Source: a virus | Virus record (IMG/VR): IMGVR_UViG_3300039412_000320 | Direction: 5' to 3' (one strand) | Length of the DNA stretch: 64,000 nucleotides | Shown here: positions 1 to 64,000 of the stretch, one piece after another | Layout of the letters: each line of letters opens with the position of its first letter | How positions within the stretch are numbered: the stretch's first letter is position 1 | Made by a program: the position numbers and the translations under genes | Notes under the pieces: model-generated | What the model saw: only the letters and a program-made list of their open reading frames with translations | What the model was told of the DNA's origin: nothing | Databases searched by the model: none

Positions 1-483
1 GAGGTAAGGAAGGCAGCCAAAAACCAAGGAGAAAAATTCTATTCTTTCCCTCGTCCTTGTTCGGAGGGACACACGTCAAAACGGTTTGTAAGAAATACAG
101 AATGTTACCAATGTCACATTGAACAGTCTCATGCACGACGGGCTATCCGAGCAAGAACACAACGAGAATACAAAATGTATCATTCAGCTAAAGGACGAGC
201 AAGAGAGGGAGGACTAGAGTTTGGAATCACCATGGAAGATATTAAGAAAGCGTGGCCAAAAGACAATAAGTGCCCAATTTTAGGAATTGAATTAGAGTCC
301 AATAAAACTGGAATGGGGCCTCAACGTCAATCCCCATCACTTGATAGGATTGACCCTAAAGGAGGATATGTGGTTGGCAACATCGCTGTTATATCCTACA
401 AAGCTAATTGCATAAAACAAAATGAAACTAATCCCGAAATTTTTGAATCAATGGCTAGGTGGTTACGTTTTAATAAAAAGTAG
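1..483 (+). CDS. HNH-family homing endonuclease, 5'-partial (frame is open to the window start)
   Basis: In-frame with no stop from nt 1. Zn-finger CSEGH..CYQCH, then SPSLDRIDPKGGYVVGNIAVISYKAN motif shared with ORFs 12924-13310 and 63122-63874. Confidence 0.55.
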   Translation, partial: EVRKAAKNQGEKFYSFPRPCSEGHTSKRFVRNTECYQCHIEQSHARRAIRARTQREYKMYHSAKGRAREGGLEFGITMEDIKKAWPKDNKCPILGIELESNKTGMGPQRQSPSLDRIDPKGGYVVGNIAVISYKANCIKQNETNPEIFESMARWLRFNKK

Positions 484-494
484 AGGAGGAAAGT

Positions 495-2063
495 TTGTCA
501 TTTGATATACAAGCTGATAAAAATCAAATAGGCTCTGTGTATCTTCTTCACTTCTTAGGAGGTGGGATTTTTCATGGGTCTCAAGCAAGGGTTCGCCATT
601 ATTGCGGATTTGCTTTAGACCCCGAGGCCCGCATTGCTTTACATATGAATGGGACTTCACGGGCCAGACTTATGGAGGTTGCCCATCAGCGACATGTAGA
701 ATTTACCGTGGCTCGTATTTGGAGTGGAGTGACTCGTGAGTTCGAGCGCAAACTCAAGAACAGTGGTGGTCTGTCCCGCCACTGCCCAATTTGTAAGGCG
801 GAGGGTACCGACCGGGATTCTGTGCGTAAGAAACAGCAGGCTCCTGCGGTGCAGGAAGTACGGGTAGTGGAGGAGAACGAAGTAAAGCATATCGAGCTTA
901 TCCCAAGACCCAAGACCGCTGCGCTCACAAGAGACAACGCCCGTTGGAATGGCAAGCCGTTTTCCTTGGGAGCGGTGTCCTTGCTGGATGGGCACATTGA
1001 AGAAGCCCACAACTATCAGGAGTGCAAGGCGGGTGGATGGCACCACAGCCACATATTCAGCCAGCCGATTCTGGAGAGGGAACAGAGTGAATACGACTGG
1101 ACCAAAACCGACCCTCGTGCCCCCGAAGGTCCGCAAGGTGGTGGACCCGCCATCGGCTGGGGCGATACCCCATGGGGAGACTCCCATGGAAAGACCAGTG
1201 GAGATATCACCATATTCTGGGTAGAAGATGATGGGTCAATCGGTTGCAACTACCCACTTCCCGAAAATATCAAAGCGGCCATTAAGAAGCAGATTCAGGT
1301 CATCAGGTGGAGAAGGGCCGCTGAGGAGGATACACTTGCCAAGCTCGTATGGCAGTTCCGAGAGGAACAAGAGGATTGGTATGAGTGGTTAGAGGACAAA
1401 TCCTGTTTCCGTGAACAGTGCCTCTGTTTGGCGGACCTGTTAGCGAAGTTTCTGCGGGAACATGGTTTCCCTGATGCCCATCGGGCGGGTGGGTATTATG
1501 GAGAAGGACCGGAGAAGGGTGAGTATTTACAAGTAGGAAGGCATGGACTACATTGGTGGGTAGAGACGCAGGATAAAATCATCGACATCACCTGCGACCA
1601 ATTCCACCCCGGAGAAGAAGATGATTGGCGAGTGGTAATCACCGACCTTAACGACCCGGAGTATCAACGAAAGGGCACCGGCTCGGCGTTGGTCCCCAAG
1701 ACCGCTGAGGAGATTCCCGAGATTCTCTATCACGTGACTTTTAAGAGCCGGGTTCCTAAGATACTTCAAGAGGGACTGGTTCCCCAAAAGGAGCCGAACT
1801 TCCCCTTTGAGGAGAACCGGGGTTTAGTATTTCTGACGGCGATTGAGGGAGTGGATTATTGGAAAAACCTTCTCGCCGAGTTTATACGGGGCAAGGATGA
1901 TGAGTTGGTTACTCTTCGCATCAAGACTGAGGGGATGCGTTTGGCAAAGGACCCCTTGGGAATGGGAGAAACTGGTGTTCTTTCATATTCAACCCACCTT
2001 GTTCCCCCCAAGAATATCACAGTGCTACCAGAGCCAAGAAAGATTGCCTCCGTAGAACAATAG
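495..2063 (+). CDS. Multidomain protein: N-terminal GIY-YIG-like nuclease domain, CPICKAE zinc ribbon, C-terminal KptA/Tpt1-like LYH(V)T domain
   Basis: GSVYLL..HYCGFALDPEARIALHMNG..FERKLKN resembles GIY-YIG motifs. ILYHVTFKS..LVFLTAIEG..LVTLRIKT aligns to KptA FLYHGTAS..YVHLSADEA..VILTVKA. SD aggagg upstream. Confidence 0.5.
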   Translation: MSFDIQADKNQIGSVYLLHFLGGGIFHGSQARVRHYCGFALDPEARIALHMNGTSRARLMEVAHQRHVEFTVARIWSGVTREFERKLKNSGGLSRHCPICKAEGTDRDSVRKKQQAPAVQEVRVVEENEVKHIELIPRPKTAALTRDNARWNGKPFSLGAVSLLDGHIEEAHNYQECKAGGWHHSHIFSQPILEREQSEYDWTKTDPRAPEGPQGGGPAIGWGDTPWGDSHGKTSGDITIFWVEDDGSIGCNYPLPENIKAAIKKQIQVIRWRRAAEEDTLAKLVWQFREEQEDWYEWLEDKSCFREQCLCLADLLAKFLREHGFPDAHRAGGYYGEGPEKGEYLQVGRHGLHWWVETQDKIIDITCDQFHPGEEDDWRVVITDLNDPEYQRKGTGSALVPKTAEEIPEILYHVTFKSRVPKILQEGLVPQKEPNFPFEENRGLVFLTAIEGVDYWKNLLAEFIRGKDDELVTLRIKTEGMRLAKDPLGMGETGVLSYSTHLVPPKNITVLPEPRKIASVEQ

Positions 2064-2075
2064 GAAGACAAGAAT

Positions 2076-3116
2076 GTGGTAGCCCATATAGGAAGCTACC
2101 GTATCGTTGTAGATGACCCCGGAGACGCTAAATATATTACGGCATGGACGGAGGACAACAAATGTGTTGGCAAACTATCTACCAAACGACAGAGCGACAG
2201 TGGACCCCTGAACGACTATCTCGGGATTGCACTGGTGGAAGTGAAACCACGGCATCGGGGATACGGACTGGGCAAGGCGATGTACTTTGCCCTGATGCAG
2301 TTCATGAATCCGAAATGGAAGGGAATCAAGAGCTACCTCCCGGAGAGATACAATAAGAAGCGGGTTCCCAACATCTGGCGTAGACTGCAAGGCTACAAAC
2401 TTCCCGGAGAAGAAGACTGGATGGTTGCCGACCGGGATAAGGTTGCCAAGATAGCGTCAGGTCAGGACTCCCCGGACTGGGAAGAGGATGAGGATTCTCT
2501 CCTCACCAAGAAAGCTTGGCAGGATGAGCGCTTCTCCTATTGGGGATTGCAGTTCGCCGTTGACAAAGCGGAGGGGATCATTGCCGCCAATCCCCGGCCT
2601 ACGCAGAAGGCTCCCAAGGCATTTCTCAAAGCCTTTGTTGGCACCGTGGAAGATGACAAGGCTGAGGAAGAGGGTAGAATCAACCTCATGAATGTGGGCC
2701 TGAATAAGGAACACATGCAGACCGTTGATGCTGAGAAGCCCGGTATTGTTGCTCCCCTCATTTTCAAGCCGGACAAGACTCACTCCGAACCGCAGAAACA
2801 CTACATCCTCATTGACGGAAACCACCGGGCTAAGAAGCGCCTCCAAATGGGTCTGGACTTCATGGAAGTCTACCCCCTCACCCCCGAGGAAGCGTGGCAG
2901 TGCATGGCTCCGTACACCTTCCCCAACCTGTTGAAAATCTATGTTAACCCGACCAAAAAGGTGAGGAAGAAGGCGGAAGAGCAGCCCGCCAGACTCCTCT
3001 ATGTTGACGACATGCGCCGACCCACCGCTCCTGATGTTGATTGGGTCAGGAATTATGAAGAGTTCTTCCAGTACATGACGACGCATCCCATGCCCGAGGC
3101 TATTAGTTTTGGATAA
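2076..3116 (+). CDS. GNAT acetyltransferase - ParB/Srx-like nuclease domain fusion
   Basis: GNAT motif A VKPRHRGYGLGKAMYFAL. C-terminal ILIDGNHRAKKRLQMG resembles the ParB/sulfiredoxin DGxHR motif. Confidence 0.5.
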   Translation: MVAHIGSYRIVVDDPGDAKYITAWTEDNKCVGKLSTKRQSDSGPLNDYLGIALVEVKPRHRGYGLGKAMYFALMQFMNPKWKGIKSYLPERYNKKRVPNIWRRLQGYKLPGEEDWMVADRDKVAKIASGQDSPDWEEDEDSLLTKKAWQDERFSYWGLQFAVDKAEGIIAANPRPTQKAPKAFLKAFVGTVEDDKAEEEGRINLMNVGLNKEHMQTVDAEKPGIVAPLIFKPDKTHSEPQKHYILIDGNHRAKKRLQMGLDFMEVYPLTPEEAWQCMAPYTFPNLLKIYVNPTKKVRKKAEEQPARLLYVDDMRRPTAPDVDWVRNYEEFFQYMTTHPMPEAISFG

Positions 3117-3157
3117 TGGGGGTGATATCTTTTGACTTCGTATCTATTATATAGAGG

Positions 3158-3946
3158 ATGCGAATGACTATTAGAGGCAATTGCACCGTTTGTGGGGGGA
3201 ACTTCAAGCGTCGTTATGCTAAGAACTCCGTTCCTATTGTGAAGCTCTGTTCTAATAAGTGCAGAAGGGAGTGGCTACAAAAGGACAAGGTCAAAAAGGA
3301 GTGCATCGTTTGTAATAAGGTATTTTCCGTAAGCGCCTCAGTAGCTTATAGATATGTCACCTGTAGTATTGAATGCAAGCGTAAACATAAGGAGGGGGAT
3401 AAAAATGGAAACTGGCGAGGCGGTATAGCGGGAAATAGAAAGAAAGAGATTCGTTCCGGTAAGCTTCGTCGTTGGCGGAAAGCGGTCTTTGAAAGAGATG
3501 GACCCCACTGTGTCTTATGCGGGTCTAGTGATGGGTTAGAGGCTGACCGCATAAAGCCATGGTCTCTCTATCCAGAGTTTAGATATGAAGTAAGTAATGG
3601 ACGGATATTGTGCAAGATTTGTCATAACAAGCACACCAGAGAGTTAGCCGCCGAACGAAAGAGACTTGAGGCATTGGGGTATGTACGGATAACTTGTCCA
3701 CGAGAGTACGAGATTTTGGTTTGTCCCAGATGTGGGGTATCTTTCCTTAACAAGAGTGGTCAGAGTATCTATTGCGGAAAAAGGTGTCAAAGAGCGGAAG
3801 GACAGAAACGGTTAAGGGTAGCTAAAGCTGCCCGTGGGGAATGTAAGTGTTGTAGCAATCCAGTTGCCCCTAATTACAGTCGTTGTATTAGATGTCTCGA
3901 AAAGCAAAGAGTGGAGATGGCTGAATACAGAAAGCCTGATGTATGA
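3158..3946 (+). CDS. HNH endonuclease with multiple CxxC zinc fingers
   Basis: Many CxxC pairs. GPHCVLCGS..LEADRIKP..N..LCKICHNKH HNH core. Ends with ATGA overlap onto the next ORF. Confidence 0.55.
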   Translation: MRMTIRGNCTVCGGNFKRRYAKNSVPIVKLCSNKCRREWLQKDKVKKECIVCNKVFSVSASVAYRYVTCSIECKRKHKEGDKNGNWRGGIAGNRKKEIRSGKLRRWRKAVFERDGPHCVLCGSSDGLEADRIKPWSLYPEFRYEVSNGRILCKICHNKHTRELAAERKRLEALGYVRITCPREYEILVCPRCGVSFLNKSGQSIYCGKRCQRAEGQKRLRVAKAARGECKCCSNPVAPNYSRCIRCLEKQRVEMAEYRKPDV

Positions 3947-4656
3947 GAGATTTAACACAACCAGAGGCAGGCGGTCTTGGACTAACCGCTGCTCGTTATG
4001 TTATTGATAACAATCTTTCCATAAAGCGGTGGTTTGTTCATTCACCCAATATAATGGAGAAAAAAGAGTTAGAAAGCCTCTTATTTAACTACTCTCCTGA
4101 TGGCTACGACTCATCTTTGTACAAGACTCCCCACGTTAATGAAGAAGAGCAAGTCTACGGTGGGAAGATAAAGGGAGGCTTCCGGGTGAAGGCTGCCCGG
4201 CGCAGAGTAAATCCCCTTCTGCAACCGTCCGGTCCGTGGCCTGAACGCTCCGCCGATTGGTCTAGGCTTTCTCAAAATGGAGGTTGGATATCTCGGGACG
4301 GGCGACCTCTCCCCATGACTCACCCCTACGAACTCCACGGAGAGTGGGCGATGGCGGAAGACCTGTGCGGCATGGATGATTCAGAGGTGGAGGAGCAGGG
4401 GGGAGAGGATTACCTCGGATATGCCGAGAACCTTGCCATGGAGAATGGGCACCTCCGGGTTGACCGGGATGCTGGTCAGTTTTCCATACAGGCACGAAAT
4501 GTCACAAAGAGCCGCCGACTCATCACCGAGGCTCTGTTGATGACGCCATTCAAGGGAGAAGTGACCTTGGAGATGGGTCCACACGACCGCCCAAACTGGT
4601 CTAAAAGCCTCATTTCCACGCAGGATGCCGCAGATTGGCTAGAAAATATTCAATGA
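3943..4656 (+). CDS. hypothetical protein
   Basis: 237-aa ORF, start overlaps upstream stop (ATGA). No recognisable motif. Confidence 0.4.
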   Translation: MRDLTQPEAGGLGLTAARYVIDNNLSIKRWFVHSPNIMEKKELESLLFNYSPDGYDSSLYKTPHVNEEEQVYGGKIKGGFRVKAARRRVNPLLQPSGPWPERSADWSRLSQNGGWISRDGRPLPMTHPYELHGEWAMAEDLCGMDDSEVEEQGGEDYLGYAENLAMENGHLRVDRDAGQFSIQARNVTKSRRLITEALLMTPFKGEVTLEMGPHDRPNWSKSLISTQDAADWLENIQ

Positions 4657-4664
4657 CAGAATAA

Positions 4665-4701
4665 ATGAACTTTCTGAAGCACTTATAGGGGGAAAGTTCA
4701 T
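4665..4701 (+). promoter_or_regulatory. RBS/start-codon sequestering hairpin upstream of GIY-YIG gene
   Basis: Perfect 10-bp inverted repeat atgaactttc / gaaagttcat. The 3' arm contains the ATG at 4700 and follows the SD aggggga. Confidence 0.5.
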
Positions 4702-5407
4702 GTTTATCTATTTGATTGTAAATCATGAAACAGGAAAGTATTATGTCGGTCAACATACAGGTCATAATCTAAAGAAGTACCTTCAACAAAAATTTTCAGA
4801 TGCCAGACACGGACGAGGGGGAAATTCTCGTCTTTATAATTCCATGCGTAAACACCCCTTTCCTCATCTTTGGTCCATCCACGCCCTCCGTTCCGATATC
4901 CAAGCTAAAGCCGAGCTTGATGAGACCGAGCGGGACTTCATCAAGTTCCTTCGTGCTCAAGACCCTGAGTATGGCTACAATCTTTGTCGTGGAGGGGAGG
5001 GGTTTACCGGACTGCATTCTTCTCAAACTTGTGCTAAAATGAGTGAAGGGGTTAAACGAGCTTGGGCTAACCCCGAAAAAAGAGCCAAGCAATCGGCAAA
5101 TCTCAAAGCTGACTGGGCTAAACCTGAGTCTTTTTCTAATCGGGTTCAAGCGATTAGGGATTCATGGGCGGACCCTTATTCTCGTTCTAATCGTATGAAG
5201 GCTTTTGAAAATCTTGATTTTCACAGTAAAATGAGCACGGTTAATAAGAAAACATGGTCTGACCCAGAGAGAAGGAAAAAACAAGCAGCACTTCAAAGAG
5301 AGCGATGGACAAACCCCGAATACCGTGCCAAAATGAGTAATCTAGCTAAAAATCAAAGCCGAGGTACGGGACAGAAGTTTGTTGAAGCACTACCACTAGA
5401 CTCTTAA
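4700..5407 (+). CDS. GIY-YIG homing endonuclease with NUMOD3-like repeats
   Basis: MFIYLIVNHETGKYYVGQHTG (GIY..YVG), conserved R/E/N downstream. Repeated W(A/S/T)NPE..R.K motifs (NUMOD3-like). Paralogue of 38479-39327. Confidence 0.75.
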   Translation: MFIYLIVNHETGKYYVGQHTGHNLKKYLQQKFSDARHGRGGNSRLYNSMRKHPFPHLWSIHALRSDIQAKAELDETERDFIKFLRAQDPEYGYNLCRGGEGFTGLHSSQTCAKMSEGVKRAWANPEKRAKQSANLKADWAKPESFSNRVQAIRDSWADPYSRSNRMKAFENLDFHSKMSTVNKKTWSDPERRKKQAALQRERWTNPEYRAKMSNLAKNQSRGTGQKFVEALPLDS

Positions 5408-5423
5408 ACTCTTTAATAGGCAC

Positions 5424-6848
5424 ATGGAAGAGCTTATCTACAAGACGGCGGGAGTTTGGGATAACCTTGACCGGGGATTCCTTGAGAAGATACACAACCA
5501 TGCCCCCGGAGTGGTTGTGGGTCATCTCAGTACTTTACTTAGGAATCAACGACTTAGGGAAATATATGAGAAAGTACTTGAAACCCCCATCAAGACCTTC
5601 AATAAACCGGAAGAGGTGGAGTTGGAGGGTGGTTCCCCCTTAAAGTGGCAAGGTGGATACGGGGTTTCCCACGGTGGTTCGATGATATTTATCAACCCCG
5701 CCATCAGCACCACCAACATTGTCAAAACTCTGTTTGAGGAAGGCGCTCACGCTATTTGGGCAGCGGAGGGGCGACCATCTAAACCGTTTGACCCCGCTCA
5801 TCCCCCCACCGAGAAAGAATATCTCTCTGACCCCGAAGAGCTTTTTGCCAAGCGTATGGCAGACCGTGCTTTCGCTATAGCTACGGGAGGGATAAAGACT
5901 GCCGCTTGGGCAGAGGCAACCGACTTCTCTTCCGACCCCCAGTGGCACGACGTGTTCTACGGAAATCCCTCGCCAGAGCGCATAAAGGCCCTTGCCAGCT
6001 TCCTTCGCTCCGACCCCAACCGCTTCATTACCCTTTATCACGGTACCGCCTCTGATTTGCCAGTGATGGAGGAGGGGTTGCTTCCGACCAGTCCCAGCAG
6101 GGCTAAATCGTATCAATCCAGTCCCGGTTACGTGTATCTCTCCGTATATCCGGGGAACGCCAAGAACTTTGGAGAACTGGCTTACCCCGGAGAGGATATC
6201 ACTGTCTACGCTGTCAATGTCACCGCCCGGCGATTACTGCCGGATACTGACCAGCTTGCCAATCAGCGGTCAGTGGGTAAGGAAGTGGGGAACAGCCTCG
6301 CTGAAAGCTTGGCAATCGGACATGGGGCACGAGTAAAGGGAGCAGTAGGTCCGATGCAGCTTTACAAGGCTGCCGCTAAAAAGTTGCGACTCCCCCCCGA
6401 CATCATAGACGGTACACGAAGCTTTCTGTGGGCTATCGTGAATGACCGGGTGATTTTTTCCTTGGAGATTGAACCCCACGTTATCTGGTTTAAACGAGTT
6501 GGACTTTCCGATTCCGGCCCGGCGTTCGACCGTATCCCCCGAGGGAGAATCTGGGTTCAATCGGCCCGTGATGAGGTCGTAATTTTTACCGAGGCAGGAA
6601 GTGGTGGTATCACGGGGCAGGCGGATTTCACCTTCGCCCCGGAGCATGTTGTAAAGGCTATGTTGCAGACCTTCCCTCAGCTTCGAGACTTTAACATCGT
6701 TGACGATATCCCTTCAAATCTTGTGGTAACCTCCTCTGTACATAAAAGAGGGGGAAGTCTCGCATCTAAGACAGCCCACATTTTATTGGCCGGAATAGGA
6801 GAAGATGACCGTGCGTACCTGAAATGGGATAGCAAACAAGCTAAGTAG
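5424..6848 (+). CDS. Multidomain protein: KptA/Tpt1-like LYHGTAS domain plus the ~90-aa GPxFDRIPRG module (paralogue of parts of the 2025-aa protein)
   Basis: ITLYHGTASDLPVMEEGL..YVYLSVYPGNAKNFG..DITVYAVNV matches E. coli KptA FLYHGTASRFLDEIKKQGL..YVHLSADEATARKVG..VILTVKA. N-terminal LSTLLRNQ vs KptA LSFVLRHK. SGPAFDRIPRG..FAPEHVV..FPQLRDFNIVDD module. Confidence 0.55.
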   Translation: MEELIYKTAGVWDNLDRGFLEKIHNHAPGVVVGHLSTLLRNQRLREIYEKVLETPIKTFNKPEEVELEGGSPLKWQGGYGVSHGGSMIFINPAISTTNIVKTLFEEGAHAIWAAEGRPSKPFDPAHPPTEKEYLSDPEELFAKRMADRAFAIATGGIKTAAWAEATDFSSDPQWHDVFYGNPSPERIKALASFLRSDPNRFITLYHGTASDLPVMEEGLLPTSPSRAKSYQSSPGYVYLSVYPGNAKNFGELAYPGEDITVYAVNVTARRLLPDTDQLANQRSVGKEVGNSLAESLAIGHGARVKGAVGPMQLYKAAAKKLRLPPDIIDGTRSFLWAIVNDRVIFSLEIEPHVIWFKRVGLSDSGPAFDRIPRGRIWVQSARDEVVIFTEAGSGGITGQADFTFAPEHVVKAMLQTFPQLRDFNIVDDIPSNLVVTSSVHKRGGSLASKTAHILLAGIGEDDRAYLKWDSKQAK

Positions 6849-6856
6849 AGAGGGGG

Positions 6857-9800
6857 GTGACCCCGACGAGGATACGTCCGACCCCGAAAAGGTTACAGAC
6901 TATGCCTGATAATCTAACCATATACCCAGTTACTCCCGAGTGGGTTTCAAAGGCGAAGGTGTTCTTAGCCGAGAAGTGGAAAGAGCGTGCCCAAGAGTTA
7001 GGTAAATCCAACCCTACGGATATGTCGGGTGCCTGCAAATTTATCTCTCTGTTCGGAAAGACGATTTTCGGGCTTGACATTCAAGGAAACTGGGGGCATC
7101 AGTACAACATCACTCCAGATGGTAAGCCTCTCGACCTTGCTGAGGGGTTTTCGGGAGAGGTTAGTTATCTTCACGATAGTGAATTTTTCAATAACCCCAA
7201 GCATAGGGAATCAATGGCGTCTTGTATGCCGAGGGTGAGGAGATGGGCTGAGGAGTTTATCCAGAGGTATCCCTTATTGGATAAAACGGCGTCCACACAG
7301 ACAAGGTGGTCTCATCCCCTGTTGAATGGGCTTAAGGCGGAAACACGCAAGGCTCCTACCTTCGAGGACTTCAAGCATGACTTCTCCATAGACATTAAGC
7401 ATGGACTGTATTTCCATGTCACCGACAACCCCAACTTCACTATCGACCCGGCGAAGGGTCCTCGGGATATGTCCAGCATGGGAGGCGGGACACCTGTGCC
7501 GGGAAAGTTGATGGTTACTTCTCACTTGGAGAATTGGACGGATTACTACGAAAGCGACCGGGCGTATGTCGCCGTCATTGACATGTCGGAAGTGCCGAGG
7601 GAATCCTACCATCAGGTAAGCCGGGGATTCGGCAATGAGTTTTGGGTGGAGAACCCGCAGGCGGTTAAGGTAGCGGCGGTCATGCCAGTTAAAGAGGCTA
7701 TCAAGCTGGACCGCACATATCAGAACGTTCTGGACCTTCACTCTGATGAAGACCTGTTGGAGTTCTATAACCAGTTCCACGCCCCAGCAGAACCCGAGTG
7801 GAAGCCGCCCAAGGAGCAGGGTAAACTTCCCTTCCGGGGTAAGGGCATTCCCGTAGTCGCTTATGAGCCTTGCGATTTTGAGTTACTGTGGGCAACTTGG
7901 CATAACAAAGTGCTGTTGACCGATGACATGGGTCTCTGGCATGTTAAATGGTTTCAAGAACTCAATCAGCATTCTCAACGGCATGACCCCATTCCTTCAT
8001 GGGGACCGGAGTTTGATAAAGTTCCTCGGGGAAGGGCGGAAGTCAATAAGAAGAAGAAGCGAGTCCGGCTGTACACCGATGCCGCACCCAAGGGGTCAAG
8101 AGCAGGTGAATCCATTACAGGAGAGGTTGACTTTGACTTTACCCCCGAGGAAGTAGTAGCCAAGATAAAGCAGAAGTATCCCTCACTCCGGGACTTTGAG
8201 TTTGTAGATGAGGTTGCTCCTCGGATAATGGGCAAATGGGCAGCCGATGAGTTTGAATACCCTCAGATTGCCTACCATGTCAGCCGTCGCCGTAGCCGGA
8301 ACTCCATTCTAAAAAATGGATTGCAGATGTACCACAAGCAGCAGTATGAGGATGTGGAGCACGAGCCAGCGGTGTATTTGTTCGGTAGCCTCACTGATGC
8401 CGAGAACTGGGTAGGTGAGCAGCAGCCCTACACAGGACAAGCTTGTGACATCTGGGAAGTGAAAGTCCCACAAGGGGAAGGAACGTTTTGGCCGGACTTC
8501 GAGGTTCGGCACGAATACCCCACGGCGTGGAAGTATCTCTGGGATATTCCTCCACAAAATATCAAGCTCATCAAGACTATATCGCTCCCCAAGCAGGCGG
8601 CTCTACCCACTGGAAAAGCCATAGATGACCTCGGGATATCCGGTCAGCAGGGATGGTCATATGACGAGCCGTTCCCGGACCGGCATAATGATTTCTACGA
8701 GGACGACCAAGTTCAGAATCCCCACAATGAGCACCCCCTGACCGCCTCTCTATCCCCGGCCTACACCGAGGAAGTAAAGAAACTGGAATACGAGCACGAG
8801 CTTATCTCCTTGGCGGAGGAGATGGGGAACTTCGAGCGGGTGGTGTGGGAGCGCCAGCCGGTCCTCAAGACTCACATGTTGGACACCGTGGGCTTGGCAG
8901 GCTCCGCAAACGACTACCCACATCTACGGGCCGTCCATGTGGGTGACCCCGACTATTGGTTCAGTCGGCTGACAGAAGATTACAGCCGTGACTCCAAGGC
9001 GTGGGTGGTGGAGATATATCCCACCGAAGATGACTATCTGTGTGATGATGTGCAGTATGCCATGGACCCTAGCGGTGGAGACAAAGCATATAGCGCCATT
9101 CTCATCACTCCTCGCACTCAGTTGGTGGAGGGTAAGGATTTCCGGTACGTGAAGGAATTGACGGAGGAAGACCTCCCCGAAGTCTATGATGAAGATGACG
9201 GGTTTGGTTTCAAGGACGCTGCTATTAAAAAGACAGTCATCATGTGGGTTCGTCATGAGGGAAAGCTTTACACCACCGTACAGGTTGGGGGCAAGAGCCA
9301 TGCCCAGTGGTTGGAAGAACTGAGCCTACCGTTCTCCGGTCCTTCCTACGACCGAATAGAACGAGGGGTAGCGATTGTAGACCGAGGGCACAGAGTCGTT
9401 CACCTCGTCAAGAACGCCGGGGGATACACGCCCAATGACGTAGTGGAATACATCAAGAATCGGTACAATCTGAAGGAGTTTATATTCGTTGATACGGAAA
9501 GCTCCGACACGGGTATTGTAGCCTTCAAAAAAGTTGCCAGTGACGATGCTTACTACGATGCGGCAGAGGCGTTCTTTGACCGGGAGAGCGTGGTAGCCGT
9601 AGAAGTAATCACCGAATACATGCAGCACGTCCGCCAGAAGAGGTATCGTCAGCAGTGGAATGTCGTGCCCGCCGCCCGGCTCATCAAAATTTGGGAAGAC
9701 TACATGAAGACGGGGTTTGTCCGGGACTCAGCGGGTCTTAATCAGATAGCGGAAACCGTCATTGACAACTGCTTTAAGATTTACGTCAATTCCATCCTCT

Positions 9801-12800
9801 GCGGTCATAGTGCGATGGGGCCAGAAGAGTATGCTTTGGAGATGCTGGAAAGGGAAGGTATATCCAAGAAATTCCCGGAGGACTACTTTAAGAGGGCACC
9901 AGACTACTTTGATACCCCGGAAGGCGGCTGGAGGATAAGTGACCAAGCTGAGGGGCGTTTGATGAATCTCGTGCAAGGGGTGTACCTTGCCAAGAGTGAT
10001 GAAGACAAGTTACAAGCGCTTGATAAGGTCTTGCAGTTTTCCCACCCCCGCAGCGACCTGTCAAGCTGGCTGGTGCAAGGCGGAAGGACCACCTTGAATC
10101 GGCTCTTCACCGGCATGAATGAATATGAGCGGTGGGAGCAATACGGCGGCGTGGAGGAGGCAAAAGAGTTAAACAAGGAGTTCAATAAGGGTAGGAATGC
10201 CCCCCTTATTCCCAAGGAGGCGTGGAGCACGGAGCCGGGCGGAGAGCCGCTCAAGCCCGAGACTCAATCCACTATCGCTGAGATGGTAGCGGATATACGC
10301 AAGATATACCCTGAGTGCCAGCGCATCTCCTTGGCAGGCTCCGCCGCTCGTGACGAACTCAAACCCAAGTCTGACATTGATGTGGTCATTGATTTCCCCA
10401 AGGGCACTCCCGCATGGGATATGGTGGAAAGAGACCAACCACTTTGGGACAAGTACCAACAGGTGGAAGGTCGGATGGTGGACTTCATCATCCATGTAAA
10501 AGGTGGACCGCACGCCGGGCAGTATGATTACCGGGAGGAGTTGGGTCTCCCCAATCCCATGAAAACTTTGTGGGAGGCTACAACCAAGACCGCTTCCTTC
10601 TCCGTTGAAGGTGAGGGATGGCTGACCCCCGATGGTCGTTTCCTCCCCAACGCTTTCGGTGAAAAGCACGAAGACAGCGCCCTGCGCCTCGGGTTTTTAA
10701 CCAAGGAAGAAGCCAAGAAGATAAAGAACGACACCCAGCGGAAAGAGCAGGTCATTGCCAAGGGGAACATTCGGGTTGGATTCTCTAACACCGGCAACAC
10801 CATCTTCTTTGAGTCAAAGACTCTTGATGCCGATACCAAGAACCTGATAGGTATGGGCTTGGAGAATCTGCCGAGAGGCGTTCGTAAGGTCTCAGTTTCA
10901 ACCCAAGATGAGATGTATTACCTGTGGACTTTGCAAGAAGCTCAAGAGGTTTTTTGGGGTAATGAGCCGATGCCCCAAAACATGGCCTACCTGAGCGTGG
11001 CTTCCAAGACCGCCGCTCTCCCCGGCCTCGGACTCCTCCAGCCTGGACACGGGGATGATTCCAGTGCGTTTGACCCCGGCTATTACATGACCGAGGGGTG
11101 CGGTATATTTGCTGTGGATGCTGATTACCGGTACTGGGGGAAGGACGTGATTCAACCCCTGATGACCGCTAAGACTGCCAAGACCGCCTCGGAATGGGGA
11201 GGTTTCTGTCCCCGTTGTGGTTCGGACCAGACAGCGTGGGCGATGCACTCTGCGACCACTGACACCTATTTCTGCATGGATTGCAAGGGCAGCACCGACA
11301 TTGAACGGGACATGCACCCCGACTTACGGTCGGCTATGAAGATAGCTGGATTGGTAGGATACCCGTGGGCGATATGGGAGGGCAAGGTTCTCCTTAGCCC
11401 GAGGGGAATGGCACACACCGACTGGTTCTCTCGTATGGGAATCCCCGACCGAGGACCGGAGTTTGACCGCATCCCAAGGGGCAACTTTTACATTGACAAA
11501 GCTAAGAGGCAAATCTACGTCTGGACGGATGCCGAGACTTATGACTACTCTAAGAACCCCTCAGAAGAGAGCCTAGACGATACGGTGGTTTTTGGTCCAT
11601 GGGGAGGAAGGAGATTCGACCTTGAATTTACTCCTCCCGAGGTGATAGAAGCCATCAAGCGAAAGTACCCCTACACCGAAGCTTATGAGGTGGTTGACTG
11701 GATGCCGCCCGGCTCCGTTCACAAGTGGAGTTCCGGCGAGTGGTGGAGGCGTTGGCGCAAGACCTATCTTATCTCCAAGGGTACCATCCTCTACCACGGC
11801 ACAACGGAAGATTTCCCGGCAATGGACATCCAAACCCCGGCATGGTTTAGCACCTCTGAATCTGTTGCCGAGTACTTTAAGGCGTGGCATGGCGGCGAGG
11901 AGGGCGAGCAACGCATTCTCAAATTCCAAGTCACCAAGCCTATCCGTCTCCCAAGGATAGATGGTTCGGAAGACCTTGAAAGACTCGCTGATATGTTCAA
12001 CTTCCCCAGCCCGCTAAGTGGGCATGATTATGTGGAAGACCTTGCCCAAGTCCTCCCCGGCTGGATTATCCCCCACAACTACCCGGACGGCGATGATATC
12101 CTGCTCGTCAGTGACCGGGACATCATACCCATCAATGAGCCGGAAGAGGAAGAAGAGGAAATCTCGCAGGAGGGTTTGCCCCCCGGAGCTTGGAGGAACA
12201 ACTCTGGTCTCCCCGGCTATTGGACTCGTGAGGGTACCACCACCATTTACCACATGACACCCGAGGAGATAGCGGAGCGGGAACAGAGGTTGCAGAAGCG
12301 GTCAGCGGCGGAGCCGGTCAAGGCTGAGGAGGCGACGTGGAGCCGTCCGCTCTACCACGGCACCTCGGCTTACCGGGCGAAGAAAATAAAGGCCCAGAAG
12401 AGCTTCTACGGTGAGACCGAGGGCTACAACGAGATGGGGGTGGGGGTCTATACCCACCCGTCCATGAACCGCACCAGCCCATGGGCAGCGGGCCGGGCGC
12501 AGGGAGCTTTCATGGAGCTTCATTTCACCCGTCCTCTAAAGTTGGCAGTGAAGAATCCGCAAGGCGAGTGGGTATCCTCCATGGGAGGAGAAAGTCATCG
12601 GTTTATTAGCAAGGCACCGACGCAGAGAGAACTCGTTGACGCCGGATACGATGGTATCTACGATAAGCACGGCACTACGCAGGTTCCCCACCAAGTGCTT
12701 CTGTTCAATCAGCCGGTGCTGGGGTCGGGCGGGGCACACAAACTCAATCAACTGATTGACTGGGACAAGGTCCGCATTATCAACTTCAACGAGTCCCAGC

Positions 12801-12934
12801 ATGGTTACCTCAAGGGGTTGGAGAACACCGAAGAAGCACCCCATTACCGGGGAGCTTCTCAAATGACCGCCGCCGATGACCGGCCCATGCCCAAGGAGTT
12901 TGTCACCACCAAGAACCTCAAGACTAACATTTAG
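6857..12934 (+). CDS. Giant polyvalent protein (2025 aa): transglutaminase-like Cys protease, 3 KptA/Tpt1-like domains, 3 copies of the GPxFDRIPRG module, MNT nucleotidyltransferase, zinc ribbon
   Basis: Uninterrupted 6 kb ORF with GTG start after SD agagggggg. GACKFISLF..GHQYNITPDGKPLD (C-H-D TGase-like). GSAARDELKPKSDIDVVIDFP (GS..DxD MNT). CPRCGSD..FCMDCKG. IAYHVS, ILYHGTT and PLYHGTS domains. Confidence 0.7.
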   Translation: MTPTRIRPTPKRLQTMPDNLTIYPVTPEWVSKAKVFLAEKWKERAQELGKSNPTDMSGACKFISLFGKTIFGLDIQGNWGHQYNITPDGKPLDLAEGFSGEVSYLHDSEFFNNPKHRESMASCMPRVRRWAEEFIQRYPLLDKTASTQTRWSHPLLNGLKAETRKAPTFEDFKHDFSIDIKHGLYFHVTDNPNFTIDPAKGPRDMSSMGGGTPVPGKLMVTSHLENWTDYYESDRAYVAVIDMSEVPRESYHQVSRGFGNEFWVENPQAVKVAAVMPVKEAIKLDRTYQNVLDLHSDEDLLEFYNQFHAPAEPEWKPPKEQGKLPFRGKGIPVVAYEPCDFELLWATWHNKVLLTDDMGLWHVKWFQELNQHSQRHDPIPSWGPEFDKVPRGRAEVNKKKKRVRLYTDAAPKGSRAGESITGEVDFDFTPEEVVAKIKQKYPSLRDFEFVDEVAPRIMGKWAADEFEYPQIAYHVSRRRSRNSILKNGLQMYHKQQYEDVEHEPAVYLFGSLTDAENWVGEQQPYTGQACDIWEVKVPQGEGTFWPDFEVRHEYPTAWKYLWDIPPQNIKLIKTISLPKQAALPTGKAIDDLGISGQQGWSYDEPFPDRHNDFYEDDQVQNPHNEHPLTASLSPAYTEEVKKLEYEHELISLAEEMGNFERVVWERQPVLKTHMLDTVGLAGSANDYPHLRAVHVGDPDYWFSRLTEDYSRDSKAWVVEIYPTEDDYLCDDVQYAMDPSGGDKAYSAILITPRTQLVEGKDFRYVKELTEEDLPEVYDEDDGFGFKDAAIKKTVIMWVRHEGKLYTTVQVGGKSHAQWLEELSLPFSGPSYDRIERGVAIVDRGHRVVHLVKNAGGYTPNDVVEYIKNRYNLKEFIFVDTESSDTGIVAFKKVASDDAYYDAAEAFFDRESVVAVEVITEYMQHVRQKRYRQQWNVVPAARLIKIWEDYMKTGFVRDSAGLNQIAETVIDNCFKIYVNSILCGHSAMGPEEYALEMLEREGISKKFPEDYFKRAPDYFDTPEGGWRISDQAEGRLMNLVQGVYLAKSDEDKLQALDKVLQFSHPRSDLSSWLVQGGRTTLNRLFTGMNEYERWEQYGGVEEAKELNKEFNKGRNAPLIPKEAWSTEPGGEPLKPETQSTIAEMVADIRKIYPECQRISLAGSAARDELKPKSDIDVVIDFPKGTPAWDMVERDQPLWDKYQQVEGRMVDFIIHVKGGPHAGQYDYREELGLPNPMKTLWEATTKTASFSVEGEGWLTPDGRFLPNAFGEKHEDSALRLGFLTKEEAKKIKNDTQRKEQVIAKGNIRVGFSNTGNTIFFESKTLDADTKNLIGMGLENLPRGVRKVSVSTQDEMYYLWTLQEAQEVFWGNEPMPQNMAYLSVASKTAALPGLGLLQPGHGDDSSAFDPGYYMTEGCGIFAVDADYRYWGKDVIQPLMTAKTAKTASEWGGFCPRCGSDQTAWAMHSATTDTYFCMDCKGSTDIERDMHPDLRSAMKIAGLVGYPWAIWEGKVLLSPRGMAHTDWFSRMGIPDRGPEFDRIPRGNFYIDKAKRQIYVWTDAETYDYSKNPSEESLDDTVVFGPWGGRRFDLEFTPPEVIEAIKRKYPYTEAYEVVDWMPPGSVHKWSSGEWWRRWRKTYLISKGTILYHGTTEDFPAMDIQTPAWFSTSESVAEYFKAWHGGEEGEQRILKFQVTKPIRLPRIDGSEDLERLADMFNFPSPLSGHDYVEDLAQVLPGWIIPHNYPDGDDILLVSDRDIIPINEPEEEEEEISQEGLPPGAWRNNSGLPGYWTREGTTTIYHMTPEEIAEREQRLQKRSAAEPVKAEEATWSRPLYHGTSAYRAKKIKAQKSFYGETEGYNEMGVGVYTHPSMNRTSPWAAGRAQGAFMELHFTRPLKLAVKNPQGEWVSSMGGESHRFISKAPTQRELVDAGYDGIYDKHGTTQVPHQVLLFNQPVLGSGGAHKLNQLIDWDKVRIINFNESQHGYLKGLENTEEAPHYRGASQMTAADDRPMPKEFVTTKNLKTNI

Positions 12935-13310
12935 TTTTTAGTGCGTTTACCATCCTGTCAAAATCAACATCAGGAAAAGCACCTCGTGCCCTATTATAAA
13001 TCCAACAAGTAAGGCGAGTATTTTCTGGTGAATAATCTCCTGTTTGATTTCTGCGGTCTAAGGAGGGACTAAATGAGTTTGTTCTACTTCCTTTACCATT
13101 ACCAACATTTAACTCAAGGGGTAGGTTAGTTACTTCACATACTCCCCGTTCTAATTTTTTTCTAATCCAGTCCTGAGTTATAAGACACTGCACTTTATCC
13201 TTTATTGCTCTTTTCCGAGCATTGTTGAGCATGAAAGCCGCCCGGCCCTTAGTTGTGGTGTAGTATTTTGAAAACTTACGCCAATTTTGTTCTCGTTCCT
13301 TAGTTGTCAT
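12924..13310 (-). CDS. HNH-family (SxDRxxxxGxY type) homing endonuclease-like
   Basis: SPSLDRRNQTGDYSPENTRLTCWIYNRA parallels the 1-483 and 63122-63874 motif. Confidence 0.5.
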   Translation of the reverse strand: MTTKEREQNWRKFSKYYTTTKGRAAFMLNNARKRAIKDKVQCLITQDWIRKKLERGVCEVTNLPLELNVGNGKGSRTNSFSPSLDRRNQTGDYSPENTRLTCWIYNRARGAFPDVDFDRMVNALKTKC

Positions 13311-13387
13311 AAGACCTCCACTAAGGAATGGATAGTTAGCAGACTATACTAAACTTTGAAATAAACGTGGGAGGGGGGTAGTTTTTA

Positions 13388-13585
13388 TTACTCCCGGAAC
13401 TTGGCAGCGAACGTATATGCCCACGCCGGGGTGGTGTAATCGAATTGTGTGAGGGCGAAGCGCCCGGCTTCCTTGAGAGCTTTTATCGCCTCCGGGCTAT
13501 CCCGGTGCTTGATGATAAGCCGGTCAATTTCCTTCACAAACTCTTCGACGGTCGCCTCCGTGGCGATGTCACCAATCATACTCAT
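13388..13585 (-). CDS. small hypothetical protein (start at MSMIGD)
   Basis: ATGA-coupled to an upstream 56-aa Cys-containing ORF (13582-13751, minus). Confidence 0.3.
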   Translation of the reverse strand: MSMIGDIATEATVEEFVKEIDRLIIKHRDSPEAIKALKEAGRFALTQFDYTTPAWAYTFAAKFRE

Positions 13586-13798
13586 TTGAAGAATACCTCT
13601 GCTACCGTTTCCTTGGACACGGGGAAAGTTCCCTGTATCTGCCCGCATTCCAAACAGACAGTGAACTCTACGTAATCACCCCCGCCGACGTTCAGGTTAT
13701 AGGGCACGTATCCGTCCGTTTCCACGTCCGCTTCTCCATCCTGATAATCATGACGATGGTGGCTGCCTAATGGCTTTCGTGGACCCGGCTGTTCATGT

Positions 13799-13990
13799 TC
13801 AGTCTCCTAATCGCCCCTCGGGTTCGATATCCGACGCCTCGTCTGGTTGTGGGTTGCGGAGGGCTTCCTTGATTTTTCTTCTTGCTGACTCAAAGTCCCT
13901 ATCTGAGTAACCATTGTGGGCGGCGGCGATGTTGCGCTCTTCCAAGATGGCAAAGGCTTCATCCTTAGTCAATTCCAGAATAATCTTCAT
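13799..13990 (-). CDS. small hypothetical protein
   Basis: 63-aa ORF MKIILELTKDEAF.. . Stop overlaps the start of the neighbouring gene. Confidence 0.35.
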   Translation of the reverse strand: MKIILELTKDEAFAILEERNIAAAHNGYSDRDFESARRKIKEALRNPQPDEASDIEPEGRLGD

Positions 13991-14424
13991 ACTTCCTCCA
14001 TCCGAAACGGTATAGCCGAGTCAGTTTGTCGTAGAAGTTCAAGATTGTGAATTTGGCTTTCCAAAAGTTCAATCGGGCGAAAAAAGGCTTTAACCCGACT
14101 TAGAAGTTGCTCCCAAGCGAAGGCGATACGCTGCCGAAAAGTGCGGTGTTGCCGCTCAGCATACTGCCGCAATGCCACTTGGTGAGCGTGGAAGGCGTTT
14201 ACAGAGGCGTGCGGGTCTTTCTTGAGGGCATCGTATGCCTTGTTGGTGCAACGGTCGTCAAAGACCCACAGCGTGAGATTTCCGAAATCCTCAAAAAATG
14301 CCCACAAGATGAGGAGAGCGCCAATCATCGTCACGTAAGTCCCATCGGCAAACAAGAGTGCTCCCCCGACCGCTCCGAGGAGCTTTCGGAAAGAGCCGTT
14401 CCGGTCTGTCATTTTGTTCAACAT
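13987..14424 (-). CDS. membrane protein (N-terminal TM segment)
   Basis: LLGAVGGALLFADGTYVTMIGALLILWAFF hydrophobic stretch. Confidence 0.45.
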   Translation of the reverse strand: MLNKMTDRNGSFRKLLGAVGGALLFADGTYVTMIGALLILWAFFEDFGNLTLWVFDDRCTNKAYDALKKDPHASVNAFHAHQVALRQYAERQHRTFRQRIAFAWEQLLSRVKAFFRPIELLESQIHNLELLRQTDSAIPFRMEEV

Positions 14425-14591
14425 GAGTCATCCTCCTCCGCATAGCGGCGTTCGACGGCAGCGGCTTTAATGCCGCAGTAATAGCCAAAGCATACCGATG
14501 CGAGGACTATAAGTCCCAAACCCAACGGGGCCGCTTTGACTAACCATAACATTCCAAACAGGATACGGGATAGCATCGACTTTACCCCCAT
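14418..14591 (-). CDS. small single-TM protein (holin-like candidate), not in ORF track (57 aa)
   Basis: Manual translation MGVKSMLSRILFGMLWLVKAAPLGLGLIVLASVCFGYYCGIKAAAVERRYAEEDDSC. Stop overlaps start of 13987-14424 (ATGTTGA). Confidence 0.3.
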   Translation of the reverse strand: MGVKSMLSRILFGMLWLVKAAPLGLGLIVLASVCFGYYCGIKAAAVERRYAEEDDSC

Positions 14592-14693
14592 ACCTATAAT
14601 ACTGAAAACCTAGAAAGTTCCCCAAAACCTCTTGCCGGGTAGCCACTGCTCCCATGCGCTGTCGAATAAGCAGTTATCCGGGGGCATCGGTTT

Positions 14694-14991
14694 TTACAAC
14701 GTATCATCGCACCAAGAACCGTATTTCGATATCCAATTTGAGGTGGGATGACGTTTGAATTGATACAGATTAAGCCTTGAGGCTTGAAGGCGGAGCAAGG
14801 TTAACTTTACGGCATCCGCTTTTAGAGATTGACCAGAAGTCATGCAGAGAGCATTCTCAAACCGCTCTAACTTACCACAGAGGGCTTGAAACTCTGCTTC
14901 AAAGTTAGACCCGATATAGCGGGTATCGAATCTTACCGCATCCCTGAGTTCCTGTACGAATCTGAAAAGGTCTCTGCGGCTCTTTGCCATG
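14694..14991 (-). CDS. hypothetical protein (start at MAKSRRDLF)
   Basis: ORF with internal Met start, no motif. Confidence 0.35.
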
Positions 14992-15040
14992 TTCCCTCCA
15001 CTCTCAGTATACCACAAGGTGGAGGGAAACACGGATTATT

Positions 15041-15406
15041 TTATGCCTCAGCATCCACGGCGTGCAGGGATGCCTCGCCATCCTCGGTGGGAGGCGCTGG
15101 CATGGGAGTTGATGCTACCGGGTCGATGGACGGGGGCGCAACCGGAATAGGAGTGGCTGACTTCTTGCCTTTCCTCGGCTTCGCTTCCTCGGGGTCGATG
15201 CGCCACACCCGGACGCCGCCCCCCACCTTGAGACGCTTGAAACGCTTCCCTGTTTTCGTTTGCAGAGCGGCAATGGTCTTGCTCAGACTGGAAGACCGGG
15301 GTACGGCGATGACGGCGCTCTGCCCGACTCTCAGCTTTCCCAACACTGCGTACTTGGATTCTTTCTGAGGAACGGGAACTCCGTCCTCAATCAATTCTCC
15401 GCTCAT
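15041..15406 (-). CDS. hypothetical protein (start at MSGELIEDG), Pro/Ala-rich C-terminus
   Basis: ORF, no motif. Confidence 0.35.
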   Translation of the reverse strand: MSGELIEDGVPVPQKESKYAVLGKLRVGQSAVIAVPRSSSLSKTIAALQTKTGKRFKRLKVGGGVRVWRIDPEEAKPRKGKKSATPIPVAPPSIDPVASTPMPAPPTEDGEASLHAVDAEA

Positions 15407-15638
15407 ATTGCCTCCAATGGGCTGTAGCCCATGTATCCACAAATACCCAAAATATTGCGACTTTCGTGAATAAATCTTCAAACCGTTGATTTTATTGAGT
15501 TAACTTGACGCTGGCGGCGACGTTACCGGGGGCGGAGGAGCGGTTGGGTCCGGTGGTGTGGTTTGGCCGTTTCCACCACATTAACAAATAAACAGCTTGT
15601 GCATAACCTGTGGAGGATTTTTAAAAACGATTAAACAG

Positions 15639-16331
15639 TTACTGGTTGAGGATTGAGGATTGAGGGCTAGGATGTCTGCCGCAGGTGCAAGGCTTACCAT
15701 GATTGATGTTCCATCGTTGGCAAGAAGCTTTGATAAGAACCCCATTCTTAGCATTCTTTTGACCATTCAATTTGCCGCCAACCTTGCCGCCACGAACATG
15801 AGCCTCATGATTCATCTTGGTTATTGCAGTTTTTCCTCCCCGACTACAACTTTCTTTTGTAACAATAGAAGCAAGGTGACCAGTCTCTACATTTTTTCTG
15901 CCTTGTATTCTACCAGTTATTTTTCCACCAATCTTTCCTCCTTTACTACAGCTTTCCTTGGTTGCAAGGAGATAGATACGACCGTTTTCTACACTTTTTC
16001 TACCGGCTTTTGCCATCTTTTTACGAATCTCCGAGGATGGATTACATAACCTATCTCCTCCGTCAGTCCCATTTCTTAGACACCCAGTTCCTTGGTCTAT
16101 TCGCCCATACATAGCTATTAAGAATTTCTCTCCATCCAATGCGTGGACTTCGTTTGGCCACTCCTGAGTTAAGATACAATCAGGATTAGTTGGAGGAGAA
16201 AAATATCTATTGCCTACTTTATGTTTTACAAATGCTCGTCTTCCGTGTCCTTTACCAACATAGTAGGGGCATCCCACCTGTCCACAAACTGGACATGGGT
16301 AGTCACGTAACCACATGTAAGTATAGAACAT
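15639..16331 (-). CDS. GIY-YIG-like homing endonuclease with GGK-repeat region; paralogue of 19855-20538
   Basis: FYTYMWL..PYYVGKGHGRRAF (GIY-YIG variant). Repeated GGK(I/V)GGK..G motifs. C-terminal RWNINHGKPCTCGRHP matches RWNVHRGKPCTCGKH of 19855-20538. Confidence 0.5.
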   Translation of the reverse strand: MFYTYMWLRDYPCPVCGQVGCPYYVGKGHGRRAFVKHKVGNRYFSPPTNPDCILTQEWPNEVHALDGEKFLIAMYGRIDQGTGCLRNGTDGGDRLCNPSSEIRKKMAKAGRKSVENGRIYLLATKESCSKGGKIGGKITGRIQGRKNVETGHLASIVTKESCSRGGKTAITKMNHEAHVRGGKVGGKLNGQKNAKNGVLIKASCQRWNINHGKPCTCGRHPSPQSSILNQ

Positions 16332-16349
16332 AGCAGATTTGTTGCCTTG

Positions 16350-16691
16350 TTATGTTTGCGGTGGGGAAGGAACTACAGGGGAGTCTGAGTCGGCATCTAC
16401 GCCATGTCCATCCCCATTTTGACCATCACCTTTCTTTTTTGTAAAAAACCGCCCTAGAGCATTAAATCCATGACCCCCGCAAAATACTCCCATTATCGTA
16501 GGGTAGCTGGGGTCCGTAGTACCGTGTCGTAAGAATGCAATCGCATAAATGACGCTGTGTTCCAACATCAGGAAACAAGTTACGACTGAGGTTCCGAGAA
16601 AGATTAAACGTGAATTTACGTCAGGTTCTTTCAAGGCTCTTTCAAAGAGATTTGTACTGTAAACTCCTAACTTTCTTATCCAGTTGAACAT
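16350..16691 (-). CDS. small membrane protein
   Basis: Hydrophobic segments, start at MFNWIRKL. Confidence 0.35.
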   Translation of the reverse strand: MFNWIRKLGVYSTNLFERALKEPDVNSRLIFLGTSVVTCFLMLEHSVIYAIAFLRHGTTDPSYPTIMGVFCGGHGFNALGRFFTKKKGDGQNGDGHGVDADSDSPVVPSPPQT

Positions 16692-17296
16692 TTTAGGCTC
16701 CTGAGAGCAGCAGTCATTGCCACCCACTCCTCATAGGTAAACCAACGTCCTTTAGCATAGTTGCACCGCTTGCAGCATACTACTAAGTTCTCTAATGTAT
16801 AGGGTAGTTCATTGTTTTTCCTATCTAGGTTGTATCTGTGCCCACTCCTACTGACATCATATTTCTTCCATGAGACGGGAGCCCCGCAGTAGTGGCAAGA
16901 AGTTACAGATATAAAGGAAAGAAGCTGCTCGTAAGTTAAGTCTAATGGTATGTTTCTATGTTTTGCTGTTTTTGTGAGCAAGATAAAGAGGGCCTCATAC
17001 GGTCTTTTTGAAGCTTTACCATTAGTCCAACGGAAAGAACAGCACTTTGTTCCTCCTCCGGTCATAAGTTGATTGTCAGAAACCGTTTTTGTAGTTTTCT
17101 TTTCACATTGGCATTCACAAAGCCAACGACGGTGAAAACGAGTGTAAGTTGCACATTTATAATGAACAGGAGTGGCGGGAGCAAGGACTCTCCAGTTTCC
17201 GAACAACTGCCCTACCCTGTTCATAGGCAAATGATGACCAAGAGCGAAGCGGTTTTTGACAACCGTCCCGCATCCACATTCACACAAGTTTCCCAT
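16676..17296 (-). CDS. HNH endonuclease
   Basis: Cys-rich N-terminus, HRYNLDRKNNELPYTLENLVVCCKRCNYAKG HNH core. Confidence 0.55.
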   Translation of the reverse strand: MGNLCECGCGTVVKNRFALGHHLPMNRVGQLFGNWRVLAPATPVHYKCATYTRFHRRWLCECQCEKKTTKTVSDNQLMTGGGTKCCSFRWTNGKASKRPYEALFILLTKTAKHRNIPLDLTYEQLLSFISVTSCHYCGAPVSWKKYDVSRSGHRYNLDRKNNELPYTLENLVVCCKRCNYAKGRWFTYEEWVAMTAALRSLKCSTG

Positions 17297-17356
17297 ATAT
17301 AAAGAATACGGTAGTAGTTTTGGCTTGTTCAGGCACCTCTATAAAGGGGTGCATAT

Positions 17357-19843
17357 TTAGCTGGTAGCAGCTTTGGTAGCAGAGGCTTCCTCGTTAACAG
17401 CAACATCTTCGGCGACCAGTACACCCTCGGCAACACGGGTGAAACTAAGGTCTTCGTTGTCTTTATCCACTACGATGAGGTCTCCCATGTTGACTTGTTT
17501 GGTGTTAAGAAAACGGGAAAGCCGCTTCACTACCAGCTTCTCTATTATCCGCTTGAGAGGACGTGCCCCGTTCTTTAAGTCCGTGCCTTGGGTTATCAGC
17601 AGGTCTTTGGCGGCGGGGGTGAACTCCAAGACAAACTGCCGGAGGTCTCGCATCTTTAACACCCGGCTCTGCACCTGTTCGATTTCCAGTTCCACCACCT
17701 GTTTGAGTTGCTTCTTATCCAAGGAGTGAAACACCACTATCTCATCTATGCGGTTGAGGAACTCCGGGGTGAAGCGTTTCTTGGCGGCTTCCAGTCCTGC
17801 TGTCTCCACTTCTTTGTTGAACTCCTCACTGCTCTTTGTGGAAGACCCGGCAAACCCCAATCCACCTCGGGCGAGATATTGCATTTCTCGGGAGCCGAGA
17901 TTTCCCGTCATGATGATGAGGCATTTATCGAAGGTGCTTTGCTTGTTGTCACCCAAGGTAAGTGTGCCTTTGTCAAGTATTCCAAGTAACAAGTTCCACA
18001 GGGCGTCGTTAGATTTCTCAAACTCGTCAAAGAGTAAAAGTGTCAATTTTAACTCTTCGGTGTGGTGGGCATCCAGACTTTCCTGACGTAAGTAGGCTGG
18101 TGTATCCCGGTGTCCTAGATAACCCGGAGGAGAGTTATGTACTTGAAAACAAACCATATAGTATGATTTATCTTTTATGGATAAATCGTACACCATCCCC
18201 TTGTACAGTTCTCGTTCAATCTTTTTTATTCGGGTGTAGATATAGTCATCATCCACATAAGACATACGTTGAATTCCCGAATTTCCCAAGTTTAGAAGGT
18301 TGAGGCTTTTCCCGACTATGCGGAGGTTACTGGCAAACTGTGCTATTTGGTCTCCGGCTACGTATAGCCGGTAACGAGTGGATGCCTTATACCCCCGCTT
18401 ATCCTTCGGGTGTTGCTCCTGCATTTGGACTGCGTACCCCAAGTTATGAAGGAGGAATTGTATCTGGAAAGCCAAAGTTTCGGAGCTTGTGGCGTAGTCA
18501 ATGCGGCGGCAAACAGTCTTCCCCCCATCCCCCAAGATTGCCGTATCTAAAAAGTCGTAGGCTAGTTCTGGGCGTAAGTCGGAGACCCACGCTGGAAAAC
18601 GCTTGCGAAGAGCATGGTCACCAAAAAGGTCAGTCATCATAAGACTTATGGGTCGAGAGGAAAGGTATATCCGATAACTGCTCTTTCGCTCTTTCACCCT
18701 TATGTGAACGTCCCCAAACACCCTGTATATAAGCTCTCTCACCTCTTGAATGCACGGGCTGTCCTGCCCGTGTTTTCCGAATGTAAAATTGATGGATTTC
18801 TTGCTTTTGGAGTTTCCACCTTCGCTAACGTAAAATCCGGCCAAGCGCATAAAATCAGAGCTTACAGGTATAAAGCGGGGGAGCTTTTTTTTCGTCGCCG
18901 TTGACCAGATGTCTTTGTTATCAGACTTAAATCTGGGAAGGCCCCTAGTATATTCGGCTAAGTCGAGGGTTACGTCTTGGAGGGAAGATTTATGGCGAGG
19001 GTATACCACTACATCCCCCGCTTTAAGGTCTCCCGCCGCTATATCTTTAAGATTATTCGGTGAGCAAAACGTGCTGAGGAGCCGTCCCCTCTTTGTCGTC
19101 GCCCGGTTTTTCGTGCATGGGTCCTGAATGGCCCTTATTTCATGCCAAGGAGTGCATCCCACGGGTATGTTGGTGTTTCCAGCCGTTAGTTTTACTATTT
19201 CTCCGGCATATTCGTGGCTATGGGTTTCAATAACAGGGTGCGGTTCCCCATTTTCCCCACTTATGCTAGCGTTTTTTTCGACTTTTTCTATAGGTAGAAC
19301 AGTGCCTCCGGGAAACATCACCCGTGTTCCCGTAATGAAACACCCCACCAATTTGGAAATCTCGTGAGAGTGTTGAAATTCTGCACAATCAACTTTTTTG
19401 AGAGCCTTTTTGGTGCCGAAGAGAAGCTCCGCCATTACTTCAATGATGTAGGTCTTCCCGCAACCGGTGGGACCGAGGAATATTAGATTTCCGACAGGAT
19501 GGTCAGGCGGGGCTAAACCAGCACGGAAGGTTTCGTATGCGTCTACGAGTACCTCAATTGCCCGTGTCTGTCCGACGATAAGATGCTTTAGGCTGCTGGC
19601 AAGTTCTTCCTCAGCCTCGCTCTTGATGTTAGGGTCAAGCCGTTTGCACTGCTTTTTAGGCATTCTTGGCACTGCTTCTCGTCTAAGCATCAGGGTAATT
19701 TCCGGTTCCTCATTACATGATAAGTTCCGTAGTTCGTTTCCTATTTGATGCGTAAAATGCACGGGGTGCGCCCATACTGAAACGCACCCCGTTGACTTGC
19801 GGCAGAGAGAAGGGTGCTTTCTTCCTTTCCCTTCAGTTATCAA
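17357..19843 (-). CDS. Clp-family AAA+ ATPase (ClpA/B/C D2-like) interrupted by an intein; true start possibly the internal Met near 19690
   Basis: Walker A GPTGCGKT. SKLVG[intein]SPPGYLG corresponds to the conserved ClpB SKLIGAPPGYVGY. LLLFDEFEK, GARPLKRII ClpB-like C-terminus. Confidence 0.8.
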   Translation of the reverse strand: MITEGKGRKHPSLCRKSTGCVSVWAHPVHFTHQIGNELRNLSCNEEPEITLMLRREAVPRMPKKQCKRLDPNIKSEAEEELASSLKHLIVGQTRAIEVLVDAYETFRAGLAPPDHPVGNLIFLGPTGCGKTYIIEVMAELLFGTKKALKKVDCAEFQHSHEISKLVGCFITGTRVMFPGGTVLPIEKVEKNASISGENGEPHPVIETHSHEYAGEIVKLTAGNTNIPVGCTPWHEIRAIQDPCTKNRATTKRGRLLSTFCSPNNLKDIAAGDLKAGDVVVYPRHKSSLQDVTLDLAEYTRGLPRFKSDNKDIWSTATKKKLPRFIPVSSDFMRLAGFYVSEGGNSKSKKSINFTFGKHGQDSPCIQEVRELIYRVFGDVHIRVKERKSSYRIYLSSRPISLMMTDLFGDHALRKRFPAWVSDLRPELAYDFLDTAILGDGGKTVCRRIDYATSSETLAFQIQFLLHNLGYAVQMQEQHPKDKRGYKASTRYRLYVAGDQIAQFASNLRIVGKSLNLLNLGNSGIQRMSYVDDDYIYTRIKKIERELYKGMVYDLSIKDKSYYMVCFQVHNSPPGYLGHRDTPAYLRQESLDAHHTEELKLTLLLFDEFEKSNDALWNLLLGILDKGTLTLGDNKQSTFDKCLIIMTGNLGSREMQYLARGGLGFAGSSTKSSEEFNKEVETAGLEAAKKRFTPEFLNRIDEIVVFHSLDKKQLKQVVELEIEQVQSRVLKMRDLRQFVLEFTPAAKDLLITQGTDLKNGARPLKRIIEKLVVKRLSRFLNTKQVNMGDLIVVDKDNEDLSFTRVAEGVLVAEDVAVNEEASATKAATS
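18134..19342 (-). mobile_element. Intein (403 aa) with LAGLIDADG homing endonuclease inside the GAPPGYVG motif of the Clp ATPase
   Basis: Starts CFITG (Cys1) directly after LVG, ends VHN followed by S (+1 Ser). Internal LAGFYVSEGG and LDTAILGDGG LAGLIDADG motifs. Confidence 0.8.
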
Positions 19844-19854
19844 TACTGGTTATT

Positions 19855-20538
19855 TTAAAATTTATTGGAGAGTTGGTGTTTTCCACAGGTGCAGGGCTTG
19901 CCACGGTGGACGTTCCAACGGAGACACATAGCAATACGGTTTAGAACTGCCATATGGCCAGGTATTTTTGCAACTGTTCGTCCCCCTAACCCACTCTTAC
20001 CAAGATTGGAGGCTTGCCCGCTTTTAACATTTTCACGAGCTGTTTCAGTTCCATTTTTAACTGCGATAATGTGAGAGACCCGCTTCTGAAGTGACAGAGG
20101 AGTTGAATCGGCGTATTTTTTCCAGTTTTTTATCCTTGCCTCTCGGGATTGACTTTTCCCCCCTTTAATTTTTGCTTCCCGAGGTTGCATAATCCCCCCA
20201 AGTCTAGAGATGTTTTTATAATCATGGGAGCCGGGAAAGGTAAGGTTCATACCACCAGGGTATCCTCTCCAAGTGTGATATTTGAACATGGCTAAAATTT
20301 CAGCACAATTGGCGTCAAGACAATTATTAGCGGTTTCTTCCCACCTTACAGGTTGGGGTAGAGTAGCGTTAGGAAATAGAGTTTGGAATCTTCTTCCAAA
20401 AGAAGACTTTCCAGAACGATGCCGTTTGTCACGGTCAATACCTTGTCCTACATACAACCATTTATCTTGAATAAACGGGTGAGGGTACCTGTAGAGACAT
20501 ACAACCATAGTTGGTTCTCGCTTTTCGAGGGGAGCCAA
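19855..20538 (-). CDS. GIY-YIG-like homing endonuclease, paralogue of 15639-16331
   Basis: WLYVGQG..R N-terminus, C-terminal RWNVHRGKPCTCGKH shared with 15639-16331. Confidence 0.45.
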   Translation of the reverse strand: MAPLEKREPTMVVCLYRYPHPFIQDKWLYVGQGIDRDKRHRSGKSSFGRRFQTLFPNATLPQPVRWEETANNCLDANCAEILAMFKYHTWRGYPGGMNLTFPGSHDYKNISRLGGIMQPREAKIKGGKSQSREARIKNWKKYADSTPLSLQKRVSHIIAVKNGTETARENVKSGQASNLGKSGLGGRTVAKIPGHMAVLNRIAMCLRWNVHRGKPCTCGKHQLSNKF

Positions 20539-20600
20539 GGCGGGCTCCCCTCTTCAACCACCCATGAAAAGCTATGGTAGACTATTTTGAAGTCTCCAAT

Positions 20601-21359
20601 TCATTCACCGGACTGAGGAGACGCTGGTTCCGCTGGACCGGTCACACCTGACGCTGCCTTGGCTTCCTCTTGCTTTTTGACTATTTCTTCCATGCTCAAT
20701 ATTCTTATAGGCACTACAGGGGAAGCAAGCACTTCCACCGGCTCCGGTTCCTTGGGAGGAAGAATGTAACCAAGCAGGGAAAGCTCCACTTGCATATTCT
20801 CTTTTGCAATCGCCGCCATCTTGGACTCAAACTCCTTCCGGAAATACAACCGGGGACGGGAAAGCAGTTCCTTTAGAGCGGCTATTCTCCCTTGTTCCCA
20901 TTGTTGGGGATCAAGAAATTTCCATGATTGCTGGAGTTTTCTGGAATAGGCGAGATACTTCACCCGGCTCTGTCCCAATATCGCAATGCGCATATCCCCC
21001 ACCACGGAGGAACTTTTTAGAGAGGGGCGGGATTGGGTGATGAGGGGAATGACGTAATTCTCCGCTTCATCGAAAGTGAATCCCAGTTTTTGGCTATCCC
21101 GGAGGAAAGCCACTACCCCGGTCTCCTCATCATTAGGTTCAGCGGCGTGGTAGAGCCATGCTGCCATGGCATCACGAACCGGATATACGCCGAGAAGCCG
21201 GTGATGCTCATGGATACCCAGTAACAGGTAATCGGCGTTCTGCCATTTACGCTTGGGGTCATTGTAAAATAATAGGATGTGTTGAATGGTCTCCTCTACC
21301 TCGGGCTTCCCCTTGGGGTTGAGAACCATTGACAGGATTTCAGAAAGCTGCGGTTTCAT
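20601..21359 (-). CDS. hypothetical protein downstream of tail fibre (start MKPQLSE)
   Basis: ORF trimmed to the first Met that does not overlap the tail-fibre gene. Confidence 0.4.
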   Translation of the reverse strand: MKPQLSEILSMVLNPKGKPEVEETIQHILLFYNDPKRKWQNADYLLLGIHEHHRLLGVYPVRDAMAAWLYHAAEPNDEETGVVAFLRDSQKLGFTFDEAENYVIPLITQSRPSLKSSSVVGDMRIAILGQSRVKYLAYSRKLQQSWKFLDPQQWEQGRIAALKELLSRPRLYFRKEFESKMAAIAKENMQVELSLLGYILPPKEPEPVEVLASPVVPIRILSMEEIVKKQEEAKAASGVTGPAEPASPQSGE

Positions 21360-21370
21360 AAAGAATAATA

Positions 21371-23584
21371 CTATGAACTCAGTAGTTGCCAGCTTAGGAA
21401 CGCCCCGGTAGTGACGGTAATGCCGTTCAAGTTTGCTCCATACAGATTGATGACGTATCCCGCCATGGTCGGAGTCACGTCGTTGGTGTGGGTCTCCGAG
21501 TAAACCTGCTGCCAATCGAGATTCGTCGGGTCAGTGCTGTACCAGTAAGTCCGGGTGCTGCTGTTGTCATGAATCTTCATCCAGAAAAGTGGCGGGAAGA
21601 TGTACATGGAAGTTGCAACATTGTGGGAGAAGGCGCTGGTAGTGGTGTAGTAGTCTATTTCCAATACCGGCACAGCGTTGTTTCCCTTGCCGATGTCAAA
21701 CGTCTTGAATTTCGTCCCGTCCGACAAAGCAATACCCTCCCACCAATTGCCGTTGTAAATGGTACTGGTGCTGTACATGAACATGGGGGGTTTGATGATG
21801 AGAGCCGCAATGACCGTCCAAGGAGTGACCGGGAGGTTTACACCATAGAAGTGGATGTTGTCCGCCCCGTTACCTGTGGCACTGAGTGCCAGCATGTTAT
21901 TCTGGGCTATCAGCGTGGACGTTCCTTGGTTGACCCAAAAGAAGCTGGAGGTGGTCGGCGGGGTGAGGCCAGAAAACGGGTAGGTGCTGCCGCTAGATGG
22001 CCCAGTGTAGCCGGTATATCCAGTAATGTTCGGCCCTGTGTAACCCGTATACCCCGTCGCACCTGTGGAAGACGCCGAACCGGGCGGGCCAGTATCTCCA
22101 GTATAGCCGGAATACCCCGTATACCCCGTAAAATTCCCCGGCCCGGTATAGCCCGTATAACCAGTTGTTCCAGCGCCCGTGTAACCGGTGTAGCCGGTGA
22201 ACGCTCCCGGCCCGGTTGGGCCGGTGTATCCAGTGTAACCGGTGAAATTGCCCGGACCCGTATATCCGGTGAACCCGCTATAGCCGGTATACCCGCTGGG
22301 TCCCGTGTAGCCTGTGGGTCCCTGTGCTCCCACGGGCAGCACGGAGCAGATGACCGAGGCATAGTAGGCGGTGGCGGCAGGGTCTTGGGTATTGAAGTTC
22401 GCCACGATGGGTGCCACGGGGATGCTTGCCGACGATGCGTAGCCGAGGCAGAACTGCTGCCCGTCAAACCCCGAGCCGCCACTGAAGGTGATGGTGTTGG
22501 TGTAGGGAGAGCTAAGGGGAGGGGTATTGAACGAGAATGCGTAGGAGACCGCCGCCCTGTTGCAGCAGAACGAGCCGAAGACCGTGGCGGCGGTATTGAT
22601 GCTGATGGTGGAGGACGTGAGCGTGCCTGCACCGTTGTTAATCGTGGCTATGCCGCTGGCGAAGACGAGCGAGGGCGTACCGGCGACCTCCACCACGCTC
22701 CAATACATATTGCCGTTGTTGACGCCGACGCTTCCTGCCCACGTCTCGCCATCACCGCCGATCACCGTCCTTGACCACACGGTGACGACGATGTCCGAGC
22801 CGGACGAGTAGGAAGTCTGCTGCGTCAAGCCTGCCGGTGGGGTGACCGTCCCCCCGTAGTAGTTGCCCTCAAGGAAGAAGAGGAGCGTGTTCCCGGCTAC
22901 CGGCGTGGTAGCCAAGGTGATGGTGAACGAGGTGGAGTTGGACTTGACAGCCTGCGCCTGCACCACGGCTGGAGGCGTGGCAGAGAGGTATCCCGTATAA
23001 CCGGTAAAGCCCGTGTAGCCTGTGAACCCACTGTATCCCGTGTACCCAGAGTAACCTGTGAAGTTACCCGGCCCGGTATAGCCAGTGTACCCGCTCGGGC
23101 CGGAATATCCGGTGTACCCTGTAAACCCAGTAAAGTTGCCGGGGCCGGTATACCCCGTGTAGCCACTTGCTCCCGTGTAACCCGTATACCCAGTGAACCC
23201 TGTGAAGTTACCGGGGCCGGTATAGCCCGTGAACCCGGTGTAGCCGGTCGGCCCAGAATACCCTGTATAACCCGTAAAATTGCCGGGGCCAGTGTAGCCG
23301 GTATACCCAGTTGGCCCAGTCGCTCCCGAGGAACCCATCTGAACTTGGGAGTAGGTGCCCGGCGACCCCACGGTGACCAACTGCCAGAAGGTCTGGTCGG
23401 AGCGGACGTACACCATCATGCCGACTTCTTGACGAAGCTGGGGGATAGCGTCACGGGCGGTGTAGTCGTCTACCTCACGCCATCCCCCGAGGCCGTAGAT
23501 AGCCTCGTGCGTCGGGAAGGTGTCGGCGTCGGTGAACGGGACAACCTGCGCAGCTACGTTTACTCCTGTGAGTGGTGTCGGCAT
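21371..23584 (-). CDS. Tail fibre protein with collagen-like G-X-Y repeats
   Basis: Two blocks of GYTGYTGPGNFTGYTGYSGPTGYTGFTG triplet repeats. Ser/Thr/Asn-rich beta-type C-terminus. Strong SD upstream. Confidence 0.7.
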   Translation of the reverse strand: MPTPLTGVNVAAQVVPFTDADTFPTHEAIYGLGGWREVDDYTARDAIPQLRQEVGMMVYVRSDQTFWQLVTVGSPGTYSQVQMGSSGATGPTGYTGYTGPGNFTGYTGYSGPTGYTGFTGYTGPGNFTGFTGYTGYTGASGYTGYTGPGNFTGFTGYTGYSGPSGYTGYTGPGNFTGYSGYTGYSGFTGYTGFTGYTGYLSATPPAVVQAQAVKSNSTSFTITLATTPVAGNTLLFFLEGNYYGGTVTPPAGLTQQTSYSSGSDIVVTVWSRTVIGGDGETWAGSVGVNNGNMYWSVVEVAGTPSLVFASGIATINNGAGTLTSSTISINTAATVFGSFCCNRAAVSYAFSFNTPPLSSPYTNTITFSGGSGFDGQQFCLGYASSASIPVAPIVANFNTQDPAATAYYASVICSVLPVGAQGPTGYTGPSGYTGYSGFTGYTGPGNFTGYTGYTGPTGPGAFTGYTGYTGAGTTGYTGYTGPGNFTGYTGYSGYTGDTGPPGSASSTGATGYTGYTGPNITGYTGYTGPSSGSTYPFSGLTPPTTSSFFWVNQGTSTLIAQNNMLALSATGNGADNIHFYGVNLPVTPWTVIAALIIKPPMFMYSTSTIYNGNWWEGIALSDGTKFKTFDIGKGNNAVPVLEIDYYTTTSAFSHNVATSMYIFPPLFWMKIHDNSSTRTYWYSTDPTNLDWQQVYSETHTNDVTPTMAGYVINLYGANLNGITVTTGAFLSWQLLSS

Positions 23585-23585
23585 G

Positions 23586-24356
23586 TTAAGCCCAGACGGT
23601 CTTTATGGACGCTCCTGTCTGTAAGAAGTTGAACCTAATAACGTTATAGGTAGTCGTATATCCCGAGGCGTTAGTGAACGATTGCGGTGTCGTGGTAAAG
23701 GAGGTGAAGCTCAATCCGCTTACCGTGACGTTGGTCGGGATACCGTAGGACGCCGGGAAGCAGAAGTACGGATAGTTCGGCCCGCCCGAGCAGTTGTAAA
23801 AAACCGTGAGGTCAAAGTTGGGGGTGAAATCGCTGCCCCCGGAGAGAGTTCCGGGCAGAGCGAGGATGTCGGAATTGGAGAGCGAAGCACTGGCGTTGAC
23901 ACCCCAGTATCGCTTGCTGTTGAAGCTCAGGGTCGCCGTGGCGGTCAACGTTCCGCTGTTTATGTTGATGCTCCAGCTTGAGTTGCTGGTGAAAGGCCCG
24001 TTCACTAGGTAGGTCAGCGTGCCGGGGCTGACGGATACCGAGCCGGTGATACCGCTGCCGGTGATGACCTGTGATGTGGCAGTGATGTTGGAGAGAGTCC
24101 AATTCAAAATGACCAAAGCAACCGTAGAGCCTATTTCCGCCACACTGGGGGAAGCGGAAAAAGTCATGGAGGGGGTCGGTCCGCTCCCTCCCCCAAAGGA
24201 GGGGTCAAGTTGTCCATTGGCTCCAAGAACCGGTATTGCCCCGGCACTCGCCGCTCCCACAGATTTAGTGATAGCAGGTGCAAGGGTTTGCTGGTAGGGG
24301 CCGTTAGGATACCCGGCGAGTTGAGTCCAAATCGGAATGAAATTCGAGTTGCCCAT
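23586..24356 (-). CDS. Tail fibre-like / receptor-binding protein
   Basis: Ser/Thr/Gly/Asn-rich, adjacent to and co-oriented with the collagen-like fibre gene. Confidence 0.45.
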   Translation of the reverse strand: MGNSNFIPIWTQLAGYPNGPYQQTLAPAITKSVGAASAGAIPVLGANGQLDPSFGGGSGPTPSMTFSASPSVAEIGSTVALVILNWTLSNITATSQVITGSGITGSVSVSPGTLTYLVNGPFTSNSSWSININSGTLTATATLSFNSKRYWGVNASASLSNSDILALPGTLSGGSDFTPNFDLTVFYNCSGGPNYPYFCFPASYGIPTNVTVSGLSFTSFTTTPQSFTNASGYTTTYNVIRFNFLQTGASIKTVWA

Positions 24357-24442
24357 TACTCCTCTCTAAAGAGCTTAGTATCCCGTTTAATCACCCTAAC
24401 CCCCAATTAGCTGTCTATCATTTTACTTAAAAGGAGGAATAA

Positions 24443-24874
24443 ATGAGTACCAAGTGTGCAAAGTGTGGAGAAACGGATAAGTCAAAATTTACTAAGAACT
24501 CCGCCAAGAGTAGTGGTTTACAGTCTTATTGTAAAAAGTGTCATAATGATGCCCAAAAAGCTAGACGATTGCAGCGAGGCTACAACTTTGAGAATCTGAG
24601 AAGGTGCTACCGCATTACAGTAGAAAAATACAATGAGATGCTTATCCAACAAGGTGGGGTTTGCGCTATATGCGGAGAGCCTGAGACAGTGGTTGTAAGG
24701 GGTAGAGTGATAAATTTAGCCGTAGACCACGACCACTCATGCTGTCCCGGAAAAACATCTTGTGGAAAGTGTGTGCGTGGTCTCCTCTGTCGTCGTTGTA
24801 ATTGGATTCTTGCTAGGTGGAGGGATGATATGAAGTTATTTGAAAAGGCAATTTCTTACCTTAGACGGGGGTGA
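24443..24874 (+). CDS. Recombination endonuclease VII-like (T4 gp49 family)
   Basis: CAICGE..NLAVDHDHSCCPGKTSCGKCVRGLLCRRCNWILARW matches EndoVII HLDHDH..GKVRGLLCNLCN. SD aaggagg. Confidence 0.7.
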   Translation: MSTKCAKCGETDKSKFTKNSAKSSGLQSYCKKCHNDAQKARRLQRGYNFENLRRCYRITVEKYNEMLIQQGGVCAICGEPETVVVRGRVINLAVDHDHSCCPGKTSCGKCVRGLLCRRCNWILARWRDDMKLFEKAISYLRRG

Positions 24875-25403
24875 CTATGACGGGGGTGAAGAAGTCTTCT
24901 TTGCGGAATACCTTGAAACTTCCTCCAGCTTTCATGAGGTTTTCGTGGTTGATTTTGGTGCGCTTGAAAAGCTCCAAACAGGCGTCGGCGAACTTCCACG
25001 GACCTACGGACTCGACTTCAATGTAACGGTCAAGTTTACCGGCCCGCTCTAAAGCGGCCAATTCAGCCTTACCAAGCTGGTCTTCCAACCACCAGAAGTC
25101 CTGTGGTTCACCGGGTTTGAGCACCGCCCCGGCTTTCTCGTCCGGGTCTCCGTGCCCCCAGTTCATATACTTGATGTCCTTGACGAGGTCGTGGGCGTAG
25201 AGAACTCGGAGAAGGGTTTGGATGTCCATGTTGCTCGGCGGATTTTCCCATGGCCAGCAGGTGAGCCAGTAGCAGTCGAACAGTTTGGCGAGGACTCGAA
25301 GCTGACTGATGACGCCGGGGCGCAGTTCGAGGAAGGTGTGCTGGCGATACCTGCCCATAATGGTGTCGTCAATGTCGATGTAGAGTCTGCCGAACTTTTT
25401 CAT
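24861..25403 (-). CDS. HAD-superfamily hydrolase-like protein
   Basis: N-terminal LYIDIDDTI (DxDxT motif I). Confidence 0.45.
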   Translation of the reverse strand: MKKFGRLYIDIDDTIMGRYRQHTFLELRPGVISQLRVLAKLFDCYWLTCWPWENPPSNMDIQTLLRVLYAHDLVKDIKYMNWGHGDPDEKAGAVLKPGEPQDFWWLEDQLGKAELAALERAGKLDRYIEVESVGPWKFADACLELFKRTKINHENLMKAGGSFKVFRKEDFFTPVIVTPV

Positions 25404-25520
25404 TTCTCTTCCTCAGCCGTGGTGGGGTAGGAATCGCATGCTTCCAGCGTAAGCTGGTGCTTTTTCGGCCCCTTCGCCACTTTGGCGTGCAAGCTCTCTT
25501 GGCAATAAGGGCAATAGATG

Positions 25521-25880
25521 TCAAACTCCGCCACTGGTGTTAACTTGGGTGCCTTCTTCTTCGTCTTCTCCATGTAGCCTCCGCATTACGGAATATAGCC
25601 CGGTACCACCACAGTGAGAGCATTGCTCTATCGTGGGCTGGTTGGGCTTGAAACCCGTGGCATTGCACCACCCGCAGCCGAGATACGGCGGGGCGGCAAT
25701 CGGCCCCCACACGACGAAATCTTCGGCATCGTACTCAAAGTCGTCGCCGAAAGCCTGCCATAACCCTTTTTCTTCGAGGGCAGTGTAATGCAATATCTCC
25801 AGACGTTGGCTGATTTTGAACACTACCCAGTACCATCCGGTAGTGATAATCAGGTCGCTCATGAGTATTCCACCAGCCAA
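25521..25880 (-). CDS. small zinc-finger protein (DnaJ-type CxxCxGxG x2)
   Basis: CGWCNATGF and CSHCGGTGL. Confidence 0.4.
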   Translation of the reverse strand: MAGGILMSDLIITTGWYWVVFKISQRLEILHYTALEEKGLWQAFGDDFEYDAEDFVVWGPIAAPPYLGCGWCNATGFKPNQPTIEQCSHCGGTGLYSVMRRLHGEDEEEGTQVNTSGGV

Positions 25881-26155
25881 TCAAGTTCTTGGTCCCGGTG
25901 TTTCTTGGCTTCTGTTTCCAGGAGGCTCTCTAATGCCTTGAATACCTCATAGGGAGTCATGTTATGCTGGACGGGATTGGTCTCATCATTCCAGTATAGG
26001 GAGTAGTTCTCAGACGGCCTGTAGCCCTTGACTGTGTAGAGGCTCAATATGCGGCCCCTGATGTTAAACTCCGCCACGGGGGTGAGGGAGTCCGGGTATG
26101 CTCTCCCCATAGGAAATGGATGTCTGTCCAAGGTTTGTGTGCATTTTTCGTTCAT
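25859..26155 (-). CDS. hypothetical protein
   Basis: 98-aa ORF, overlapping start/stop with neighbours. Confidence 0.35.
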   Translation of the reverse strand: MNEKCTQTLDRHPFPMGRAYPDSLTPVAEFNIRGRILSLYTVKGYRPSENYSLYWNDETNPVQHNMTPYEVFKALESLLETEAKKHRDQELDWLVEYS

Positions 26156-26161
26156 ATTACC

Positions 26162-26545
26162 TCATCGAAACATATAGAGGCTTTGCCCGCCCGTTTCCAT
26201 GTGAACACCGCACAGCACGAGAATGCGAATCTCATCAGTGATGACCTTCGCCAATTCCGCCGTGTCAATGCCCAGCCAGATTTGGTCGTGCTCGGCGCAG
26301 GAGACCATATCATCTGTGCCGGGTTGGAGCTTGTCTAAGAGGAGGAAGGCGGTGATGTCATCCCGCTTGGTGAGTGGGCTTTCCGGCTTTCCTTTGGGGC
26401 TCTCCTCTTCGATTTTTTCCCACCGTTCGTATAATTCGTCCGCTATCACAGCCTGTATGTCCCGGCCTTCGAGTTCAACGTAGTGGCCTCTTCCCCCTCG
26501 GGTAGACCACACTCTCCCACTCATCGGGATGGCGGCGTCTCTCAT
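26162..26545 (-). CDS. hypothetical protein
   Basis: 127-aa ORF. Confidence 0.35.
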   Translation of the reverse strand: MRDAAIPMSGRVWSTRGGRGHYVELEGRDIQAVIADELYERWEKIEEESPKGKPESPLTKRDDITAFLLLDKLQPGTDDMVSCAEHDQIWLGIDTAELAKVITDEIRILVLCGVHMETGGQSLYMFR

Positions 26546-26553
26546 AGCGTCTC

Positions 26554-26889
26554 CTAGATGCGCTCAGCGAGAATCAAAGTGTCGCCCATGGAGGCGATGT
26601 TAAAACGGTGCCCGCACGCAGCGCACATGTAGTTCTGGCTTCCACCGCCGCAGGGACCGGGGAGGAATTTCATGTTGCCGCAGTCGGGGCACTTGCCTTC
26701 TTCGAGGCTCTTACGAACCTGCTGTTCATCACTTGGTTCTTTCATGGTCATCTTAAAGTCGGTGATGGTTCCCATGTTGACCATCTCCCCGCCCGGCGTC
26801 CCCATGAACAGCGTGCCGCCTTCCATGAAGGACTTATTTCTCTTCCACCGTTTGAAAGCCTCGGCTATGTGTGAAAAAAAGAACATCAC
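26554..26889 (-). CDS. zinc-ribbon protein
   Basis: CPDCGN..CAACGHRF. Confidence 0.4.
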   Translation of the reverse strand: MMFFFSHIAEAFKRWKRNKSFMEGGTLFMGTPGGEMVNMGTITDFKMTMKEPSDEQQVRKSLEEGKCPDCGNMKFLPGPCGGGSQNYMCAACGHRFNIASMGDTLILAERI

Positions 26890-27070
26890 ATCCCTCCTGT
26901 GGGGTTCGACATTTTGCTACCCGCATGGTAAGCTTGGTTCCCTCAATTGGACGGGAGCCGAGACTGAAAATCGGGTCGGGTTCCTCAGTCGGACGGTTGC
27001 AGTGTCGGCACCCATCAGTGGGATGCACGTGAACCGTTCCGCAGGCCGGGCACTTCCATGGTAGTTTCAT
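26834..27070 (-). CDS. small zinc-ribbon protein
   Basis: CPACGTVHVHPTDGCRHCN. Confidence 0.35.
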   Translation of the reverse strand: MKLPWKCPACGTVHVHPTDGCRHCNRPTEEPDPIFSLGSRPIEGTKLTMRVAKCRTPQEGCDVLFFTHSRGFQTVEEK

Positions 27071-35411: not shown

Positions 35412-36061
35412 TTATCCGACTGGCAGAGGTCCACATTGAGGAAGACTACGACGGCGAGAAGATTCTCCGTCAGATAGAGAAGTACGCTCGCAACTGTTAC
35501 AAGTCCGAAGCCAAGACCACGGACATGGATGGCACGAAGGCGTTCGTGAAGAAACTTCTCCATACCCTCAAACATGAGGGCATTGCCGACCACCATATGA
35601 TTACCGTGCGGGTAGTCTGTGACCGGGGCATAAGCCATGAAATAGTCCGGCACCGCATCGCCGCTTATCTGCAAGAGTCTACCCGCTATTGCGATTATAC
35701 CAAGGCGGGGCAGATTCAAGTCATCGACATCAAACAGTTCATGACCTCGGCGCAGTTCGATGTCTGGACCTATGCCATGAACGAAGCGGAAAAAGCTTAC
35801 AATGAGCTTCGCCGCTTGGGGGCACGCCCGGAGATTGCTCGGTCGGTCCTTCCCAACAGTCTCAAGACCGAAATCATCATGAGCCTGAACCTCACAAGTT
35901 GGCGAAACTTCTTCAAGAAGCGGGCCTGCAACGCCGGGGCGCACGTTCAGATGAAAGAGATTGCTGTACCACTACTCAAGGAGTTCCAGAGAGTCATTCC
36001 CGTGATTTTTGATGACTTGATACCAATAATCATGCCGGAGCGACCAAAGGAGACCAGTTAG
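35408..36061 (+). CDS. thyX: Flavin-dependent thymidylate synthase ThyX
   Basis: ThyX signature RHRIAAYLQESTRY (RHRx7S). Confidence 0.8.
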   Translation: MIIRLAEVHIEEDYDGEKILRQIEKYARNCYKSEAKTTDMDGTKAFVKKLLHTLKHEGIADHHMITVRVVCDRGISHEIVRHRIAAYLQESTRYCDYTKAGQIQVIDIKQFMTSAQFDVWTYAMNEAEKAYNELRRLGARPEIARSVLPNSLKTEIIMSLNLTSWRNFFKKRACNAGAHVQMKEIAVPLLKEFQRVIPVIFDDLIPIIMPERPKETS

Positions 36062-36114
36062 TCTAAAGACCCCAGCACATTTGACTATGCAATCCTTATA
36101 CAGAAGGTATAGCA

Positions 36115-36768
36115 ATGAATTACCAGAAAATCTACTACCAGCTTATAGATAAAGCTAAGAACAGCCCTCTTGAGCTAAGTAGATATTATGAATCTCATCA
36201 CATAATCCCCCAATCCTTGGGTGGTAGCTCTCGGAAAGACAACTTGGTGTGGCTAACTGGAAAGCAGCACTTCATTGCTCACCGTCTTCTAGCCAAGTTT
36301 ACCGAAGGTAGAAACCGATGTAAAATGATTCTGGCTTTGCATAGATTTCTACATAGCAAGAACTGTGAGCTTCATATAAATTCTAGGGAGTACGAGTATA
36401 TAAGGCAGCAAGCCGCCATTTCTATAAGTATCCTAAACACAGGCAGAAGGTTTTCTGATAGAGCAAAAGAGAATATGTCCACAGCACAGCGGGAAAGATA
36501 CTCCTCTGTTCCTACTCATTGGAAGGGGCGACATCATAGTGACAAGACCAAAGAGAAAATGCGGGAAGCCCAAGGGGGAGCACGTAACCCCCAGTTTGGG
36601 AAATCTCGGACCAAGGACGAAAAACTCAGAATATCTTCGGCATTAAGGGGAAGAAAATTGTCTCCCGAACAAGTATTAGAAAGATGTTCTCGGCGTCATA
36701 GTCCTAAAAGCAGAAGAAAGATTAGCCAGAGCATAAAGGAGTGGCATGTTCAACGAAAAATGGGATAG
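36115..36768 (+). CDS. HNH homing endonuclease with NUMOD-like repeats, inserted between thyX and dCMP deaminase
   Basis: HHIIPQSLGGSSRKDNLVWLTGKQHFIAH HNH motif. C-terminal repeated R.SP..RRKIS motifs. Confidence 0.65.
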   Translation: MNYQKIYYQLIDKAKNSPLELSRYYESHHIIPQSLGGSSRKDNLVWLTGKQHFIAHRLLAKFTEGRNRCKMILALHRFLHSKNCELHINSREYEYIRQQAAISISILNTGRRFSDRAKENMSTAQRERYSSVPTHWKGRHHSDKTKEKMREAQGGARNPQFGKSRTKDEKLRISSALRGRKLSPEQVLERCSRRHSPKSRRKISQSIKEWHVQRKMG

Positions 36769-37213
36769 GCGATTTTTAGAACTAGCAGCACACATAGCCT
36801 CATGGTCAAAAGATACAAGTACTAAGACGGGGGCGGTAATCGTGCGCCCGAACAAGTCTGTCGTGGGTGTGGGATTCAACGGCTTTCCGCAGGGAGCCAA
36901 GGATGACCCCGAGCTTTACGCTGACCGGACGTACAAATATGACCACGTGGTTCACTGCGAAATCAACGCCCTGCTTTTCGCCAATAGACCGGTAAACGGG
37001 TGCGTTCTTTACATGTGGCCTTTCATGAGTTGCATCCGTTGTGCCGTGCAGATGGCACAGGCAGGCATCTTCCACTTTGTGGCCCCCAACCCATCCGCCG
37101 ACGCTCTGACCCGCTGGACAGCTTCCTTCAATGCTACGAGGAAATTCCTCGGTGAGTGTAACCTCGGCTTGACCGAAATCGGGATGGCGGAAGATTATGT
37201 GAGGAAACCTTAA
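36746..37213 (+). CDS. dCMP deaminase
   Basis: HCEINALLFA ... PCIRCAVQMAQAGI (H(A/C)E + PCxxC zinc site). Confidence 0.75.
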   Translation: MFNEKWDRRFLELAAHIASWSKDTSTKTGAVIVRPNKSVVGVGFNGFPQGAKDDPELYADRTYKYDHVVHCEINALLFANRPVNGCVLYMWPFMSCIRCAVQMAQAGIFHFVAPNPSADALTRWTASFNATRKFLGECNLGLTEIGMAEDYVRKP

Positions 37214-37496
37214 CGGAGGTGGGTTTTGACTAAAGCGCAAGTGAGACTTAGCGAGATGACTCTCCGAAAGATAGCCTCGGGAGAGACGGTGACTATCCGC
37301 ATAGCCGAGGTTGCGGAGCTTTCCGTATCTTTAGCCCCAGCGCCCGGCAGTCCCCCGCAGCCTCAGACCGCTGGTGAGCGGTTTGTAGACCAGATATTCG
37401 GAAAAGATGGGGGAGACTTCGGTGATTTGTTTTCAAGCCTTTTCGGAAAACACCCACCCAAATAACAGATTTTGGACCCCTTATTAGGGGGAAATT

Positions 37497-38123
37497 ATGG
37501 ATTTCATGTGGATTGACGAAGACCGGCTGGCTACCCTTTACGAGGGAATGAGGATAATGGAGAGCCTCAGTCACGGAAAAGTGTGGGAGATGGAGATTTT
37601 CCTGTACGGCATGACCTCTGACCGGGGTGTCATCAGTGCCGCCAAGGAATCCATCATTGACCTTTTGGAGGAGTACTGGGACGAAGACGGTGAAACCACC
37701 CTTCGAGAGGAAGAGATTGCCCTGAACGAGGTTGCCATCGCTATCCACCTTAACTCCGACACCATCTACACTCTGTTGGGCAGGCACGGACTTGATGTCT
37801 ATCAAATGGATTTCGCCTACCTTGGAAAAGAGGGAGAAGGGGTCCGGGTTACCTCTTTCAGCACCGGAGCCGGAAGCCGAACCCGGCTAATGTTCAGCGG
37901 TCTCAAAAACATCGTCCTTGCCGAGGGAGACATTCATCTGCGGGAATATTTGACCCAGCAGAAGACCGGCCAACCCATGACAATCAATAAGCGAGTGGAG
38001 AGGGGTCAATCCGCCGTGGCTCCCCCGACCCCCACGACTCCACAGGCTCCTCCCACGGGTGGAACTCCTCCGGTACAAAACATTGCCAGTGTTGTGGAGA
38101 AATTCCTTGACCGCCGCCGCTGA
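37497..38123 (+). CDS. hypothetical protein
   Basis: 208-aa ORF, SD upstream. Confidence 0.4.
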   Translation: MDFMWIDEDRLATLYEGMRIMESLSHGKVWEMEIFLYGMTSDRGVISAAKESIIDLLEEYWDEDGETTLREEEIALNEVAIAIHLNSDTIYTLLGRHGLDVYQMDFAYLGKEGEGVRVTSFSTGAGSRTRLMFSGLKNIVLAEGDIHLREYLTQQKTGQPMTINKRVERGQSAVAPPTPTTPQAPPTGGTPPVQNIASVVEKFLDRRR

Positions 38124-38433
38124 AATCCCGGATACTAAAATTGGCATCGCTTCCGTGATGCCCAATCACGTCAAAGTGCAGCTTCGCTATTTGACCAAGG
38201 AAGCCAAGCACTTGAGAAGCTTTCTCTTATCAGGATACACCGGCATTGGGGCACCCTACATGGAAGAGGTGTGCATTCTCATGCCCCACATGAGGGTGTT
38301 TCCCGTGATAGAGTGCTTTTTACCCCCCTTCGAGACCCTCAAGCAAGAGGGAGTGGTCCCCGAGGATGCCGAACTGCAAAGCTACCGCATCCTTGACCAT
38401 GATGAATTAACTCTCGCCTATATTTTAAGATAA
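38059..38433 (+). CDS. hypothetical protein
   Basis: 124-aa ORF overlapping the previous one; uncertain. Confidence 0.3.
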   Translation: MELLRYKTLPVLWRNSLTAAAEIPDTKIGIASVMPNHVKVQLRYLTKEAKHLRSFLLSGYTGIGAPYMEEVCILMPHMRVFPVIECFLPPFETLKQEGVVPEDAELQSYRILDHDELTLAYILR

Positions 38434-38478
38434 TGGAAAAATGAACTTTCCAAAGTATTTATAGGAGTAGAGTTCAAA

Positions 38479-39327
38479 ATGTTCATTTATCTTATCGTTA
38501 ATCATAAGACCGGCAAATATTATGTCGGTCAGCATAAGGGAAACAATCTTAGAAAGTATCTTCAAACCAAGTTATCCGCTGCTCGGCATCAGCACAATGG
38601 AAGTTCTCACCTTTTCAATGCAATGAGAAAATATCCACAGTCTTCTCTCTGGTCTATTTACGCCCTACGTTCCGATATCCAGAATAAAACAGAGCTTGAC
38701 CAGACCGAAAGAGACTTTATTAAGTTCCTGCGGTCGCAGGACCCTGAGTGTGGGTACAACATATGCCGGGGAGGAGAGGGATTTACAGGGCCGCATTCTG
38801 AGGAATGGAAGCAAAATCAAAGCAAAATGAAAATGGCTTGGCACAGAGACCCTAGAAATTCTGAAACTAAAAGACTTTCTAATATAAAAATTAGTGAAAC
38901 CAAGAAATTAAATAGTAGACCAAAGATAAACAAGGTCTGTCCGGTGTGTGGTAAATCATTTTCTGTTTCATTTGGAAGGAAAGAAAAAATATACTGTTCA
39001 CATTTGTGTTATTCTAAACAACCAAAAAACGAAGAAAGTGAAATAAAAAGGTTAAAAAGTCTTCGTAGAGCTATTCAATCCCCACAATGTTATACTAATA
39101 GGTCAAATGCACAACTCCTTAGACGCAAAAGAGAGAAAGAACAAGGCATTAAACCTGTGATGCCCATCCGTATATTAATGCCAAAAAGGATAAAAAGACC
39201 ATACCTTTTAACTCCTAAACATTTGGAAGCTTCAAAGAACCTAGGTAAAAGTAACTTAGGAAACCATCAACGTTGGCATATAAATCGAGGAATTTCAGTT
39301 TTAAGATGCCAACATTGTCAAATATGA
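38479..39327 (+). CDS. GIY-YIG homing endonuclease (paralogue of 4700-5407)
   Basis: MFIYLIVNHKTGKYYVGQHKG. Shares its upstream 40 nt, including aaatgaactttc, with the 4700 copy. Confidence 0.75.
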   Translation: MFIYLIVNHKTGKYYVGQHKGNNLRKYLQTKLSAARHQHNGSSHLFNAMRKYPQSSLWSIYALRSDIQNKTELDQTERDFIKFLRSQDPECGYNICRGGEGFTGPHSEEWKQNQSKMKMAWHRDPRNSETKRLSNIKISETKKLNSRPKINKVCPVCGKSFSVSFGRKEKIYCSHLCYSKQPKNEESEIKRLKSLRRAIQSPQCYTNRSNAQLLRRKREKEQGIKPVMPIRILMPKRIKRPYLLTPKHLEASKNLGKSNLGNHQRWHINRGISVLRCQHCQI

Positions 39328-39358
39328 TTTAATTTTCCCATAAAACTGAGTATTTTAT

Positions 39359-39574
39359 ATGGGAGGTCCTATGGACAAGCCTGCATGTAAGCATTGTGCG
39401 CCAGCCGGTAGCTGTGATGGATACCGGCATAGTACTTGCCCGGAATGCGGGTGCTACGTTTGCGCCGGATGCGGCAGCTATGACCCCCGACTATTGGCTC
39501 CCGAACCGACCAAGCACAAAGTTTGTCCGACCTGTAACGGGTCGGGGCTAGTTCCGGTACCCAAGGAGAGTTAA
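39359..39574 (+). CDS. small Cys-rich protein
   Basis: CKHCAPAGSCDGYRHSTCPECGCYVCAGCGSY. Confidence 0.35.
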   Translation: MGGPMDKPACKHCAPAGSCDGYRHSTCPECGCYVCAGCGSYDPRLLAPEPTKHKVCPTCNGSGLVPVPKES

Positions 39575-39846
39575 TGGCAACCCGCAAACATGACGCCTTA
39601 AACATGGAGACGTTGATTGACTTCGCCAAAGTCTTAGCAAACTGGAAGAAATTCTGTGTGCAAAGCGTCTCCGTCGCCAACCCCAAGGGGGTGGAAGCCA
39701 AGCCATGGGAGCTTGGCGGGATGCAGTGGGAGTCTTTACAGACTTACCATCTGATAGAGGCATTACAGGTGTCTCTCTGGAACCACATGAAGATGGTGGG
39801 TCAGATTCAAGAATTCAAAGCAAGGGGGAAGAGAAATGCTAAGTGA
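39574..39846 (+). CDS. small hypothetical protein
   Basis: 90-aa ORF, ATGA-type coupling. Confidence 0.3.
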   Translation: MATRKHDALNMETLIDFAKVLANWKKFCVQSVSVANPKGVEAKPWELGGMQWESLQTYHLIEALQVSLWNHMKMVGQIQEFKARGKRNAK

Positions 39847-40110
39847 AACTGCCTTGGTTGTAATCTGTATCATCTTCGTGAGTGGAGAGTTCCAAAATGC
39901 TTCGAGCGCTGGCTCTGTACCTGTGCCTGATGCATCGGGAACAGGTTAAGTCCATCATCCAGCTTTCAGCAATGCAGCCCCCGGCTCCCATCGTCATCAC
40001 CAAGGAAATGCTGGATGACCCCCGGCTCATGTGGGTAAAAGACCTCCCACAGGTGAAAGAAGCCATAGGGAAAGCTGAGAAGAAATCAGAATAAAGCAGT
40101 ATCTATAAAC

Positions 40111-41031
40111 ATGGAACAATTCAAAAAAAGTGCCACAGCAGAGACTATATATTCCACTGGAGCACAACGAGACAGTCGTATAGGCAAGGGAGCATTTCAC
40201 TGGATGCCCTGGACAGCCGTTAAGATGGTTTCTCGCATCTATGAAATAGGTAACAAACAACGAGACCTTCTCTCAGGTGGAACAGGTAATGGAGACACCC
40301 GTAATTGGGAGAACGGGATGAAGATTGCGGATTTGCTTGATAGCGCTATAAGGCATATAACCGCTCATTTAGAGGGTGACAGAAGTGAACCCCATCTTTC
40401 ACAAGCTATGTGGAACCTGCTTAACGCCCTACAAACATCTATATGGGTATACACCGGACAGAGGCCCCCAGAACTTAATAATCTCCCCGACCATATCCAC
40501 CCTTGGAAGCCGGGAAATCCGTCTCCATGTCCGCTTAGTTCTCAAGAGATAGAGTGGCTAGAAACCTGGGGAATACAAAGGAACGAGTTTCCAGACCTTA
40601 ATGACCCCGTACAAAGTGCTTCTCATCTCGCTGCCCTCGTAGATGGAGAAGGGACCATTTCAATCGTAAAAAGGGAAACAAAGCGCCGGGAGGCTTACCG
40701 TCTATCCATAAGGGTCTATAATACTTCAGAAACCCTCAAAAATTACCTTGAGAAAAGATGGGGAGCGACTACGGTTAGAAGAAAAGGGCGAAGGAAAATC
40801 CACAAGGACTGCTATACGATGATATGGACGAGTTCAAAAGCTGAAGATATTCTTCGTAGGATATGGCCGTACTTAATCATCAAGACCGCCCAAGCAAACT
40901 TGGCAGTGGCTTTTCAAACTTTGGTAAAAAACATCAATCCTGGATGCAAAGGAATACCAGAAAAAACTCTGCAACAACTGCGGTTTATGAAGGAGGAGAT
41001 AAATCGTATGAACGAAAAAGGACCCAAGTAA
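40111..41031 (+). CDS. Fusion of a nucleotide pyrophosphohydrolase-like N-domain with a LAGLIDADG endonuclease domain
   Basis: N-terminal GAQRDSRIGKGAFHWMPW..AIRHITAHLEGDRSEPHLSQAMWNLLNAL resembles the dATP/dGTP diphosphohydrolase N-terminal domain. C-terminal LAALVDGEGTIS LAGLIDADG motif. Confidence 0.45.
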   Translation: MEQFKKSATAETIYSTGAQRDSRIGKGAFHWMPWTAVKMVSRIYEIGNKQRDLLSGGTGNGDTRNWENGMKIADLLDSAIRHITAHLEGDRSEPHLSQAMWNLLNALQTSIWVYTGQRPPELNNLPDHIHPWKPGNPSPCPLSSQEIEWLETWGIQRNEFPDLNDPVQSASHLAALVDGEGTISIVKRETKRREAYRLSIRVYNTSETLKNYLEKRWGATTVRRKGRRKIHKDCYTMIWTSSKAEDILRRIWPYLIIKTAQANLAVAFQTLVKNINPGCKGIPEKTLQQLRFMKEEINRMNEKGPK

Positions 41032-41116
41032 ACCACCTACCGGAGTCCTTAGTATGGATGTTACTTTTAAAGATGAACGAGGGGCTGTGCATTAGGCTAC
41101 CTAAAGGAGGTGCTTA

Positions 41117-41476
41117 ATGTCCCGCTCTTACCGCAAACCCTACGTGGCTGTCTGTGGTGTCGGCTCCTGCAAGGACGACAAACGGATAGCTCACCGAGGT
41201 GTCCGTCGTTCTCAAAATGCTTGGGTCCACCAAGCTCTCAAAGACCCCGAAACCGATATTATATTCCCCCACTTCCGTGAATGCCACTGGAACGATGTCT
41301 ACAACTGGAAGCGTGATGGCAAGCAACACTGGTGCTATCCCGATGCCCGTGCATGGGACCGTCACATGAAAGCGGTCAACAAGCTCTACCAATACCGCTT
41401 CGAGATGCGCCCCGGTTACCTAGACCCTGAACTTGAGTGGCCTCCCCATTGGTATTTGGAAGCTCTGCGGAAATAG
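41117..41476 (+). CDS. hypothetical protein
   Basis: 119-aa ORF, SD aaaggagg. Confidence 0.4.
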   Translation: MSRSYRKPYVAVCGVGSCKDDKRIAHRGVRRSQNAWVHQALKDPETDIIFPHFRECHWNDVYNWKRDGKQHWCYPDARAWDRHMKAVNKLYQYRFEMRPGYLDPELEWPPHWYLEALRK

Positions 41477-41796
41477 CGGAAAATCTAGTATTATTAGGTG
41501 GAGAATCATTGCTGCCTAAAGACCAACTCGAACACGGTGCCTATTACACTGGCACTTGCCGCAACGCCAGCATTGCCCGGTGGAATGAGAAAGGATTCTT
41601 CATCCATTGGCGCACCAAGTTTTACGACACTTACCCGGAGTGCATCGGTTACTGGGTAGATGCGAAGCCGGGTGAGATTCGATTTGATGAGTTTCAACCT
41701 TTTGCCAAGTTGGATAACCCTCGATTCACCATTCCCTTGACGGAGGAAGAATTTAACGCCAGTGGAGGATTTGTGTATGGCATTCCCAACGGATGA
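41437..41796 (+). CDS. hypothetical protein with LEHGAYYxGxxRNxxxARW motif (probable TTG start near 41508)
   Basis: Motif shared with the next ORF. Confidence 0.35.
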   Translation: MASPLVFGSSAEIAENLVLLGGESLLPKDQLEHGAYYTGTCRNASIARWNEKGFFIHWRTKFYDTYPECIGYWVDAKPGEIRFDEFQPFAKLDNPRFTIPLTEEEFNASGGFVYGIPNG

Positions 41797-42067
41797 AGAA
41801 GAGAGAAAACAAGACCAGGTATGTATCCGATGCGGGAAAATTAAGGTAGTCTCGGAGGGAAGGGGCTGGTGGGATGACCACTGCCCCGACCCCACCAAGG
41901 ATGCCACGGAGCCAATACCTCTGGAGAAGCTTGAGCATGGCGCTTACTACTATGGGTGGGGAAGAAACGGCAAACTAGCCCGGTGGGACGCCAACAAGGA
42001 AGGTTTTCTGGTCCGTACGGGCAAAGTTCCGCTACACCTACACGGAGAACGTGTATTACGCCATTAG
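41762..42067 (+). CDS. paralogue with LEHGAYYYGWGRNGKLARW motif
   Basis: Paralogous to 41437-41796. Confidence 0.35.
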   Translation: MEDLCMAFPTDEEERKQDQVCIRCGKIKVVSEGRGWWDDHCPDPTKDATEPIPLEKLEHGAYYYGWGRNGKLARWDANKEGFLVRTGKVPLHLHGERVLRH

Positions 42068-42189
42068 GCCGATGACTGGGGGGTTTGTACCCTACTGCAA
42101 GACGGAGAACCCGGTGTTCGAGTTCCCCATGGCGCACGACGGGTGGGACCCGCCGCTCGAAGAATAATCCTCAAAAATCCCTCTCACTG

Positions 42190-42206
42190 TGGTATACTGA
42201 GAGTGG
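42190..42206 (+). promoter_or_regulatory. Extended -10 promoter TGGTATACTGAGAGTGG with upstream AAAAATCCC tract
   Basis: tgtggtatact. Same aaaaatccc tract seen upstream of the 48287 promoter. Confidence 0.4.
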
Positions 42207-42214
42207 AGGATATT

Positions 42215-42844
42215 ATGCGCACCGTTCTTGTCTTTCTGCTTGGTGGTCTGTCTTATGCCTTATTGGAACTCACCGTGGCGGCATCCGTTGTCCGCTGGTT
42301 TCCCGGCAAACTCCATTATTTCCAAAGCGTTGGAGATGCCCTCATCGGTTGGTTCAGAAAACCCACCCCTGACTTTTCCTGTGACACCGGTTCTGTAGAT
42401 GACGAAGCCACAGAGGATGGGCTTTGTCAATGCCCGGTCTGCAAGAAAGAACGGGAAGAGGCTTGTCAAGTCCTTGATGACGGTGACCAAGTGGTTATGA
42501 ACGATGACCGGCAAAGCTACGGCATCAGCGCTGGTGTAATAACGGGCGTAATGGCAGACGGAGAAGTTTATGATTTTGCTCGCACCGAGTGTATGCCCGG
42601 TCCTGCTTTTGCTCCCGCCCTCCAACCAGTTCTAAGGTCCCAATTAGCTAAAGTAGAAAAGCTGATTCCCGAGGGAACCGCCGTGCGTTTTTACAACTCC
42701 AAAGATTGCATGACATACAACAACGGTGTGACCTTCAAAGCAAAGGTTGAAGATGGGAATCTCGTCTACACCGTGGAGTACGGAACAGTGGACGACGACG
42801 TAAGCCAGGTGGAAGTAACTTCGGACATGATTTGGGTCAAATAA
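42215..42844 (+). CDS. secreted/membrane-anchored protein (N-terminal signal/TM)
   Basis: MRTVLVFLLGGLSYALLELTVAASVV, SD ggagga. Confidence 0.45.
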   Translation: MRTVLVFLLGGLSYALLELTVAASVVRWFPGKLHYFQSVGDALIGWFRKPTPDFSCDTGSVDDEATEDGLCQCPVCKKEREEACQVLDDGDQVVMNDDRQSYGISAGVITGVMADGEVYDFARTECMPGPAFAPALQPVLRSQLAKVEKLIPEGTAVRFYNSKDCMTYNNGVTFKAKVEDGNLVYTVEYGTVDDDVSQVEVTSDMIWVK

Positions 42845-42854
42845 AGAAAGGAAC

Positions 42855-43454
42855 ATGAGCGAAGTGAGAGTATCTCACGTAACGTGGCCTGCCATGGGGT
42901 TGGACTACGGCTGGAGGTTCGATATCCGGTCGGAGGATGAACTCAACGCCTATTGGAAGGCTCGCCGTCCCAAACAGGTCCGAGCGGCCTTTGCGGAAGT
43001 AAAACGCTATCAGGACGCCAACAAGGTTGGTCCGAGCGAAATGTCCACGGACGGCCCCTCTCACTTCGTTAATGGGCTGGCGGCGGTCTATTGTTACCAT
43101 GGGATGGCACACGAGCAATCATTGTTCGAGTCCGCCTGCCGGGTAGACGATGGCATCATCAAATCCATGCTTGATTGCATTCAGAAACATGGACATGTCT
43201 ACATCCATCACAATGGCTCTTACTTCGCTCACATGCAGGGGTTGGAACTTTTAGAAACCCACATGGTTAAAGGATTTGAGCTTCCTGAGTGCAATAAGAT
43301 TGAAGTCACACAGTGGCCGAGAGGTATTCACTACTATGCCAAGGTGGATGGTGTAGAAGTGAACGTCCGGGGTGAGAACAAGTGGCTATCAAAGTTTTCC
43401 GCCGAACAAGCCGCAAAAGAGTGGATAAAACAAAAAGCGGGGAGGAACCCATGA
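42855..43454 (+). CDS. hypothetical protein
   Basis: 199-aa ORF. Confidence 0.4.
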   Translation: MSEVRVSHVTWPAMGLDYGWRFDIRSEDELNAYWKARRPKQVRAAFAEVKRYQDANKVGPSEMSTDGPSHFVNGLAAVYCYHGMAHEQSLFESACRVDDGIIKSMLDCIQKHGHVYIHHNGSYFAHMQGLELLETHMVKGFELPECNKIEVTQWPRGIHYYAKVDGVEVNVRGENKWLSKFSAEQAAKEWIKQKAGRNP

Positions 43455-43591
43455 ACCAGTTTCCTACAATCAAACCGAGTACGACATTCAAAGTCGCCTT
43501 TATTGTTTGGATTTTTGGCGTGCTAGCGAGCATCGCCGTGGGCGGCGGCTTGCTGTATGTAGCAATTCACTTCATCAAAAAATTCTGGTAG
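43451..43591 (+). CDS. small single-TM protein
   Basis: MNQFPTIKPSTTFKVAFIVWIFGVLASIAVGGGLLYVAIHFIKKFW. ATGA overlap with the upstream stop. Confidence 0.4.
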   Translation: MNQFPTIKPSTTFKVAFIVWIFGVLASIAVGGGLLYVAIHFIKKFW

Positions 43592-43599
43592 GAGGAACC

Positions 43600-44130
43600 A
43601 TGAGTCTTGTCATATCAAGCACCGGGGTGTGCCCGAGCAACTCCGAACCCGGAGTGTTCCCCAATCTTGCCCGGTTAAGTAGTGAAGAGGTTGGCAGCGG
43701 CGAGGAGAGCGCCATTTTCAAAGAGGTTGACGACGCTATCACGGCGGAATTGACGGCGGCGGGATTGCCCATGGGAACCTTGGATAGGGGTGAAGGAATA
43801 GTCGCCATGCCTGAGAGCTTCCGAGGATGCGGCAATGGCTATTACAAGGAGGCCCCGACCAACATCTACGGTTTCTGGCATCACTGGAAGTTCGAGCGAG
43901 CGTGGTACTACTACCGGGCGAGCGGAAGGGGAATCCCCTCGGACATCGCCGAAGAGTTCCACAAGACTTGGGGTCGGCAGGTCCGGGTGAATGGACACTG
44001 CGGCTGCCCCTCTCCACTGGAACAGAACGAAGGCTTCGCCATTGATTTCTACCACATCGACACGCCGGAAGGAATGGCCGCTTTCGTTAAATTTCTGAAT
44101 TCCATCTACAAACCCCGACCGAAAGAGTAG
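43600..44130 (+). CDS. hypothetical protein (start MSLVISS)
   Basis: ORF with SD ggagga. Confidence 0.4.
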   Translation: MSLVISSTGVCPSNSEPGVFPNLARLSSEEVGSGEESAIFKEVDDAITAELTAAGLPMGTLDRGEGIVAMPESFRGCGNGYYKEAPTNIYGFWHHWKFERAWYYYRASGRGIPSDIAEEFHKTWGRQVRVNGHCGCPSPLEQNEGFAIDFYHIDTPEGMAAFVKFLNSIYKPRPKE

Positions 44131-44152
44131 TATTAGTTGAAGGAGTGACCCG

Positions 44153-44503
44153 ATGAACGTCACTATCCCCGACGCACCGATAAAGGTACACGGTTTTCCG
44201 CTCTGCACACAGCACGATTGCCCACACGAGGTTGAAACCAAGGGGCAGGCGTGCGGCCTTCATGGCGGACCACCGGCTACAGTTGACATCATCCATCGCA
44301 CCATTCACCGGCAGATTCGGACGGCATTGTGGGGAATGATTGACTGTCCAGACTGCCGATACACGGCTTTGGATGATATTCGTTGCATTCGGTGCTGCTG
44401 GTACCGGGGGTCGATAATGGGCATGGCGGGTATCGCCGAACAACTGGGGTGGGGGGAAGAGATGGTCCGCTACTTGGAACTGATTGCCCACCGCCGAGAA
44501 TAG
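44153..44503 (+). CDS. Cys-rich hypothetical protein
   Basis: 116-aa ORF with multiple C/H. Confidence 0.4.
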   Translation: MNVTIPDAPIKVHGFPLCTQHDCPHEVETKGQACGLHGGPPATVDIIHRTIHRQIRTALWGMIDCPDCRYTALDDIRCIRCCWYRGSIMGMAGIAEQLGWGEEMVRYLELIAHRRE

Positions 44504-44509
44504 AGGCAT

Positions 44510-44740
44510 ATGGGCACATGTGAGGGGACGTACAATTTTGAAGGTTTCGGTCACCGAGTATTTATCGACCGGGCCTGTTTTCGGGACGAAACTAAAGTTA
44601 CGTTGTGGGGGGAAAATGGTACTCTTGTTTCCGCCCACACCATCACCATATCCACCGACCAGCTTCGGCGCTTTCTGGTCCAAGTAGAAAAAGAAGCCGC
44701 CGAAGAGCGCAGGAAGCTGGAGGAAGCGAAGGCAGAATGA
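44510..44740 (+). CDS. small hypothetical protein
   Basis: 76 aa. Confidence 0.35.
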   Translation: MGTCEGTYNFEGFGHRVFIDRACFRDETKVTLWGENGTLVSAHTITISTDQLRRFLVQVEKEAAEERRKLEEAKAE

Positions 44741-45075
44741 GCAACCTCATCACCGGCAAACAACTATGGGAGGTTTTGGTGCCCGCCTCGGACGGCAGGG
44801 GAATTCCGCTCTTGCTTAACCACCACCGAATATGGGACGAGAAAGTCCGGGAGCTTACGGGCGGCGGGATGACTATCTCCGCCCCGGCGAAGGATGAATG
44901 GGGTAACGGCAAGGAGGGCAACGCCATCCTCCGAGAACCGATGATTCCCGTCCGGCTTCTCACCGACAAGGTTACCATGGACAAAGTCGCTATCATGACC
45001 ATGGAGCATTACGACCAGAAGGCGGTGTTGTACTACATGGTTTCTGACACCGTCTACATGCTAGACAAGGAGTAG
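44737..45075 (+). CDS. hypothetical protein (MSNLITG..)
   Basis: ATGA coupling with the previous ORF. Confidence 0.4.
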   Translation: MSNLITGKQLWEVLVPASDGRGIPLLLNHHRIWDEKVRELTGGGMTISAPAKDEWGNGKEGNAILREPMIPVRLLTDKVTMDKVAIMTMEHYDQKAVLYYMVSDTVYMLDKE

Positions 45076-45076
45076 T

Positions 45077-45469
45077 ATGCCAATCACACCCAAGACCGAA
45101 GAGCAGGTTAAGGCTCAAGCCGCTCTGCTATCGGAGATGAAGCCCCGCATCCGCCGTTACAGCTTTTTCGGGGATGACAACTGGGCGAAAATCGACGTGC
45201 AGATTAAAGTCCTCGAAGAGGATATGAGCGAGGACGAACTCAACGATTACGTTGACGAACAGCAGGGGGAATTGGACCTGACTGACGACCAGAAGTACGA
45301 ACTGTCCAGCGTTGGCTTTGAAGCCATCGACTGGCGGGACGGAACTTTGGATGAACCGCCCTCGGACGGCTGGAAGAGCTTGCTGCCTCACGATGAACCC
45401 AAGACCGAGGCCAAGCCCGCCAAGAAAGCCGTCAAGAAGGCCAAGAAAACTACCAAGAAAAAGAGGTAA
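45077..45469 (+). CDS. acidic protein with Lys-rich histone H1-like C-terminal tail
   Basis: Acidic core, C-terminal KPAKKAVKKAKKTTKKKR. Confidence 0.45.
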   Translation: MPITPKTEEQVKAQAALLSEMKPRIRRYSFFGDDNWAKIDVQIKVLEEDMSEDELNDYVDEQQGELDLTDDQKYELSSVGFEAIDWRDGTLDEPPSDGWKSLLPHDEPKTEAKPAKKAVKKAKKTTKKKR

Positions 45470-45470
45470 C

Positions 45471-45998
45471 ATGAAAGCCGACCTGTCGGACTTCAAAGGT
45501 ACGAGCGAGGATATCAACGCCCTGCCGCAGCGCCTCCGAGATTTCATTCACCACTTGGAAGCCAACTGCGACCCGGCCCACGTAATGCAGGAGAACTTCA
45601 TCCTCCGGGAAATGTACGGCGGGATGTGCGAAGTCATGGCGGATGTCCGGGCGGGCATGTACGTCAGGTGTATCTATTGCCAGACCACCTTTGAACCCGG
45701 AGACAAAGACACCCCGGAGACCATGGCGGAGAAGGTCAAGAAGCATATCACCGAGTGTTCCAAACATCCCACAAGTCTCTTGGTAAAGCGGTGCCGGTAC
45801 TTGGAGCGCATAATCAAAGCGATGCGGCACGGAACCTTGGCACCCAATCAAGACTTGCCCGCCAAGGAATGCAACCGGGCGAGTGGACAGGTGCCTTGTG
45901 AGGTTTGCGGACTGGAACTTGACCAACACTTCCAGCCACTCCCTACGTCCTGCCCCACGATAGTGGAAGACTGTCACGGGAAGTGGTGGAAACTGTAG
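45471..45998 (+). CDS. hypothetical Cys-containing protein (MKADLSDF..)
   Basis: ORF. Confidence 0.4.
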   Translation: MKADLSDFKGTSEDINALPQRLRDFIHHLEANCDPAHVMQENFILREMYGGMCEVMADVRAGMYVRCIYCQTTFEPGDKDTPETMAEKVKKHITECSKHPTSLLVKRCRYLERIIKAMRHGTLAPNQDLPAKECNRASGQVPCEVCGLELDQHFQPLPTSCPTIVEDCHGKWWKL

Positions 45999-46327
45999 GA
46001 GGTACCATGGGATTGATTCTGGATACCGACGACCCCATTCTCGGATTGGAGAAGCGCCGGGAGTCCTTCAACATCTGTGACCTCCAGCGCAAGTATCCCA
46101 ACGACATTGACCAGCCCGGCATAAAGGATGAGGACAAGTACCGGCAGGTCTTGGCAGTGAAGTCCGAACACATCTTCGCTTACGCAGACGGGGAGATTGA
46201 GATATCCAAGGACTTCCTGCGCAGGCTGGTAAAGTTCTTCGATAAACCGGAACGCCGAAGGATGTTGGAAGAAGAGTTACCGGAGACCTCGCCGATGCGG
46301 TGGTTTCCCAAGAAATGGGGGGAGTGA
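45983..46327 (+). CDS. hypothetical protein
   Basis: ORF. Confidence 0.35.
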   Translation: MVETVGGTMGLILDTDDPILGLEKRRESFNICDLQRKYPNDIDQPGIKDEDKYRQVLAVKSEHIFAYADGEIEISKDFLRRLVKFFDKPERRRMLEEELPETSPMRWFPKKWGE

Positions 46328-46638
46328 TGCTACCCGTACAAGTGTTCAGGGCAGAGGTAGTCCGGCTGGAGAACGAACTTCAATCAGCGAAGATACGGCT
46401 GGCGGAGGCGGAGTTGCGGTGCTGCCATGCGTGGAGTAAACCGGTGTATGACCCCATCATCCACGAAGCGTACCATATCGCTGGCGACCCGCCCGGCACC
46501 ATGGGGGTTGACCGGCAACTTCCCACGGATGTGCCCCGGCAGGAAATTCCCCGTTGGATAAGGACTTGTGGACGGTGCGGGGTGGTGGAGACAACGCAGC
46601 AAACCAAGGAAAATATCACAAAGGTACCGGTGTTCTAA
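46300..46638 (+). CDS. hypothetical protein
   Basis: ORF. Confidence 0.35.
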   Translation: MVSQEMGGVMLPVQVFRAEVVRLENELQSAKIRLAEAELRCCHAWSKPVYDPIIHEAYHIAGDPPGTMGVDRQLPTDVPRQEIPRWIRTCGRCGVVETTQQTKENITKVPVF

Positions 46639-47576
46639 TGGAATTCTACGGAAAGCTCAAACAAGCGTTGGTGGAGATTGGGGAGGTTGCCCCCAATAGC
46701 CTGATTCTCGCCTTCGCCTCCGGGAGTTGGCAGCATGGTGCCCGGATGGACGACAAGGCCGACCTTGATGTGTCCGGCGTGTTTGTGGGTCGCCCGGAAG
46801 AAGAACTCCAACTTGACAACGAGAACCCTCGTAAAATGGGTCATGCGAGCGCTAGCACGGCAGGAGACAAGCGCAAGAACACCAAGGCGGACGTTGACAT
46901 CAAAGCTTACTCCCTACGCCGTTGGGCGGGTCTGGCGCTTAAGGGCAATCCTTCGGCGCTTTCCTTCCTGTTTGTCCCGGACAGCATCAAGGACCTATCC
47001 TTGGAGCCAAAGGCACGCTGGTCCTGCCCCTATGATGCGCAGCAGTGTGAGTATCCAAGCTGCATAAGCGACCATGAGGGCTACCGGGACAGCACGTGCG
47101 TGAGGCGTAACCGGGAGGCGCATACAAACACGGTGTGGGACACCATGATTCTGCCCAACACCAATGACTTCCTGTCCGCACGGGCGGCGAAAGCCTTTAT
47201 CGGGTTGGCGGATAACCAGTTCCACCGGATGCTTGGGGAGGGCACGGGTAAGCACGGGACCCGGAAAGCCGAGAAGGAAGAGTACGGCTACGACCCCCAA
47301 GCGGCTATGCACATGATTCGAGGCATCCAAGAATGTCTTGAGCTTTTGCGGACCGGCAGGATGACTTTCCCCCGACCGGAGAAGACCCTCCTGCTTAACA
47401 TTCGCACCGGAAAACTTGGTCTAAAAGAAGTATTAGACCTATATGGGGTTTTACGGAATGAAGTACCCGAAGCAGAGAAGAACACCCCGCTTCCCCCGGA
47501 ATGTGACCGGGATAAGGTCAGCAAGCTCGTCGCCGGGGCCATCGTGAAACATTGGAAAGAGAGGAAGTGGCTATGA
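46638..47576 (+). CDS. Pol-beta-fold nucleotidyltransferase with helical C-terminal domain
   Basis: N-terminal GSWQHGARMDDKADLDVSGVFVG (GS..DxD). Confidence 0.5.
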   Translation: MEFYGKLKQALVEIGEVAPNSLILAFASGSWQHGARMDDKADLDVSGVFVGRPEEELQLDNENPRKMGHASASTAGDKRKNTKADVDIKAYSLRRWAGLALKGNPSALSFLFVPDSIKDLSLEPKARWSCPYDAQQCEYPSCISDHEGYRDSTCVRRNREAHTNTVWDTMILPNTNDFLSARAAKAFIGLADNQFHRMLGEGTGKHGTRKAEKEEYGYDPQAAMHMIRGIQECLELLRTGRMTFPRPEKTLLLNIRTGKLGLKEVLDLYGVLRNEVPEAEKNTPLPPECDRDKVSKLVAGAIVKHWKERKWL

Positions 47577-48034
47577 GGGCAGCGGAAGCAAGGGCGCTCG
47601 CTGAGACCAACGCTGAACGTATTGCTCGGGAGAAAGTGGAGGAGTCCGCCAAGCGCAAGGTTCAGCGGGCGGCTGCGGAAGAGAAAAAGCGGAAAGAGTA
47701 CTACGCCAAAACTCTCGAAGACATTCAATGGCGTATTGACGCCCGTATAAAAGACGGCATAACAAAAATTGAAGACTACCGGCTATCCACGGAGAATTGG
47801 ACTGACCGCCCGCTTGCCGGGGAACAGAAGTTTTTCAAGAATTTTGAGTTCGCTGCCGAGCTAAAGAAAATCATCACCAAGCTACGCCGAGACGGCTACA
47901 AAGTCACGGTCAAAGAAGGGTGGGTGGAGCATGATGACAGTGCCGCTTATTTGAACAGCGGCGGCGAATGCGGCTCCGAGACACCCTACAACATGTATCA
48001 TACTTGGTTGGAAATTTCATGGGAGGGAACCTGA
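47573..48034 (+). CDS. hypothetical protein
   Basis: ATGA overlap, coiled-coil N-terminus. Confidence 0.45.
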   Translation: MRAAEARALAETNAERIAREKVEESAKRKVQRAAAEEKKRKEYYAKTLEDIQWRIDARIKDGITKIEDYRLSTENWTDRPLAGEQKFFKNFEFAAELKKIITKLRRDGYKVTVKEGWVEHDDSAAYLNSGGECGSETPYNMYHTWLEISWEGT

Positions 48035-48286
48035 ATACATTATGGTTCCCACGATGCCGCTTTACTCTAATCCGGTCATTAACTCCAATCGGCTTATCCG
48101 GGGTTACAAAGGAAGTGACGGGTTTGTTGACCGGTGGGAAGTATTTGGACAGCCCTTGAGGTAATACCGGGGATATACGGGCTGAACGGCTAACCAATGG
48201 AAATCAGACAAGTTATCGGGAACTAAAGTTAGGTTCACAGTAAATAAATGGCCGATTAAAAAAATCCCCATATTCTCCCAAAACCG

Positions 48287-48303
48287 TGGTATTATGTAAG
48301 TGA
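48287..48303 (+). promoter_or_regulatory. Extended -10 promoter TGGTATTATGTAAGTGA
   Basis: Same motif as 27424. Upstream aaaaaatcccc tract. Confidence 0.5.
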
Positions 48304-48640
48304 AGGAAGAAAACGAACTACCGACCCTATACTTGTAGGGGTAAAATTGAGGCGGGGAGCCGGACGATATTGTTACCCGGTCAGCCTCACAAGATTCCGG
48401 GCCGAAAGGCCCACCAGTTTGAGGGGGCGAAAGCCCCTACCATTTTACGCCCCGAAAGGGGCACCAGTTTTGGAGAGACATGCGAAATAGGAAACCAAAC
48501 CCGATGCAGTGGCAGCCTAAGCGGCATTTTAGCCGCCCAAGCTTCGGTGGGCTTCCGTTCGCAGGAGTCGCATAGCGAAAAAGCGAACAGAGTGCAAGGA
48601 TGCCCACCGAACTCAAGGTTCTGTGGGCTTTTTTATTTTG
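48296..48640 (+). ncRNA. Candidate ~340-nt ncRNA: three tandem GAAA-tetraloop hairpins each followed by ACCAGTTTT-like tails, ending in an intrinsic terminator
   Basis: gggccGAAAggccc-accagttt, ggggcGAAAgcccc-taccatttt, ccccGAAAgggg-caccagtttt. Bounded by the promoter at 48287 and the terminator at 48603-48638. No credible ORF. Confidence 0.45.
48603..48638 (+). terminator. Rho-independent terminator
   Basis: cccaccgaac-tcaag-gttctgtggg followed by cttttttatttt. Confidence 0.6.
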
Positions 48641-48990
48641 CACTTGCAGTGAATGAGTCGGTGACAACATACGCATAGAGGACGGAGGTTCTCTGGCTGA
48701 TTGTTAGCGTGGTTGTCATCAATGTGATGGATGTCAATCTGGCACGAGCATTTAGCAACAAAGCCGCATTCATCGCAGACTCTCGGGGGGTTTGACTTAT
48801 CTCGGTATGGATGAGAGGGGTAGTTACACCTTCCAGTCCAACGGGCTTGTGAGTTACGGCAAAGATACTTACCACCTTTGAGTCGCACTTTAACATCTCC
48901 ACAGGCGGCACAAAGCCCGGTTTTAGTTTCTTTGTTAACAAAAAGCATTCTATGAATCCACTGTCCCATATTAAAGACAGTGGAAGTCAT
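48613..48990 (-). CDS. HNH homing endonuclease
   Basis: CDECGF..IDIHHIDDNHANNQPENLRPLCVCCHRLIH. Confidence 0.6.
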   Translation of the reverse strand: MTSTVFNMGQWIHRMLFVNKETKTGLCAACGDVKVRLKGGKYLCRNSQARWTGRCNYPSHPYRDKSNPPRVCDECGFVAKCSCQIDIHHIDDNHANNQPENLRPLCVCCHRLIHCKCKIKKPTEP

Positions 48991-49024
48991 AAGATGGGTT
49001 TTTGGGTGGGTTTTTTGCGTTTAT

Positions 49025-49099
49025 GGTGACTGTAACTCAGTGGCAGAGTGCCTGACTGTGAATCAGGATACGGGGGTTCGATTCCCCTCAGTCACCCCA
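49025..49099 (+). tRNA. tRNA-His(GTG) with encoded G-1
   Basis: g-gtgactg/cagtcac, cctga-ctGTGaa-tcagg, ttcgatt T-loop, CCA encoded. Confidence 0.7.
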
Positions 49100-49104
49100 A
49101 GTTT

Positions 49105-49176
49105 GGTGAGTGAACCCCACAGGGTACTCGGTCTGGTCCGAGGGGGCGGGGGCAGCCCACTTCGTCATTCACCCCA
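49105..49176 (+). other. Unclassified CCA-ending structured element (9-bp terminal stem, no T-loop)
   Basis: ggtgagtga...tcattcacc-cca. Internal ctcgg-tctggt-ccgag and G-rich hairpins. Not a canonical tRNA. Confidence 0.3.
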
Positions 49177-49182
49177 ATATAT

Positions 49183-49260
49183 GGTCCCGTAGCTCAGCCC
49201 GTATAGAGCAACTCCCTCCGAAGGAGAAGGTCGTCGGTTAAAATCCGACCGGGACTTCCA
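49183..49260 (+). tRNA. tRNA-Arg(CCG)
   Basis: ggtcccg/cgggact, anticodon loop ctCCGaa, T-loop ttaaaat (atypical). Confidence 0.5.
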
Positions 49261-49266
49261 GATTAG

Positions 49267-49342
49267 GCCCCTGTAGCTCAGTGGACAGAGCGCCCGGTTT
49301 CGACCCGGATGGTCGCAGGTCCGAATCCTGTCAGGGGTTCCA
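49267..49342 (+). tRNA. tRNA-Arg(TCG)
   Basis: gcccctg/caggggt, cccgg-ttTCGac-ccgga, gcagg-tccgaat-cctgt. Confidence 0.5.
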
Positions 49343-49381
49343 AGATTTGAAAACAGTAATTGGACTTCGTAGTCCTTTAGT

Positions 49382-49798
49382 ATGAGGTCTAAGAACTGTT
49401 ACAAATGTGGTAAGGAAAAAGAGCACCGGTCAGCACCATACTGCCTCGAATGCCAGCGAGGCTACAATAAGCAAAACTACGAGAGGAATAAGACCTCGTA
49501 TGTTGAAAAAGCGAAACGGAATGGTGCAAGGTATAGGAAAGAAGCCATAGAGTGGGTCTTACAGTATTTGATGACTCACCCCTGTATCGACTGTGGAGAA
49601 TCTGACCCGATAGTCCTTGAGTTTGACCATCGGGAAGGAGAAAAGAAATTAGCAGCCGTTTCAACTTTAATGACACAAATGAAGGCATCATTAAAGACGA
49701 TAAAGGCTGAGATAGTTAAGTGCGACGTGCGATGCGCCAACTGTCACCGTCGTAAAACAGCGAAAGAAAGAGGTTGGTACAAGATTGAGGCCCCGTAG
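49382..49798 (+). CDS. HNH homing endonuclease inside the tRNA array
   Basis: CIDCGE..EFDHREGEKK..CANCHRRK. Stop codon abuts the start of tRNA-Arg(ACG). Confidence 0.6.
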   Translation: MRSKNCYKCGKEKEHRSAPYCLECQRGYNKQNYERNKTSYVEKAKRNGARYRKEAIEWVLQYLMTHPCIDCGESDPIVLEFDHREGEKKLAAVSTLMTQMKASLKTIKAEIVKCDVRCANCHRRKTAKERGWYKIEAP

Positions 49799-49868
49799 CT
49801 CAGCCCGGACTAGAGCAGCGGTCTACGAAACCGAAGGTCAGTGGGTTCAAATCCCCTCGGGGCTTCCA
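49789..49868 (+). tRNA. tRNA-Arg(ACG)
   Basis: ggccccg/cggggct, gcggt-ctACGaa-accga. D-arm near-identical to Arg(CCG). Confidence 0.55.
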
Positions 49869-50015
49869 AGATTGAGACCACGTGACGCACCCAAAGGGAT
49901 GGCGAGTCTGATGGGTTCGGTGGTAAGCAGGGCACCAGTTCTTCGGAACAGGCGAGGTCCCCAGCTATGCACTTCCCGCCCCTGCGGAGGGCGGTTGTCA
50001 CTGGTCACTGTTTGT

Positions 50016-50089
50016 TGGGATGTCATCCAATGGTAAGATGCCCGGCTGTTACCCGGAGAATGCAGGTTCGAGTCCTGCCGTCCCAGCCA
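50016..50089 (+). tRNA. tRNA-Asn(GTT), short D region
   Basis: tgggatg/cgtccca, anticodon loop ctGTTac, gcagg-ttcgagt-cctgc. Confidence 0.45.
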
Positions 50090-50254
50090 GTTTGAGGTCG
50101 TATGAGCGAGTGTCGCTGGTGTGATGAGGGTCGCCCTTGGTTGGCAGGTTGTGAGGGCAAACAGCACCAGCCGTTGTATGGTTCAGGCGAGCACTCAGGG
50201 ACGATGTGTCATAACAACTCGTCTATATATCCGCCTGAGAAGGAGACAGTTTCT

Positions 50255-50329
50255 TCTGGAGTAGCTCAACGGTAGAGCGTTCGGCTGTTAACCGAATGGT
50301 TGGGGGTTCGATTCCCTCCTCCAGAGCCA
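50255..50329 (+). tRNA. tRNA-Asn(GTT)
   Basis: tctggag/ctccaga (U1-A72), ttcgg-ctGTTaa-ccgaa, ggggg-ttcgatt-ccctc. Confidence 0.65.
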
Positions 50330-50335
50330 AAATAT

Positions 50336-50415
50336 GGAGTCGTGACGCAGATGTGGTTAAGCGTAGCCGCCTTTTAAGCGGACGGTCGTGGGCACCCAAT
50401 CCACCGGCTCCACCA
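50336..50415 (+). tRNA. tRNA-Lys(TTT) candidate with non-canonical T-loop
   Basis: ggagtcg/cggctcc, gccgc-ctTTTaa-gcgga; T-loop cacccaa lacks TTC. Confidence 0.35.
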
Positions 50416-50421
50416 AGATGT

Positions 50422-50498
50422 GCCGCCGTAACTCAACTGGACAGAGTACTCGGCTCTTGCCCGAGGAGTTGGAGGTTCGAGTCCTCTCGGCGGTACCA
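50422..50498 (+). tRNA. tRNA-Lys(CTT) (G37)
   Basis: gccgccg/cggcggt, ctcgg-ctCTTgc-ccgag, ggagg-ttcgagt-cctct. Confidence 0.5.
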
Positions 50499-50503
50499 AA
50501 TTT

Positions 50504-50579
50504 GGGTCGGTAGCTTAACTGGCAGAGCAGGGGCCTCTTAAGCCCAAGGTTGAGGGTTCGATTCCCTCCCGACCCACCA
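50504..50579 (+). tRNA. tRNA-Lys(CTT)
   Basis: gggtcgg/ccgaccc, ggggc-ctCTTaa-gccca, gaggg-ttcgatt-ccctc. Confidence 0.6.
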
Positions 50580-50654
50580 AGATGCTCTTGAGAGCGTATT
50601 ATAGGACTTAAGGTGCTCTCAAGATAATGCCGAGAAGTTTGAAAGTTTGGTTTT

Positions 50655-50731
50655 GCCTCTTTAGCTGATGCGGTGCATAGCGCCCGCCTGAAGAGCGGGA
50701 GAACAGAGTTCGACTCTCTGGGGAGGCACCA
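50655..50731 (+). tRNA. tRNA-Phe(GAA)
   Basis: gcctctt/gggaggc, cccgc-ctGAAga-gcggg, cagag-ttcgact-ctctg. Confidence 0.65.
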
Positions 50732-50737
50732 AGTTAT

Positions 50738-50811
50738 AGCGGAGTAGAGCAGTCAGGTAGCTCGGTTGGCTCATAACCAACAGGCCGCTGGTTCAAATCC
50801 AGCCTCCGCAA
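50738..50811 (+). tRNA. tRNA with CAT anticodon #1 (Met/fMet/Ile2), A1-A72 mismatch, CCA not encoded
   Basis: gagc/gctc D-stem, gttgg-ctCATaa-ccaac, gctgg-ttcaaat-ccagc. Confidence 0.55.
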
Positions 50812-50866
50812 CCTTGATACGCTACAGCGTATTAGCAACAGATATGCGGTGTAGCGTATGGTTTGA

Positions 50867-50943
50867 TGCGGGGTATAACTCTGGTGAGTTTCGGAGTCTC
50901 ATAAGCTCTGTAAAGGTGGGTTCAATTCCCATCCCCGCTACCA
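50867..50943 (+). tRNA. tRNA with CAT anticodon #2, U1-U72 mismatch
   Basis: ggagt-ctCATaa-gctct, gtggg-ttcaatt-cccat, acceptor gcgggg/ccccgc. Confidence 0.5.
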
Positions 50944-50947
50944 TCTT

Positions 50948-51024
50948 AGGGTTGTCTTGTAGCTCAGCGGAAGAGCGACCGGGGTACCGGGAGGTCGGTG
51001 GTTCGATTCCACCCATGCAACTCA
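50948..51024 (+). pseudogene. Degenerate tRNA-like element (good D- and T-arms, no acceptor pairing, aberrant anticodon region with palindromic ccggGGTACCgg)
   Basis: gctc-agcggaa-gagc and ggtgg-ttcgatt-ccacc present, but the 5' and 3' ends do not pair. Confidence 0.35.
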
Positions 51025-51140
51025 AGCCGTACGTGAGTGCCCCTTAAAAGGCCATTGTTTGGGCGGCGTAATTGTCGGGTAACATACTCATGGTGTGGCG
51101 CAGCGCAACCATCATGGCTCCCAAACACCACGTACGTTCT

Positions 51141-51215
51141 GGCTCGCTAGTTCAGTGGCAGAACGCCGCTCTCATAAGGCGGATGTCACAGGTTCGATTC
51201 CTGTGCGAGCTACCA
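51141..51215 (+). tRNA. tRNA with CAT anticodon #3
   Basis: ggctcgc/gcgagct, ccgct-ctCATaa-ggcgg, acagg-ttcgatt-cctgt, CCA encoded. Confidence 0.65.
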
Positions 51216-51371
51216 AGTTATGGCGGAAGCATACTGGACTGGCAAGGCTAACCGGTTTGAGTATGTGGGCTGAGGCCCGAGAGGTGAAAACCTCCCATTG
51301 TCCGTCACCGTTTGGAGGTTGACGAGTACTGGCTCTGATTAGCTGGGGGAGTACTGCCAAACCTCCATTAT

Positions 51372-51446
51372 CAGGTCCTAGCATAATGGTAATGCCCTAG
51401 TCTGGGGGACTAGTGATTGGCAGTTCGACTCTGCCGGACCTGACCA
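51372..51446 (+). tRNA. tRNA-Pro(GGG)
   Basis: C1-G72 acceptor caggtcc/ggacctg, ctagt-ctGGGgg-actag, gcat/atgc D-stem. Confidence 0.7.
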
Positions 51447-51483
51447 AAGTTTACGGGCTGTAGCTGAACGGCCTAACTTGTGC

Positions 51484-51558
51484 CGGGGCGTAGGGTAACG
51501 GTAACCCACTTGCTTTGGGAGCAAGTCGTTGGAGGTTCAAATCCTCTCGCCCCGACCA
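51484..51558 (+). tRNA. tRNA-Pro(TGG)
   Basis: cggggcg/cgccccg, cttgc-ttTGGga-gcaag, ggagg-ttcaaat-cctct. Confidence 0.7.
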
Positions 51559-51602
51559 AAAATATCACTCCGACCAATCTTCTGACTTCAGTATCTATTA
51601 GT

Positions 51603-52193
51603 ATGAAGAGTCAAGAAGTTGGTGGAGTGAATGTAAGACTTCCACACATCTGCAAAAAATGTGGGAAGGCATTAACTGAGGACGGTAAGAACTTCCCAAC
51701 ACGTTGGTCTAATGGGAATAAGTATTACCGATTTCTATGCCGTATTTGCTTTAATAAGCATAACAAACGTTGGAAACCTCGACATGGAATGACCGAGGGG
51801 GTTTACGAGCGAAGGAAACAGACTCTAAGCACCCAAAGGTATAAAGGCGAAGCAAGGCATGTTACAAACGACTGCAAGAGTTGGGATAAACGCCATGGGT
51901 TTGCCTGCGACCTTGACCGGAACTACGTAGCTGCTCTTATATCCACTGGCTGCCGATACTGTGGAGTAACCCAAAGAGAACTACGCATTGGGTTGGACCG
52001 ATTAGATAACATGCGGGGTCATTTGAAAAGTAACGTAATTCCCTGTTGCACAAGATGTAACATTGTTCGAGGAAATATGCCCTACAAAGCGTGGTTACTA
52101 ATCGCTGATACAATGCGAAAAGTTAGGGAGCTTGGGTTATTTGCGGATTGGGTTCCGGGAAATAAAAGCAAAGATTATTCCGGGGTCGTCTGA
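51603..52193 (+). CDS. HNH-family homing endonuclease inside the tRNA array
   Basis: CRYCGVTQRELRIGLDRLDNMRGHLKSNVIPCCTRCNIVRGNM. The longer ORF from 51480 overlaps tRNA-Pro, so the start was moved to MKSQEV. Confidence 0.55.
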   Translation: MKSQEVGGVNVRLPHICKKCGKALTEDGKNFPTRWSNGNKYYRFLCRICFNKHNKRWKPRHGMTEGVYERRKQTLSTQRYKGEARHVTNDCKSWDKRHGFACDLDRNYVAALISTGCRYCGVTQRELRIGLDRLDNMRGHLKSNVIPCCTRCNIVRGNMPYKAWLLIADTMRKVRELGLFADWVPGNKSKDYSGVV

Positions 52194-52203
52194 TTTAAAT
52201 TTT

Positions 52204-52282
52204 CGGTGTGTAGCTCAGCCCGGTTTAGAGCACTCCGTTCGGGGCGGAGGGGTCGGGAGTTCAAATCTCCCCACGCCGACCA
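52204..52282 (+). tRNA. tRNA-Pro(CGG)
   Basis: cggtgtg/cacgccg, ctccg-ttCGGgg-cggag, gggag-ttcaaat-ctccc. Confidence 0.7.
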
Positions 52283-52334
52283 AGATTGATTTATACGTCA
52301 AGTTTACCCCTCTGGGGCTAAAAGTTGACGTAAA

Positions 52335-52409
52335 TAGCAAGATATTCCAGAGTCCTCTAACGGTAGGAGAACCGGCTCTGACCCGGTTAATGAGAGGTTC
52401 GAGTCCTCC
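52335..52409 (+). tRNA. tRNA-Gln(CTG) candidate (U1-A72)
   Basis: accgg-ctCTGac-ccggt perfect anticodon arm, ctct/ggag D-stem. The acceptor has two mismatches. Confidence 0.45.
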
Positions 52410-52460
52410 CCTCGGAGCCAAGCTAGCCCGGAAAATGTGGGTTCGAGTCCCACCGGATAA
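52410..52460 (+). pseudogene. tRNA 3'-half fragment (T-arm plus 3' acceptor only)
   Basis: gtggg-ttcgagt-cccac-cggataa with no 5' half upstream. Confidence 0.4.
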
Positions 52461-52519
52461 TCGCATGGAGTAGCCTTCCCGTCAGGCAGAACGCCCCCAG
52501 CGACCCGTCATTCAATGGT

Positions 52520-52655
52520 AGGATACCGGGGATTGATTCAGGGAGAAGGTTGCGGGTTCGAGTCCCGTCGCCCCGCCATGCGGGGCGTAGCTCAATGGTA
52601 GAGCGTCTCCCATGATGCAGCCGGAAAAACGGGGTTCGAGTCCCCGTAGGACATG
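52520..52655 (+). pseudogene. Cluster of tRNA fragments / degenerate tRNA
   Basis: T-arm gcggg-ttcgagt-cccgt + cgccccg, then ccatg, then cggggcg-ta-gctc-aatggta-gagc with no pairing anticodon arm, then another T-arm cgggg-ttcgagt-ccccg. Repeated catggta motifs. Confidence 0.4.
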
Positions 52656-52749
52656 GTACAGCGTAGCCTCATGGTAGCTGTGACCAAGATAACCATGGTA
52701 CTCTTGGTCTTGACCTTCGTTTATTTGGATAAGACACCGGCGTGAGTTT

Positions 52750-52839
52750 AGGGGTGACGGGCAATCTGGTTCGGCCCAGCGGTCTCCAAAACCGTCTTCC
52801 TTCGGGATACTGGGGGTTCAAATCCCTCCACCCCTGCCA
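52750..52839 (+). tRNA. Class II (long variable arm) tRNA with CCA anticodon
   Basis: aggggtg/cacccct, gcggt-ctCCAaa-accgt, 16-nt variable arm cttccttcgggatact, ggggg-ttcaaat-ccctc, CCA encoded. Confidence 0.5.
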
Positions 52840-52914
52840 AGATTCTAATGTAAATTTTTGGTGCAGATAGAGTCTCCAAATCTACGCTATGCAACTCATA
52901 TATTGGAGGATTGT

Positions 52915-53259
52915 ATGGCGACAGAAGCTTGGAAAACATCTCATCAAGAAGAAATGAAAGCATACAGGAGAAAACATTATCAAAATCACAAAGAGCCATA
53001 TCTTATCCGAGCAAAGAACCAAAGGAAAGAAATTAGAGATTGGTTCAAGGAGTTCAAACGCTCTCTAAAATGTGCTCGTTGCCCGGAAAATCATCCTGCA
53101 TGTTTAGATTTTCATCATAGAGATTCAAGCAAAAAAGACATGTCAATAAGGCAAGCTGTGAACCAAGGTTGGGGAAAGAAACGAATCCTTGCTGAGATAA
53201 GAAAATGCGAAATACTATGCTCTAACTGTCACAGGAAGGAGCACCATCCTGAAATTTAA
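52915..53259 (+). CDS. HNH homing endonuclease
   Basis: CLDFHHRDSSKKDMS..LCSNCHRKEH. SD ggagga before the ATG at 52915. Confidence 0.6.
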   Translation: MATEAWKTSHQEEMKAYRRKHYQNHKEPYLIRAKNQRKEIRDWFKEFKRSLKCARCPENHPACLDFHHRDSSKKDMSIRQAVNQGWGKKRILAEIRKCEILCSNCHRKEHHPEI

Positions 53260-53269
53260 TTATTCGTTT

Positions 53270-53880
53270 GTTTCTCAATCTCTGTGGTATTACCAAGAAT
53301 GGCGTGCAAGGTCCCGTAGGGTCGGCAAGACTGATGGGAACGGTTGTCGTGGCAGAAATCGGGATACCGTGCCTGCACAAGCGGCTTCCGGGCGACGAGG
53401 GGGACCGGTCATTAACCCCGTAGAAAGCGAAGCCAAACCGCCAGTACGCTGGCTGCACGCCGTTGGGTTTAAGTTGGTGCTCCTGACCGACCTAAGTCTC
53501 TGGTGAGTTGACATAACCGGGGGCGATGTCTTAAGGGCGTGGTCACAGGGGCGCTGTTCGGGCGGGGTGAGAGCGTTAGGACAACGCAGTGGGCCTCGGG
53601 GTGAGACACCATAAGAAACCCGACCACATCAACCCGTATGGTGTACGGCAATGAGACCGGCCAATTCGATGGATATGAACCTGAGAGAAGACCGGTTACA
53701 CCCCGCCCAAACCCTAAAAGCTTGACTCGCCGCCTAGTCCTATGGGCGGATACCGGAGTGCGAAGAGCGATGGACGGCTATAGGGGTCGTGCGCAGGCTT
53801 ACCGGCAATTAGCCATCGATCACATTCGGTGTGGCAACGAGCGAGGATTAACGGTTTTCCGAATCTTAGATAAGGAGGCT
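53270..53880 (+). other. ~600-nt GC-rich non-coding region (candidate structured RNA), unclassified
   Basis: Only short overlapping low-complexity ORFs on both strands. The strong SD for the HNH gene lies at its 3' end. Confidence 0.3.
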
Positions 53881-53882
53881 CT

Positions 53883-54434
53883 ATGGGATACGCTGACGTA
53901 CTTGTACTAGACATGAACTGGATACCCGTGGGCTTCATGGGCTGGCAGAACGCCGTCAAGCTCTGGTTCGAGGACCGTGCCAAGATTGTCAAGGAGGACG
54001 AGGGCGGGAAGGTCCTGCACTCACCGTCCTTTGAAATGGGCATGCCAAGGGTGATAGTCGTTCGCAACGCTTGGCATCGCCGTAAGAAGCAGTCCGTCCC
54101 CTGCACCCGGCGCAACCTGTTAGTGCGTGACAATGCAACATGCCAGTACTGCGGCAAGGTGGTCCACACCTCGGAATACACGATTGACCACGTCATCCCG
54201 CTTTGCCAGAAGGGCAAGTCCGACTGGGACAACCTTGCCATCGCCTGTATGCCGTGCAACAAGGAAAAGGCCGGACGTACCCCGGCGCAGGCGGGCATGA
54301 CCTTGCTCAGCAAGCCCTATACGCCGAAGCCCACGGACCCCCGCTTCAACTTCAAGCTGCATATCAGCAAGATAAGGAACGAGTGGAAAGATTACGCACC
54401 GTACCTATACTGGAATGTTGTACTTGATAAATGA
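53883..54434 (+). CDS. HNH endonuclease
   Basis: CQYCGKVVHTSEYTIDHVIPLCQKGKSDWDNLAIACMPCNKEK. SD aaggagg. Confidence 0.65.
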   Translation: MGYADVLVLDMNWIPVGFMGWQNAVKLWFEDRAKIVKEDEGGKVLHSPSFEMGMPRVIVVRNAWHRRKKQSVPCTRRNLLVRDNATCQYCGKVVHTSEYTIDHVIPLCQKGKSDWDNLAIACMPCNKEKAGRTPAQAGMTLLSKPYTPKPTDPRFNFKLHISKIRNEWKDYAPYLYWNVVLDK

Positions 54435-54467
54435 ACTACTTACCCCATTCATTGAAGGAGAGTTTAA

Positions 54468-55265
54468 GTGGAGCCATATGGGGAAGTATACATTATCGTA
54501 AACCAAGTCAACAACAAGGTATATATCGGGCAAACCATAAGAACCCTGCACGAGCGATGGCTGGCTCATTGTAGGAGAGCCAAAGCGGGTGGGACAAATT
54601 GTGCATACTTCTATAATGCCATCCGAAAATATGGAGAAGGTAGCTTCAAAGCCTATCGTATAAATGTTGCCTTCTCCAAAGAAGAATTGGATACCCTTGA
54701 GGTCTCCTATATTGAAAAGTTTAAGGCGTGCGACCCTGAATATGGATACAACTCAACTCTTGGAGGCGGAGGGGTAGTTGCGAATGAGGCTACTCGTCAA
54801 AAATTCAAAGAGGCGAACAAAGGCGAAAGAAATCCAATGTTTGGTAAGCATTGTTCAGAGCAGACTAGACAAAGGATGAGTGCCTCCCAAAGGGGACACT
54901 CAGTCCCAGAAAGCACTAGAAAGGCTGTTGCAGAATCAAACAGGAGAAGAGCTGGAAAACCACAAGCTCCCCACAAGTCTGGCTGGAAACACTCCGATAC
55001 CAGTAAGCAAAAAATGCGGGAAGCATTAAAAGGAAGAACCTCGGCTTGGAATAAAGGCAAAAAAATGCCAGAAGGCTTTGGTGAAAAAATAGCCAAGGCA
55101 AAGCGTGGGAAACCACGACCGGTGCATGTAATAGCAGCCTTGAGGGAAGCTAATAGAAAAAGACCACCTGTGCGCTGGTTATGTAAAGATGGCGTAGCAA
55201 TCAAAATTGCGGCATCCGAAGTTATTAACCGCCTCTGTGATGGTTGGAGGCTAGGAAGGAAATAA
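54468..55265 (+). CDS. GIY-YIG homing endonuclease with NUMOD-like repeats
   Basis: EVYIIVNQVNNKVYIGQTIRTLHERWLAH. Repeated R(N/H)P..GK and SGWKHSDTSKQKMREA motifs. Upstream ataaatgaact motif. Confidence 0.7.
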   Translation: MEPYGEVYIIVNQVNNKVYIGQTIRTLHERWLAHCRRAKAGGTNCAYFYNAIRKYGEGSFKAYRINVAFSKEELDTLEVSYIEKFKACDPEYGYNSTLGGGGVVANEATRQKFKEANKGERNPMFGKHCSEQTRQRMSASQRGHSVPESTRKAVAESNRRRAGKPQAPHKSGWKHSDTSKQKMREALKGRTSAWNKGKKMPEGFGEKIAKAKRGKPRPVHVIAALREANRKRPPVRWLCKDGVAIKIAASEVINRLCDGWRLGRK

Positions 55266-55674
55266 ACAAGTTTACGCCCCCGTGAGCGGAGATGGACATC
55301 GCAACAGTTTCCTAAACTGTCTATGCCGAAAGGCATCGCAGGTTCGAGTCCTGCCGGGGGTACCAAATTTACGGGGGAATCGTCTAACGCAAAAGGCACC
55401 CGTCTTCTAAACGGGCAATCCGGGTTGGACTCCCGGTTCCCCTTCCAATTCCCAAGGAACACCATATGCTGCTCGATTGCGATAAGCGAAACGTGAGGGT
55501 CGTAGCCTCCTTGAACGATGCCAAGGGGCACTCGGAGAACCTCGGGCGTGTCGTATGGGCGCAGGTAGACGACCGCCCGGAGTGGCTGTACAAGGTCTAC
55601 CCTGGAGGGCGGGTAATCCAGTACCCCGTGGCGAAGACCTGGACGAAGGGTCGCCCGGAGGGATTGGAGACCGC

Positions 55675-56064
55675 ATGAGGATTCTTTGCTGCTACTACGG
55701 TGGAAACAGCAGGTCGGTATCGTTGGCTATGCTGCTAAAGCTGAACCATGGTCAGCGAGACGTTCTATCAGTAGGATTGGGATACACCTCCGAGGCTACC
55801 AAGCGAGTGCTGTTCGATTGGTCGGATGTTATTGTTATTGTCGGGGAACGCTTCCTCTTTGACCTTGTACCGGGAGACCAGCAACGTAAGATTGTTTGGG
55901 TCAACATTGGACCGGACAGGTGGTACAATCCAACCCATCCCGAACTCGTGGGGAAGTTGCTTAAAGTTCTGGATTTTTGGGGAAAAAACGGAGCCATTCT
56001 ATTTTATACCGACCCCGAGCTTCCCCCGGAGTTGCTGGACATCAAAACCAACCCATGTCCATAG
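55675..56064 (+). CDS. hypothetical protein (CCYYGGNSRS motif, weak LMW-PTP/ArsC-like resemblance)
   Basis: ORF from MRILCC. Confidence 0.35.
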   Translation: MRILCCYYGGNSRSVSLAMLLKLNHGQRDVLSVGLGYTSEATKRVLFDWSDVIVIVGERFLFDLVPGDQQRKIVWVNIGPDRWYNPTHPELVGKLLKVLDFWGKNGAILFYTDPELPPELLDIKTNPCP

Positions 56065-56492
56065 GGAGTTCCAAGTTTGCAGCAGAAGACTGGAGAGCCA
56101 TGAGCAAAAAGAAGGACGCTGAGTCGGAGCACAGGGTACTGGTTTCATTCTTTTGGGATGAAGAACGGATGGGCGATGTTGAAGGCTTGTTCGTCACCAC
56201 CAAGGAAAAAATCGAGAAGTCCCTCGGCAAGGAAGTTTACTTCGGGGAAATTCTCGGCAAGCATTCGGAAATTTTTGGGACGCTGAAAAAGGAAGACTTC
56301 ACAGTGAAGTCCGACGACCCGGCGTTCATTGACAAGTTGGTCGAAATCATCGGGGCCGAAACCATCTCTGGATACAACCCGTTCGATTACCTTGAAGAAG
56401 AACCGGAACTGGACGAGGGATTCATCACAGTAACGGGAACTCTCCCACTCATTTCCTACTACGTCTTAGACATTGAATTTGTAGAGCTATAA
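56055..56492 (+). CDS. hypothetical protein
   Basis: ORF from MSIGSS. Confidence 0.4.
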   Translation: MSIGSSKFAAEDWRAMSKKKDAESEHRVLVSFFWDEERMGDVEGLFVTTKEKIEKSLGKEVYFGEILGKHSEIFGTLKKEDFTVKSDDPAFIDKLVEIIGAETISGYNPFDYLEEEPELDEGFITVTGTLPLISYYVLDIEFVEL

Positions 56493-56505
56493 CGCCAAGC
56501 TGAAA

Positions 56506-56527
56506 CCCCGGAGGCTGCCCTCCGGGG
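56506..56527. terminator. Terminator-like hairpin between convergent genes
   Basis: ccccggagg-ctgc-cctccgggg (9-bp stem). Weak U-tract. Confidence 0.35.
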
Positions 56528-56534
56528 ATGTCAG

Positions 56535-56843
56535 TTACGCATTGTTGAGGCGGTCCTCGAAGTCAGCCCGGCGTGCGTCAAGCTCTTCCTGCCGCTCGTT
56601 CAGTTCCGCCTGCTCAGCGTCAATCTCCGCCTGCTCGGCTTCGATTTCATCCTCTTCTTCGGCGAACTCTTCGGTCTCTCCATCCACTTCCACGTCGGCG
56701 GAGACTTCACCGTCTTCGGCTACTTCTTCAACCTCGGCAACCTCTTCACCTTCGGTCACCTCATCCAACTCCTCCAGTTCAGCATCACTCATGACCGTCA
56801 TGGTGCCTTCCCAGAGGTCTACCTCTATCATAATTGAAGCCAT
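56535..56843 (-). CDS. Highly acidic protein (DNA-mimic candidate)
   Basis: About 45 percent Asp/Glu: EVAEVEEVAEDGEVSADVEVDGETEEFAEEEDEIEAEQAEIDAEQAELNERQEELDARRADFEDRL. Confidence 0.5.
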   Translation of the reverse strand: MASIMIEVDLWEGTMTVMSDAELEELDEVTEGEEVAEVEEVAEDGEVSADVEVDGETEEFAEEEDEIEAEQAEIDAEQAELNERQEELDARRADFEDRLNNA

Positions 56844-56952
56844 AATTCCTCCTGTGGTTTGAATTAGAGGATAGGGACCGCATCCTCTGGCGGATTCACT
56901 AAAGGGGTGGGTAGTTGTTAATTTTGGTGTAAAGAAAACCGGCTAATTTTCA

Positions 56953-57240
56953 TCAGAATTTAACCGGCCAATCTTGCATAATAGGGGTGGGAAATTTCCA
57001 ACCGGTTAGGATAGGCTGGGTCTGTTTTTGCTGCCCACATCCGCACTCTTCACATATCGCCGGGCGCTTGCGATTGTCCCGGCAAAGCCAAATCCACACG
57101 CCATTTTCGTACAGTACCTCATGCTCACACTGATAGCATCCCCGGCAGCGGGAACACCGGTACAATTTCCATCCGCATTGCCAGCAGGTTACGTCATGTA
57201 CCGGACAATTCTCTCGGGACATCGGGTCTCCAAAATACAC
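56953..57240 (-). CDS. Cys-rich small protein
   Basis: CPVHDVTCWQCGWKLYRCSRCRGCYQCEHE. Confidence 0.35.
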   Translation of the reverse strand: MYFGDPMSRENCPVHDVTCWQCGWKLYRCSRCRGCYQCEHEVLYENGVWIWLCRDNRKRPAICEECGCGQQKQTQPILTGWKFPTPIMQDWPVKF

Positions 57241-57763
57241 ACAGGTTGTCGGTCATGGGTTGGTAGGACGAACAGCACTCGGGGCGGTTCTCATAGATGG
57301 AGCATCGGCCCTCGGGGGTAATCTTGGGGCAGTAGTACCAAAGCTTCACAATTTCCCCCTCCTTGGATTGAAACTCCTCCTCTATCCCTCCCACCTTAAA
57401 AGGCATCCCGGCAGCGGTCAGCATCGCCTGCCCATCTTCAAACATGGAAACTTTCCAGAAAGTCTCGGGGATGACCGGGTCTTTCTCATGGAAAGGCAGG
57501 CAAAACCTGCGACAACAAGCTCCCGGTTCCGGGCAGATGGAACACAGCCAACTACTCTTTTCGATTTTTGCGAGCGCTGCTGGCACGTTGCTTCGCCTCC
57601 CACAGCAAGTTGAAATACTCCCCATGCTGGGGGATGTGTTCACTCTTCTCCAGCCCCAGCGCCTCCCACATCCGGTCCACGCACAGACCGCAGATGACTG
57701 TGGCACTCTCACCAACAAGAAATCCGTCCCGCTTGTCCTCTTTCGATTGAACAATCTTGACAT
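57194..57763 (-). CDS. YkgJ-family (CxxCxxCC) Fe-S/zinc cluster protein-like
   Basis: YYCPKITPEGRCSIYENRPECC. Confidence 0.4.
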   Translation of the reverse strand: MSRLFNRKRTSGTDFLLVRVPQSSAVCAWTGCGRRWGWRRVNTSPSMGSISTCCGRRSNVPAALAKIEKSSWLCSICPEPGACCRRFCLPFHEKDPVIPETFWKVSMFEDGQAMLTAAGMPFKVGGIEEEFQSKEGEIVKLWYYCPKITPEGRCSIYENRPECCSSYQPMTDNLCVFWRPDVPRELSGT

Positions 57764-58033
57764 CGCCGAAATGGCTGCGGCAATCGAGGGCGGCTCGTAT
57801 CACGTCCAGCAGCTTATACTGTGACGCTGGCTTTCCTACCAGCTTTGGTTTTTTTACCGGTGCTGATTTCCGCATTCTGTGCCTCCCGTAACGAAATGGC
57901 GTTGGACTTCGCCGTGGATATGCCCGTCAAGGCGTACTCTCGGCTGGTGGGGTCAAGGTGATTTTCCTTGGCGTAACCCTCCACTATAAAATACTCTACA
58001 AACAAAATATACGTTGACTATGACTTTCATATA

Positions 58034-58630
58034 GTGGGGGTGATTATGCCTGACGTAATTTGTAGTGGTTGCAACAAAACGTTTTCAAAGTCTGAAAATC
58101 GGATACAAACGTGGTTAAAACGTAGGAATCAGAGGCACTTTTGCAGTAAAAAATGTCGGCGGGAATTAACTGTAAAGACCCACACAGTGGGGTGTTCCGT
58201 ATGCAAAAACTACTTCATCAAGGTCGGGATGCCAACTGATAGGATAAAAAACCACTATTGCCCCAACTGTCGAGGTAAAGTTGAATTTAAGTGTTGCATC
58301 TGTGGGAAATCATATAAACGATATAAATCGGCCATTCGTTTCCGAAAAAGAAAGAAGAACTATTGTTCAAAACAGTGCAAAAATGTTGGACAACGCATGG
58401 ATTGGGGTGTCATTACTAATCGAGCTAGTCTTAGATTAAAGTGGGTTCGTCAGTTCGGCAAGGCTGCCCTTATTTGTGTTCGATGTAAGTATGACAAACC
58501 CTATAATATCGAACTTCACCACAAAATTTATGTTGTAGATGGGGGAAGTAACAATCCCGATAACCTAGAACCACTATGTAAAAATTGCCATGGAGAAGAA
58601 CACTACAAAGTCAAGCCGGACGATGATTGA
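58034..58630 (+). CDS. HNH homing endonuclease with Zn fingers
   Basis: IELHHKIYVVDGGSNNPDNLEPLCKNCHGEEH. Confidence 0.6.
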   Translation: MGVIMPDVICSGCNKTFSKSENRIQTWLKRRNQRHFCSKKCRRELTVKTHTVGCSVCKNYFIKVGMPTDRIKNHYCPNCRGKVEFKCCICGKSYKRYKSAIRFRKRKKNYCSKQCKNVGQRMDWGVITNRASLRLKWVRQFGKAALICVRCKYDKPYNIELHHKIYVVDGGSNNPDNLEPLCKNCHGEEHYKVKPDDD

Positions 58631-58681
58631 CGGCTGTATAAATAATACACAAAAATTGGAAAAATCCCAGTATTATTCTTT

Positions 58682-59740
58682 ATGAAACTTACTCCCGTGA
58701 TGGTTCACCGGTCGGACTTCGACACCGACCAGATTATCCACGCCCGGTGGGACCGGCTATTTGAGTTCGAGTCATTGACATGGGATGCTGAATTCCTCGC
58801 CATGGGTTACCACCACCCGCATCAACCCGGAGAAATGCCGGGGTACGCCAGCGGCGTGGTTCTGGGACTAAGCACTATTTTCACCGACATTCCTAAGAAA
58901 TTTCCCATCAAAGACCTTCTCACCCTTCTGCAAGAAAAAGCGCAATCCTGCTGCATGGAAGAAGTGGAGCAACGTCTCACCTTAATGGCAAGACGTTGTT
59001 CTCAGCTTGATTGTGCGGGGGATAGCCCGAACCCCACAGATGAGGAGAAGAAAACGGCGGAGTTAGCCGATAATATGATAGACCACTTGAGTCTCATCGA
59101 AGCTACCGAACGTGCCTGCGGGGAAACCACCCTCGTGGATGCACTGGCGTGGATTTGCGTCTGGGAGAGCGAGCGGGCTATCCGGCAAGCATTCGATAGC
59201 TGCCGTGCATCAGGCAACACTGTAGTCAACTTCGAGACGGCAACGTGGGAGACCTGCTTTAAGGTATGCATCAAGGCGGTAATGGAAGAGTGGGACAAAC
59301 GACACCCCAAGAAGAGATGGGGACCGAATGCAACACAGGAAACCCCGGAGGAGCGGCTTACCCGTCTGGAGGGCAAGGTACACGAGTTGGAAAAGGTCCA
59401 CCCGGATTTGAATGCTTTGGCATCCAAGGTGGACAAGAGCAGTGCCGAAATGGGTCGTCTCCGGGTCCTCGTTGGCGAGAAGTTGCCGGGTTTGGAGGAT
59501 ATCAGGGACCAATGCCGCCACGCACACGCTGTAGGTAAAGAAGAAGTGACGGGAGTAAGACGGCTCGCTGACGCCTGTGCCACAAGGCTGGAATTAAATC
59601 ACGTAAGAGACAAGATAACTTCCGTACTCAAAGAGTTGGGATGGACCATCGCATGGGACGAGGATGGACAACCAATATGGAACGGAAGTAGAGAGAGGCA
59701 TAATGGACCGGTCGATTCAAAAATTATTGGGTATAGCTGA
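58682..59740 (+). CDS. hypothetical protein
   Basis: 352-aa ORF. Confidence 0.45.
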   Translation: MKLTPVMVHRSDFDTDQIIHARWDRLFEFESLTWDAEFLAMGYHHPHQPGEMPGYASGVVLGLSTIFTDIPKKFPIKDLLTLLQEKAQSCCMEEVEQRLTLMARRCSQLDCAGDSPNPTDEEKKTAELADNMIDHLSLIEATERACGETTLVDALAWICVWESERAIRQAFDSCRASGNTVVNFETATWETCFKVCIKAVMEEWDKRHPKKRWGPNATQETPEERLTRLEGKVHELEKVHPDLNALASKVDKSSAEMGRLRVLVGEKLPGLEDIRDQCRHAHAVGKEEVTGVRRLADACATRLELNHVRDKITSVLKELGWTIAWDEDGQPIWNGSRERHNGPVDSKIIGYS

Positions 59741-61217
59741 TGATGCCAAGCGCATCTATCGTTTCATCGAAGGTGATGTGCAGAAAGAAGAGTACCAGTA
59801 CTGCCAGATGTTGGACCAACTGGTATTTGGCGACAAGGGCTACGTGGATACCCTCGGACAGACGTGGGAGATGATTCACGACCCTCGTTTCCAGAAGATT
59901 GAGAACCTGTTCCTCACCGAGCGCAAAGCAGTATTCGGCGGCAACGCCAGCATTGGACGCCAGTACATGACAGCGGATGGTATCTTCGTATCCATCACCA
60001 CGGCGGACTTGGAAGAATACACGGAAATCCTTGGGGAAGGCCGGTATTTCCATACCATCATTGCCCACCCCAACGAAACCTGCCCCGTGCGTCTATGGAA
60101 TTTCCGGCTCTACCCGGATATGCTCGCCGCCAACAAGTGGGAAGTCCCGAAGCCCGAACCAGACCTGAAATGCACCTGTAGCGAGAAACAAGAGGGTCTG
60201 GTCATCAACGCCGACTCTCAATTGGTAGCATGGGTCAAGGACCCCCGGCAGCTTAAAGATGCCTCCGACGACTTCCTGTGGGCGTTCATTAGACGGGAAT
60301 GCCCCAACTACTTCTCACAGGGAGGCAGCCCCAATCCATTGGCAAGACGGTTATTCGACTTGTTCCGGGCGGACCTCTTGGGGCTTATCGCCGACTACAC
60401 ACCCACGCCATTAGTGGACGCCTTCATCGAACTCGAAACCGGGGATATAACCACCGGGGCTACAGAGGATGAAAAACCCAAGGTCTTCCTCGAAGCCGAC
60501 ATCTTGGAGAAGGCGCTGACTTACCGGGCAACCATGCGAGCCACGGCGGCAAAGATTTTGAAGCAGGTGGGAATCGTGGCACAACTGCGGTCACTACCTG
60601 ACCCCCGGCTCACCGATTTTGAACGGGACCACATGCTCCGCATGGTCTATCAGTCTGACTGGCCTGACGAGAAGGTCCCTCTGGTCATGAATTTGATGAC
60701 CTATTTAAGCGGCGTAACAAGAAGGCCCTATGAGGACCGGTTAAGGGAACAACTTGCTCGTGCCTCCGAGGATGCGCTCGAAGACTGCCGGGACCTGCAA
60801 TCCGGCAAGCTCGAACCTATCAATCAAGAAACCGAACCGGCTGTGGAAACCGACCTTGACCCCCACGCCGCTGTATTGGAGTCCATCCTCCGCAACCCCA
60901 TCAAGGCGGAACTGTTTCTTATTTGGGTAGGGGCGGAAGAACGGGGAGAGAATGGTAAGACCGAGGAAGAGAAACTCAACATGCGCCGGTTGAACTCCAT
61001 CCTCACTCCCATGTTCACGGACCCGGAGTTCGAGTTGGACGAAAAGAAGTACTGGGAATACATGGACCAAGCCAACCGGCTCGGCTACTATGGTAAACCC
61101 ACTGTGCAGGTTGTCAAGGAGACGGTCCTCGGCGGCGGCAAACCCGGTGACCCTTGTCTCCTCAAGGAAGTCTACGAGCAAAAGAAGAAAGACGAACCCA
61201 CCGAGGAGGCAAAATGA
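59703..61217 (+). CDS. hypothetical protein (~505 aa)
   Basis: Long ORF; start ambiguous (59664 or 59703). Confidence 0.45.
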   Translation: MDRSIQKLLGIADDAKRIYRFIEGDVQKEEYQYCQMLDQLVFGDKGYVDTLGQTWEMIHDPRFQKIENLFLTERKAVFGGNASIGRQYMTADGIFVSITTADLEEYTEILGEGRYFHTIIAHPNETCPVRLWNFRLYPDMLAANKWEVPKPEPDLKCTCSEKQEGLVINADSQLVAWVKDPRQLKDASDDFLWAFIRRECPNYFSQGGSPNPLARRLFDLFRADLLGLIADYTPTPLVDAFIELETGDITTGATEDEKPKVFLEADILEKALTYRATMRATAAKILKQVGIVAQLRSLPDPRLTDFERDHMLRMVYQSDWPDEKVPLVMNLMTYLSGVTRRPYEDRLREQLARASEDALEDCRDLQSGKLEPINQETEPAVETDLDPHAAVLESILRNPIKAELFLIWVGAEERGENGKTEEEKLNMRRLNSILTPMFTDPEFELDEKKYWEYMDQANRLGYYGKPTVQVVKETVLGGGKPGDPCLLKEVYEQKKKDEPTEEAK

Positions 61218-61480
61218 GGGAAGTAGGTATACGGGTAGGAGCAATTTGCAGTGGTGATGAAAAGACCAAAATCCTGAAATTTTTCGGGTACGGCGTGTAC
61301 GAGGGAGACTTCGTTCCCCCAGCCGGGGCCGGGGGTTTTGCTCAGATGTGCCACGAGGCCGAAGTCACCAACCCCCGCATCAAGCTAGACAATGGAAACA
61401 CCGTGTGGGGCGGCGAATGCTGGTGGGGACCGGAAGAGCAAATCAAGAAGAAGGTCGATGCCTGCATTGCCGCTGGATAG
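61214..61480 (+). CDS. small hypothetical protein
   Basis: ATGA overlap with the previous gene. Confidence 0.35.
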   Translation: MREVGIRVGAICSGDEKTKILKFFGYGVYEGDFVPPAGAGGFAQMCHEAEVTNPRIKLDNGNTVWGGECWWGPEEQIKKKVDACIAAG

Positions 61481-61548
61481 AAAATTGAGGAAGTCGGCAT
61501 TAAGAAGCTGCGGACCGCCGAGAAGAAAGCAAAGAAAGCGAGAAAATA

Positions 61549-61914
61549 ATGGCAATCGTTCAGTACGAGCATCACGGAGTAAAGGTGTTTGTGGAAGACC
61601 GGCTCAAGGGAACGCACCGGGGCAACTGTCTGTGCTTCAAGTGCGCCTCCTTCAAGCCGGGGACCCCGGAAAACTGCCCCAAGGAGCAGGAGCTTTATGA
61701 ATACTGTGTCAAGCATGGCATGACCACGCCGGTCTATGAGTGCCCGGTGTTCGTGGAAATCAAGCCGGAAATAAAGAGGGTGGAAAAATTCCCGGATTGT
61801 CAGTATTGTCAAATGGGTGTGGAACACACCCACAGCAAGACCACCAAATCATCGGCGGTTGCAACCCAGCCGCTCATCAACGTAAAGGCCACTGCTTACA
61901 AAGAGCAGAGCTAG
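61549..61914 (+). CDS. Cys-rich hypothetical protein
   Basis: 121 aa with multiple Cys pairs. Confidence 0.4.
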   Translation: MAIVQYEHHGVKVFVEDRLKGTHRGNCLCFKCASFKPGTPENCPKEQELYEYCVKHGMTTPVYECPVFVEIKPEIKRVEKFPDCQYCQMGVEHTHSKTTKSSAVATQPLINVKATAYKEQS

Positions 61915-62163
61915 GAGACCACCCTGGCGATTGTAGCCGCTCCCGAGGGAGCAGTAGTTCAAGACGGCGACGGCATGGGCGTACCCTTGACCGAGGATAC
62001 GTCGTAGTTTGTTACGGACAGCCCAATGCTCATCGCAGTAGAACCAGAGTTGTCCCCAACCCTGTAGAGGAAACCAGTTTCCCTCTATGTTATAGGCGGG
62101 CTTGCCACAGATTTTTCCCTTAATAAAAAGCCCGCACTTTCTGTTCTTGGCTACAGGCACAGG

Positions 62164-63135
62164 CTACTCCTTTGAAGCGGGGTCACTTCTTGACCCCTCT
62201 GCCAACTGAATCACACCACCATCCAAATAAGGCTCGATAGCATGGCGTAAGTTGTAACTGTTGTCGTCATGCACCACGAGGATGGAACTCATTCTCGGGA
62301 CGATGATGCACGTCTCGTTTGCCACATCGTGAGCACAGAAAATGTTGTAGGCCATACGGCGGGAGAACAGAACTTGATTGAGGATTTCTCCGCCCGACTT
62401 GGAACGGAACACATAGGGAATACCTTCCGCTTGGAAAGTGATGTGGTCAGAAGACGCCGGGGGAATAGTTGCCATGGTCGGCCCGCTCCCCGGCCCCCAA
62501 AAGACATAAGAGGCCCGCAGGCCGGGCATCACCTTAAGATACCTGTCCGCCCCGATACCAAGGCTGCTGACATTATTGCTGTCCACCAGCGCCGGGGTGC
62601 TGCCCTTGGGGCTGACCCGCCATGAAAGGTTGGGGGTAAAGTTGGCGATGATTTTCAATGACCGGATGGTGCTGAGGTCCTGATTGAACTTCTCATCCTC
62701 CGTCGTCATGTTGGCGGAAAGCTTCACCATTTTCGACCCCGGCATGAAGGGGCTACGCTTGTTGTTCTTCCACCACTCTTCCATGGTCTTGAGGTCCTGT
62801 TCGGCGCTCAAAGCTTGGTATGCCATGCCAACATACGATTGCAGGTTGAGCATCACCTGTGTGAAGAGGTTGTAGTCCAGCAGGGTTGTGAGCTTCTTGA
62901 GAACTACACTCCGGTCATAGCCGGTCGGCTCCGCCTTAACTTCTGGCCCGGCCTCCAGCCAAGAATCTCTAAAAAGCAGGTAAATAAGACCACCCCAGTT
63001 ATTTGTTCGGTCAAAGGTAAGGTTAGAAAAGTGTTTTAAAAACCAATCCTTGAGGGTTTGTTCAGACTCAAATACCTCATTAACCTTCTCTGAAAAACTT
63101 ACCGCTACTCGGTCATAAATTTCAGTCGATTCCAT
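62164..63135 (-). CDS. hypothetical protein
   Basis: 323-aa ORF. Confidence 0.45.
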   Translation of the reverse strand: MESTEIYDRVAVSFSEKVNEVFESEQTLKDWFLKHFSNLTFDRTNNWGGLIYLLFRDSWLEAGPEVKAEPTGYDRSVVLKKLTTLLDYNLFTQVMLNLQSYVGMAYQALSAEQDLKTMEEWWKNNKRSPFMPGSKMVKLSANMTTEDEKFNQDLSTIRSLKIIANFTPNLSWRVSPKGSTPALVDSNNVSSLGIGADRYLKVMPGLRASYVFWGPGSGPTMATIPPASSDHITFQAEGIPYVFRSKSGGEILNQVLFSRRMAYNIFCAHDVANETCIIVPRMSSILVVHDDNSYNLRHAIEPYLDGGVIQLAEGSRSDPASKE

Positions 63136-63874
63136 GGGCTTTCATCCTTTCTATAAGCCTTTCAAGCTCTTTCCGGCTGGCGTTATTTTTTAACAAGTTA
63201 GCTCTAAAACTCACCACCCAAACATTACTTTTAACATACCCGGATGAGGGGTTTTTCCTATCTAACGAGGGAGTATTTCCATCCCAACCATGTTTTTTAT
63301 GGGTAAGTTTTATATCCAAGAGGGGGCAAACCTCTGGAATGATGATGTCATCTGGAGAAATGTTGAATAAAATCCCCCGCTTTTTGGCACGGCTCTTAGC
63401 TTTTTCCCACAGCCTGAATTCCGGGGTAGACTTATGTTTTTCCAACCTATATTTGTTTCGTCTTGGTGAACAAGCCTTACACCCCCCTGATTGACTACGG
63501 GGATAAAAATTGAGATTCCCTGTTGTAGCAATCAAGGTGTTTCCACAATCACATCGGCATAACCAATATTGTGCATTTTTGCTTTTATAATGTGGGGGTG
63601 CCTTGGTTCTTTCTACCACAACTAATTTTCCGAAACGTTTACTAGTCAAATCCATACGCTGCTTTCGCCTGCATCCGCAGCTTGTAGATACCCCTTGATG
63701 GAGGACACTAGCGGACACCAGCTTTTCAGTGCCACATTTGCACCTGCATTTATAAACTACTCCCGAGTGACTTGAACCTACGGGTTGACGTTCCCCCACC
63801 GTCCACCACCCAAATTGTTGTCCAGTTAAATCCTCACGATGGTATTTTCCGTTGTTCATTACCGTATCCCCCAC
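63122..63874 (-). CDS. HNH-family (SxDRxxxxGY type) homing endonuclease with Zn fingers
   Basis: Multiple CxC/CxxC motifs. TPSLDRKNPSSGYVKSNVWVVSFRAN as in 1-483 and 12924-13310. Confidence 0.55.
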   Translation of the reverse strand: MGDTVMNNGKYHREDLTGQQFGWWTVGERQPVGSSHSGVVYKCRCKCGTEKLVSASVLHQGVSTSCGCRRKQRMDLTSKRFGKLVVVERTKAPPHYKSKNAQYWLCRCDCGNTLIATTGNLNFYPRSQSGGCKACSPRRNKYRLEKHKSTPEFRLWEKAKSRAKKRGILFNISPDDIIIPEVCPLLDIKLTHKKHGWDGNTPSLDRKNPSSGYVKSNVWVVSFRANLLKNNASRKELERLIERMKAHGID

Positions 63875-63908
63875 TAATTAATCCAATAGTTCGGATTTTC
63901 ATTCCGTG

Positions 63909-64000
63909 GGGTCACCACCGGGAGCATCCACCACCTCTTGTGCCAACTCATACAGCGGCTCCCGCTCTCCCGGAGGAATGATGCTATCCTCATTCATTAA
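63909..64000 (-). CDS. partial ORF running off the window end
   Basis: Frame open to nt 64000 on the minus strand. Confidence 0.2.

Follow-up and report, generated by a model that had tools for sequence, protein, structure and literature searches.

This locus raises the question of whether a single 6 kb reading frame, which joins several seemingly unrelated domains in one chain, encodes a protein of a new kind, and how such a chain came about. The frame lies in a window of 64,000 nucleotides (the whole stretch of viral DNA analysed, IMG/VR record IMGVR_UViG_3300039412_000320). The first-pass annotation had described it as one continuous frame for a polyvalent-type phage protein, and both views were borne out: the frame is open throughout, every quoted motif string was located, and the homologues are proteins of 1.2-3.5 kaa, on contigs of up to 593 kb, with ART-PolyVal, NUDIX, 2H, GNAT and ParB domains.

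6857..12934, plus strand: polyvalent-protein ORF, 2025 codons, uninterrupted

To judge from aligned sequences, the true start is likely the ATG at 6902 (aa 16), because the gene caller begins the 99.6% identical protein P0001 there. The first residue of P0001, and of P0002, is the one equivalent to aa 16, and the gene call on contig L008 uses the equivalent ATG. The N-terminal part of the chain consists of domain A (papain-like C-H-D), domain B (ART fold), repeat copy R1, the small ART-like Y1 and domain C; the middle part of R2, domain D, a minimal MNT-type nucleotidyltransferase (NTase) and domain E; and the C-terminal part of a truncated second C-H-D-like remnant, a zinc ribbon, R3 and the ARTs Y2 and Y3. 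Fold-level identity was reached for B and Y2 and, as a candidate, for A, and Pfam-level identity for the NTase. Domains B, C, D and E, a K-T-A linker motif and the fusion origin of the chain had been missed in the first-pass annotation.

The product of this ORF belongs to the phage polyvalent proteins as defined by Iyer et al. 2017 and does not represent a new class. It joins domains of disparate predicted activities (peptidase-like A, ART-fold B and Y2, Pol-beta NTase) in a phage context, and 17 of the 40 homologues (1.2-3.5 kaa) carry PF18760, some of them also NUDIX, 2H, GNAT or ParB. Like the polyvalent proteins of PMC5512222, it is a giant chain of unrelated domains with a peptidase-like domain, several ARTs and a Pol-beta NTase; its domains shuffle among relatives and occur solo too, and it has homologues with PF18760. 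The earlier suggestion that several KptA-like domains in one chain were undescribed does not stand, since PMC5512222 already reports 1-12 ART copies per polyvalent protein as well as Pol-beta NTases. Polyvalent proteins that combine several ARTs with an NTase have been known since 2017, and no new category is opened. Unlike the proteins described there, the ORF showed neither a zincin metallopeptidase nor a MuF, ArdC or helicase/methylase module, its papain-like peptidase candidate falls outside the four superfamilies listed in the paper, and no Pfam model, LPD models included, matches B, C, D, E or R.

As read from a comparison with contig L008, the 2025-aa chain is evidently a strain-specific in-frame fusion of two adjacent polyvalent genes by a 2,620-bp deletion. 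Positions 5316-11117 of the window correspond to L008 1-5802 (99.64% identity) and positions 11111-12873 to L008 8416-10178 (99.94% identity), and L008 carries 2,620 extra bp that the window lacks. The junction in the window is a 7-nt microhomology, GCTGTGG, at 11111-11117. L008 has two genes in different frames, the one for P0001 (1546 aa) being followed by a gene of at least 1325 aa. The one-chain form is specific to the window sequence; the near-identical contig has two genes. The deletion behind the fused ORF is very recent, and the strain pair provides a direct snapshot of a polyvalent gene being rebuilt through a single microhomology deletion. At the junction, a piece of a domain that is kept in full in P0001, P0002 and P0003 was left behind.

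11063..11117, plus strand: remnant of the second C-H-D-like domain (aa 1403-1420, ending in GCGIFAV) and deletion/fusion junction, from the L008 comparison

The N-terminal C-H-D signature that had been proposed from the sequence was recovered, with GACKFISLF at aa 58-66 and GHQYNITPDGKPLD at aa 80-93, and the residues C60, H81 and D93 were invariant in nine diverse sequences.

6920..7294, plus strand: domain A, candidate papain/transglutaminase-like Cys-His-Asp domain (aa 22-146; triad C60, H81, D93)

In the AF2 secondary structure, the Cys is located at the N-terminus of a helix and the His and Asp on adjacent beta-strands, which is the layout of papain/transglutaminase-like peptidases, and a papain-fold entry was the top match. 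The systems compared were papain-like and transglutaminase-like cysteine peptidases (e.g. PDB 2hly, PF09641; lasso-peptide B proteases).

Four domains of the chain relate to the ART fold.

7316..7774, plus strand: domain B, ART fold (aa 154-306), with H187 on strand 1 (YFHVT)
8258..8572, plus strand: Y1, small ART-like domain similar to the beginning of the Tpt1 NAD lobe (aa 468-572; IAYHVS...SI..NGL; AVYLF)
11732..12202, plus strand: Y2, ART fold, divergent ART-PolyVal relative (aa 1626-1782; H1647 in LYHGT, S1665-T-S1667, D1746-D1747 in GDDILL)
12323..12847, plus strand: Y3, ART-like by motifs (aa 1823-1997; PLYHGTS, GVYTHPS, GYDGIY, HQVLLF)

Domain B, the most widely shared piece of the chain, has a split beta-sheet with the residue layout of the ART superfamily ([H/R] on strand 1, [S/T/Y] after strand 2 and [E/D/Q] starting strand 5): besides H187, T221-S222 follow strand 2 (LMVTS) and E261 opens strand 5 (GNEFWV). 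Profile comparison showed no similarity between B and ART-PolyVal. An ART fold of the LYHGT segments is supported as well, most strongly for Y2, whereas profiles or motifs are all that speak for it in Y1 and Y3. Y2 (ILYHGTT at aa 1644-1650) is the sole one of the three with a confident model and ART-fold matches. Its H1647 and D1746/D1747 are invariant in the Y2 family, and it aligns over its full length with an ART-PolyVal alignment built from homologues (hhalign 96.4%, E 1.4e-9, 114 columns). Y2 resembles ART-PolyVal (PF18760; Tox-ART-HYD2-like, H-Y-D) in the YHGT of strand 1 and in an acidic residue ahead of the final strands, but F-S-T-S takes the place of the expected Tyr. The best query score against PF18760, about 13 bits (13.2, for Y2), lies below the gathering threshold of 31.2 bits, and an iterated ART-PolyVal profile recovered no query domain at E<=1e-3. 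Y3 (PLYHGTS at aa 1831-1837), of which standalone homologues of 169-175 aa exist, shares the YHGT and GYDG motifs with ART-PolyVal; an unfiltered profile search gave an iE of 0.0026 and hhalign just 12.8%, with both motifs aligned in register. Y1 (IAYHVS at aa 471-476) reached 93.7% in hhalign against ART-PolyVal and has an H472 that is invariant in its family alignment. With Y-H-V-S in place of Y-H-G-T, Y1 may be inactive.

The minimal nucleotidyltransferase noted in the first pass passes the threshold of Pfam NTP_transf_2 (PF01909) with 26.5 bits, the cut-off being 21 bits. The zinc ribbon is plausible, with four conserved Cys and sub-threshold profile matches.

10283..10576, plus strand: minimal Pol-beta/MNT-type nucleotidyltransferase (aa 1143-1240; Pfam NTP_transf_2)
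11201..11296, plus strand: four-Cys zinc ribbon (C1451, C1454, C1473, C1476; sub-threshold profile matches)

The NTase motif GSAARDELKPKSDIDVVIDFP at aa 1161-1181 (G1161-S1162, D1174-I-D1176) agrees with the Pol-beta/MNT motif hG[GS]...[DE]h[DE]h, and D1209 in VDFIIH (aa 1208-1213) is a candidate for the third carboxylate. NCBIfam gave weak MntA, GlnD, CCA and ANT matches, and standalone homologues are 103-120 aa long. With G-S...D-x-D, a later Asp, a length near 100 aa and a Pfam match above threshold, the domain resembles MNT/MntA-type NTases (PF01909; type VII TA antitoxins), but here it is one part of a giant chain, and a HEPN partner was not detected. In PMC5512222, the polyvalent NTases of 2017 are mainly from Firmicute conjugative elements and fused to ArdC-N, unlike this phage protein. 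The zinc ribbon (CPRCGS at aa 1451-1456, FCMDCKG at aa 1472-1478) gave sub-threshold matches to Zn_ribbon_PaaD (E 0.0067) and Lar_restr_allev (E 0.0074) in Pfam and to IS1/IS1595 Zn (E 0.006) in NCBIfam. Its Cys pattern (CPRC + CMDC) is retained in P0041 and P0044, and AF2 confidence is low in this region.

Three copies of a module of about 90 aa had been reported, and their relationship is significant by self-BLAST (aa 345-450 vs 1504-1613, E 1.5e-17; aa 343-450 vs 795-878, E 1.5e-8; aa 797-874 vs 1504-1608, E 4.9e-9). Three further families, C, D and E, are listed with them.

7886..8215, plus strand: R1, first repeat copy (aa 344-453; self-BLAST, family alignment)
9242..9493, plus strand: R2, second and shorter repeat copy (aa 796-879; self-BLAST, family alignment)
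11366..11707, plus strand: R3, third repeat copy (aa 1504-1617; self-BLAST, family alignment, AF2)
8762..9193, plus strand: domain C, uncharacterised family with standalone members (aa 636-779)
9539..10111, plus strand: domain D, widespread uncharacterised family (aa 895-1085; alignment)
10604..10963, plus strand: domain E, uncharacterised module that recurs in other polyvalent proteins (aa 1250-1369)

In the R family alignment W, H and R-G are invariant, and no Pfam or PDB sequence match was found. The AF2 model of R3 (pLDDT 84-93 outside a low-confidence insert at model positions 132-159) has the order beta-beta-alpha-alpha-beta-beta, insert, alpha-beta. The C-terminal half of domain C gave just weak ubiquitin-like matches (E 0.14-0.95). 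When aa 341-1440 were used as query, 431 cluster representatives were found at E<=1e-10, and D was the top-scoring stretch in most of the 150 matches listed. Many D proteins are standalone (about 190 aa); H, D, H, GG and L are invariant and the R and D of H-x-R-x-D nearly so, and searches of Pfam, PHROG, NCBIfam and PDB sequences gave no match. Domain E occurs with up to six matched stretches within one protein. B is likely a new ART family, and D is among the most abundant pieces. Huge uncultivated phages commonly carry B, C, D, E and R. For these module families, which are outside all libraries, there are now boundaries and catalytic residues that can be tested.

The boundaries between the domains are marked by a short motif.

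7283..11350, plus strand: K-x-A-[ASG] linker motifs at domain boundaries, 11 observed vs 1.7 expected
plus strand: sites at aa 143 (7283-7294), 460 (8234-8245) and 579 (8591-8602)
plus strand: sites at aa 786 (9212-9223), 892 (9530-9541) and 1244 (10586-10597)
plus strand: sites at aa 1384 (11006-11017), 1439/1442 (11171-11191) and 1495 (11339-11350)

KTA itself occurs five times vs 0.47 expected, and the codons used vary from site to site. The motif is enriched in homologues and at domain edges, with 33 observed vs 10.6 expected at edges and 8 vs 21.6 inside domains (chi-square p 5e-13). The portion of PMC5512222 drawn upon makes no mention of a K-T-A motif at domain boundaries. On sequence grounds, K-T-A-[AS] motifs are possibly processing sites, which suggests a route for cutting giant proteins into working parts.

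As a whole, the locus is best explained, with a probability of about 0.7, by a deletion-fused polyvalent protein of a large uncultivated phage that carries putative ART and NTase effectors, is probably delivered with the virion and may be processed at K-T-A motifs. By analogy with the class as portrayed in PMC5512222, the protein would be expressed late, packaged into the virion and brought into the host together with the DNA. Host proteins or nucleic acids would then be modified with NAD+ by the ART domains (B with H-[ST]S-E, Y2 with H-STS-D, Y3 with an H-Y-Q-like set), while the NTase would nucleotidylate a target, disabling defence or taking over the host; these two roles draw on that class and on the intact catalytic motifs. 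The K-T-A-[AS] motifs between the domains would serve as cleavage sites, so that the chain would act as a polyprotein releasing separate effectors. Since nothing similar was found in GenBank phages, the function has no characterised relative as an anchor.

The first-pass annotation had assigned three KptA/Tpt1-like domains. What stands of this is that Y1-Y3 are ART-related and that the best solved relatives of the Y1 profile are Tpt1/KptA NAD lobes, but none of the three qualifies as Tpt1/KptA. It is highly improbable that the LYHGT domains are RNA 2'-phosphotransferases of this type, acting in tRNA repair or NAD+-dependent modification of host RNA ends. They do share the ART fold of the NAD+ lobe, and the Y1 family has the lobe's 'LYHGT..rnL.SI...GL.P' start, its best matches in PDB being seven Tpt1/KptA sequences (E 1.5e-4 to 3.4e-3) that align over the first 33 residues only. 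However, PF01885 (PTS_2-RNA) gave no match at E<=10 with the whole protein or ten segments. Tpt1/KptA proteins have two lobes, the N-terminal one a winged-helix RNA lobe, and a catalytic R-H-R-R tetrad (PMC8120803), whereas R modules or another ART precede Y1, Y2 and Y3. The tetrad and the second His (H-H-h) are missing, and the second motif reads V-Y-L in Y1, F-S-T-S in Y2 and V-Y-T in Y3 instead of V-H-L/V-S. In addition, MbcT and diphtheria toxin outscore Tpt1 for Y2, whose closest profile is ART-PolyVal. Y1-Y3 were therefore rejected as members of the Tpt1/KptA family.

It is unlikely, too, that the 2025-aa ORF is no meaningful unit, being either an assembly chimera or a recent deletion mutant with a neutral or partly defective product, and that the two genes are the real units. 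This view draws on L008, which is almost identical on either side and yet has the extra bases and two genes; on what the deletion takes away, namely a canonical ART-PolyVal, a Tpt1-like ART and the greater part of a C-H-D-like domain; on the finding of no other record of the exact 2010-aa product; and on the relatives P0002 and P0003, which also end in the undeleted C-terminal domain. Against it, a clean 7-nt microhomology is typical of natural illegitimate recombination and too short for repeat-collapse misassembly, the deletion brings two genes that differ in frame into a single one, which stays open for about 600 codons past the junction, the domains downstream are all intact with their motifs, and domain shuffling between genes of this family is the norm. 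Nevertheless, instead of an architecture favoured by selection, the fused chain may be a neutral or defective variant left by the deletion. That the protein is neither packaged nor injected, and instead works inside the cell as a multi-enzyme or polyprotein, for example as an anti-defence hub on NAD+/ADP-ribose immune signalling, we likewise hold to be improbable. The neighbourhood is non-structural (homing endonucleases and small ORFs; in relatives, poly(A) polymerase and HD proteins). The ORF has no structural gene as a direct neighbour, and some 8 kb separate it from the tail fibre gene, which is encoded on the opposite strand. Profile searches detected no MuF, portal or N4-vRNAP-type packaging domain, and in homologues ARTs are joined to NUDIX, 2H and cREC domains, whose substrates are soluble nucleotides. 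Virion delivery remains our preferred reading. As a tentative and rather doubtful extension of it, the conserved [AS][SA]-K-T-A-[AS] might be cut by a phage enzyme or, for this lineage, by the C-H-D domains that flank it. Giant polyvalent proteins of such huge phages would then be true polyproteins that free their effectors, with B an unrecognised H-[ST]S-E ART clade and D a new enzyme family numbering hundreds of cluster representatives.

The phage context is given by an intein-bearing Clp-like ATPase, a collagen-like tail fibre and homing endonucleases. Giant homologues of many domains come from contigs of 200-590 kb, relatives have arrays of two or three giant genes, and the same modules recur, shuffled, in many giant phage proteins. 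The gene array of the window includes a further ORF.

5424..6848, plus strand: upstream 474-aa ORF of the same gene array, with R-module-like sequence and three KTA motifs

In P0003, the N-terminal part of this upstream ORF and its R-like region share one ORF with the middle of the big protein.

The ORF, on the + strand at 6857..12934, runs over 2025 codons with no interruption. Its earliest in-frame start is a GTG directly abutting a G-rich stretch. A likelier true start is the ATG at 6902 (aa 16), because the near-identical P0001 (the first-gene product on contig L008) and the homologue P0002 begin there, and because the L008 gene call lies at the equivalent base. Every sequence string quoted in the first-pass annotation was found in the ORF where that annotation had placed it. 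The repeated module (R) that it described proved to be statistically solid, as self-comparison matched aa 345-450 to aa 1504-1613 with an E-value of 1.5e-17; further self-matches were found between aa 343-450 and 795-878 (E 1.5e-8) and between aa 797-874 and 1504-1608 (E 4.9e-9). The domain map below is based on self-comparison, homologue boundaries and two AlphaFold models.

Domain map of the 2025-codon ORF (+ strand)
aa 22-146 (window 6920-7294): domain A
aa 154-306: domain B
aa 344-453: repeated module, copy R1
aa 468-572: domain Y1
aa 636-779 (window 8762-9193): domain C
aa 796-879: repeated module, copy R2
aa 895-1085 (window 9539-10111): domain D
aa 1143-1240: nucleotidyltransferase (NTase)
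aa 1250-1369: domain E
aa 1403-1420: 18-residue remnant of a further domain
aa 1449-1480: zinc ribbon
aa 1504-1617: repeated module, copy R3
aa 1626-1782: domain Y2
aa 1823-1997: domain Y3

The origin of this domain order became apparent from contig L008 (JGI 3300018023), which is 99.64% identical to window 5316-11117 and 99.94% identical to window 11111-12873. Between the two matched blocks, L008 has 2,620 extra bases (L008:5803-8422) that are missing from the window, and its locus consists of two adjacent genes in different frames, one encoding P0001 (1546 aa) and the next encoding a protein of at least 1325 aa. The junction in the window is a 7-nt microhomology, GCTGTGG, at 11111-11117, and the join restores the reading frame. 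Lost through the deletion are, from the first gene, most of a C-H-D-like domain at the C-terminus (GCGIFAV...THVY...YDIKG) and, from the second, 741 residues, among them a canonical ADP-ribosyltransferase (ART) domain of the ART-PolyVal family (PF18760) and a Tpt1-like ART. In the more distant relative L001, the same modules are likewise spread over two adjacent genes. The 2025-aa ORF is evidently, on these alignments, a recent in-frame fusion of two adjacent genes. A 22-aa repeat common to both L001 genes was considered as the junction and rejected by DNA alignment; L008 gave the exact 7-nt junction. A microhomology as short as this (7 nt) favours a natural deletion over a misassembly. The particular combination of domains that had been regarded as undescribed is therefore a chance product of recombination at the level of the strain.

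The window is phage DNA, and the ORF is surrounded by homing endonuclease ORFs of the EndoVII-like, HNH and GIY-YIG types.

ORFs in the window other than the 6-kb ORF (strand given where noted)
175-483 and 12924-13310: EndoVII-like ORFs, flanking the gene array
3158-3946: HNH endonuclease ORF, within the upstream array
4700-5407: GIY-YIG-like ORF, flanking the gene array
17357-19843, - strand: Clp/ClpB-like AAA+ protein, split by an intein-like insert that carries a LAGLIDADG homing endonuclease domain
21371-23584, - strand: collagen-like tail fibre gene
38479-39327, 40111-41031 and 54468-55265: other homing endonuclease ORFs
46554-47576, + strand: separate nucleotidyltransferase ORF (phrog_388)

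The three ORFs at 495-2063, 2076-3116 and 3943-4656, upstream of the 6-kb ORF, are colinear pieces of a single polyvalent gene of L001 encoding 2667 aa (L001:1-5838), with 80-88% identity. This gene type is split in the window by a stop between the first and second pieces and by the HNH ORF before the third piece.

No similar sequence was found among GenBank phages by megablast at the DNA level or by tblastn. In metagenomes, 40 homologues were found, 1.2-3.5 kaa in length and encoded on contigs of up to 593 kb; ART-PolyVal is present in many of them, and NUDIX, 2H phosphoesterase, GNAT or ParB domains in some. In two relatives the homologous genes are arrayed as two or three giant genes. The suggestion of a polyvalent-protein theme holds, as the ORF and its giant homologues fall in the class that was named by Iyer et al. 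2017 (PMC5512222), and the ORF protein is a further member of this already described kind. PMC5512222 reports that, of the protein-modifying domains in polyvalent proteins, ARTs are the commonest, with one or multiple copies and up to 12 per protein, and it also includes Pol-beta NTases among the domains. Several ARTs in one chain are consequently not a novelty, contrary to what had been supposed. In the literature searched, no experimental work on ART-PolyVal was found.

Three domains of the ORF had been annotated with a KptA/Tpt1 (RNA 2'-phosphotransferase) signature. The ART relationship behind this assignment was borne out, firmly for Y2 and at the profile or motif level for Y1 and Y3, but membership of the Tpt1 family was not. 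The Y2 family has at least 14 members, in which L-x-H-G-T, A-W, G-W, N-Y and G-x-D-I are invariant, and PF18760 is weakly matched by 13 of 14 members. When Y2 was compared with an ART-PolyVal alignment built from homologues, the profile-profile probability was 96.4% (E 1.4e-9, 114 columns). Y2 was confidently modelled by AF2, and other ARTs outscore Tpt1 in its case. For Y1, the register proposed from the sequence was confirmed by the family alignment, in which IAYHVS aligns to YLYHGT; 'QMYHK', a candidate counterpart of LYHGT taken from the Y2 profile, was rejected, as the Y1 family conserves IAYHVS. The best solved matches of the Y1 profile are Tpt1/KptA enzymes (E 1.5e-4), with the match confined to 33 residues at the start of the NAD lobe. 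Y3 has standalone homologues of 169-175 aa, and its motifs PLYHGTS, GVYTHPS, GYDGIY and HQVLLF align with the ART-PolyVal consensus, with weak statistics (iE 0.0026 without filters, hhalign 12.8%). None of the three is a member of the Tpt1 family, because PF01885 gave no match at E<=10 with the whole protein and ten segments and because, unlike Tpt1/KptA enzymes, they have neither the RNA lobe nor the R-H-R-R tetrad (criteria summarised in PMC8120803).

A fourth ART-fold domain, B, was absent from the initial list of domains. It is the piece most widely common to other proteins, with 43-64% identity in 40 proteins. In the AlphaFold model of A and B (mean pLDDT 82), strand 1 of B carries the near-invariant H187 (YFHVT), the end of strand 2 carries T221-S222 (LMVTS) and the start of strand 5 carries the invariant E261 (GNEFWV); as modelled, these residues have the arrangement that is classical for an ART active site. 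B had no Pfam match, resembled neither ART-PolyVal nor Y2 in profile comparisons, and appears to form an ART family of its own outside the libraries. Comparison of the A and B families by hhalign gave 97.7% with an E-value of 2e-12 (window 6920-7774). Homology between the two was not accepted: the ART core is left out of the alignment, conserved residues are not matched to each other, and the predicted secondary structure disagrees with it. The score may stem from a partial duplication or be an artefact of low diversity.

Scans of the whole protein and ten segments against Pfam, PHROGs and NCBIfam returned nothing beyond the NTase and weak zinc-ribbon matches, and PHROGs gave zero matches with standalone homologues of C, D, NTase, Y1, Y2 and Y3 and with the window's own E region. 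PDB profile searches with B+A, Y2, Y3, C, D, E, R and A gave no significant match, only Y1 being significant, to Tpt1; Foldseek of model 1 (A+B) against the PDB likewise gave no significant match. The minimal nucleotidyltransferase is real, scoring 26.5 bits against Pfam NTP_transf_2 (cut-off 21 bits), and is the sole domain of the ORF above a curated threshold. It weakly matches MntA, GlnD, CCA and ANT in NCBIfam, and its G-S...D-x-D motif is intact, with a candidate third Asp downstream. The profile matches of the zinc ribbon were all sub-threshold; its two CxxC pairs are kept in the homologues P0041 and P0044.

D was the best-scoring stretch for most of the best 150 of the 431 cluster representatives that an exhaustive search with aa 341-1440 yielded at E<=1e-10, and many of the D matches among the best 150 were standalone proteins of ~190 aa. 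D belongs to a very large, uncharacterised family; it has invariant H, D, H, GG and L, near-invariant R and D of H-x-R-x-D, and zero matches in Pfam, PHROGs, NCBIfam and the PDB. A role of D as HEPN partner of the NTase was rejected, as it has no R-x4-6-H motif and is found without an NTase in relatives. C and E each form families that recur across other giant proteins, with no informative match in PDB profile searches; weak ubiquitin profile matches of the C-terminal half of C (E 0.14-0.95) suggest a possible beta-grasp element. In the family alignment of R, the residues W, H and R-G are invariant and there is an insert that varies, and AF2 folds R confidently as an alpha/beta unit apart from this low-confidence insert. 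R matched no known family in Pfam or the PDB, and it lies N-terminal of varying catalytic domains, namely Y1, D and Y2 in the ORF and B in the homologue P0003.

The protease signature proposed for domain A was upheld with respect to its triad, but not by any library match (Pfam, NCBIfam or PDB profile). C60, H81 and D93 are invariant in a nine-sequence alignment reaching down to 27% identity, and in the model C60 is at a helix N-terminus, the second hairpin strand begins with H81, and D93 comes after the third strand. A tblastn search of plasmids revealed that megaplasmids of Bosea, Pseudomonas and Methylorubrum extorquens AM1 encode hypothetical proteins that are A-like, each with the Cys-His-Asp triad preserved. 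The A homologue loci, annotated as hypothetical, are L002:2932-3798, L003:2953-3408, L004:553-1002, L005 and L006. The peptidase section of PMC5512222 gives the zincin, assemblin-like, DD and LonC superfamilies; papain-like peptidases are absent from that section, whereas domain A is a papain-like candidate. A second such candidate would be the domain of ~150 aa, with a conserved Cys...His...Asp pattern of its own (EGCGIFAVALARL...THVY...YDIKG), that ends the relatives' first gene (P0001 aa 1388-1540; also P0002, P0003, P0018 and P0176), of which the window ORF retains only the first 18 residues (window 11063-11116).

The ORF contains 11 copies of K-x-A-[ASG] (1.7 expected) and five of KTA (0.47 expected), and 9 of the 11 K-x-A-[ASG] sites are at independently inferred domain boundaries. 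Sites lie at aa 143, 460, 579, 786, 892, 1244, 1384, 1439/1442 and 1495 (window 7283-11350). Codon choice varies from one site to another, and the signal is therefore at the protein level. Among 208 homologues, KTA occurred 191 times against 55 expected (3.5-fold enriched), the largest homologues having 8-10 copies where about 1 is expected. The consensus is [AS][SA]-K-T-A-[AS], often 5-12 residues before the ART 'YHGT' or directly after the B domain. When 82 large proteins were annotated with nine profiles made in this analysis, KTA was enriched at domain edges, defined as within 15 residues (33 versus 10.6 expected), and depleted inside domains (8 versus 21.6 expected; chi-square p-value of 5e-13). 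In the models the motifs lie in lower-confidence linkers (~75 for the block with aa 143 in model 1, and <50 for the motifs in model 2). These sites may be proteolytic processing sites; the pattern of a small residue and Ala before, and Ser/Ala after, the cut recalls assemblin-type sites. Self-cleavage by A as the general K-T-A protease is unlikely and a trans-acting protease more likely, because A is missing from most K-T-A-rich homologues. By analogy with its class, the protein would be brought into the host together with the phage DNA; the class and the intact motifs suggest that it could modify host targets in an NAD+-dependent manner and by nucleotidylation, its modules possibly acting after proteolytic release from the chain. 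The K-T-A motif is also present in the ORFs at 495-2063 and 5424-6848.

Follow-up and report, generated by a model that had tools for sequence, protein, structure and literature searches.

We identified, on the minus strand of a 64-kb stretch of viral DNA (64,000 nucleotides, hereafter the window), a gene for a single-ring unfoldase resembling the D2 ring of ClpC and ClpA, which with a probability of about 85% is interrupted by a canonical class 1 intein carrying a LAGLIDADG homing endonuclease. The gene belongs to an uncultured jumbo phage (about 340 kb), and cellular homologues of its Clp protein point to Acidobacteria as the probable host. This reading is based on the anatomy of the insert with its conserved catalytic residues, on an exact empty-site allele in a sibling phage accompanied by substitutions clustered beside the site, and on the predicted folds of both the intein and the spliced ATPase. 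All features of the gene given below lie on the minus strand.

Precursor gene and translation start

The open reading frame for the Clp/Hsp100 D2-type AAA+ ATPase plus intein extends over positions 17357-19843 (828 aa) and ends with the stop codon at 17357-17359. Its start, set at 19843 in the initial annotation, is probably located 180 nt too far upstream, as indicated by gene callers, the N-terminus of an orthologue, and a hairpin in this region. Gene callers used either ATG 19663 (protein P0001, 768 aa) or ATG 19690 (P0124, 777 aa); the former is backed by P0001, the homologues P0131 and P0132, and the N-terminus MPKKQ of the orthologue P0008, and is probably the true start. The resulting precursor gene (17357..19663) encodes N-extein, intein, and C-extein in 768 aa, with computed masses of 86.3 kDa for the precursor, 45.7 kDa for the intein, and 40.6 kDa for the ligated ATPase. 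The 180 nt at 19664-19843, 5' of ATG 19663, are probably non-coding. RNA folding revealed a stable hairpin with a short T-run behind it at 19762..19791 (fold energy -24 kcal/mol, z = -2.5), which lies 3' of the upstream ORF, 5' of the Clp start codon, and within the N-terminal extension of the 828-aa frame. It does not appear among the calls of a consensus terminator scan and probably represents either a terminator or a 5' UTR structure.

The identical 768-aa protein (P0001) was present on 15 metagenome contigs, the longest of which, ERZ27250039 k141_400892, comprises 338 kb. Public pipelines annotate the precursor as 'DNA polymerase III delta prime subunit' and overlook the intein, so that such genes distort protein-family counts and the functional annotation of huge phages.

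Anatomy and predicted fold of the intein

The insert corresponds to residues 168-570 of the 828-aa ORF (18134..19342; 1209 nt, 403 aa) and is predicted to consist of a Hint splicing domain with a nested LAGLIDADG homing-endonuclease domain. It is located between KLVG and SPPGYLG, four residues ahead of the pore-loop tyrosine, and, as initially described, starts with Cys, ends with His-Asn, and is followed by Ser. Alignment revealed the intein blocks A, B, F, and G. Cys1 of block A (19340..19342), the putative nucleophile for the N-S acyl shift, is conserved in 9/9 aligned inteins and in an alignment of 11 inteins; block B displays T64-P-W-H67 (TxxH, 19142..19153), and blocks F and G, VYDLSIKDKSYYMVCFQVHN (18134..18193), contain D386, the penultimate H402, and the terminal N403. 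Cys1, T64, H67, V384, D386, N403, and the +1 Ser are invariant among aligned inteins that are 35-55% identical. H402 is replaced by Ser or Lys in some relatives, while His is kept in this copy, and 23/26 related Clp inteins end with HN.

Both LAGLIDADG motifs noted from the sequence at the outset are present, about 100 aa apart and each with an acidic residue at its end. Motif 1, LAGFYVSEGG (intein aa 167-176, 18815..18844), carries the putative catalytic acid E174, and motif 2, LDTAILGDGG (intein aa 265-274, 18521..18550), the putative catalytic acid D272. E174 and G175 of the first and G271, D272, and G273 of the second motif are invariant in the aligned inteins, as are K247 and P250.

In profile searches, Pfam LAGLIDADG_3 matched intein aa 264-339 of the isolated insert with 36.7 bits (cut-off 22.5), while Pfam Intein_splicing reached 35.9 bits on the isolated insert, barely above its cut-off of 35.8, and 33.1 bits on the full protein, slightly below it. 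The NCBIfam models matched by the intein, those of intein-containing Tes, Pol II, RecA, RFC, and GyrA, were hit in their intein portions only, and the best sequence match among solved structures was PI-PkoII (E = 5e-14). An AlphaFold2 model of the intein (pLDDT 86, pTM 0.88) displays the Hint fold together with the alpha-beta-beta-alpha-beta-beta-alpha pseudo-dimeric endonuclease fold; the top Foldseek matches of this model were PI-PkoII (2cw7, 2e-18), TliVMA (7qss), PI-SceI (1vde), and PI-PfuI (1dq3), and its endonuclease domain matched I-DmoI with a target-normalised TM-score of about 0.7. The architecture of a Hint domain interrupted by a LAGLIDADG endonuclease with two motifs is thus shared with PI-PkoII (Tko Pol-2), PI-SceI (VMA1), the Tli and Pho VMA inteins (7qss, 7qst), and PI-PfuI. 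These archaeal and yeast bifunctional inteins also share the catalytic blocks (Cys1, TxxH, F-block Asp, His-Asn, and +1 nucleophile), but are only 11-16% identical to the Clp intein in structural alignments and reside in a polymerase, V-ATPase, or RNR of an archaeon or yeast, whereas the intein described here is found in a Clp ATPase of a bacteriophage.

The nested endonuclease, the His-Asn terminus with +1 Ser, and a precise empty-site allele led us to reject a plain Hint or bacterial intein-like (BIL) domain. At gathering thresholds, an Rfam search of the window detected tRNAs only and no group I or II intron. The initial designation as a LAGLIDADG intein was borne out by profile searches, by the structure model with its Foldseek matches, by conserved blocks in 11 homologous inteins, and by a natural intein-less allele.

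Exteins and the predicted spliced ATPase

The N-extein (107 aa, 19343..19663; C-terminus ...HSHEISKLVG) aligns with the D2 rings of ClpC, ClpA, and ClpB and contains the Walker A motif GPTGCGKT (19451-19474). The C-extein (258 aa plus stop, 17357..18133), delimited by Pfam, alignment, and the spliced model, starts with the +1 Ser (18131-18133), followed by the pore loop GYLG (18113-18124), Walker B LLLFDEFEK (18014-18040), sensor-1 IMTGNLG (17894-17914), a candidate ClpP-docking LGF (17852-17860, residues 199-201 of the spliced protein), and GARPLKR (17549-17569), and it includes the D2-small domain. On the unspliced protein Pfam AAA_2 matched in two fragments, while on the protein spliced in silico it matched in one piece covering positions 2-166 of 166 (E = 1e-32). 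Across the junction, the spliced protein aligned with ClpC D2 (E = 4e-58), 'sklvgsppgylgh' facing 'srlvgappgyvgh'. For structure prediction of the spliced ATPase, an alignment of natural intein-free homologues was used; the model (pLDDT 84.8) had ClpC D2, ClpB NBD2, and ClpC1 as its best fold matches. The assignment to Clp-family AAA+ ATPases is therefore confirmed by profile match, alignment with ClpC and ClpB, and fold, and so is the insertion within a G-[AS]PPGY[VL]G motif whose exteins become contiguous once joined, as seen in the single AAA_2 match, the alignment across the junction, and the uninterrupted KLVG-SPPGYLG of the sibling phage.

Could the insert be a non-splicing one, leaving a disrupted pseudogene or a permanently chimeric protein? 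The Pfam splicing-domain score is borderline, and the penultimate His is Ser or Lys in some relatives. This copy, however, possesses every catalytic residue including H402, the 2.3-kb frame is intact and identical on the 15 contigs, which originate from several samples, and the exteins are under purifying selection compared to the intein-less sibling, with 42 synonymous and 9 non-synonymous codon differences. Moreover, with 403 aa retained four residues away from the pore-loop Tyr, the AAA+ ring would be disrupted. We therefore regard a non-splicing insert as hardly credible.

The host protein displays a Clp/Hsp100 D2-type module (AAA_2 and ClpB_D2-small, Walker A and B, sensor-1, arginines, GY[VIL]G pore loop). 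The spliced ATPase comprises 365 aa of D2 only, in contrast to the N-domain, D1, and D2 architecture of ClpA and ClpC. NCBIfam ClpB (TIGR03346) scored 241 bits against a cut-off of 1232, matching model positions 558-852 only, and ClpA (TIGR02639) scored 200 bits against 993. Two AAA+ rings, an M-domain, and an equivalog score, as expected for ClpB, were not found for the extein; likewise, the ClpX equivalog reached 53 bits against a cut-off of 359, with only the C-terminal small domain matched, so that the protein does not qualify as ClpX. The D2 ring of ClpC, ClpC1, and ClpA shares AAA_2 and ClpB_D2-small, Walker A and B, sensor-1, the GAR arginines, GY[VL]G, and [ILVM]G[FL] with the phage ATPase, which differs in being a single 365-aa ring without N-domain, D1 ring, or M-domain, in a 7-residue insertion after the pore loop, and in scores far under the NCBIfam equivalog cut-offs.

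In sequence, this protein resembles ClpC/ClpA D2 more than ClpB, as it keeps the ClpP-docking [LM]GF loop that has no counterpart in ClpB: LGF 199-201 aligns with ClpA IGL 617-619 and with the ClpC-type VGF, where ClpB is gapped, and [LM]GF is found in 119 of the best 120 family members. The likeness to ClpB/ClpA D2 initially suggested thus stands for the module as such, since alignment of the exteins with ClpB D2 succeeded just as with ClpC and ClpA, and has to be shifted from ClpB towards ClpC and ClpA. Given the role of the I/LGF loop in ClpP docking (PMC11005422), the loop of the spliced ATPase probably docks on host ClpP. A tblastn search of the 64-kb window with E. coli ClpP gave no match (best E = 0.85), a weak negative for a stretch of this size, and clpP is not adjacent in the cellular homologue examined, so it is the loop motif that suggests ClpP docking.

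A different function is conceivable, namely that the mature ATPase is a ClpB-like stand-alone remodeller or disaggregase working without ClpP, e.g., as a virion-assembly chaperone. The NCBIfam ClpB model tops the scores (241 bits vs. 200 for ClpA), the best fold matches include T. thermophilus ClpB NBD2, no ClpP gene was found in the window or beside the cellular homologue, and assembly roles for phage ClpA/ClpX have been proposed in the jumbo-phage literature (PMC7824862). Against this, the [LM]GF of 119 of these 120 members sits where ClpB has a gap, the solved structures closest in sequence are those of ClpP-docking ClpC proteins, and the protein lacks both the M-domain and the first ring, which ClpB requires for Hsp70-coupled disaggregation. 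On balance, we consider such a ClpB-like role rather doubtful and prefer a ClpC/ClpA-D2-like unfoldase.

An intein-less allele in a sibling phage

The strongest evidence for the intein is the allele of a sibling jumbo phage (contigs L116 and L126-L128, 237-364 kb), whose 364-kb contig is ERZ27249816 k141_1180871. Its protein P0132 displays 97% identity and is intein-less, and blastn showed that exactly positions 18134-19342 are absent from L116 and L126, leaving an uninterrupted KLVG-SPPGYLG (empty site around position 10321 of L126). In addition, protein P0131 is 86% identical and has exactly the 365 aa predicted after splicing. A sister phage with the same gene but no insert thus shows the intein call to be correct. 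The empty allele was found by a codon-degenerate junction scan of metagenome contigs; an exact scan of these contigs with the 24-nt spliced junction gave no match, so those scanned included no intein-less copy whose junction is identical.

Comparison of both alleles revealed mismatches at 31/180 positions within 90 nt of the junction vs. 30/868 elsewhere (17% vs. 3.5%; Fisher p = 4e-10). With P0131 as outgroup, changes specific to the window amounted to 20/180 near and 11/780 far from the junction (p = 1.4e-8, 8.7-fold enriched) and were mostly synonymous beside the insert. Changes specific to L126 were likewise enriched near the junction (10/180 vs. 12/768, p = 0.003), while outgroup-specific changes were not (odds ratio 0.97). 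Such clustered flanking differences are consistent with the pattern expected from co-conversion during homing, be it in one or several events and in either direction.

Distribution of the family and of inteins at this site

A search for relatives of the Clp protein resulted in at least 7944 proteins at E <= 1e-60. The best 120 of them range from 336 to 417 aa, and most of those with a named source come from Acidobacteria; IMG/VR viral contigs contain about 15 intein-free single-domain copies. While the host protein does consist of a single D2 domain, as described at first, it can hence not be called uncommon. This single-domain Clp family of Acidobacteria and viral contigs is uncharacterised. 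SPPGYLG occurs in 118 of the best 120 members, so that Ser is native at the +1 position and the site is one that can accommodate an intein.

An intein at the identical site occurs in at least 26 protein clusters (50% identity) of public metagenome data, which comprise single-ring and N-extended as well as full two-ring Clp proteins. The intein itself is thus of an ordinary type, at a recurrent pore-loop site. One relative, P0013, harbors a mini-intein of 182 aa which has lost the endonuclease, so the gene family shows every stage of the homing cycle, i.e., full intein, mini-intein, and empty sites. In the orthologue P0008, the Walker A P-loop is additionally interrupted by an unrelated intein (GSGK|C...HN|T). 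Altogether, sibling jumbo phages with and without the intein, the mini-intein, and the Walker A-intein orthologue form a compact natural system for studying homing and decay.

Identities to homologues were alike for intein (38-55%) and extein (35-49%), which fits long co-residence as well as frequent transfer. The intein is present in 15/15 P0001 contigs and in every fragment of the P0001 90% cluster; with all near-identical copies being intein-plus, nothing points to the intein still spreading within the strain. These observations might suggest that splicing is intact and the endonuclease dead, the intein being a vertically inherited passenger fixed in the phage lineage: divergence of intein and extein runs parallel among homologues, every near-identical contig carries the intein, the exact-junction scan did not detect an empty allele of the same strain, and P0013 already lacks the endonuclease domain. 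On the other hand, E174, D272, K247, P250, and both LAGLIDADG motifs are invariant across inteins only 35-55% identical, the endonuclease domain has a high-confidence model that resembles I-DmoI and PI-SceI, and the clustered window-specific substitutions suggest that the allele underwent gene conversion in its recent past. A dead endonuclease is therefore unlikely in our view, and we favor a bifunctional intein.

No deposited phage among the 50,697 genomes compared carries this allele. Megablast of positions 15000-22000 against them gave no match, and tblastn of the intein detected only a distant portal-protein intein of Eggerthella phage LE2-3 (23% identity).

Proposed splicing and homing

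Judging from the conserved residues, splicing would follow the canonical route. The gene would be translated as an 86-kDa precursor in which the Hint domain folds and Cys1, assisted by T64 and H67 of block B, forms a thioester with Gly-1. This thioester would be attacked by the +1 Ser, leading to a branched ester; cyclisation of Asn403, assisted by H402 and D386, would release the 46-kDa intein, and an O-N shift would yield the 41-kDa ATPase with its native KLVG-SPPGYLG (junction peptide ISKLVGSPPGYLGHR). As an intact pore loop beside the Tyr is restored only after splicing, we infer that only the spliced protein should form a working hexamer. Comparative data further suggest an active and mobile endonuclease: the freed intein, or the endonuclease domain within the precursor, would cut intein-less alleles during co-infection, and repair would copy the intein along with about 25-90 nt of flanking extein.

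Going beyond a parasitic element, the intein might act as a post-translational switch, with splicing timing the takeover of host ClpP by the phage unfoldase. Its position four residues from the pore-loop tyrosine would keep the unfoldase inert until splicing. Were this improbable scenario true, Cys1 splicing might respond to redox state, temperature, or infection stage, and the single-ring adaptor-unfoldase could turn host ClpP on host or defence proteins. Compared to the intein, the mature 365-aa ClpC-D2-like ring with its LGF loop, abundant in Acidobacteria and their phages, may be the more interesting biology.

Comparison with known inteins

The searchable literature yielded no description of an intein within a Clp ATPase, so the D2 pore loop of Clp/Hsp100 unfoldases would be added as a host gene and site to the list of intein settlements. 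Inteins in conserved ATPase motifs have been described for the RFC small subunit, Pol III gamma, MCM, DnaB, and RecA (Novikova et al. 2016, PMC4760082). As in our case, the functional motif they invade is the most conserved one of an ATPase; however, those of replication proteins occupy nucleotide-binding motifs, and the one described here the pore loop with which a protein unfoldase translocates its substrate. Within the Clp system, the portions of the literature accessible to searching mention only the intein of Chlamydomonas eugametos ClpP (Wang and Liu 1997, as cited in PMC4760082), which resides in the chloroplast protease subunit and not in its ATPase partner, the two host genes being unrelated. 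Inteins of mycobacteriophages sit in conserved motifs of enzymes and occur sporadically, being carried by some phages and missing from related ones (Kelley et al. 2016, PMC5050341). They resemble the Clp intein in being phage-borne, in their location, and in their patchy presence, but belong to another phage group and to other host genes, Clp ATPase not being named in the text of PMC5050341.

Neighbouring ORFs

Adjacent to the gene, a free-standing ORF of 227 aa (19855..20538, minus strand) looks GIY-YIG-like by eye, with no Pfam or PHROG match; it belongs to the genomic context and is not part of the intein. In L126, positions 19849-20634 are replaced by about 50 nt, so that the sibling phage lacks this ORF. 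Apparent differences in Clp-flanking ORFs among contigs L001-L004 turned out to be gene-calling artefacts, as blastn revealed 99.98% identity between these contigs and the window in that region; real presence or absence of flanking ORFs was seen only in the comparison with L126. Apart from that, the 227-aa ORF and a second ORF at 15639-16331 have a C-terminal motif in common.

An interrupted Clp ATPase gene

On the minus strand, the window carries an ORF of 828 aa (17357-19843), in which residues 168-570 form a 403-aa insert (18134-19342) with Cys at its first position, His-Asn at its end and Ser as the next residue. Pfam searches of the unspliced protein revealed AAA_2 in two pieces as well as ClpB_D2-small, LAGLIDADG_3 and Intein_splicing; after in-silico removal of the insert, a single AAA_2 match was obtained (2-166 of 166, E = 1e-32). 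Alignment to the NCBIfam models of ClpB, ClpA, ClpK and ClpV was confined to their second ATPase ring. Based on these results, the initial annotation was accurate in describing a Clp-family AAA+ ATPase split by a LAGLIDADG intein. The ORF assigned there also held, but its start at TTG 19843 is probably not the true one, since gene callers placed the start on identical metagenome contigs at ATG 19663 (768 aa, P0001) or ATG 19690 (777 aa), the closest relatives begin with MPKKQ, and a hairpin of -24 kcal/mol (19762-19791) lies within the supposed N-terminal extension. JGI labels the precursor 'DNA polymerase III delta prime subunit'.

The exteins make one Clp D2 module. The functional role of the pore-loop tyrosine in such rings is established. 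The spliced 365-aa sequence possesses Walker A, Walker B, sensor-1 and the GAR arginines, and could be aligned unbroken over the junction to the ClpC D2 of S. aureus and B. subtilis (E = 4e-58), the latter reading LVGSPPGYVG at this motif, and to NBD2 of T. thermophilus ClpB, which together with the single AAA_2 match bears out the contiguous Clp domain expected by the initial annotation. A model of the spliced protein (pLDDT 84.8) matched ClpC, ClpC1, ClpB and ClpA D2 structures. The intein is inserted four residues ahead of the pore-loop Tyr, the counterpart by motif position of Y540 in ClpA, Y653 in ClpB and Y153 in ClpX (E. coli K-12 reference proteins; for the D2 residue, see also PMC11005422). 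The spliced extein (17357-19663, minus strand) also matched the candidate defence-system models PDC-M37B (E = 4e-27) and DolB (E = 4e-14) in PADLOC, probably through generic AAA+/D2-small similarity.

The insert itself is an intein. Eleven homologous inserts from the same position (35-55% identity to the window intein) were aligned, and in the nine with summary statistics Cys1, T64-x-x-H67 of block B, K247/P250 of block D, V384/D386 of block F and N403 were invariant, so that the conserved blocks proposed as a test of the call are present. Likewise invariant were E174 of LAGFYVSEGG and D272 of LDTAILGDGG; the penultimate His, replaced by Ser or Lys in a few relatives, is kept in the window intein. 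The intein endonuclease PI-PkoII was the only solved structure matched by sequence (E = 5e-14), and the best fold matches of an AlphaFold2 model (pLDDT 86, pTM 0.88) were PI-PkoII, the Tli and Pho VMA inteins, PI-SceI and PI-PfuI. The central domain of the model matched I-DmoI, a monomeric LAGLIDADG enzyme. Altogether, we put the probability of a splicing-competent intein that yields a 365-aa Clp ATPase at roughly 85%.

Empty sites and other intein states

The strongest evidence for the intein is a natural empty site. A codon-degenerate scan of metagenome contigs for the spliced junction identified the 237-kb sibling jumbo-phage contig L116, whose Clp protein (P0132) shares 97% identity with the spliced extein and recurs on contigs 317 and 364 kb long. 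BLASTn of the sibling contig L126 aligned 9810-10320 with window 19848-19344 and 10322-11049 with 18133-17407; thus, 18134-19342 is absent from L126 to the base. P0132 (L126 10001-11011) diverges from the window from about 17407 onwards and ends early (...NMGGPHRSGQRQRRP, 336 aa), so that a recombination breakpoint lies in the 3' end of the Clp gene, with the last c. 30 codons replaced. A second intein-less relative (P0131, 86% identical) has exactly the predicted spliced length of 365 aa.

In the syntenic orthologue P0008 (L008 7236-9380; 63% extein identity, same ART-PolyVal neighbour), the pore-loop site is empty and an unrelated 356-aa LAGLIDADG intein occupies the Walker A P-loop (C...THN between GPTGSGK and T). 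As this intein and that of the window share just a 70-residue local alignment with 30% identity, one phage gene family harbors two independent intein sites. In P0013 (JGI, 506 aa), the pore-loop site is occupied by a 182-aa mini-intein that has lost its endonuclease domain entirely; P0003 contains the nearly identical full-length counterpart.

When the window allele was compared with the intein-less sibling allele, 31/180 positions differed at up to 90 nt from the junction and 30/868 farther away (Fisher p = 4e-10). All but one of the N-extein differences fall within 73 nt of the junction, the exception being at 105 nt, and the two alleles agree throughout the gene's first 216 nt; in the C-extein, nearly every wobble position of the first 24 nt differs. 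Overall, 42 codons differed synonymously and 9 non-synonymously. With the P0131 gene as outgroup, both window-specific changes (near 20/180, far 11/780; p = 1.4e-8) and L126-specific changes (near 10/180, far 12/768; p = 0.003) were clustered. A mutational hot spot would also concentrate changes here; since outgroup-specific changes were flat (odds ratio 0.97), the junction region is not simply that. The clustering is the pattern expected if a diverged donor supplied the intein along with short flanking extein stretches; it would fit one or several events, and an endonuclease that is active today or was so only in the past. With an empty allele, a conversion tract, a mini-intein and the orthologue's second intein site, the comparative evidence is unusually good.

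The mature ring and ClpP

The initial annotation regarded a phage-encoded single-D2 Clp ATPase as uncommon, which is contradicted by a family of at least 7944 proteins (E ≤ 1e-60), with about 15 intein-free single-domain copies on IMG/VR viral contigs. The best 120 family members comprise 336-417 aa, and several are named by NCBI as Acidobacteria AAA family ATPases (Candidatus Acidoferrum, Terriglobia); one such gene lies in ordinary bacterial chromosome surroundings. Since 118 of these 120 possess the +1 Ser (SPPGYLG), the site is permissive for an intein.

The window protein fails the architecture and score criteria of ClpA, ClpB, ClpC and ClpX. Within 30 residues past sensor-1, 119/120 of the best family members carry [LM]GF, which in a multiple alignment lines up with IGL 617-619 of ClpA and VGF of the ClpC type; the window protein has LGF here, whereas ClpB has a gap. 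On this motif, we regard the mature protein as a ClpC/ClpA-D2-like unfoldase ring, with ClpP as its probable docking partner; no ClpP gene was found within the 64-kb window. Our confidence is lower, somewhat better than even, in a still active endonuclease and in a mature ring that works with ClpP.

Distribution of the pore-loop intein

A search of 1.84 billion cluster representatives with the intein profile resulted in 1778 matches (E ≤ 1e-30), spread over many host proteins. The top 150 include 26 Clp-type proteins with the intein at exactly the site seen in the window and exteins of about 300-500, about 610-720 and 813-851 aa; two further same-site Clp inteins were located on IMG/VR contigs (L093, L094). 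The latter, with P0009-P0012 and P0014, represent a second phage Clp group of about 1040-1066 aa with the same intein and site, in which an uncharacterised N-terminal extension of c. 300-400 aa precedes the single AAA+ ring. The pore-loop Clp intein was absent from 50,697 deposited phage genomes, and no intein-bearing Clp ATPase is reported in the searchable literature, where the chloroplast ClpP intein was the only one of the Clp system that surfaced. The element is a textbook class-1 LAGLIDADG intein in a host gene and at a site new to that literature.

Phage context and neighbouring features

The window is phage DNA, with genes for a collagen-like tail-fibre protein, endonuclease VII and several HNH and GIY-YIG nucleases. 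Contigs 99.98% identical to it (over 18.6 kb compared) reach 338 kb. In L126, the 227-aa ORF that lies directly upstream of Clp is missing and the genes downstream are different; the Clp neighbourhood is therefore mosaic.

Free-standing nuclease genes are dense. Three are of the HNH type and one is of the GIY-YIG type, with NUMOD3 in the latter and in one of the former; endonuclease VII is another. The regions concerned lie at 15639-16331, 16676-17296 and 19855-20538 (minus strand) and at 3158-3946, 24443-24874, 36115-36768 and 54468-55265. They include two further ORFs that matched no profile and share a C-terminal C-x-RWN...GKPCTCG-x-H motif; L126 lacks the region that houses one of them (19849-20634).

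The giant ART-PolyVal/nucleotidyltransferase gene is a single 2025-aa ORF in the window (6857-12934, plus strand), and gene calling splits it into two overlapping ORFs on the near-identical contigs L001-L004. These contain 2613 nt extra at 11111/11117, bounded by the 7-nt direct repeat GCTGTGG, which could be due to a deletion, a mobile insert or an assembly difference.

An 810-aa ORF (30761-33193, minus strand) matched the eukaryotic major vault protein (MVP_shoulder, E = 8e-22; Vault_3, E = 2e-10) and gave no match in PADLOC; a vault-like shell protein is unexpected in a jumbo phage. The 306-aa product of 40111-41031 (plus strand) has an N-terminal dGTP_diPhyd_N domain (dATP/dGTP diphosphohydrolase, E = 5e-10); this domain is MazZ-like and would point towards a DNA pathway for a modified base of the 2-aminoadenine type. 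The 27 tRNA genes form two arrays (29133-30692 and 49026-55447, plus strand); several exceed the usual length of their isotype (90 nt in Trp and Arg-CCT), and one Ser(CGA) gene barely reaches the Rfam tRNA-Sec gathering score.

Follow-up and report, generated by a model that had tools for sequence, protein, structure and literature searches.

The window, i.e. the whole 64,000-nucleotide stretch of viral DNA that was analysed, contains between positions 48287 and 48634 of its + strand a compact unit consisting of a promoter, a structured 5' untranslated region (UTR), a small open reading frame (ORF) and an intrinsic terminator. It is followed on the same strand by an array of 19 tRNA genes (49026 to 55447, detected using ARAGORN and Rfam models), which is interrupted by homing-endonuclease ORFs. 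The tRNAs of this array are those for His, Arg (five genes), Asn (two), Lys (two), Phe, Met (three), Pro (three), Gln and Trp and, judged from its placement in the sequence, the unit would belong to this array, the second of the phage. Genes for tRNAs and RNA repair, e.g. that for RlaP, are found near the leader. The promoter is of the extended -10 type (TG-G-TATTAT, 48287 to 48295, + strand, with TG at 48287-88 and TATTAT at 48290-95). The position of its -10 box is retained in 7/7 homologues, and the more distant of these (viz. L071, L073 and L075) also have a TTGNNA -35 box 17 nt upstream of it. Transcription is predicted to start near position 48302, and the 5' UTR of the window leader is about 178 nt long; no further promoter-like site was found on the + strand ahead of tRNA-His in the region 47500-49500. 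The original prediction had described a promoter-to-terminator unit starting with an extended -10 promoter at 48287, and both the unit, which is real and conserved among the homologues, and its promoter are confirmed. The folding check that it had proposed also came out in its favour, as the leader region folds more strongly than shuffled sequence (z = -4.4).

Seven distinct homologues were identified, exclusively in contigs from uncultured jumbo phages that came from peat and wetland samples, and nhmmer searches showed exactly one copy of the leader at each locus. The homologues fall into two diverged subfamilies, of which the second is made up of L071, L073 and L075, and they have in common a sigma-70-type promoter, an ORF of 29-36 codons, a terminator and a large tRNA array. 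In five of the seven, the first tRNA of the array is found on the same strand within about 10 nt past the terminator, the end of the U-tract in the relatives being only a few nt from this tRNA. The exceptions are L062, where about 460 nt are present between them, and the window, where a 390-nt antisense HNH insertion parts the terminator from tRNA-His. The inserted HNH endonuclease ORF (48613 to 48990, - strand; weak match to HNH_3) is missing in L015 and L059, where the terminator adjoins tRNA-His, and a leftover copy of the terminator 3' half and U-tract (GGGUGGGUUUUUUGCGUUUAUG) is present directly before tRNA-His in the window (49004 to 49025, + strand), where it aligns with the terminator-tRNA junction of L015. 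Based on these alignments, the HNH insertion is evidently foreign to the ancestral element. The leader region is 94% identical to that of its closest relative, whereas the flanking protein-coding DNA is only 87% identical. Among GenBank phages no DNA match to the window was found and the RlaP matches were all below 30% identity, and hence this phage has no cultured relative there. Scans with a tRNA-His pattern and with core patterns revealed no additional lineage, and a profile-based RlaP scan led to two loci, both of them without tRNAs and without the leader element.

The leader ORF extends from 48480 to 48575 (+ strand; 31 codons, MRNRKPNPMQWQPKRHFSRPSFGGLPFAGVA, stop codon TAG), is conserved in the seven homologues, and has a Shine-Dalgarno-like GGAGAG (48472 to 48477) a few nt before its start codon, so that the leader has one of the features of an attenuator, viz. 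a short ORF provided with start codon and ribosome-binding site. The Shine-Dalgarno sequence in the subfamily of the window is weak or near the AUG, and in L071 and L073 an AAGGA is found 7-8 nt ahead of the AUG. The synonymous to nonsynonymous codon differences are 26:27 in the frame of this ORF as compared with 6:48 and 11:40 in the other two frames, the variable sites at codon positions 1, 2 and 3 number 4, 5 and 9, and where the ORF regions of L071, L073 and L075 are aligned, indels come in multiples of 3 nt. The aligned TAG stop codon is shared by three of the four closest sequences, with L015 stopping earlier at a TAA, and the 12 N-terminal residues of the very basic leader peptide (MRNRKPNPMQWQ) do not vary among four sequences, synonymous changes being present underneath. 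The nonsynonymous changes, in turn, mostly exchange amino acids that are served by the array (e.g. HFS to NNF to NHF). By these measures the leader ORF evidently evolves as a coding sequence, and it is probably translated. The original prediction had held that no credible ORF is present in this region, a statement that is contradicted by the conserved 31-codon ORF and its coding-type substitutions. The 102-aa ORF at 48370-48678, whose conservation was to count against that prediction, is itself not conserved, as L015 has a frameshift in it, and L059 and L062 lack its 5' third. The conserved core was also considered as a riboswitch-like aptamer, and this was rejected, as the two unpaired positions in it that appeared to co-vary (A/C and C/U) are synonymous third-codon positions.

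The codons at the beginning of this ORF correspond closely to the tRNAs encoded behind it. Codons 2-17 (48483 to 48530, + strand) are CGA AAT AGG AAA CCA AAC CCG ATG CAG TGG CAG CCT AAG CGG CAT TTT. They cover nine amino acids (Arg, Asn, Lys, Pro, Met, Gln, Trp, His and Phe) by no fewer than 14 different codons and by several isoacceptors, including three different Arg codons and three Pro codons, and a fourth Arg codon, CGC, is present as codon 19. Of these 16 codons, 15 are read by tRNAs of the window's own array (background 0.318, P = 3.8e-7), the exception being AAA (codon 5), as a Lys-UUU tRNA is missing from this array. The same stretch is matched by the own array at 16/16 codons in L015, 15/16 in L059 and 14/16 in L062; for the four closest leaders the backgrounds are 0.29-0.34 and P = 4e-8 to 2e-6, and for the second subfamily 10-11 of the 16 codons are matched (P ~1e-3 to 1e-4), although the homologues are kin from a single uncultured clade and these P values are therefore not independent. 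Some codons lack a visible partner: the L062 leader has a His codon and no tRNA-His was detected, and for Thr, Ser and Gly codons in the second-subfamily leaders the visible part of the array has no matching tRNA. The second-subfamily arrays are without Pro and Phe tRNAs in the stretches covered, and their leaders are without Pro codons.

A similar correspondence is seen in leaders before other arrays. A second leader is present in the window itself (28993-29079, MKNLSSNSLSYSSSLLLSGLVLPDGWDG) before an array of tRNAs for Tyr, Leu (four) and Ser (three), and leaders with runs of Ser codons are found in L073 (2099-2191) and L075 (7335-7415) before arrays with four Ser tRNAs. The latter two leaders use five or all six of the Ser codons; a TTA codon and a tRNA-Leu(TAA) are also present in L073, and two ATA codons and a tRNA-Ile(TAT) in L075. 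For these three leaders the match to the own array has P = 5e-6 to 6e-11, and in a cross-test each leader matches its own array but not the other one (e.g. 20/30 versus 3/30). Regulatory codons that are cognate to what is supplied downstream are another feature of attenuators, and they are seen here in the window leader and again in nine other leaders.

The ORF is followed by an intrinsic terminator (48602 to 48634, + strand), which consists of segment 3 (GCCCACCGAAC, 48602-48612), a UCAAG loop, segment 4 (GUUCUGUGGGC, 48618-48628) and the U-tract UUUUUU (48629-48634). Its stem of 11 positions (10 pairs and one C-U mismatch), 5-nt loop and U6 tract are those of an intrinsic terminator, and it was missed by a simple scanner because of the C-U mismatch. 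The original prediction was right about the presence of a terminator, but the placement at 48603-48638 has to be corrected to the above coordinates. The stem is retained by compensatory changes across the homologues (CCCACCG/CGGUGGG, GGCCCGCCG/CGGCGGGCC, CCCUAGCC/GGCUAGGG and CCCCAACC/GGUUGGGG), and its location between the leader ORF and the tRNA genes is that expected of an attenuator. Stop codon and terminator are 25-32 nt apart in 10/10 leaders. Within the ORF, segment 2 (48543 to 48552, + strand; UUCGGUGGGC, codons 22-25) is complementary at 10/10 positions to 48602-48611 and constitutes a candidate antiterminator strand. In 7/7 homologues the best upstream complement of the terminator 5' strand is the site homologous to segment 2, with a pairing energy of -14 to -26 kcal/mol that beats 97-100% of shuffles, and 7-11 bp could be formed with the terminator 5' strand or its flank in every homologue although the sequences differ. 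The pairing in one subfamily is CGGUGGGC:GCCCACCG and that in the other GGGUCUG:CAGACCC, together with lineage-specific extensions, and the Ser leaders likewise show such complements (GGUGGC:GCCACC and GACGGC:GCCGUC).

Other helices are seen in and around the ORF. Segment 1 (48481 to 48514, + strand) comprises the 5' strands (UGCGAA, GGA, CC, CCG, GC and UGG) of a long irregular hairpin supported by RNAalifold and by pair counts, in which 99% of the cells are paired as compared with 35-52% when the partners are slid. The support from covariation within the subfamily is weak because most pairs are invariant, and the shuffle control for this hairpin was not significant (86/500). An apical hairpin GCGGC-AUUUUA-GCCGC is present inside the ORF (48521 to 48536, + strand), with a C-G to A-U pair change in L059 and L062. 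A linker hairpin, GUUCGC...GCGAAC with inner UCGC-AUA-GCGA (48557 to 48588, + strand, from folds), holds the stop codon in its inner loop and has a compensatory variant, GUUUGCG/CGCAAAC, in L015; its 5' strand doubles as the 3' strand of the helix closed with UGCGAA.

The full terminator and antiterminator folds of the window are nearly isoenergetic (-60.2 versus -59.2 kcal/mol). When a ribosome was modelled as a 30-nt block, for which equilibrium folding is a crude proxy, the antiterminator won with the A site at codons 4-14 and also at codons 2 and 17 and the stop codon, and the terminator won at nearly all codons from 15 to 31. In folds of the nascent RNA, the partner of segment 3 is segment 2 except with the ribosome at about codons 18-29, and this switch point coincides exactly with the end of the array-matched codons. 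However, in several homologues the full-length fold retains the terminator at any ribosome position, and folds of the nascent RNA prefer the antiterminator even if no ribosome is present; which way the switch acts, and in which state it is by default, therefore depends on kinetic assumptions. These thermodynamic models point to a mutually exclusive antiterminator whose outcome would be decided by the ribosome, with a switch at about codons 15-18; the stalling of the ribosome and the direction in which the switch would act are inferred.

The part of the unit that had first attracted attention lies upstream of the ORF and comprises three consecutive hairpins with GAAA loops on the + strand, viz. 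unit 1 (48399 to 48423; GGGCC-GAAA-GGCCC at 48399-48412 and tail ACCAGUUUGAG), unit 2 (48424 to 48448; GGGGC-GAAA-GCCCC at 48424-48437 and tail UACCAUUUUAC) and unit 3 (48449 to 48471; GCCCC-GAAA-GGGGC at 48449-48462 and tail ACCAGUUUU). The hairpin cores begin at 48400, 48425 and 48450, i.e. with an exact 25-nt period, each hairpin has a fold energy of -10 to -11.6 kcal/mol, and each is followed by the tail motif (U)ACCA(G/U)UUU. The three GC-clamped GNRA hairpins with ACCA tails are thus present as first described, and GC4-GNRA-GC4 hairpins are in excess in the 64-kb window (6 versus 1.2 expected, both strands), as is the full hairpin-unit pattern (2 matches versus 0.02 expected). The three units were not called as a repeat by Tandem Repeats Finder because the copies are too diverged. 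The L015 orthologue of unit 1 reads GGCCC-GCAA-GGGCC, in which the pairs are swapped in a compensatory manner and the loop is still GNRA. The tail of unit 3 can pair with codons 2-4, so that a 10-nt loop would hold the Shine-Dalgarno sequence and the AUG; the energy of this local hairpin (48464-48491) is -5.3 kcal/mol in the window, and L015, even with a 1-nt deletion in it, has -5.5. However, five of the seven homologues (L059, L062, L071, L073 and L075) lack the three-unit block (about 80 nt), and by these alignments the triple hairpin is evidently a 5'-UTR insertion of about 80 nt confined to the window and its closest relatives. Scans for the hairpin-ACCA pattern gave 3 matches in viral contigs (the two known relatives and L022, the latter rejected as an unrelated intergenic repeat), 18 in metagenomes (of which only L009 and L015 are real) and 34 in genomes (every one a chance match inside a gene). 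The hairpin array is therefore limited to the close lineage of the window, and the search for the unit elsewhere, which the original prediction had suggested, did not extend it. The hairpins would seem to be under selection to remain hairpins, yet they lie outside the conserved switch; at a guess, they may stabilise the 5' end or organise or modulate ribosome loading. A GAAA tetraloop/receptor interaction was also considered and rejected, as CCUAAG is present at 48515-48520 but the sequence has no UAUGG partner. Two other hairpins precede this block on the + strand. In P-a (CCCU...GGGG, 48325 to 48341, from folds) a U-G to C-G change in L015 preserves the pair, and the hairpin is not kept in more distant homologues. 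P-b (48349 to 48388; outer stem GAGGC/GCCUC, inner CCGG/CCGG and a 13-nt loop ending in GUUAC) has compensatory changes in its outer stem (GAGGC/GCCUC in the window, GCGGA/UCCGC in L059 and GACGG/CCGUC in L062), but it is missing in L073 and L075 and is therefore dispensable.

Based on these observations, we consider it likely that the unit 48287-48634 is a cis-acting leader, which as a ribosome-mediated attenuator of the trp/his type gates the tRNA array according to demand. The evidence for this is all computational and consists of conservation, the coding signature, the codon-anticodon match, the complementarities and the positions of the parts. In this mechanism, the host RNA polymerase would start at the sigma-70-type promoter and transcribe the structured 5' UTR and then the 31-codon leader ORF, whose codons 2-17 would form a composite test track for the tRNAs encoded downstream. 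If the charged tRNAs are plentiful, then the ribosome would move on and cover segment 2 (48543-48552), segment 3 (48602-48612) would pair with segment 4, and transcription would stop at 48629-48634, before the tRNAs. However, if any of the sampled tRNAs is scarce, then the ribosome would stall in the test track, segment 2 would be free to form the antiterminator with segment 3, and the polymerase would enter the tRNA array. The net effect would be a supply of tRNAs on demand with negative feedback. Among the roles offered by the original prediction was that of a series of attenuation signals; attenuation as such comes near to the present reading, by the leader ORF and the terminator/antiterminator, but the hairpins, missing as they are in most homologues, do not belong to the conserved switch.

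The original prediction had favoured a free-standing structured ncRNA in which a factor binding to tRNA 3' ends is taken up by the hairpin-ACCA units as sponge or decoy, or in which these units serve as processing signals, and this we now regard as very improbable. It is true that promoter and terminator are the unit's own and that it folds well, that its hairpins are kept by compensatory change and are strongly non-random, that genes for tRNAs and RNA repair (RlaP) are nearby, and that no known RNA family matches the region. However, with the hairpin array missing from so many homologues, the role as sponge, decoy or tRNA 3'-end mimic is not supported as the main one, and what is conserved is a translated-looking ORF, with coding-type substitutions and 3-nt indels, and a terminator/antiterminator adjoining a tRNA array, with a codon content that follows the downstream tRNAs. 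Thus, although a promoter, a terminator and covarying helices are present as in an ncRNA, the conserved core is coding-like. The resemblance that had been noted between the ACCA tails and a tRNA 3' end also finds no support: ARAGORN finds no tRNA or tmRNA gene within 48287-48640, the Infernal/Rfam scan that had been called for yields no family in this interval, the tRNA model included, down to E = 10, the ACCA motifs are internal, and stems of 5 bp are far below the length of an acceptor/T minihelix. It is hardly more credible that the three hairpins themselves are the regulatory part, as tandem pause or termination signals or as binding sites through which a phage protein would time the expression of the array. 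Their 25-nt period, GNRA loops and conserved tails, their location directly upstream of the ribosome-binding site, and the ability of tail 3 to sequester the Shine-Dalgarno sequence and AUG (-5.3 kcal/mol) would fit such a role, but outside the window and its closest relatives the block is missing, no protein emerged as a candidate for binding it, and the U-runs begin 4-5 nt past the stems, which is the wrong geometry for an intrinsic terminator, so that the hairpins were rejected as terminators.

A functional basic micropeptide, e.g. one binding to RNA or tRNA, that is merely co-transcribed with the tRNAs past an ordinary, leaky terminator is unlikely, though less so than the above. The invariance of the N-terminal 12 residues (MRNRKPNPMQWQ) above synonymous changes and the very basic nature of the peptide would fit it. 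It leaves unexplained, however, why unrelated Ser-, Leu- and Tyr-rich leaders are in step with their own arrays, why the exchanges are among amino acids served by the array, and why the complementarity between the 3' part of the ORF and the terminator and the 25-32 nt spacing are conserved. A riboswitch binding a ligand, protein or tRNA (T-box-like), with the long hairpin as aptamer and the features of the ORF incidental, has in our view very little chance of being correct. A site before tRNA genes makes the sensing of tRNA attractive, and the irregular hairpin of about 85 nt, with conserved internal loops, is combined with a choice between terminator and antiterminator; but T-box and other riboswitch models give no score even at E = 10, the substitutions are codon-like and the conserved loops are accounted for by conserved amino acids and codons, and the two sequence-unrelated leader families share only the ORF, the codon match and the terminator logic.

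The control of the phages' own tRNA genes has so far been largely obscure, and the usual discussion of phage tRNAs is limited to codon usage or escape from tRNA-targeting defences. If the attenuator reading is correct, then the leader is a composite sensor that reads many codons instead of one, and it suggests that phages deliver tRNAs on demand, with feedback. A broader and distinctly speculative extension, which we regard as possible but more doubtful than not, is that every tRNA array of this jumbo-phage clade is gated by its own codon-resolved sensor, which doubles as an inducible counter-defence, with the GNRA-hairpin module tuning ribosome loading. In that event, each leader peptide would sample by codon the isoacceptors encoded behind it, depletion or cleavage of host tRNAs (by anticodon nucleases or in starvation responses) would lead to stalling on the matching codons and would turn on the replacement tRNAs, and in the lineage of the window the GNRA-hairpin module would tune the loading of ribosomes on the sensor. 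Leaders of this kind might also be used as natural, compact reporters for how available specific charged tRNAs are. A further lesson is that strongly conserved, well-folding "non-coding" stretches beside tRNA arrays need to be checked for tiny ORFs before they are labelled as ncRNA. We know of no earlier case of classical attenuation governing tRNA genes; no prior description of this type of leader was found in the literature searched, and in full-text searches no paper connected tRNA genes, of phages or bacteria, with leader peptides or attenuation.

In its logic the element is similar to the attenuators of amino-acid operons in Enterobacteria (trpL, hisL, leuL, thrL, pheL and ilvL), in which a short ORF with regulatory codons and a terminator are located just before the regulated genes and a segment pairs either upstream or with the terminator 5' strand as decided by ribosome position; the Ser-run leaders of L073 and L075 closely resemble hisL. 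It differs from them in that the regulated genes are tRNAs (19 genes), whereas classical members control genes for biosynthesis or aminoacyl-tRNA synthetases, in that the test track of the window is composite rather than a run of a single codon, in that the ORF itself contains the antiterminator strand of the window, about 20 nt upstream of the stop codon, and in that it is encoded by a phage and shows no sequence or Rfam similarity to them. At gathering score, Rfam models matched in the window and four homologous loci only for the tRNA clan (tRNA and tRNA-Sec), and at E <= 10 the region 48150-48750 had nothing relevant, with no match to His_leader, Trp_leader, Thr_leader, Leu_leader or T-box. 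In the pheM attenuator of pheST (Phe-tRNA synthetase) of E. coli, a component of translation is controlled by the speed at which its own cognate codons are translated. However, in pheM the regulated gene encodes a synthetase protein and one amino acid is sensed, whereas the window element concerns tRNA genes and many codons. The E. coli tRNA-Phe genes pheU and pheV were considered as a precedent for a Phe-rich leader and rejected, as their promoters in MG1655 directly adjoin the tRNAs, with no leader. As in T-box riboswitches, a leader RNA would read the tRNA pool and pick a terminator or an antiterminator, but T-boxes bind uncharged tRNA directly (by the specifier codon and T-box bulge) and without translation, whereas the window element is coding-like and has no T-box score.

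Among phages, small stable RNAs (rnaC and rnaD) are co-transcribed with the tRNA cluster of T4, and the window element is like them in being a non-tRNA RNA that adjoins phage tRNA genes and would be co-transcribed with them; to our knowledge, rnaC and rnaD are not described as coding and have no terminator/antiterminator behind them. In the T4-like Citrobacter phage Ci1, tRNA arrays are present near an RlaP-like gene, and no such leader ORF or terminator was found there. Lastly, leaderless short ORFs with poly-Cys runs are reported to be attenuators in mycobacteria (bioRxiv 10.1101/834739), and these are similar to the leaders described here in that runs of one codon in a short ORF act as sensors. 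They concern bacterial cysteine metabolism and not phage tRNA genes, and the window leader differs in its 5' UTR (about 178 nt). In the Ser-run leaders of L073 and L075, however, the AUG follows the end of the -10 box at a distance of 6 nt, and their mRNAs may therefore be leaderless as well.

The window appears to be a piece of a very large phage and has 27 tRNA genes, split between two arrays on the same strand (29133-30692 and 49026-55447), in which HNH and GIY-YIG endonuclease ORFs are scattered. The flagged stretch directly precedes the second array and comes about 0.7 kb after a gene encoding an RlaP-family nucleotidyltransferase; it folds better than shuffled sequences (z = -4.4). As described in the original prediction, its plus strand holds an extended -10 promoter (TG-n-TATTAT, 48287-48295), three tandem GC-clamped GAAA hairpins (48399-48412, 48424-48437 and 48449-48462), each followed by (U)ACCA(G/U)UUU, and an intrinsic terminator consisting of a hairpin and U6 (48602-48634). 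However, the statement that this region contains no credible ORF has to be revised, because the conserved core of the element is an ORF of 29-36 codons, present in every homologue and located in the window at 48480-48575 (plus strand), where it encodes MRNRKPNPMQWQPKRHFSRPSFGGLPFAGVA. The 102-aa ORF at 48370-48678, whose conservation was to count against a noncoding RNA, was checked across the homologues and found not to be conserved. The suggested Rfam scan matched no family, and the tRNA and tmRNA models likewise gave no match to the flagged region.

Nothing similar to the element was found in GenBank phages. A degenerate pattern of two hairpin units located it in two metagenome contigs, L009 and L015, the latter of which is also in IMG/VR, as a 237-kb genome; the L015 element is 94% identical to that of the window, and the adjoining protein-coding DNA 87%. 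RlaP-protein homologues served as anchors for fetching further contigs, which contained two more members of the window's subfamily (L059 and L062) and a second, diverged subfamily (L071, L073 and L075). In all seven distinct sequences thus available, the element is present in a single copy per locus, the RlaP gene lying 0.4-6 kb upstream of it, and shows the same order, viz. a sigma-70-like promoter, an RNA of roughly 190-370 nt and an intrinsic terminator. So far it has been seen in one uncultured phage clade. The first tRNA of the array follows within about 10 nt of the terminator in five of the seven, the exceptions being L062, with about 460 nt between them, and the window, where an HNH ORF (48613-48990, minus strand) is inserted between the terminator and tRNA-His. 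This insertion has left a second copy of the terminator 3' half beside tRNA-His (49004-49025), and the closest relatives (L009 and L015) lack the HNH gene, their terminator ending a few nt before tRNA-His. The C-terminal codons of the HNH ORF are the reverse complement of the terminator 3' strand. In L062, the intervening stretch (14366-14826, the same as 6140-6600 of contig L072) is G-rich and unannotated up to the first tRNA-Arg, with a weak tRNA-like match (22 bits) at 14492-14564; the L062 leader has a His codon, yet no tRNA-His was detected in its array.

Based on the pattern of substitutions, the conserved core appears to be a small coding ORF that would be translated. The first 27 codons differ between the window and L015 at three sites, all synonymous, and over all pairs within the window's subfamily the synonymous to nonsynonymous ratio is 26:27 in the ORF frame versus 6:48 and 11:40 in the other frames. 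Variation is highest at the third codon position (9 variable sites, against 4 at the first and 5 at the second), an aligned TAG stop is shared by three of the four closest sequences, with L015 stopping earlier on TAA, and indels in the aligned ORF region of the second subfamily are multiples of three.

The codons of this ORF match the array that follows it. Codons 2-17 in the window are CGA AAT AGG AAA CCA AAC CCG ATG CAG TGG CAG CCT AAG CGG CAT TTT, and the tRNAs of the second array, viz. His, Arg (CCG, TCG, ACG, CCT, TCT), Asn, Lys, Phe, Met, Pro (GGG, TGG, CGG), Gln and Trp, read all but one of them (15 of 16); since these tRNAs read only 32% of the codons in the phage's long genes, the match has P = 3.8e-7. 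Over the whole ORF, Arg is encoded by four different codons and Pro by three. The corresponding codons read by their own arrays are 16/16 in L015, 15/16 in L059 and 14/16 in L062. Amino-acid swaps between homologues are mostly among array amino acids (e.g. HFS to NNF to NHF), and in the second subfamily, where the available stretches of the arrays lack Pro and Phe tRNAs, the leaders have no Pro codon.

Leaders are also present before other arrays, and they provide an independent replication of the codon-array match. Before the first array of the window (Tyr, four Leu and three Ser), an ORF at 28993-29079 has the product MKNLSSNSLSYSSSLLLSGLVLPDGWDG, with all six Leu codons in use; a long hairpin at about 29048-29108 overlaps a terminator (GGCGGC-UAACAA-GCCGCC-U6) ending 6 nt before tRNA-Tyr (29133). 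In L073 and L075, arrays of four tRNA-Ser are preceded by leaders (at 2099-2248 and 7335-7474, respectively) with runs of 8-10 Ser codons (MKNTLSISTSSSSSSSSG... and MNNTSTISSISSSSSSSRR...), using all six Ser codons in L073 and five in L075; a TTA codon in the former is matched by tRNA-Leu(TAA) and two ATA codons in the latter by tRNA-Ile(TAT). A terminator is present in each, and a strand within the ORF is complementary to it (GGUGGC:GCCACC and GACGGC:GCCGUC). When compared with both arrays of its phage, each leader fits its own and not the other, with 20/30 versus 3/30 codons in one case and 14/27 versus 5/27 in another. In both Ser-run leaders 6 nt separate the end of the TATTAT box from the AUG, and their mRNAs may therefore be leaderless. 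The window leader at 28993-29127 is unrelated in sequence to that at 48480-48575, and its promoter was not located because an HNH-like ORF lies directly 5' of it.

In all seven sequences of the element, the terminator 5' strand has its best complement at the same site, within the 3' portion of the ORF. The window version of this site, segment 2 (UUCGGUGGGC, 48543-48552, plus strand), pairs at 10 of 10 positions with 48602-48611. The duplexes between segment 2 and the terminator range from -14 to -26 kcal/mol and beat 97-100% of shuffles, and the paired sequences differ by subfamily (CGGUGGGC:GCCCACCG versus GGGUCUG:CAGACCC), with lineage-specific extensions. The alternative partner of segment 2 is the upstream codon track, with which it can form a long irregular hairpin; 99% of the cells of this hairpin are paired, and coding constraint on the same sequence leaves little covariation to support it within the subfamily. 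The terminator and antiterminator folds of the window are nearly isoenergetic (-60.2 and -59.2 kcal/mol). With the ribosome modelled as a 30-nt block, A-site positions at codons 4-14, as well as at codons 2 and 17 and at the stop codon, give the antiterminator as the minimum-energy fold, and nearly every position from codon 15 to codon 31 gives the terminator. Terminators are retained in full-length folds of several homologues, and such equilibrium folds are indicative only. In nascent-RNA folds of ten leaders (the seven homologous ones and the three before other arrays), segment 2 captures the terminator 5' strand unless a ribosome is over codons 18-29 or so; the array-matched codons end at this point, and in each of the ten a distance of 25-32 nt separates the stop codon from the terminator stem. 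We infer that during fast translation of the codon track the ribosome would cover segment 2 and the terminator would form, and that a ribosome stalled at a hungry codon would leave segment 2 free, so that the antiterminator would form and the array be transcribed.

In the original prediction, the whole promoter-to-terminator unit was a candidate noncoding RNA, in which the three GAAA hairpins could serve as a decoy (sponge) or as processing or attenuation signals, and their ACCA tails were loosely likened to a tRNA 3' end. Their cores start at exact 25-nt spacing, GC-clamped GNRA hairpins are over-represented in the window (6 observed, 1.2 expected), as is the full hairpin-ACCA unit (2 matches, 0.02 expected), and hairpin 1 shows a compensatory swap, being GGGCC-GAAA-GGCCC in the window and GGCCC-GCAA-GGGCC in L015, where the loop remains GNRA. 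However, in L059 and L062 the 5'-UTR hairpin P-b (48349-48388 in the window) joins the ribosome-binding region directly and the approximately 80-nt three-hairpin block is absent; in L073 and L075, P-b is missing too. Because of this absence, the hairpins should be interpreted not as a conserved part of the element but as an insertion limited to the window and its closest relatives, seemingly kept as hairpins by selection yet dispensable to the family's role, and no support was found for a decoy or tRNA-mimic function. The block lies in the 5' UTR, ending at the Shine-Dalgarno sequence, and its third tail (CCAGUUUUG) could pair with codons 2-4 (CGAAAUAGG), which would enclose the Shine-Dalgarno sequence and the AUG within a loop of 10 nt; this predicted hairpin has -5.3 kcal/mol in the window and -5.5 in L015, despite a 1-nt deletion there. 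L062 has a different GC-rich GNRA-hairpin expansion of its own at the same (5') end, and structured 5'-UTR expansions of the leader therefore recur across different lineages. Our guess is that the hairpins form a 5'-UTR module specific to this lineage and act in stability and/or ribosome loading. The L062 expansion comprises about 110 extra nt (13986-14160), with the hairpin GGCCC-GGUA-GGGCC, another hairpin with a GAAA loop, and a second -10-like box (GGTATTTAG). An 8.8-kb viral contig also has, in its intergenic end region (L022 60-130, minus strand), a pair of hairpins that each precede GUACCAUUUU, but this likeness to the hairpin-ACCA-U units is superficial and the contig, otherwise without similarity, was rejected as a relative.

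Some other features of these loci may be recorded here. The arrays of the window are sorted by tRNA type, 29133-30692 holding only class II tRNAs with a long variable arm (Tyr, Leu and Ser), and 49026-55447 holding His, Arg, Asn, Lys, Phe, Met, Pro, Gln and Trp. The segment 30606-30689 has a marginal Rfam tRNA-Sec score (47.1 bits; gathering score 47) and is called tRNA-Ser(CGA) by ARAGORN; it is probably merely a long-arm Ser tRNA. A tRNA of undetermined type according to ARAGORN, with a two-base anticodon (tt), lies between the Pro tRNAs of L015 (8757-8830; L009 7172-7245). Upstream of RlaP, the relatives carry Thg1 (tRNA-His guanylyltransferase) and dATP/dGTP diphosphohydrolase (L059 1-413; L062 1609-2397); in the window, the diphosphohydrolase ORF (40111-41031) shows a weak LAGLIDADG match in addition, possibly an intein or endonuclease insertion. 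A short HisRS-like ORF (PF13393, 167-191 aa) is found inside the array just 5' of tRNA-His in L071 (15422-15925) and L073 (17019-17594), and an ArgRS-like ORF follows the array in L073 (20013-20846).

In the full-text literature searched, no account was found of tRNA genes being controlled by attenuation or by leader peptides. The E. coli genes pheU and pheV, considered as a candidate precedent, have no leader, and nothing similar was found in a T4-like phage with tRNA arrays. Due to this, the element is classified as a probable variant of a known mechanism, attenuation, not previously described for tRNA genes in that literature. The trp and his attenuators follow the same ribosome-position logic; the likeness lies in this logic, and the difference in the target, which here is tRNA genes.
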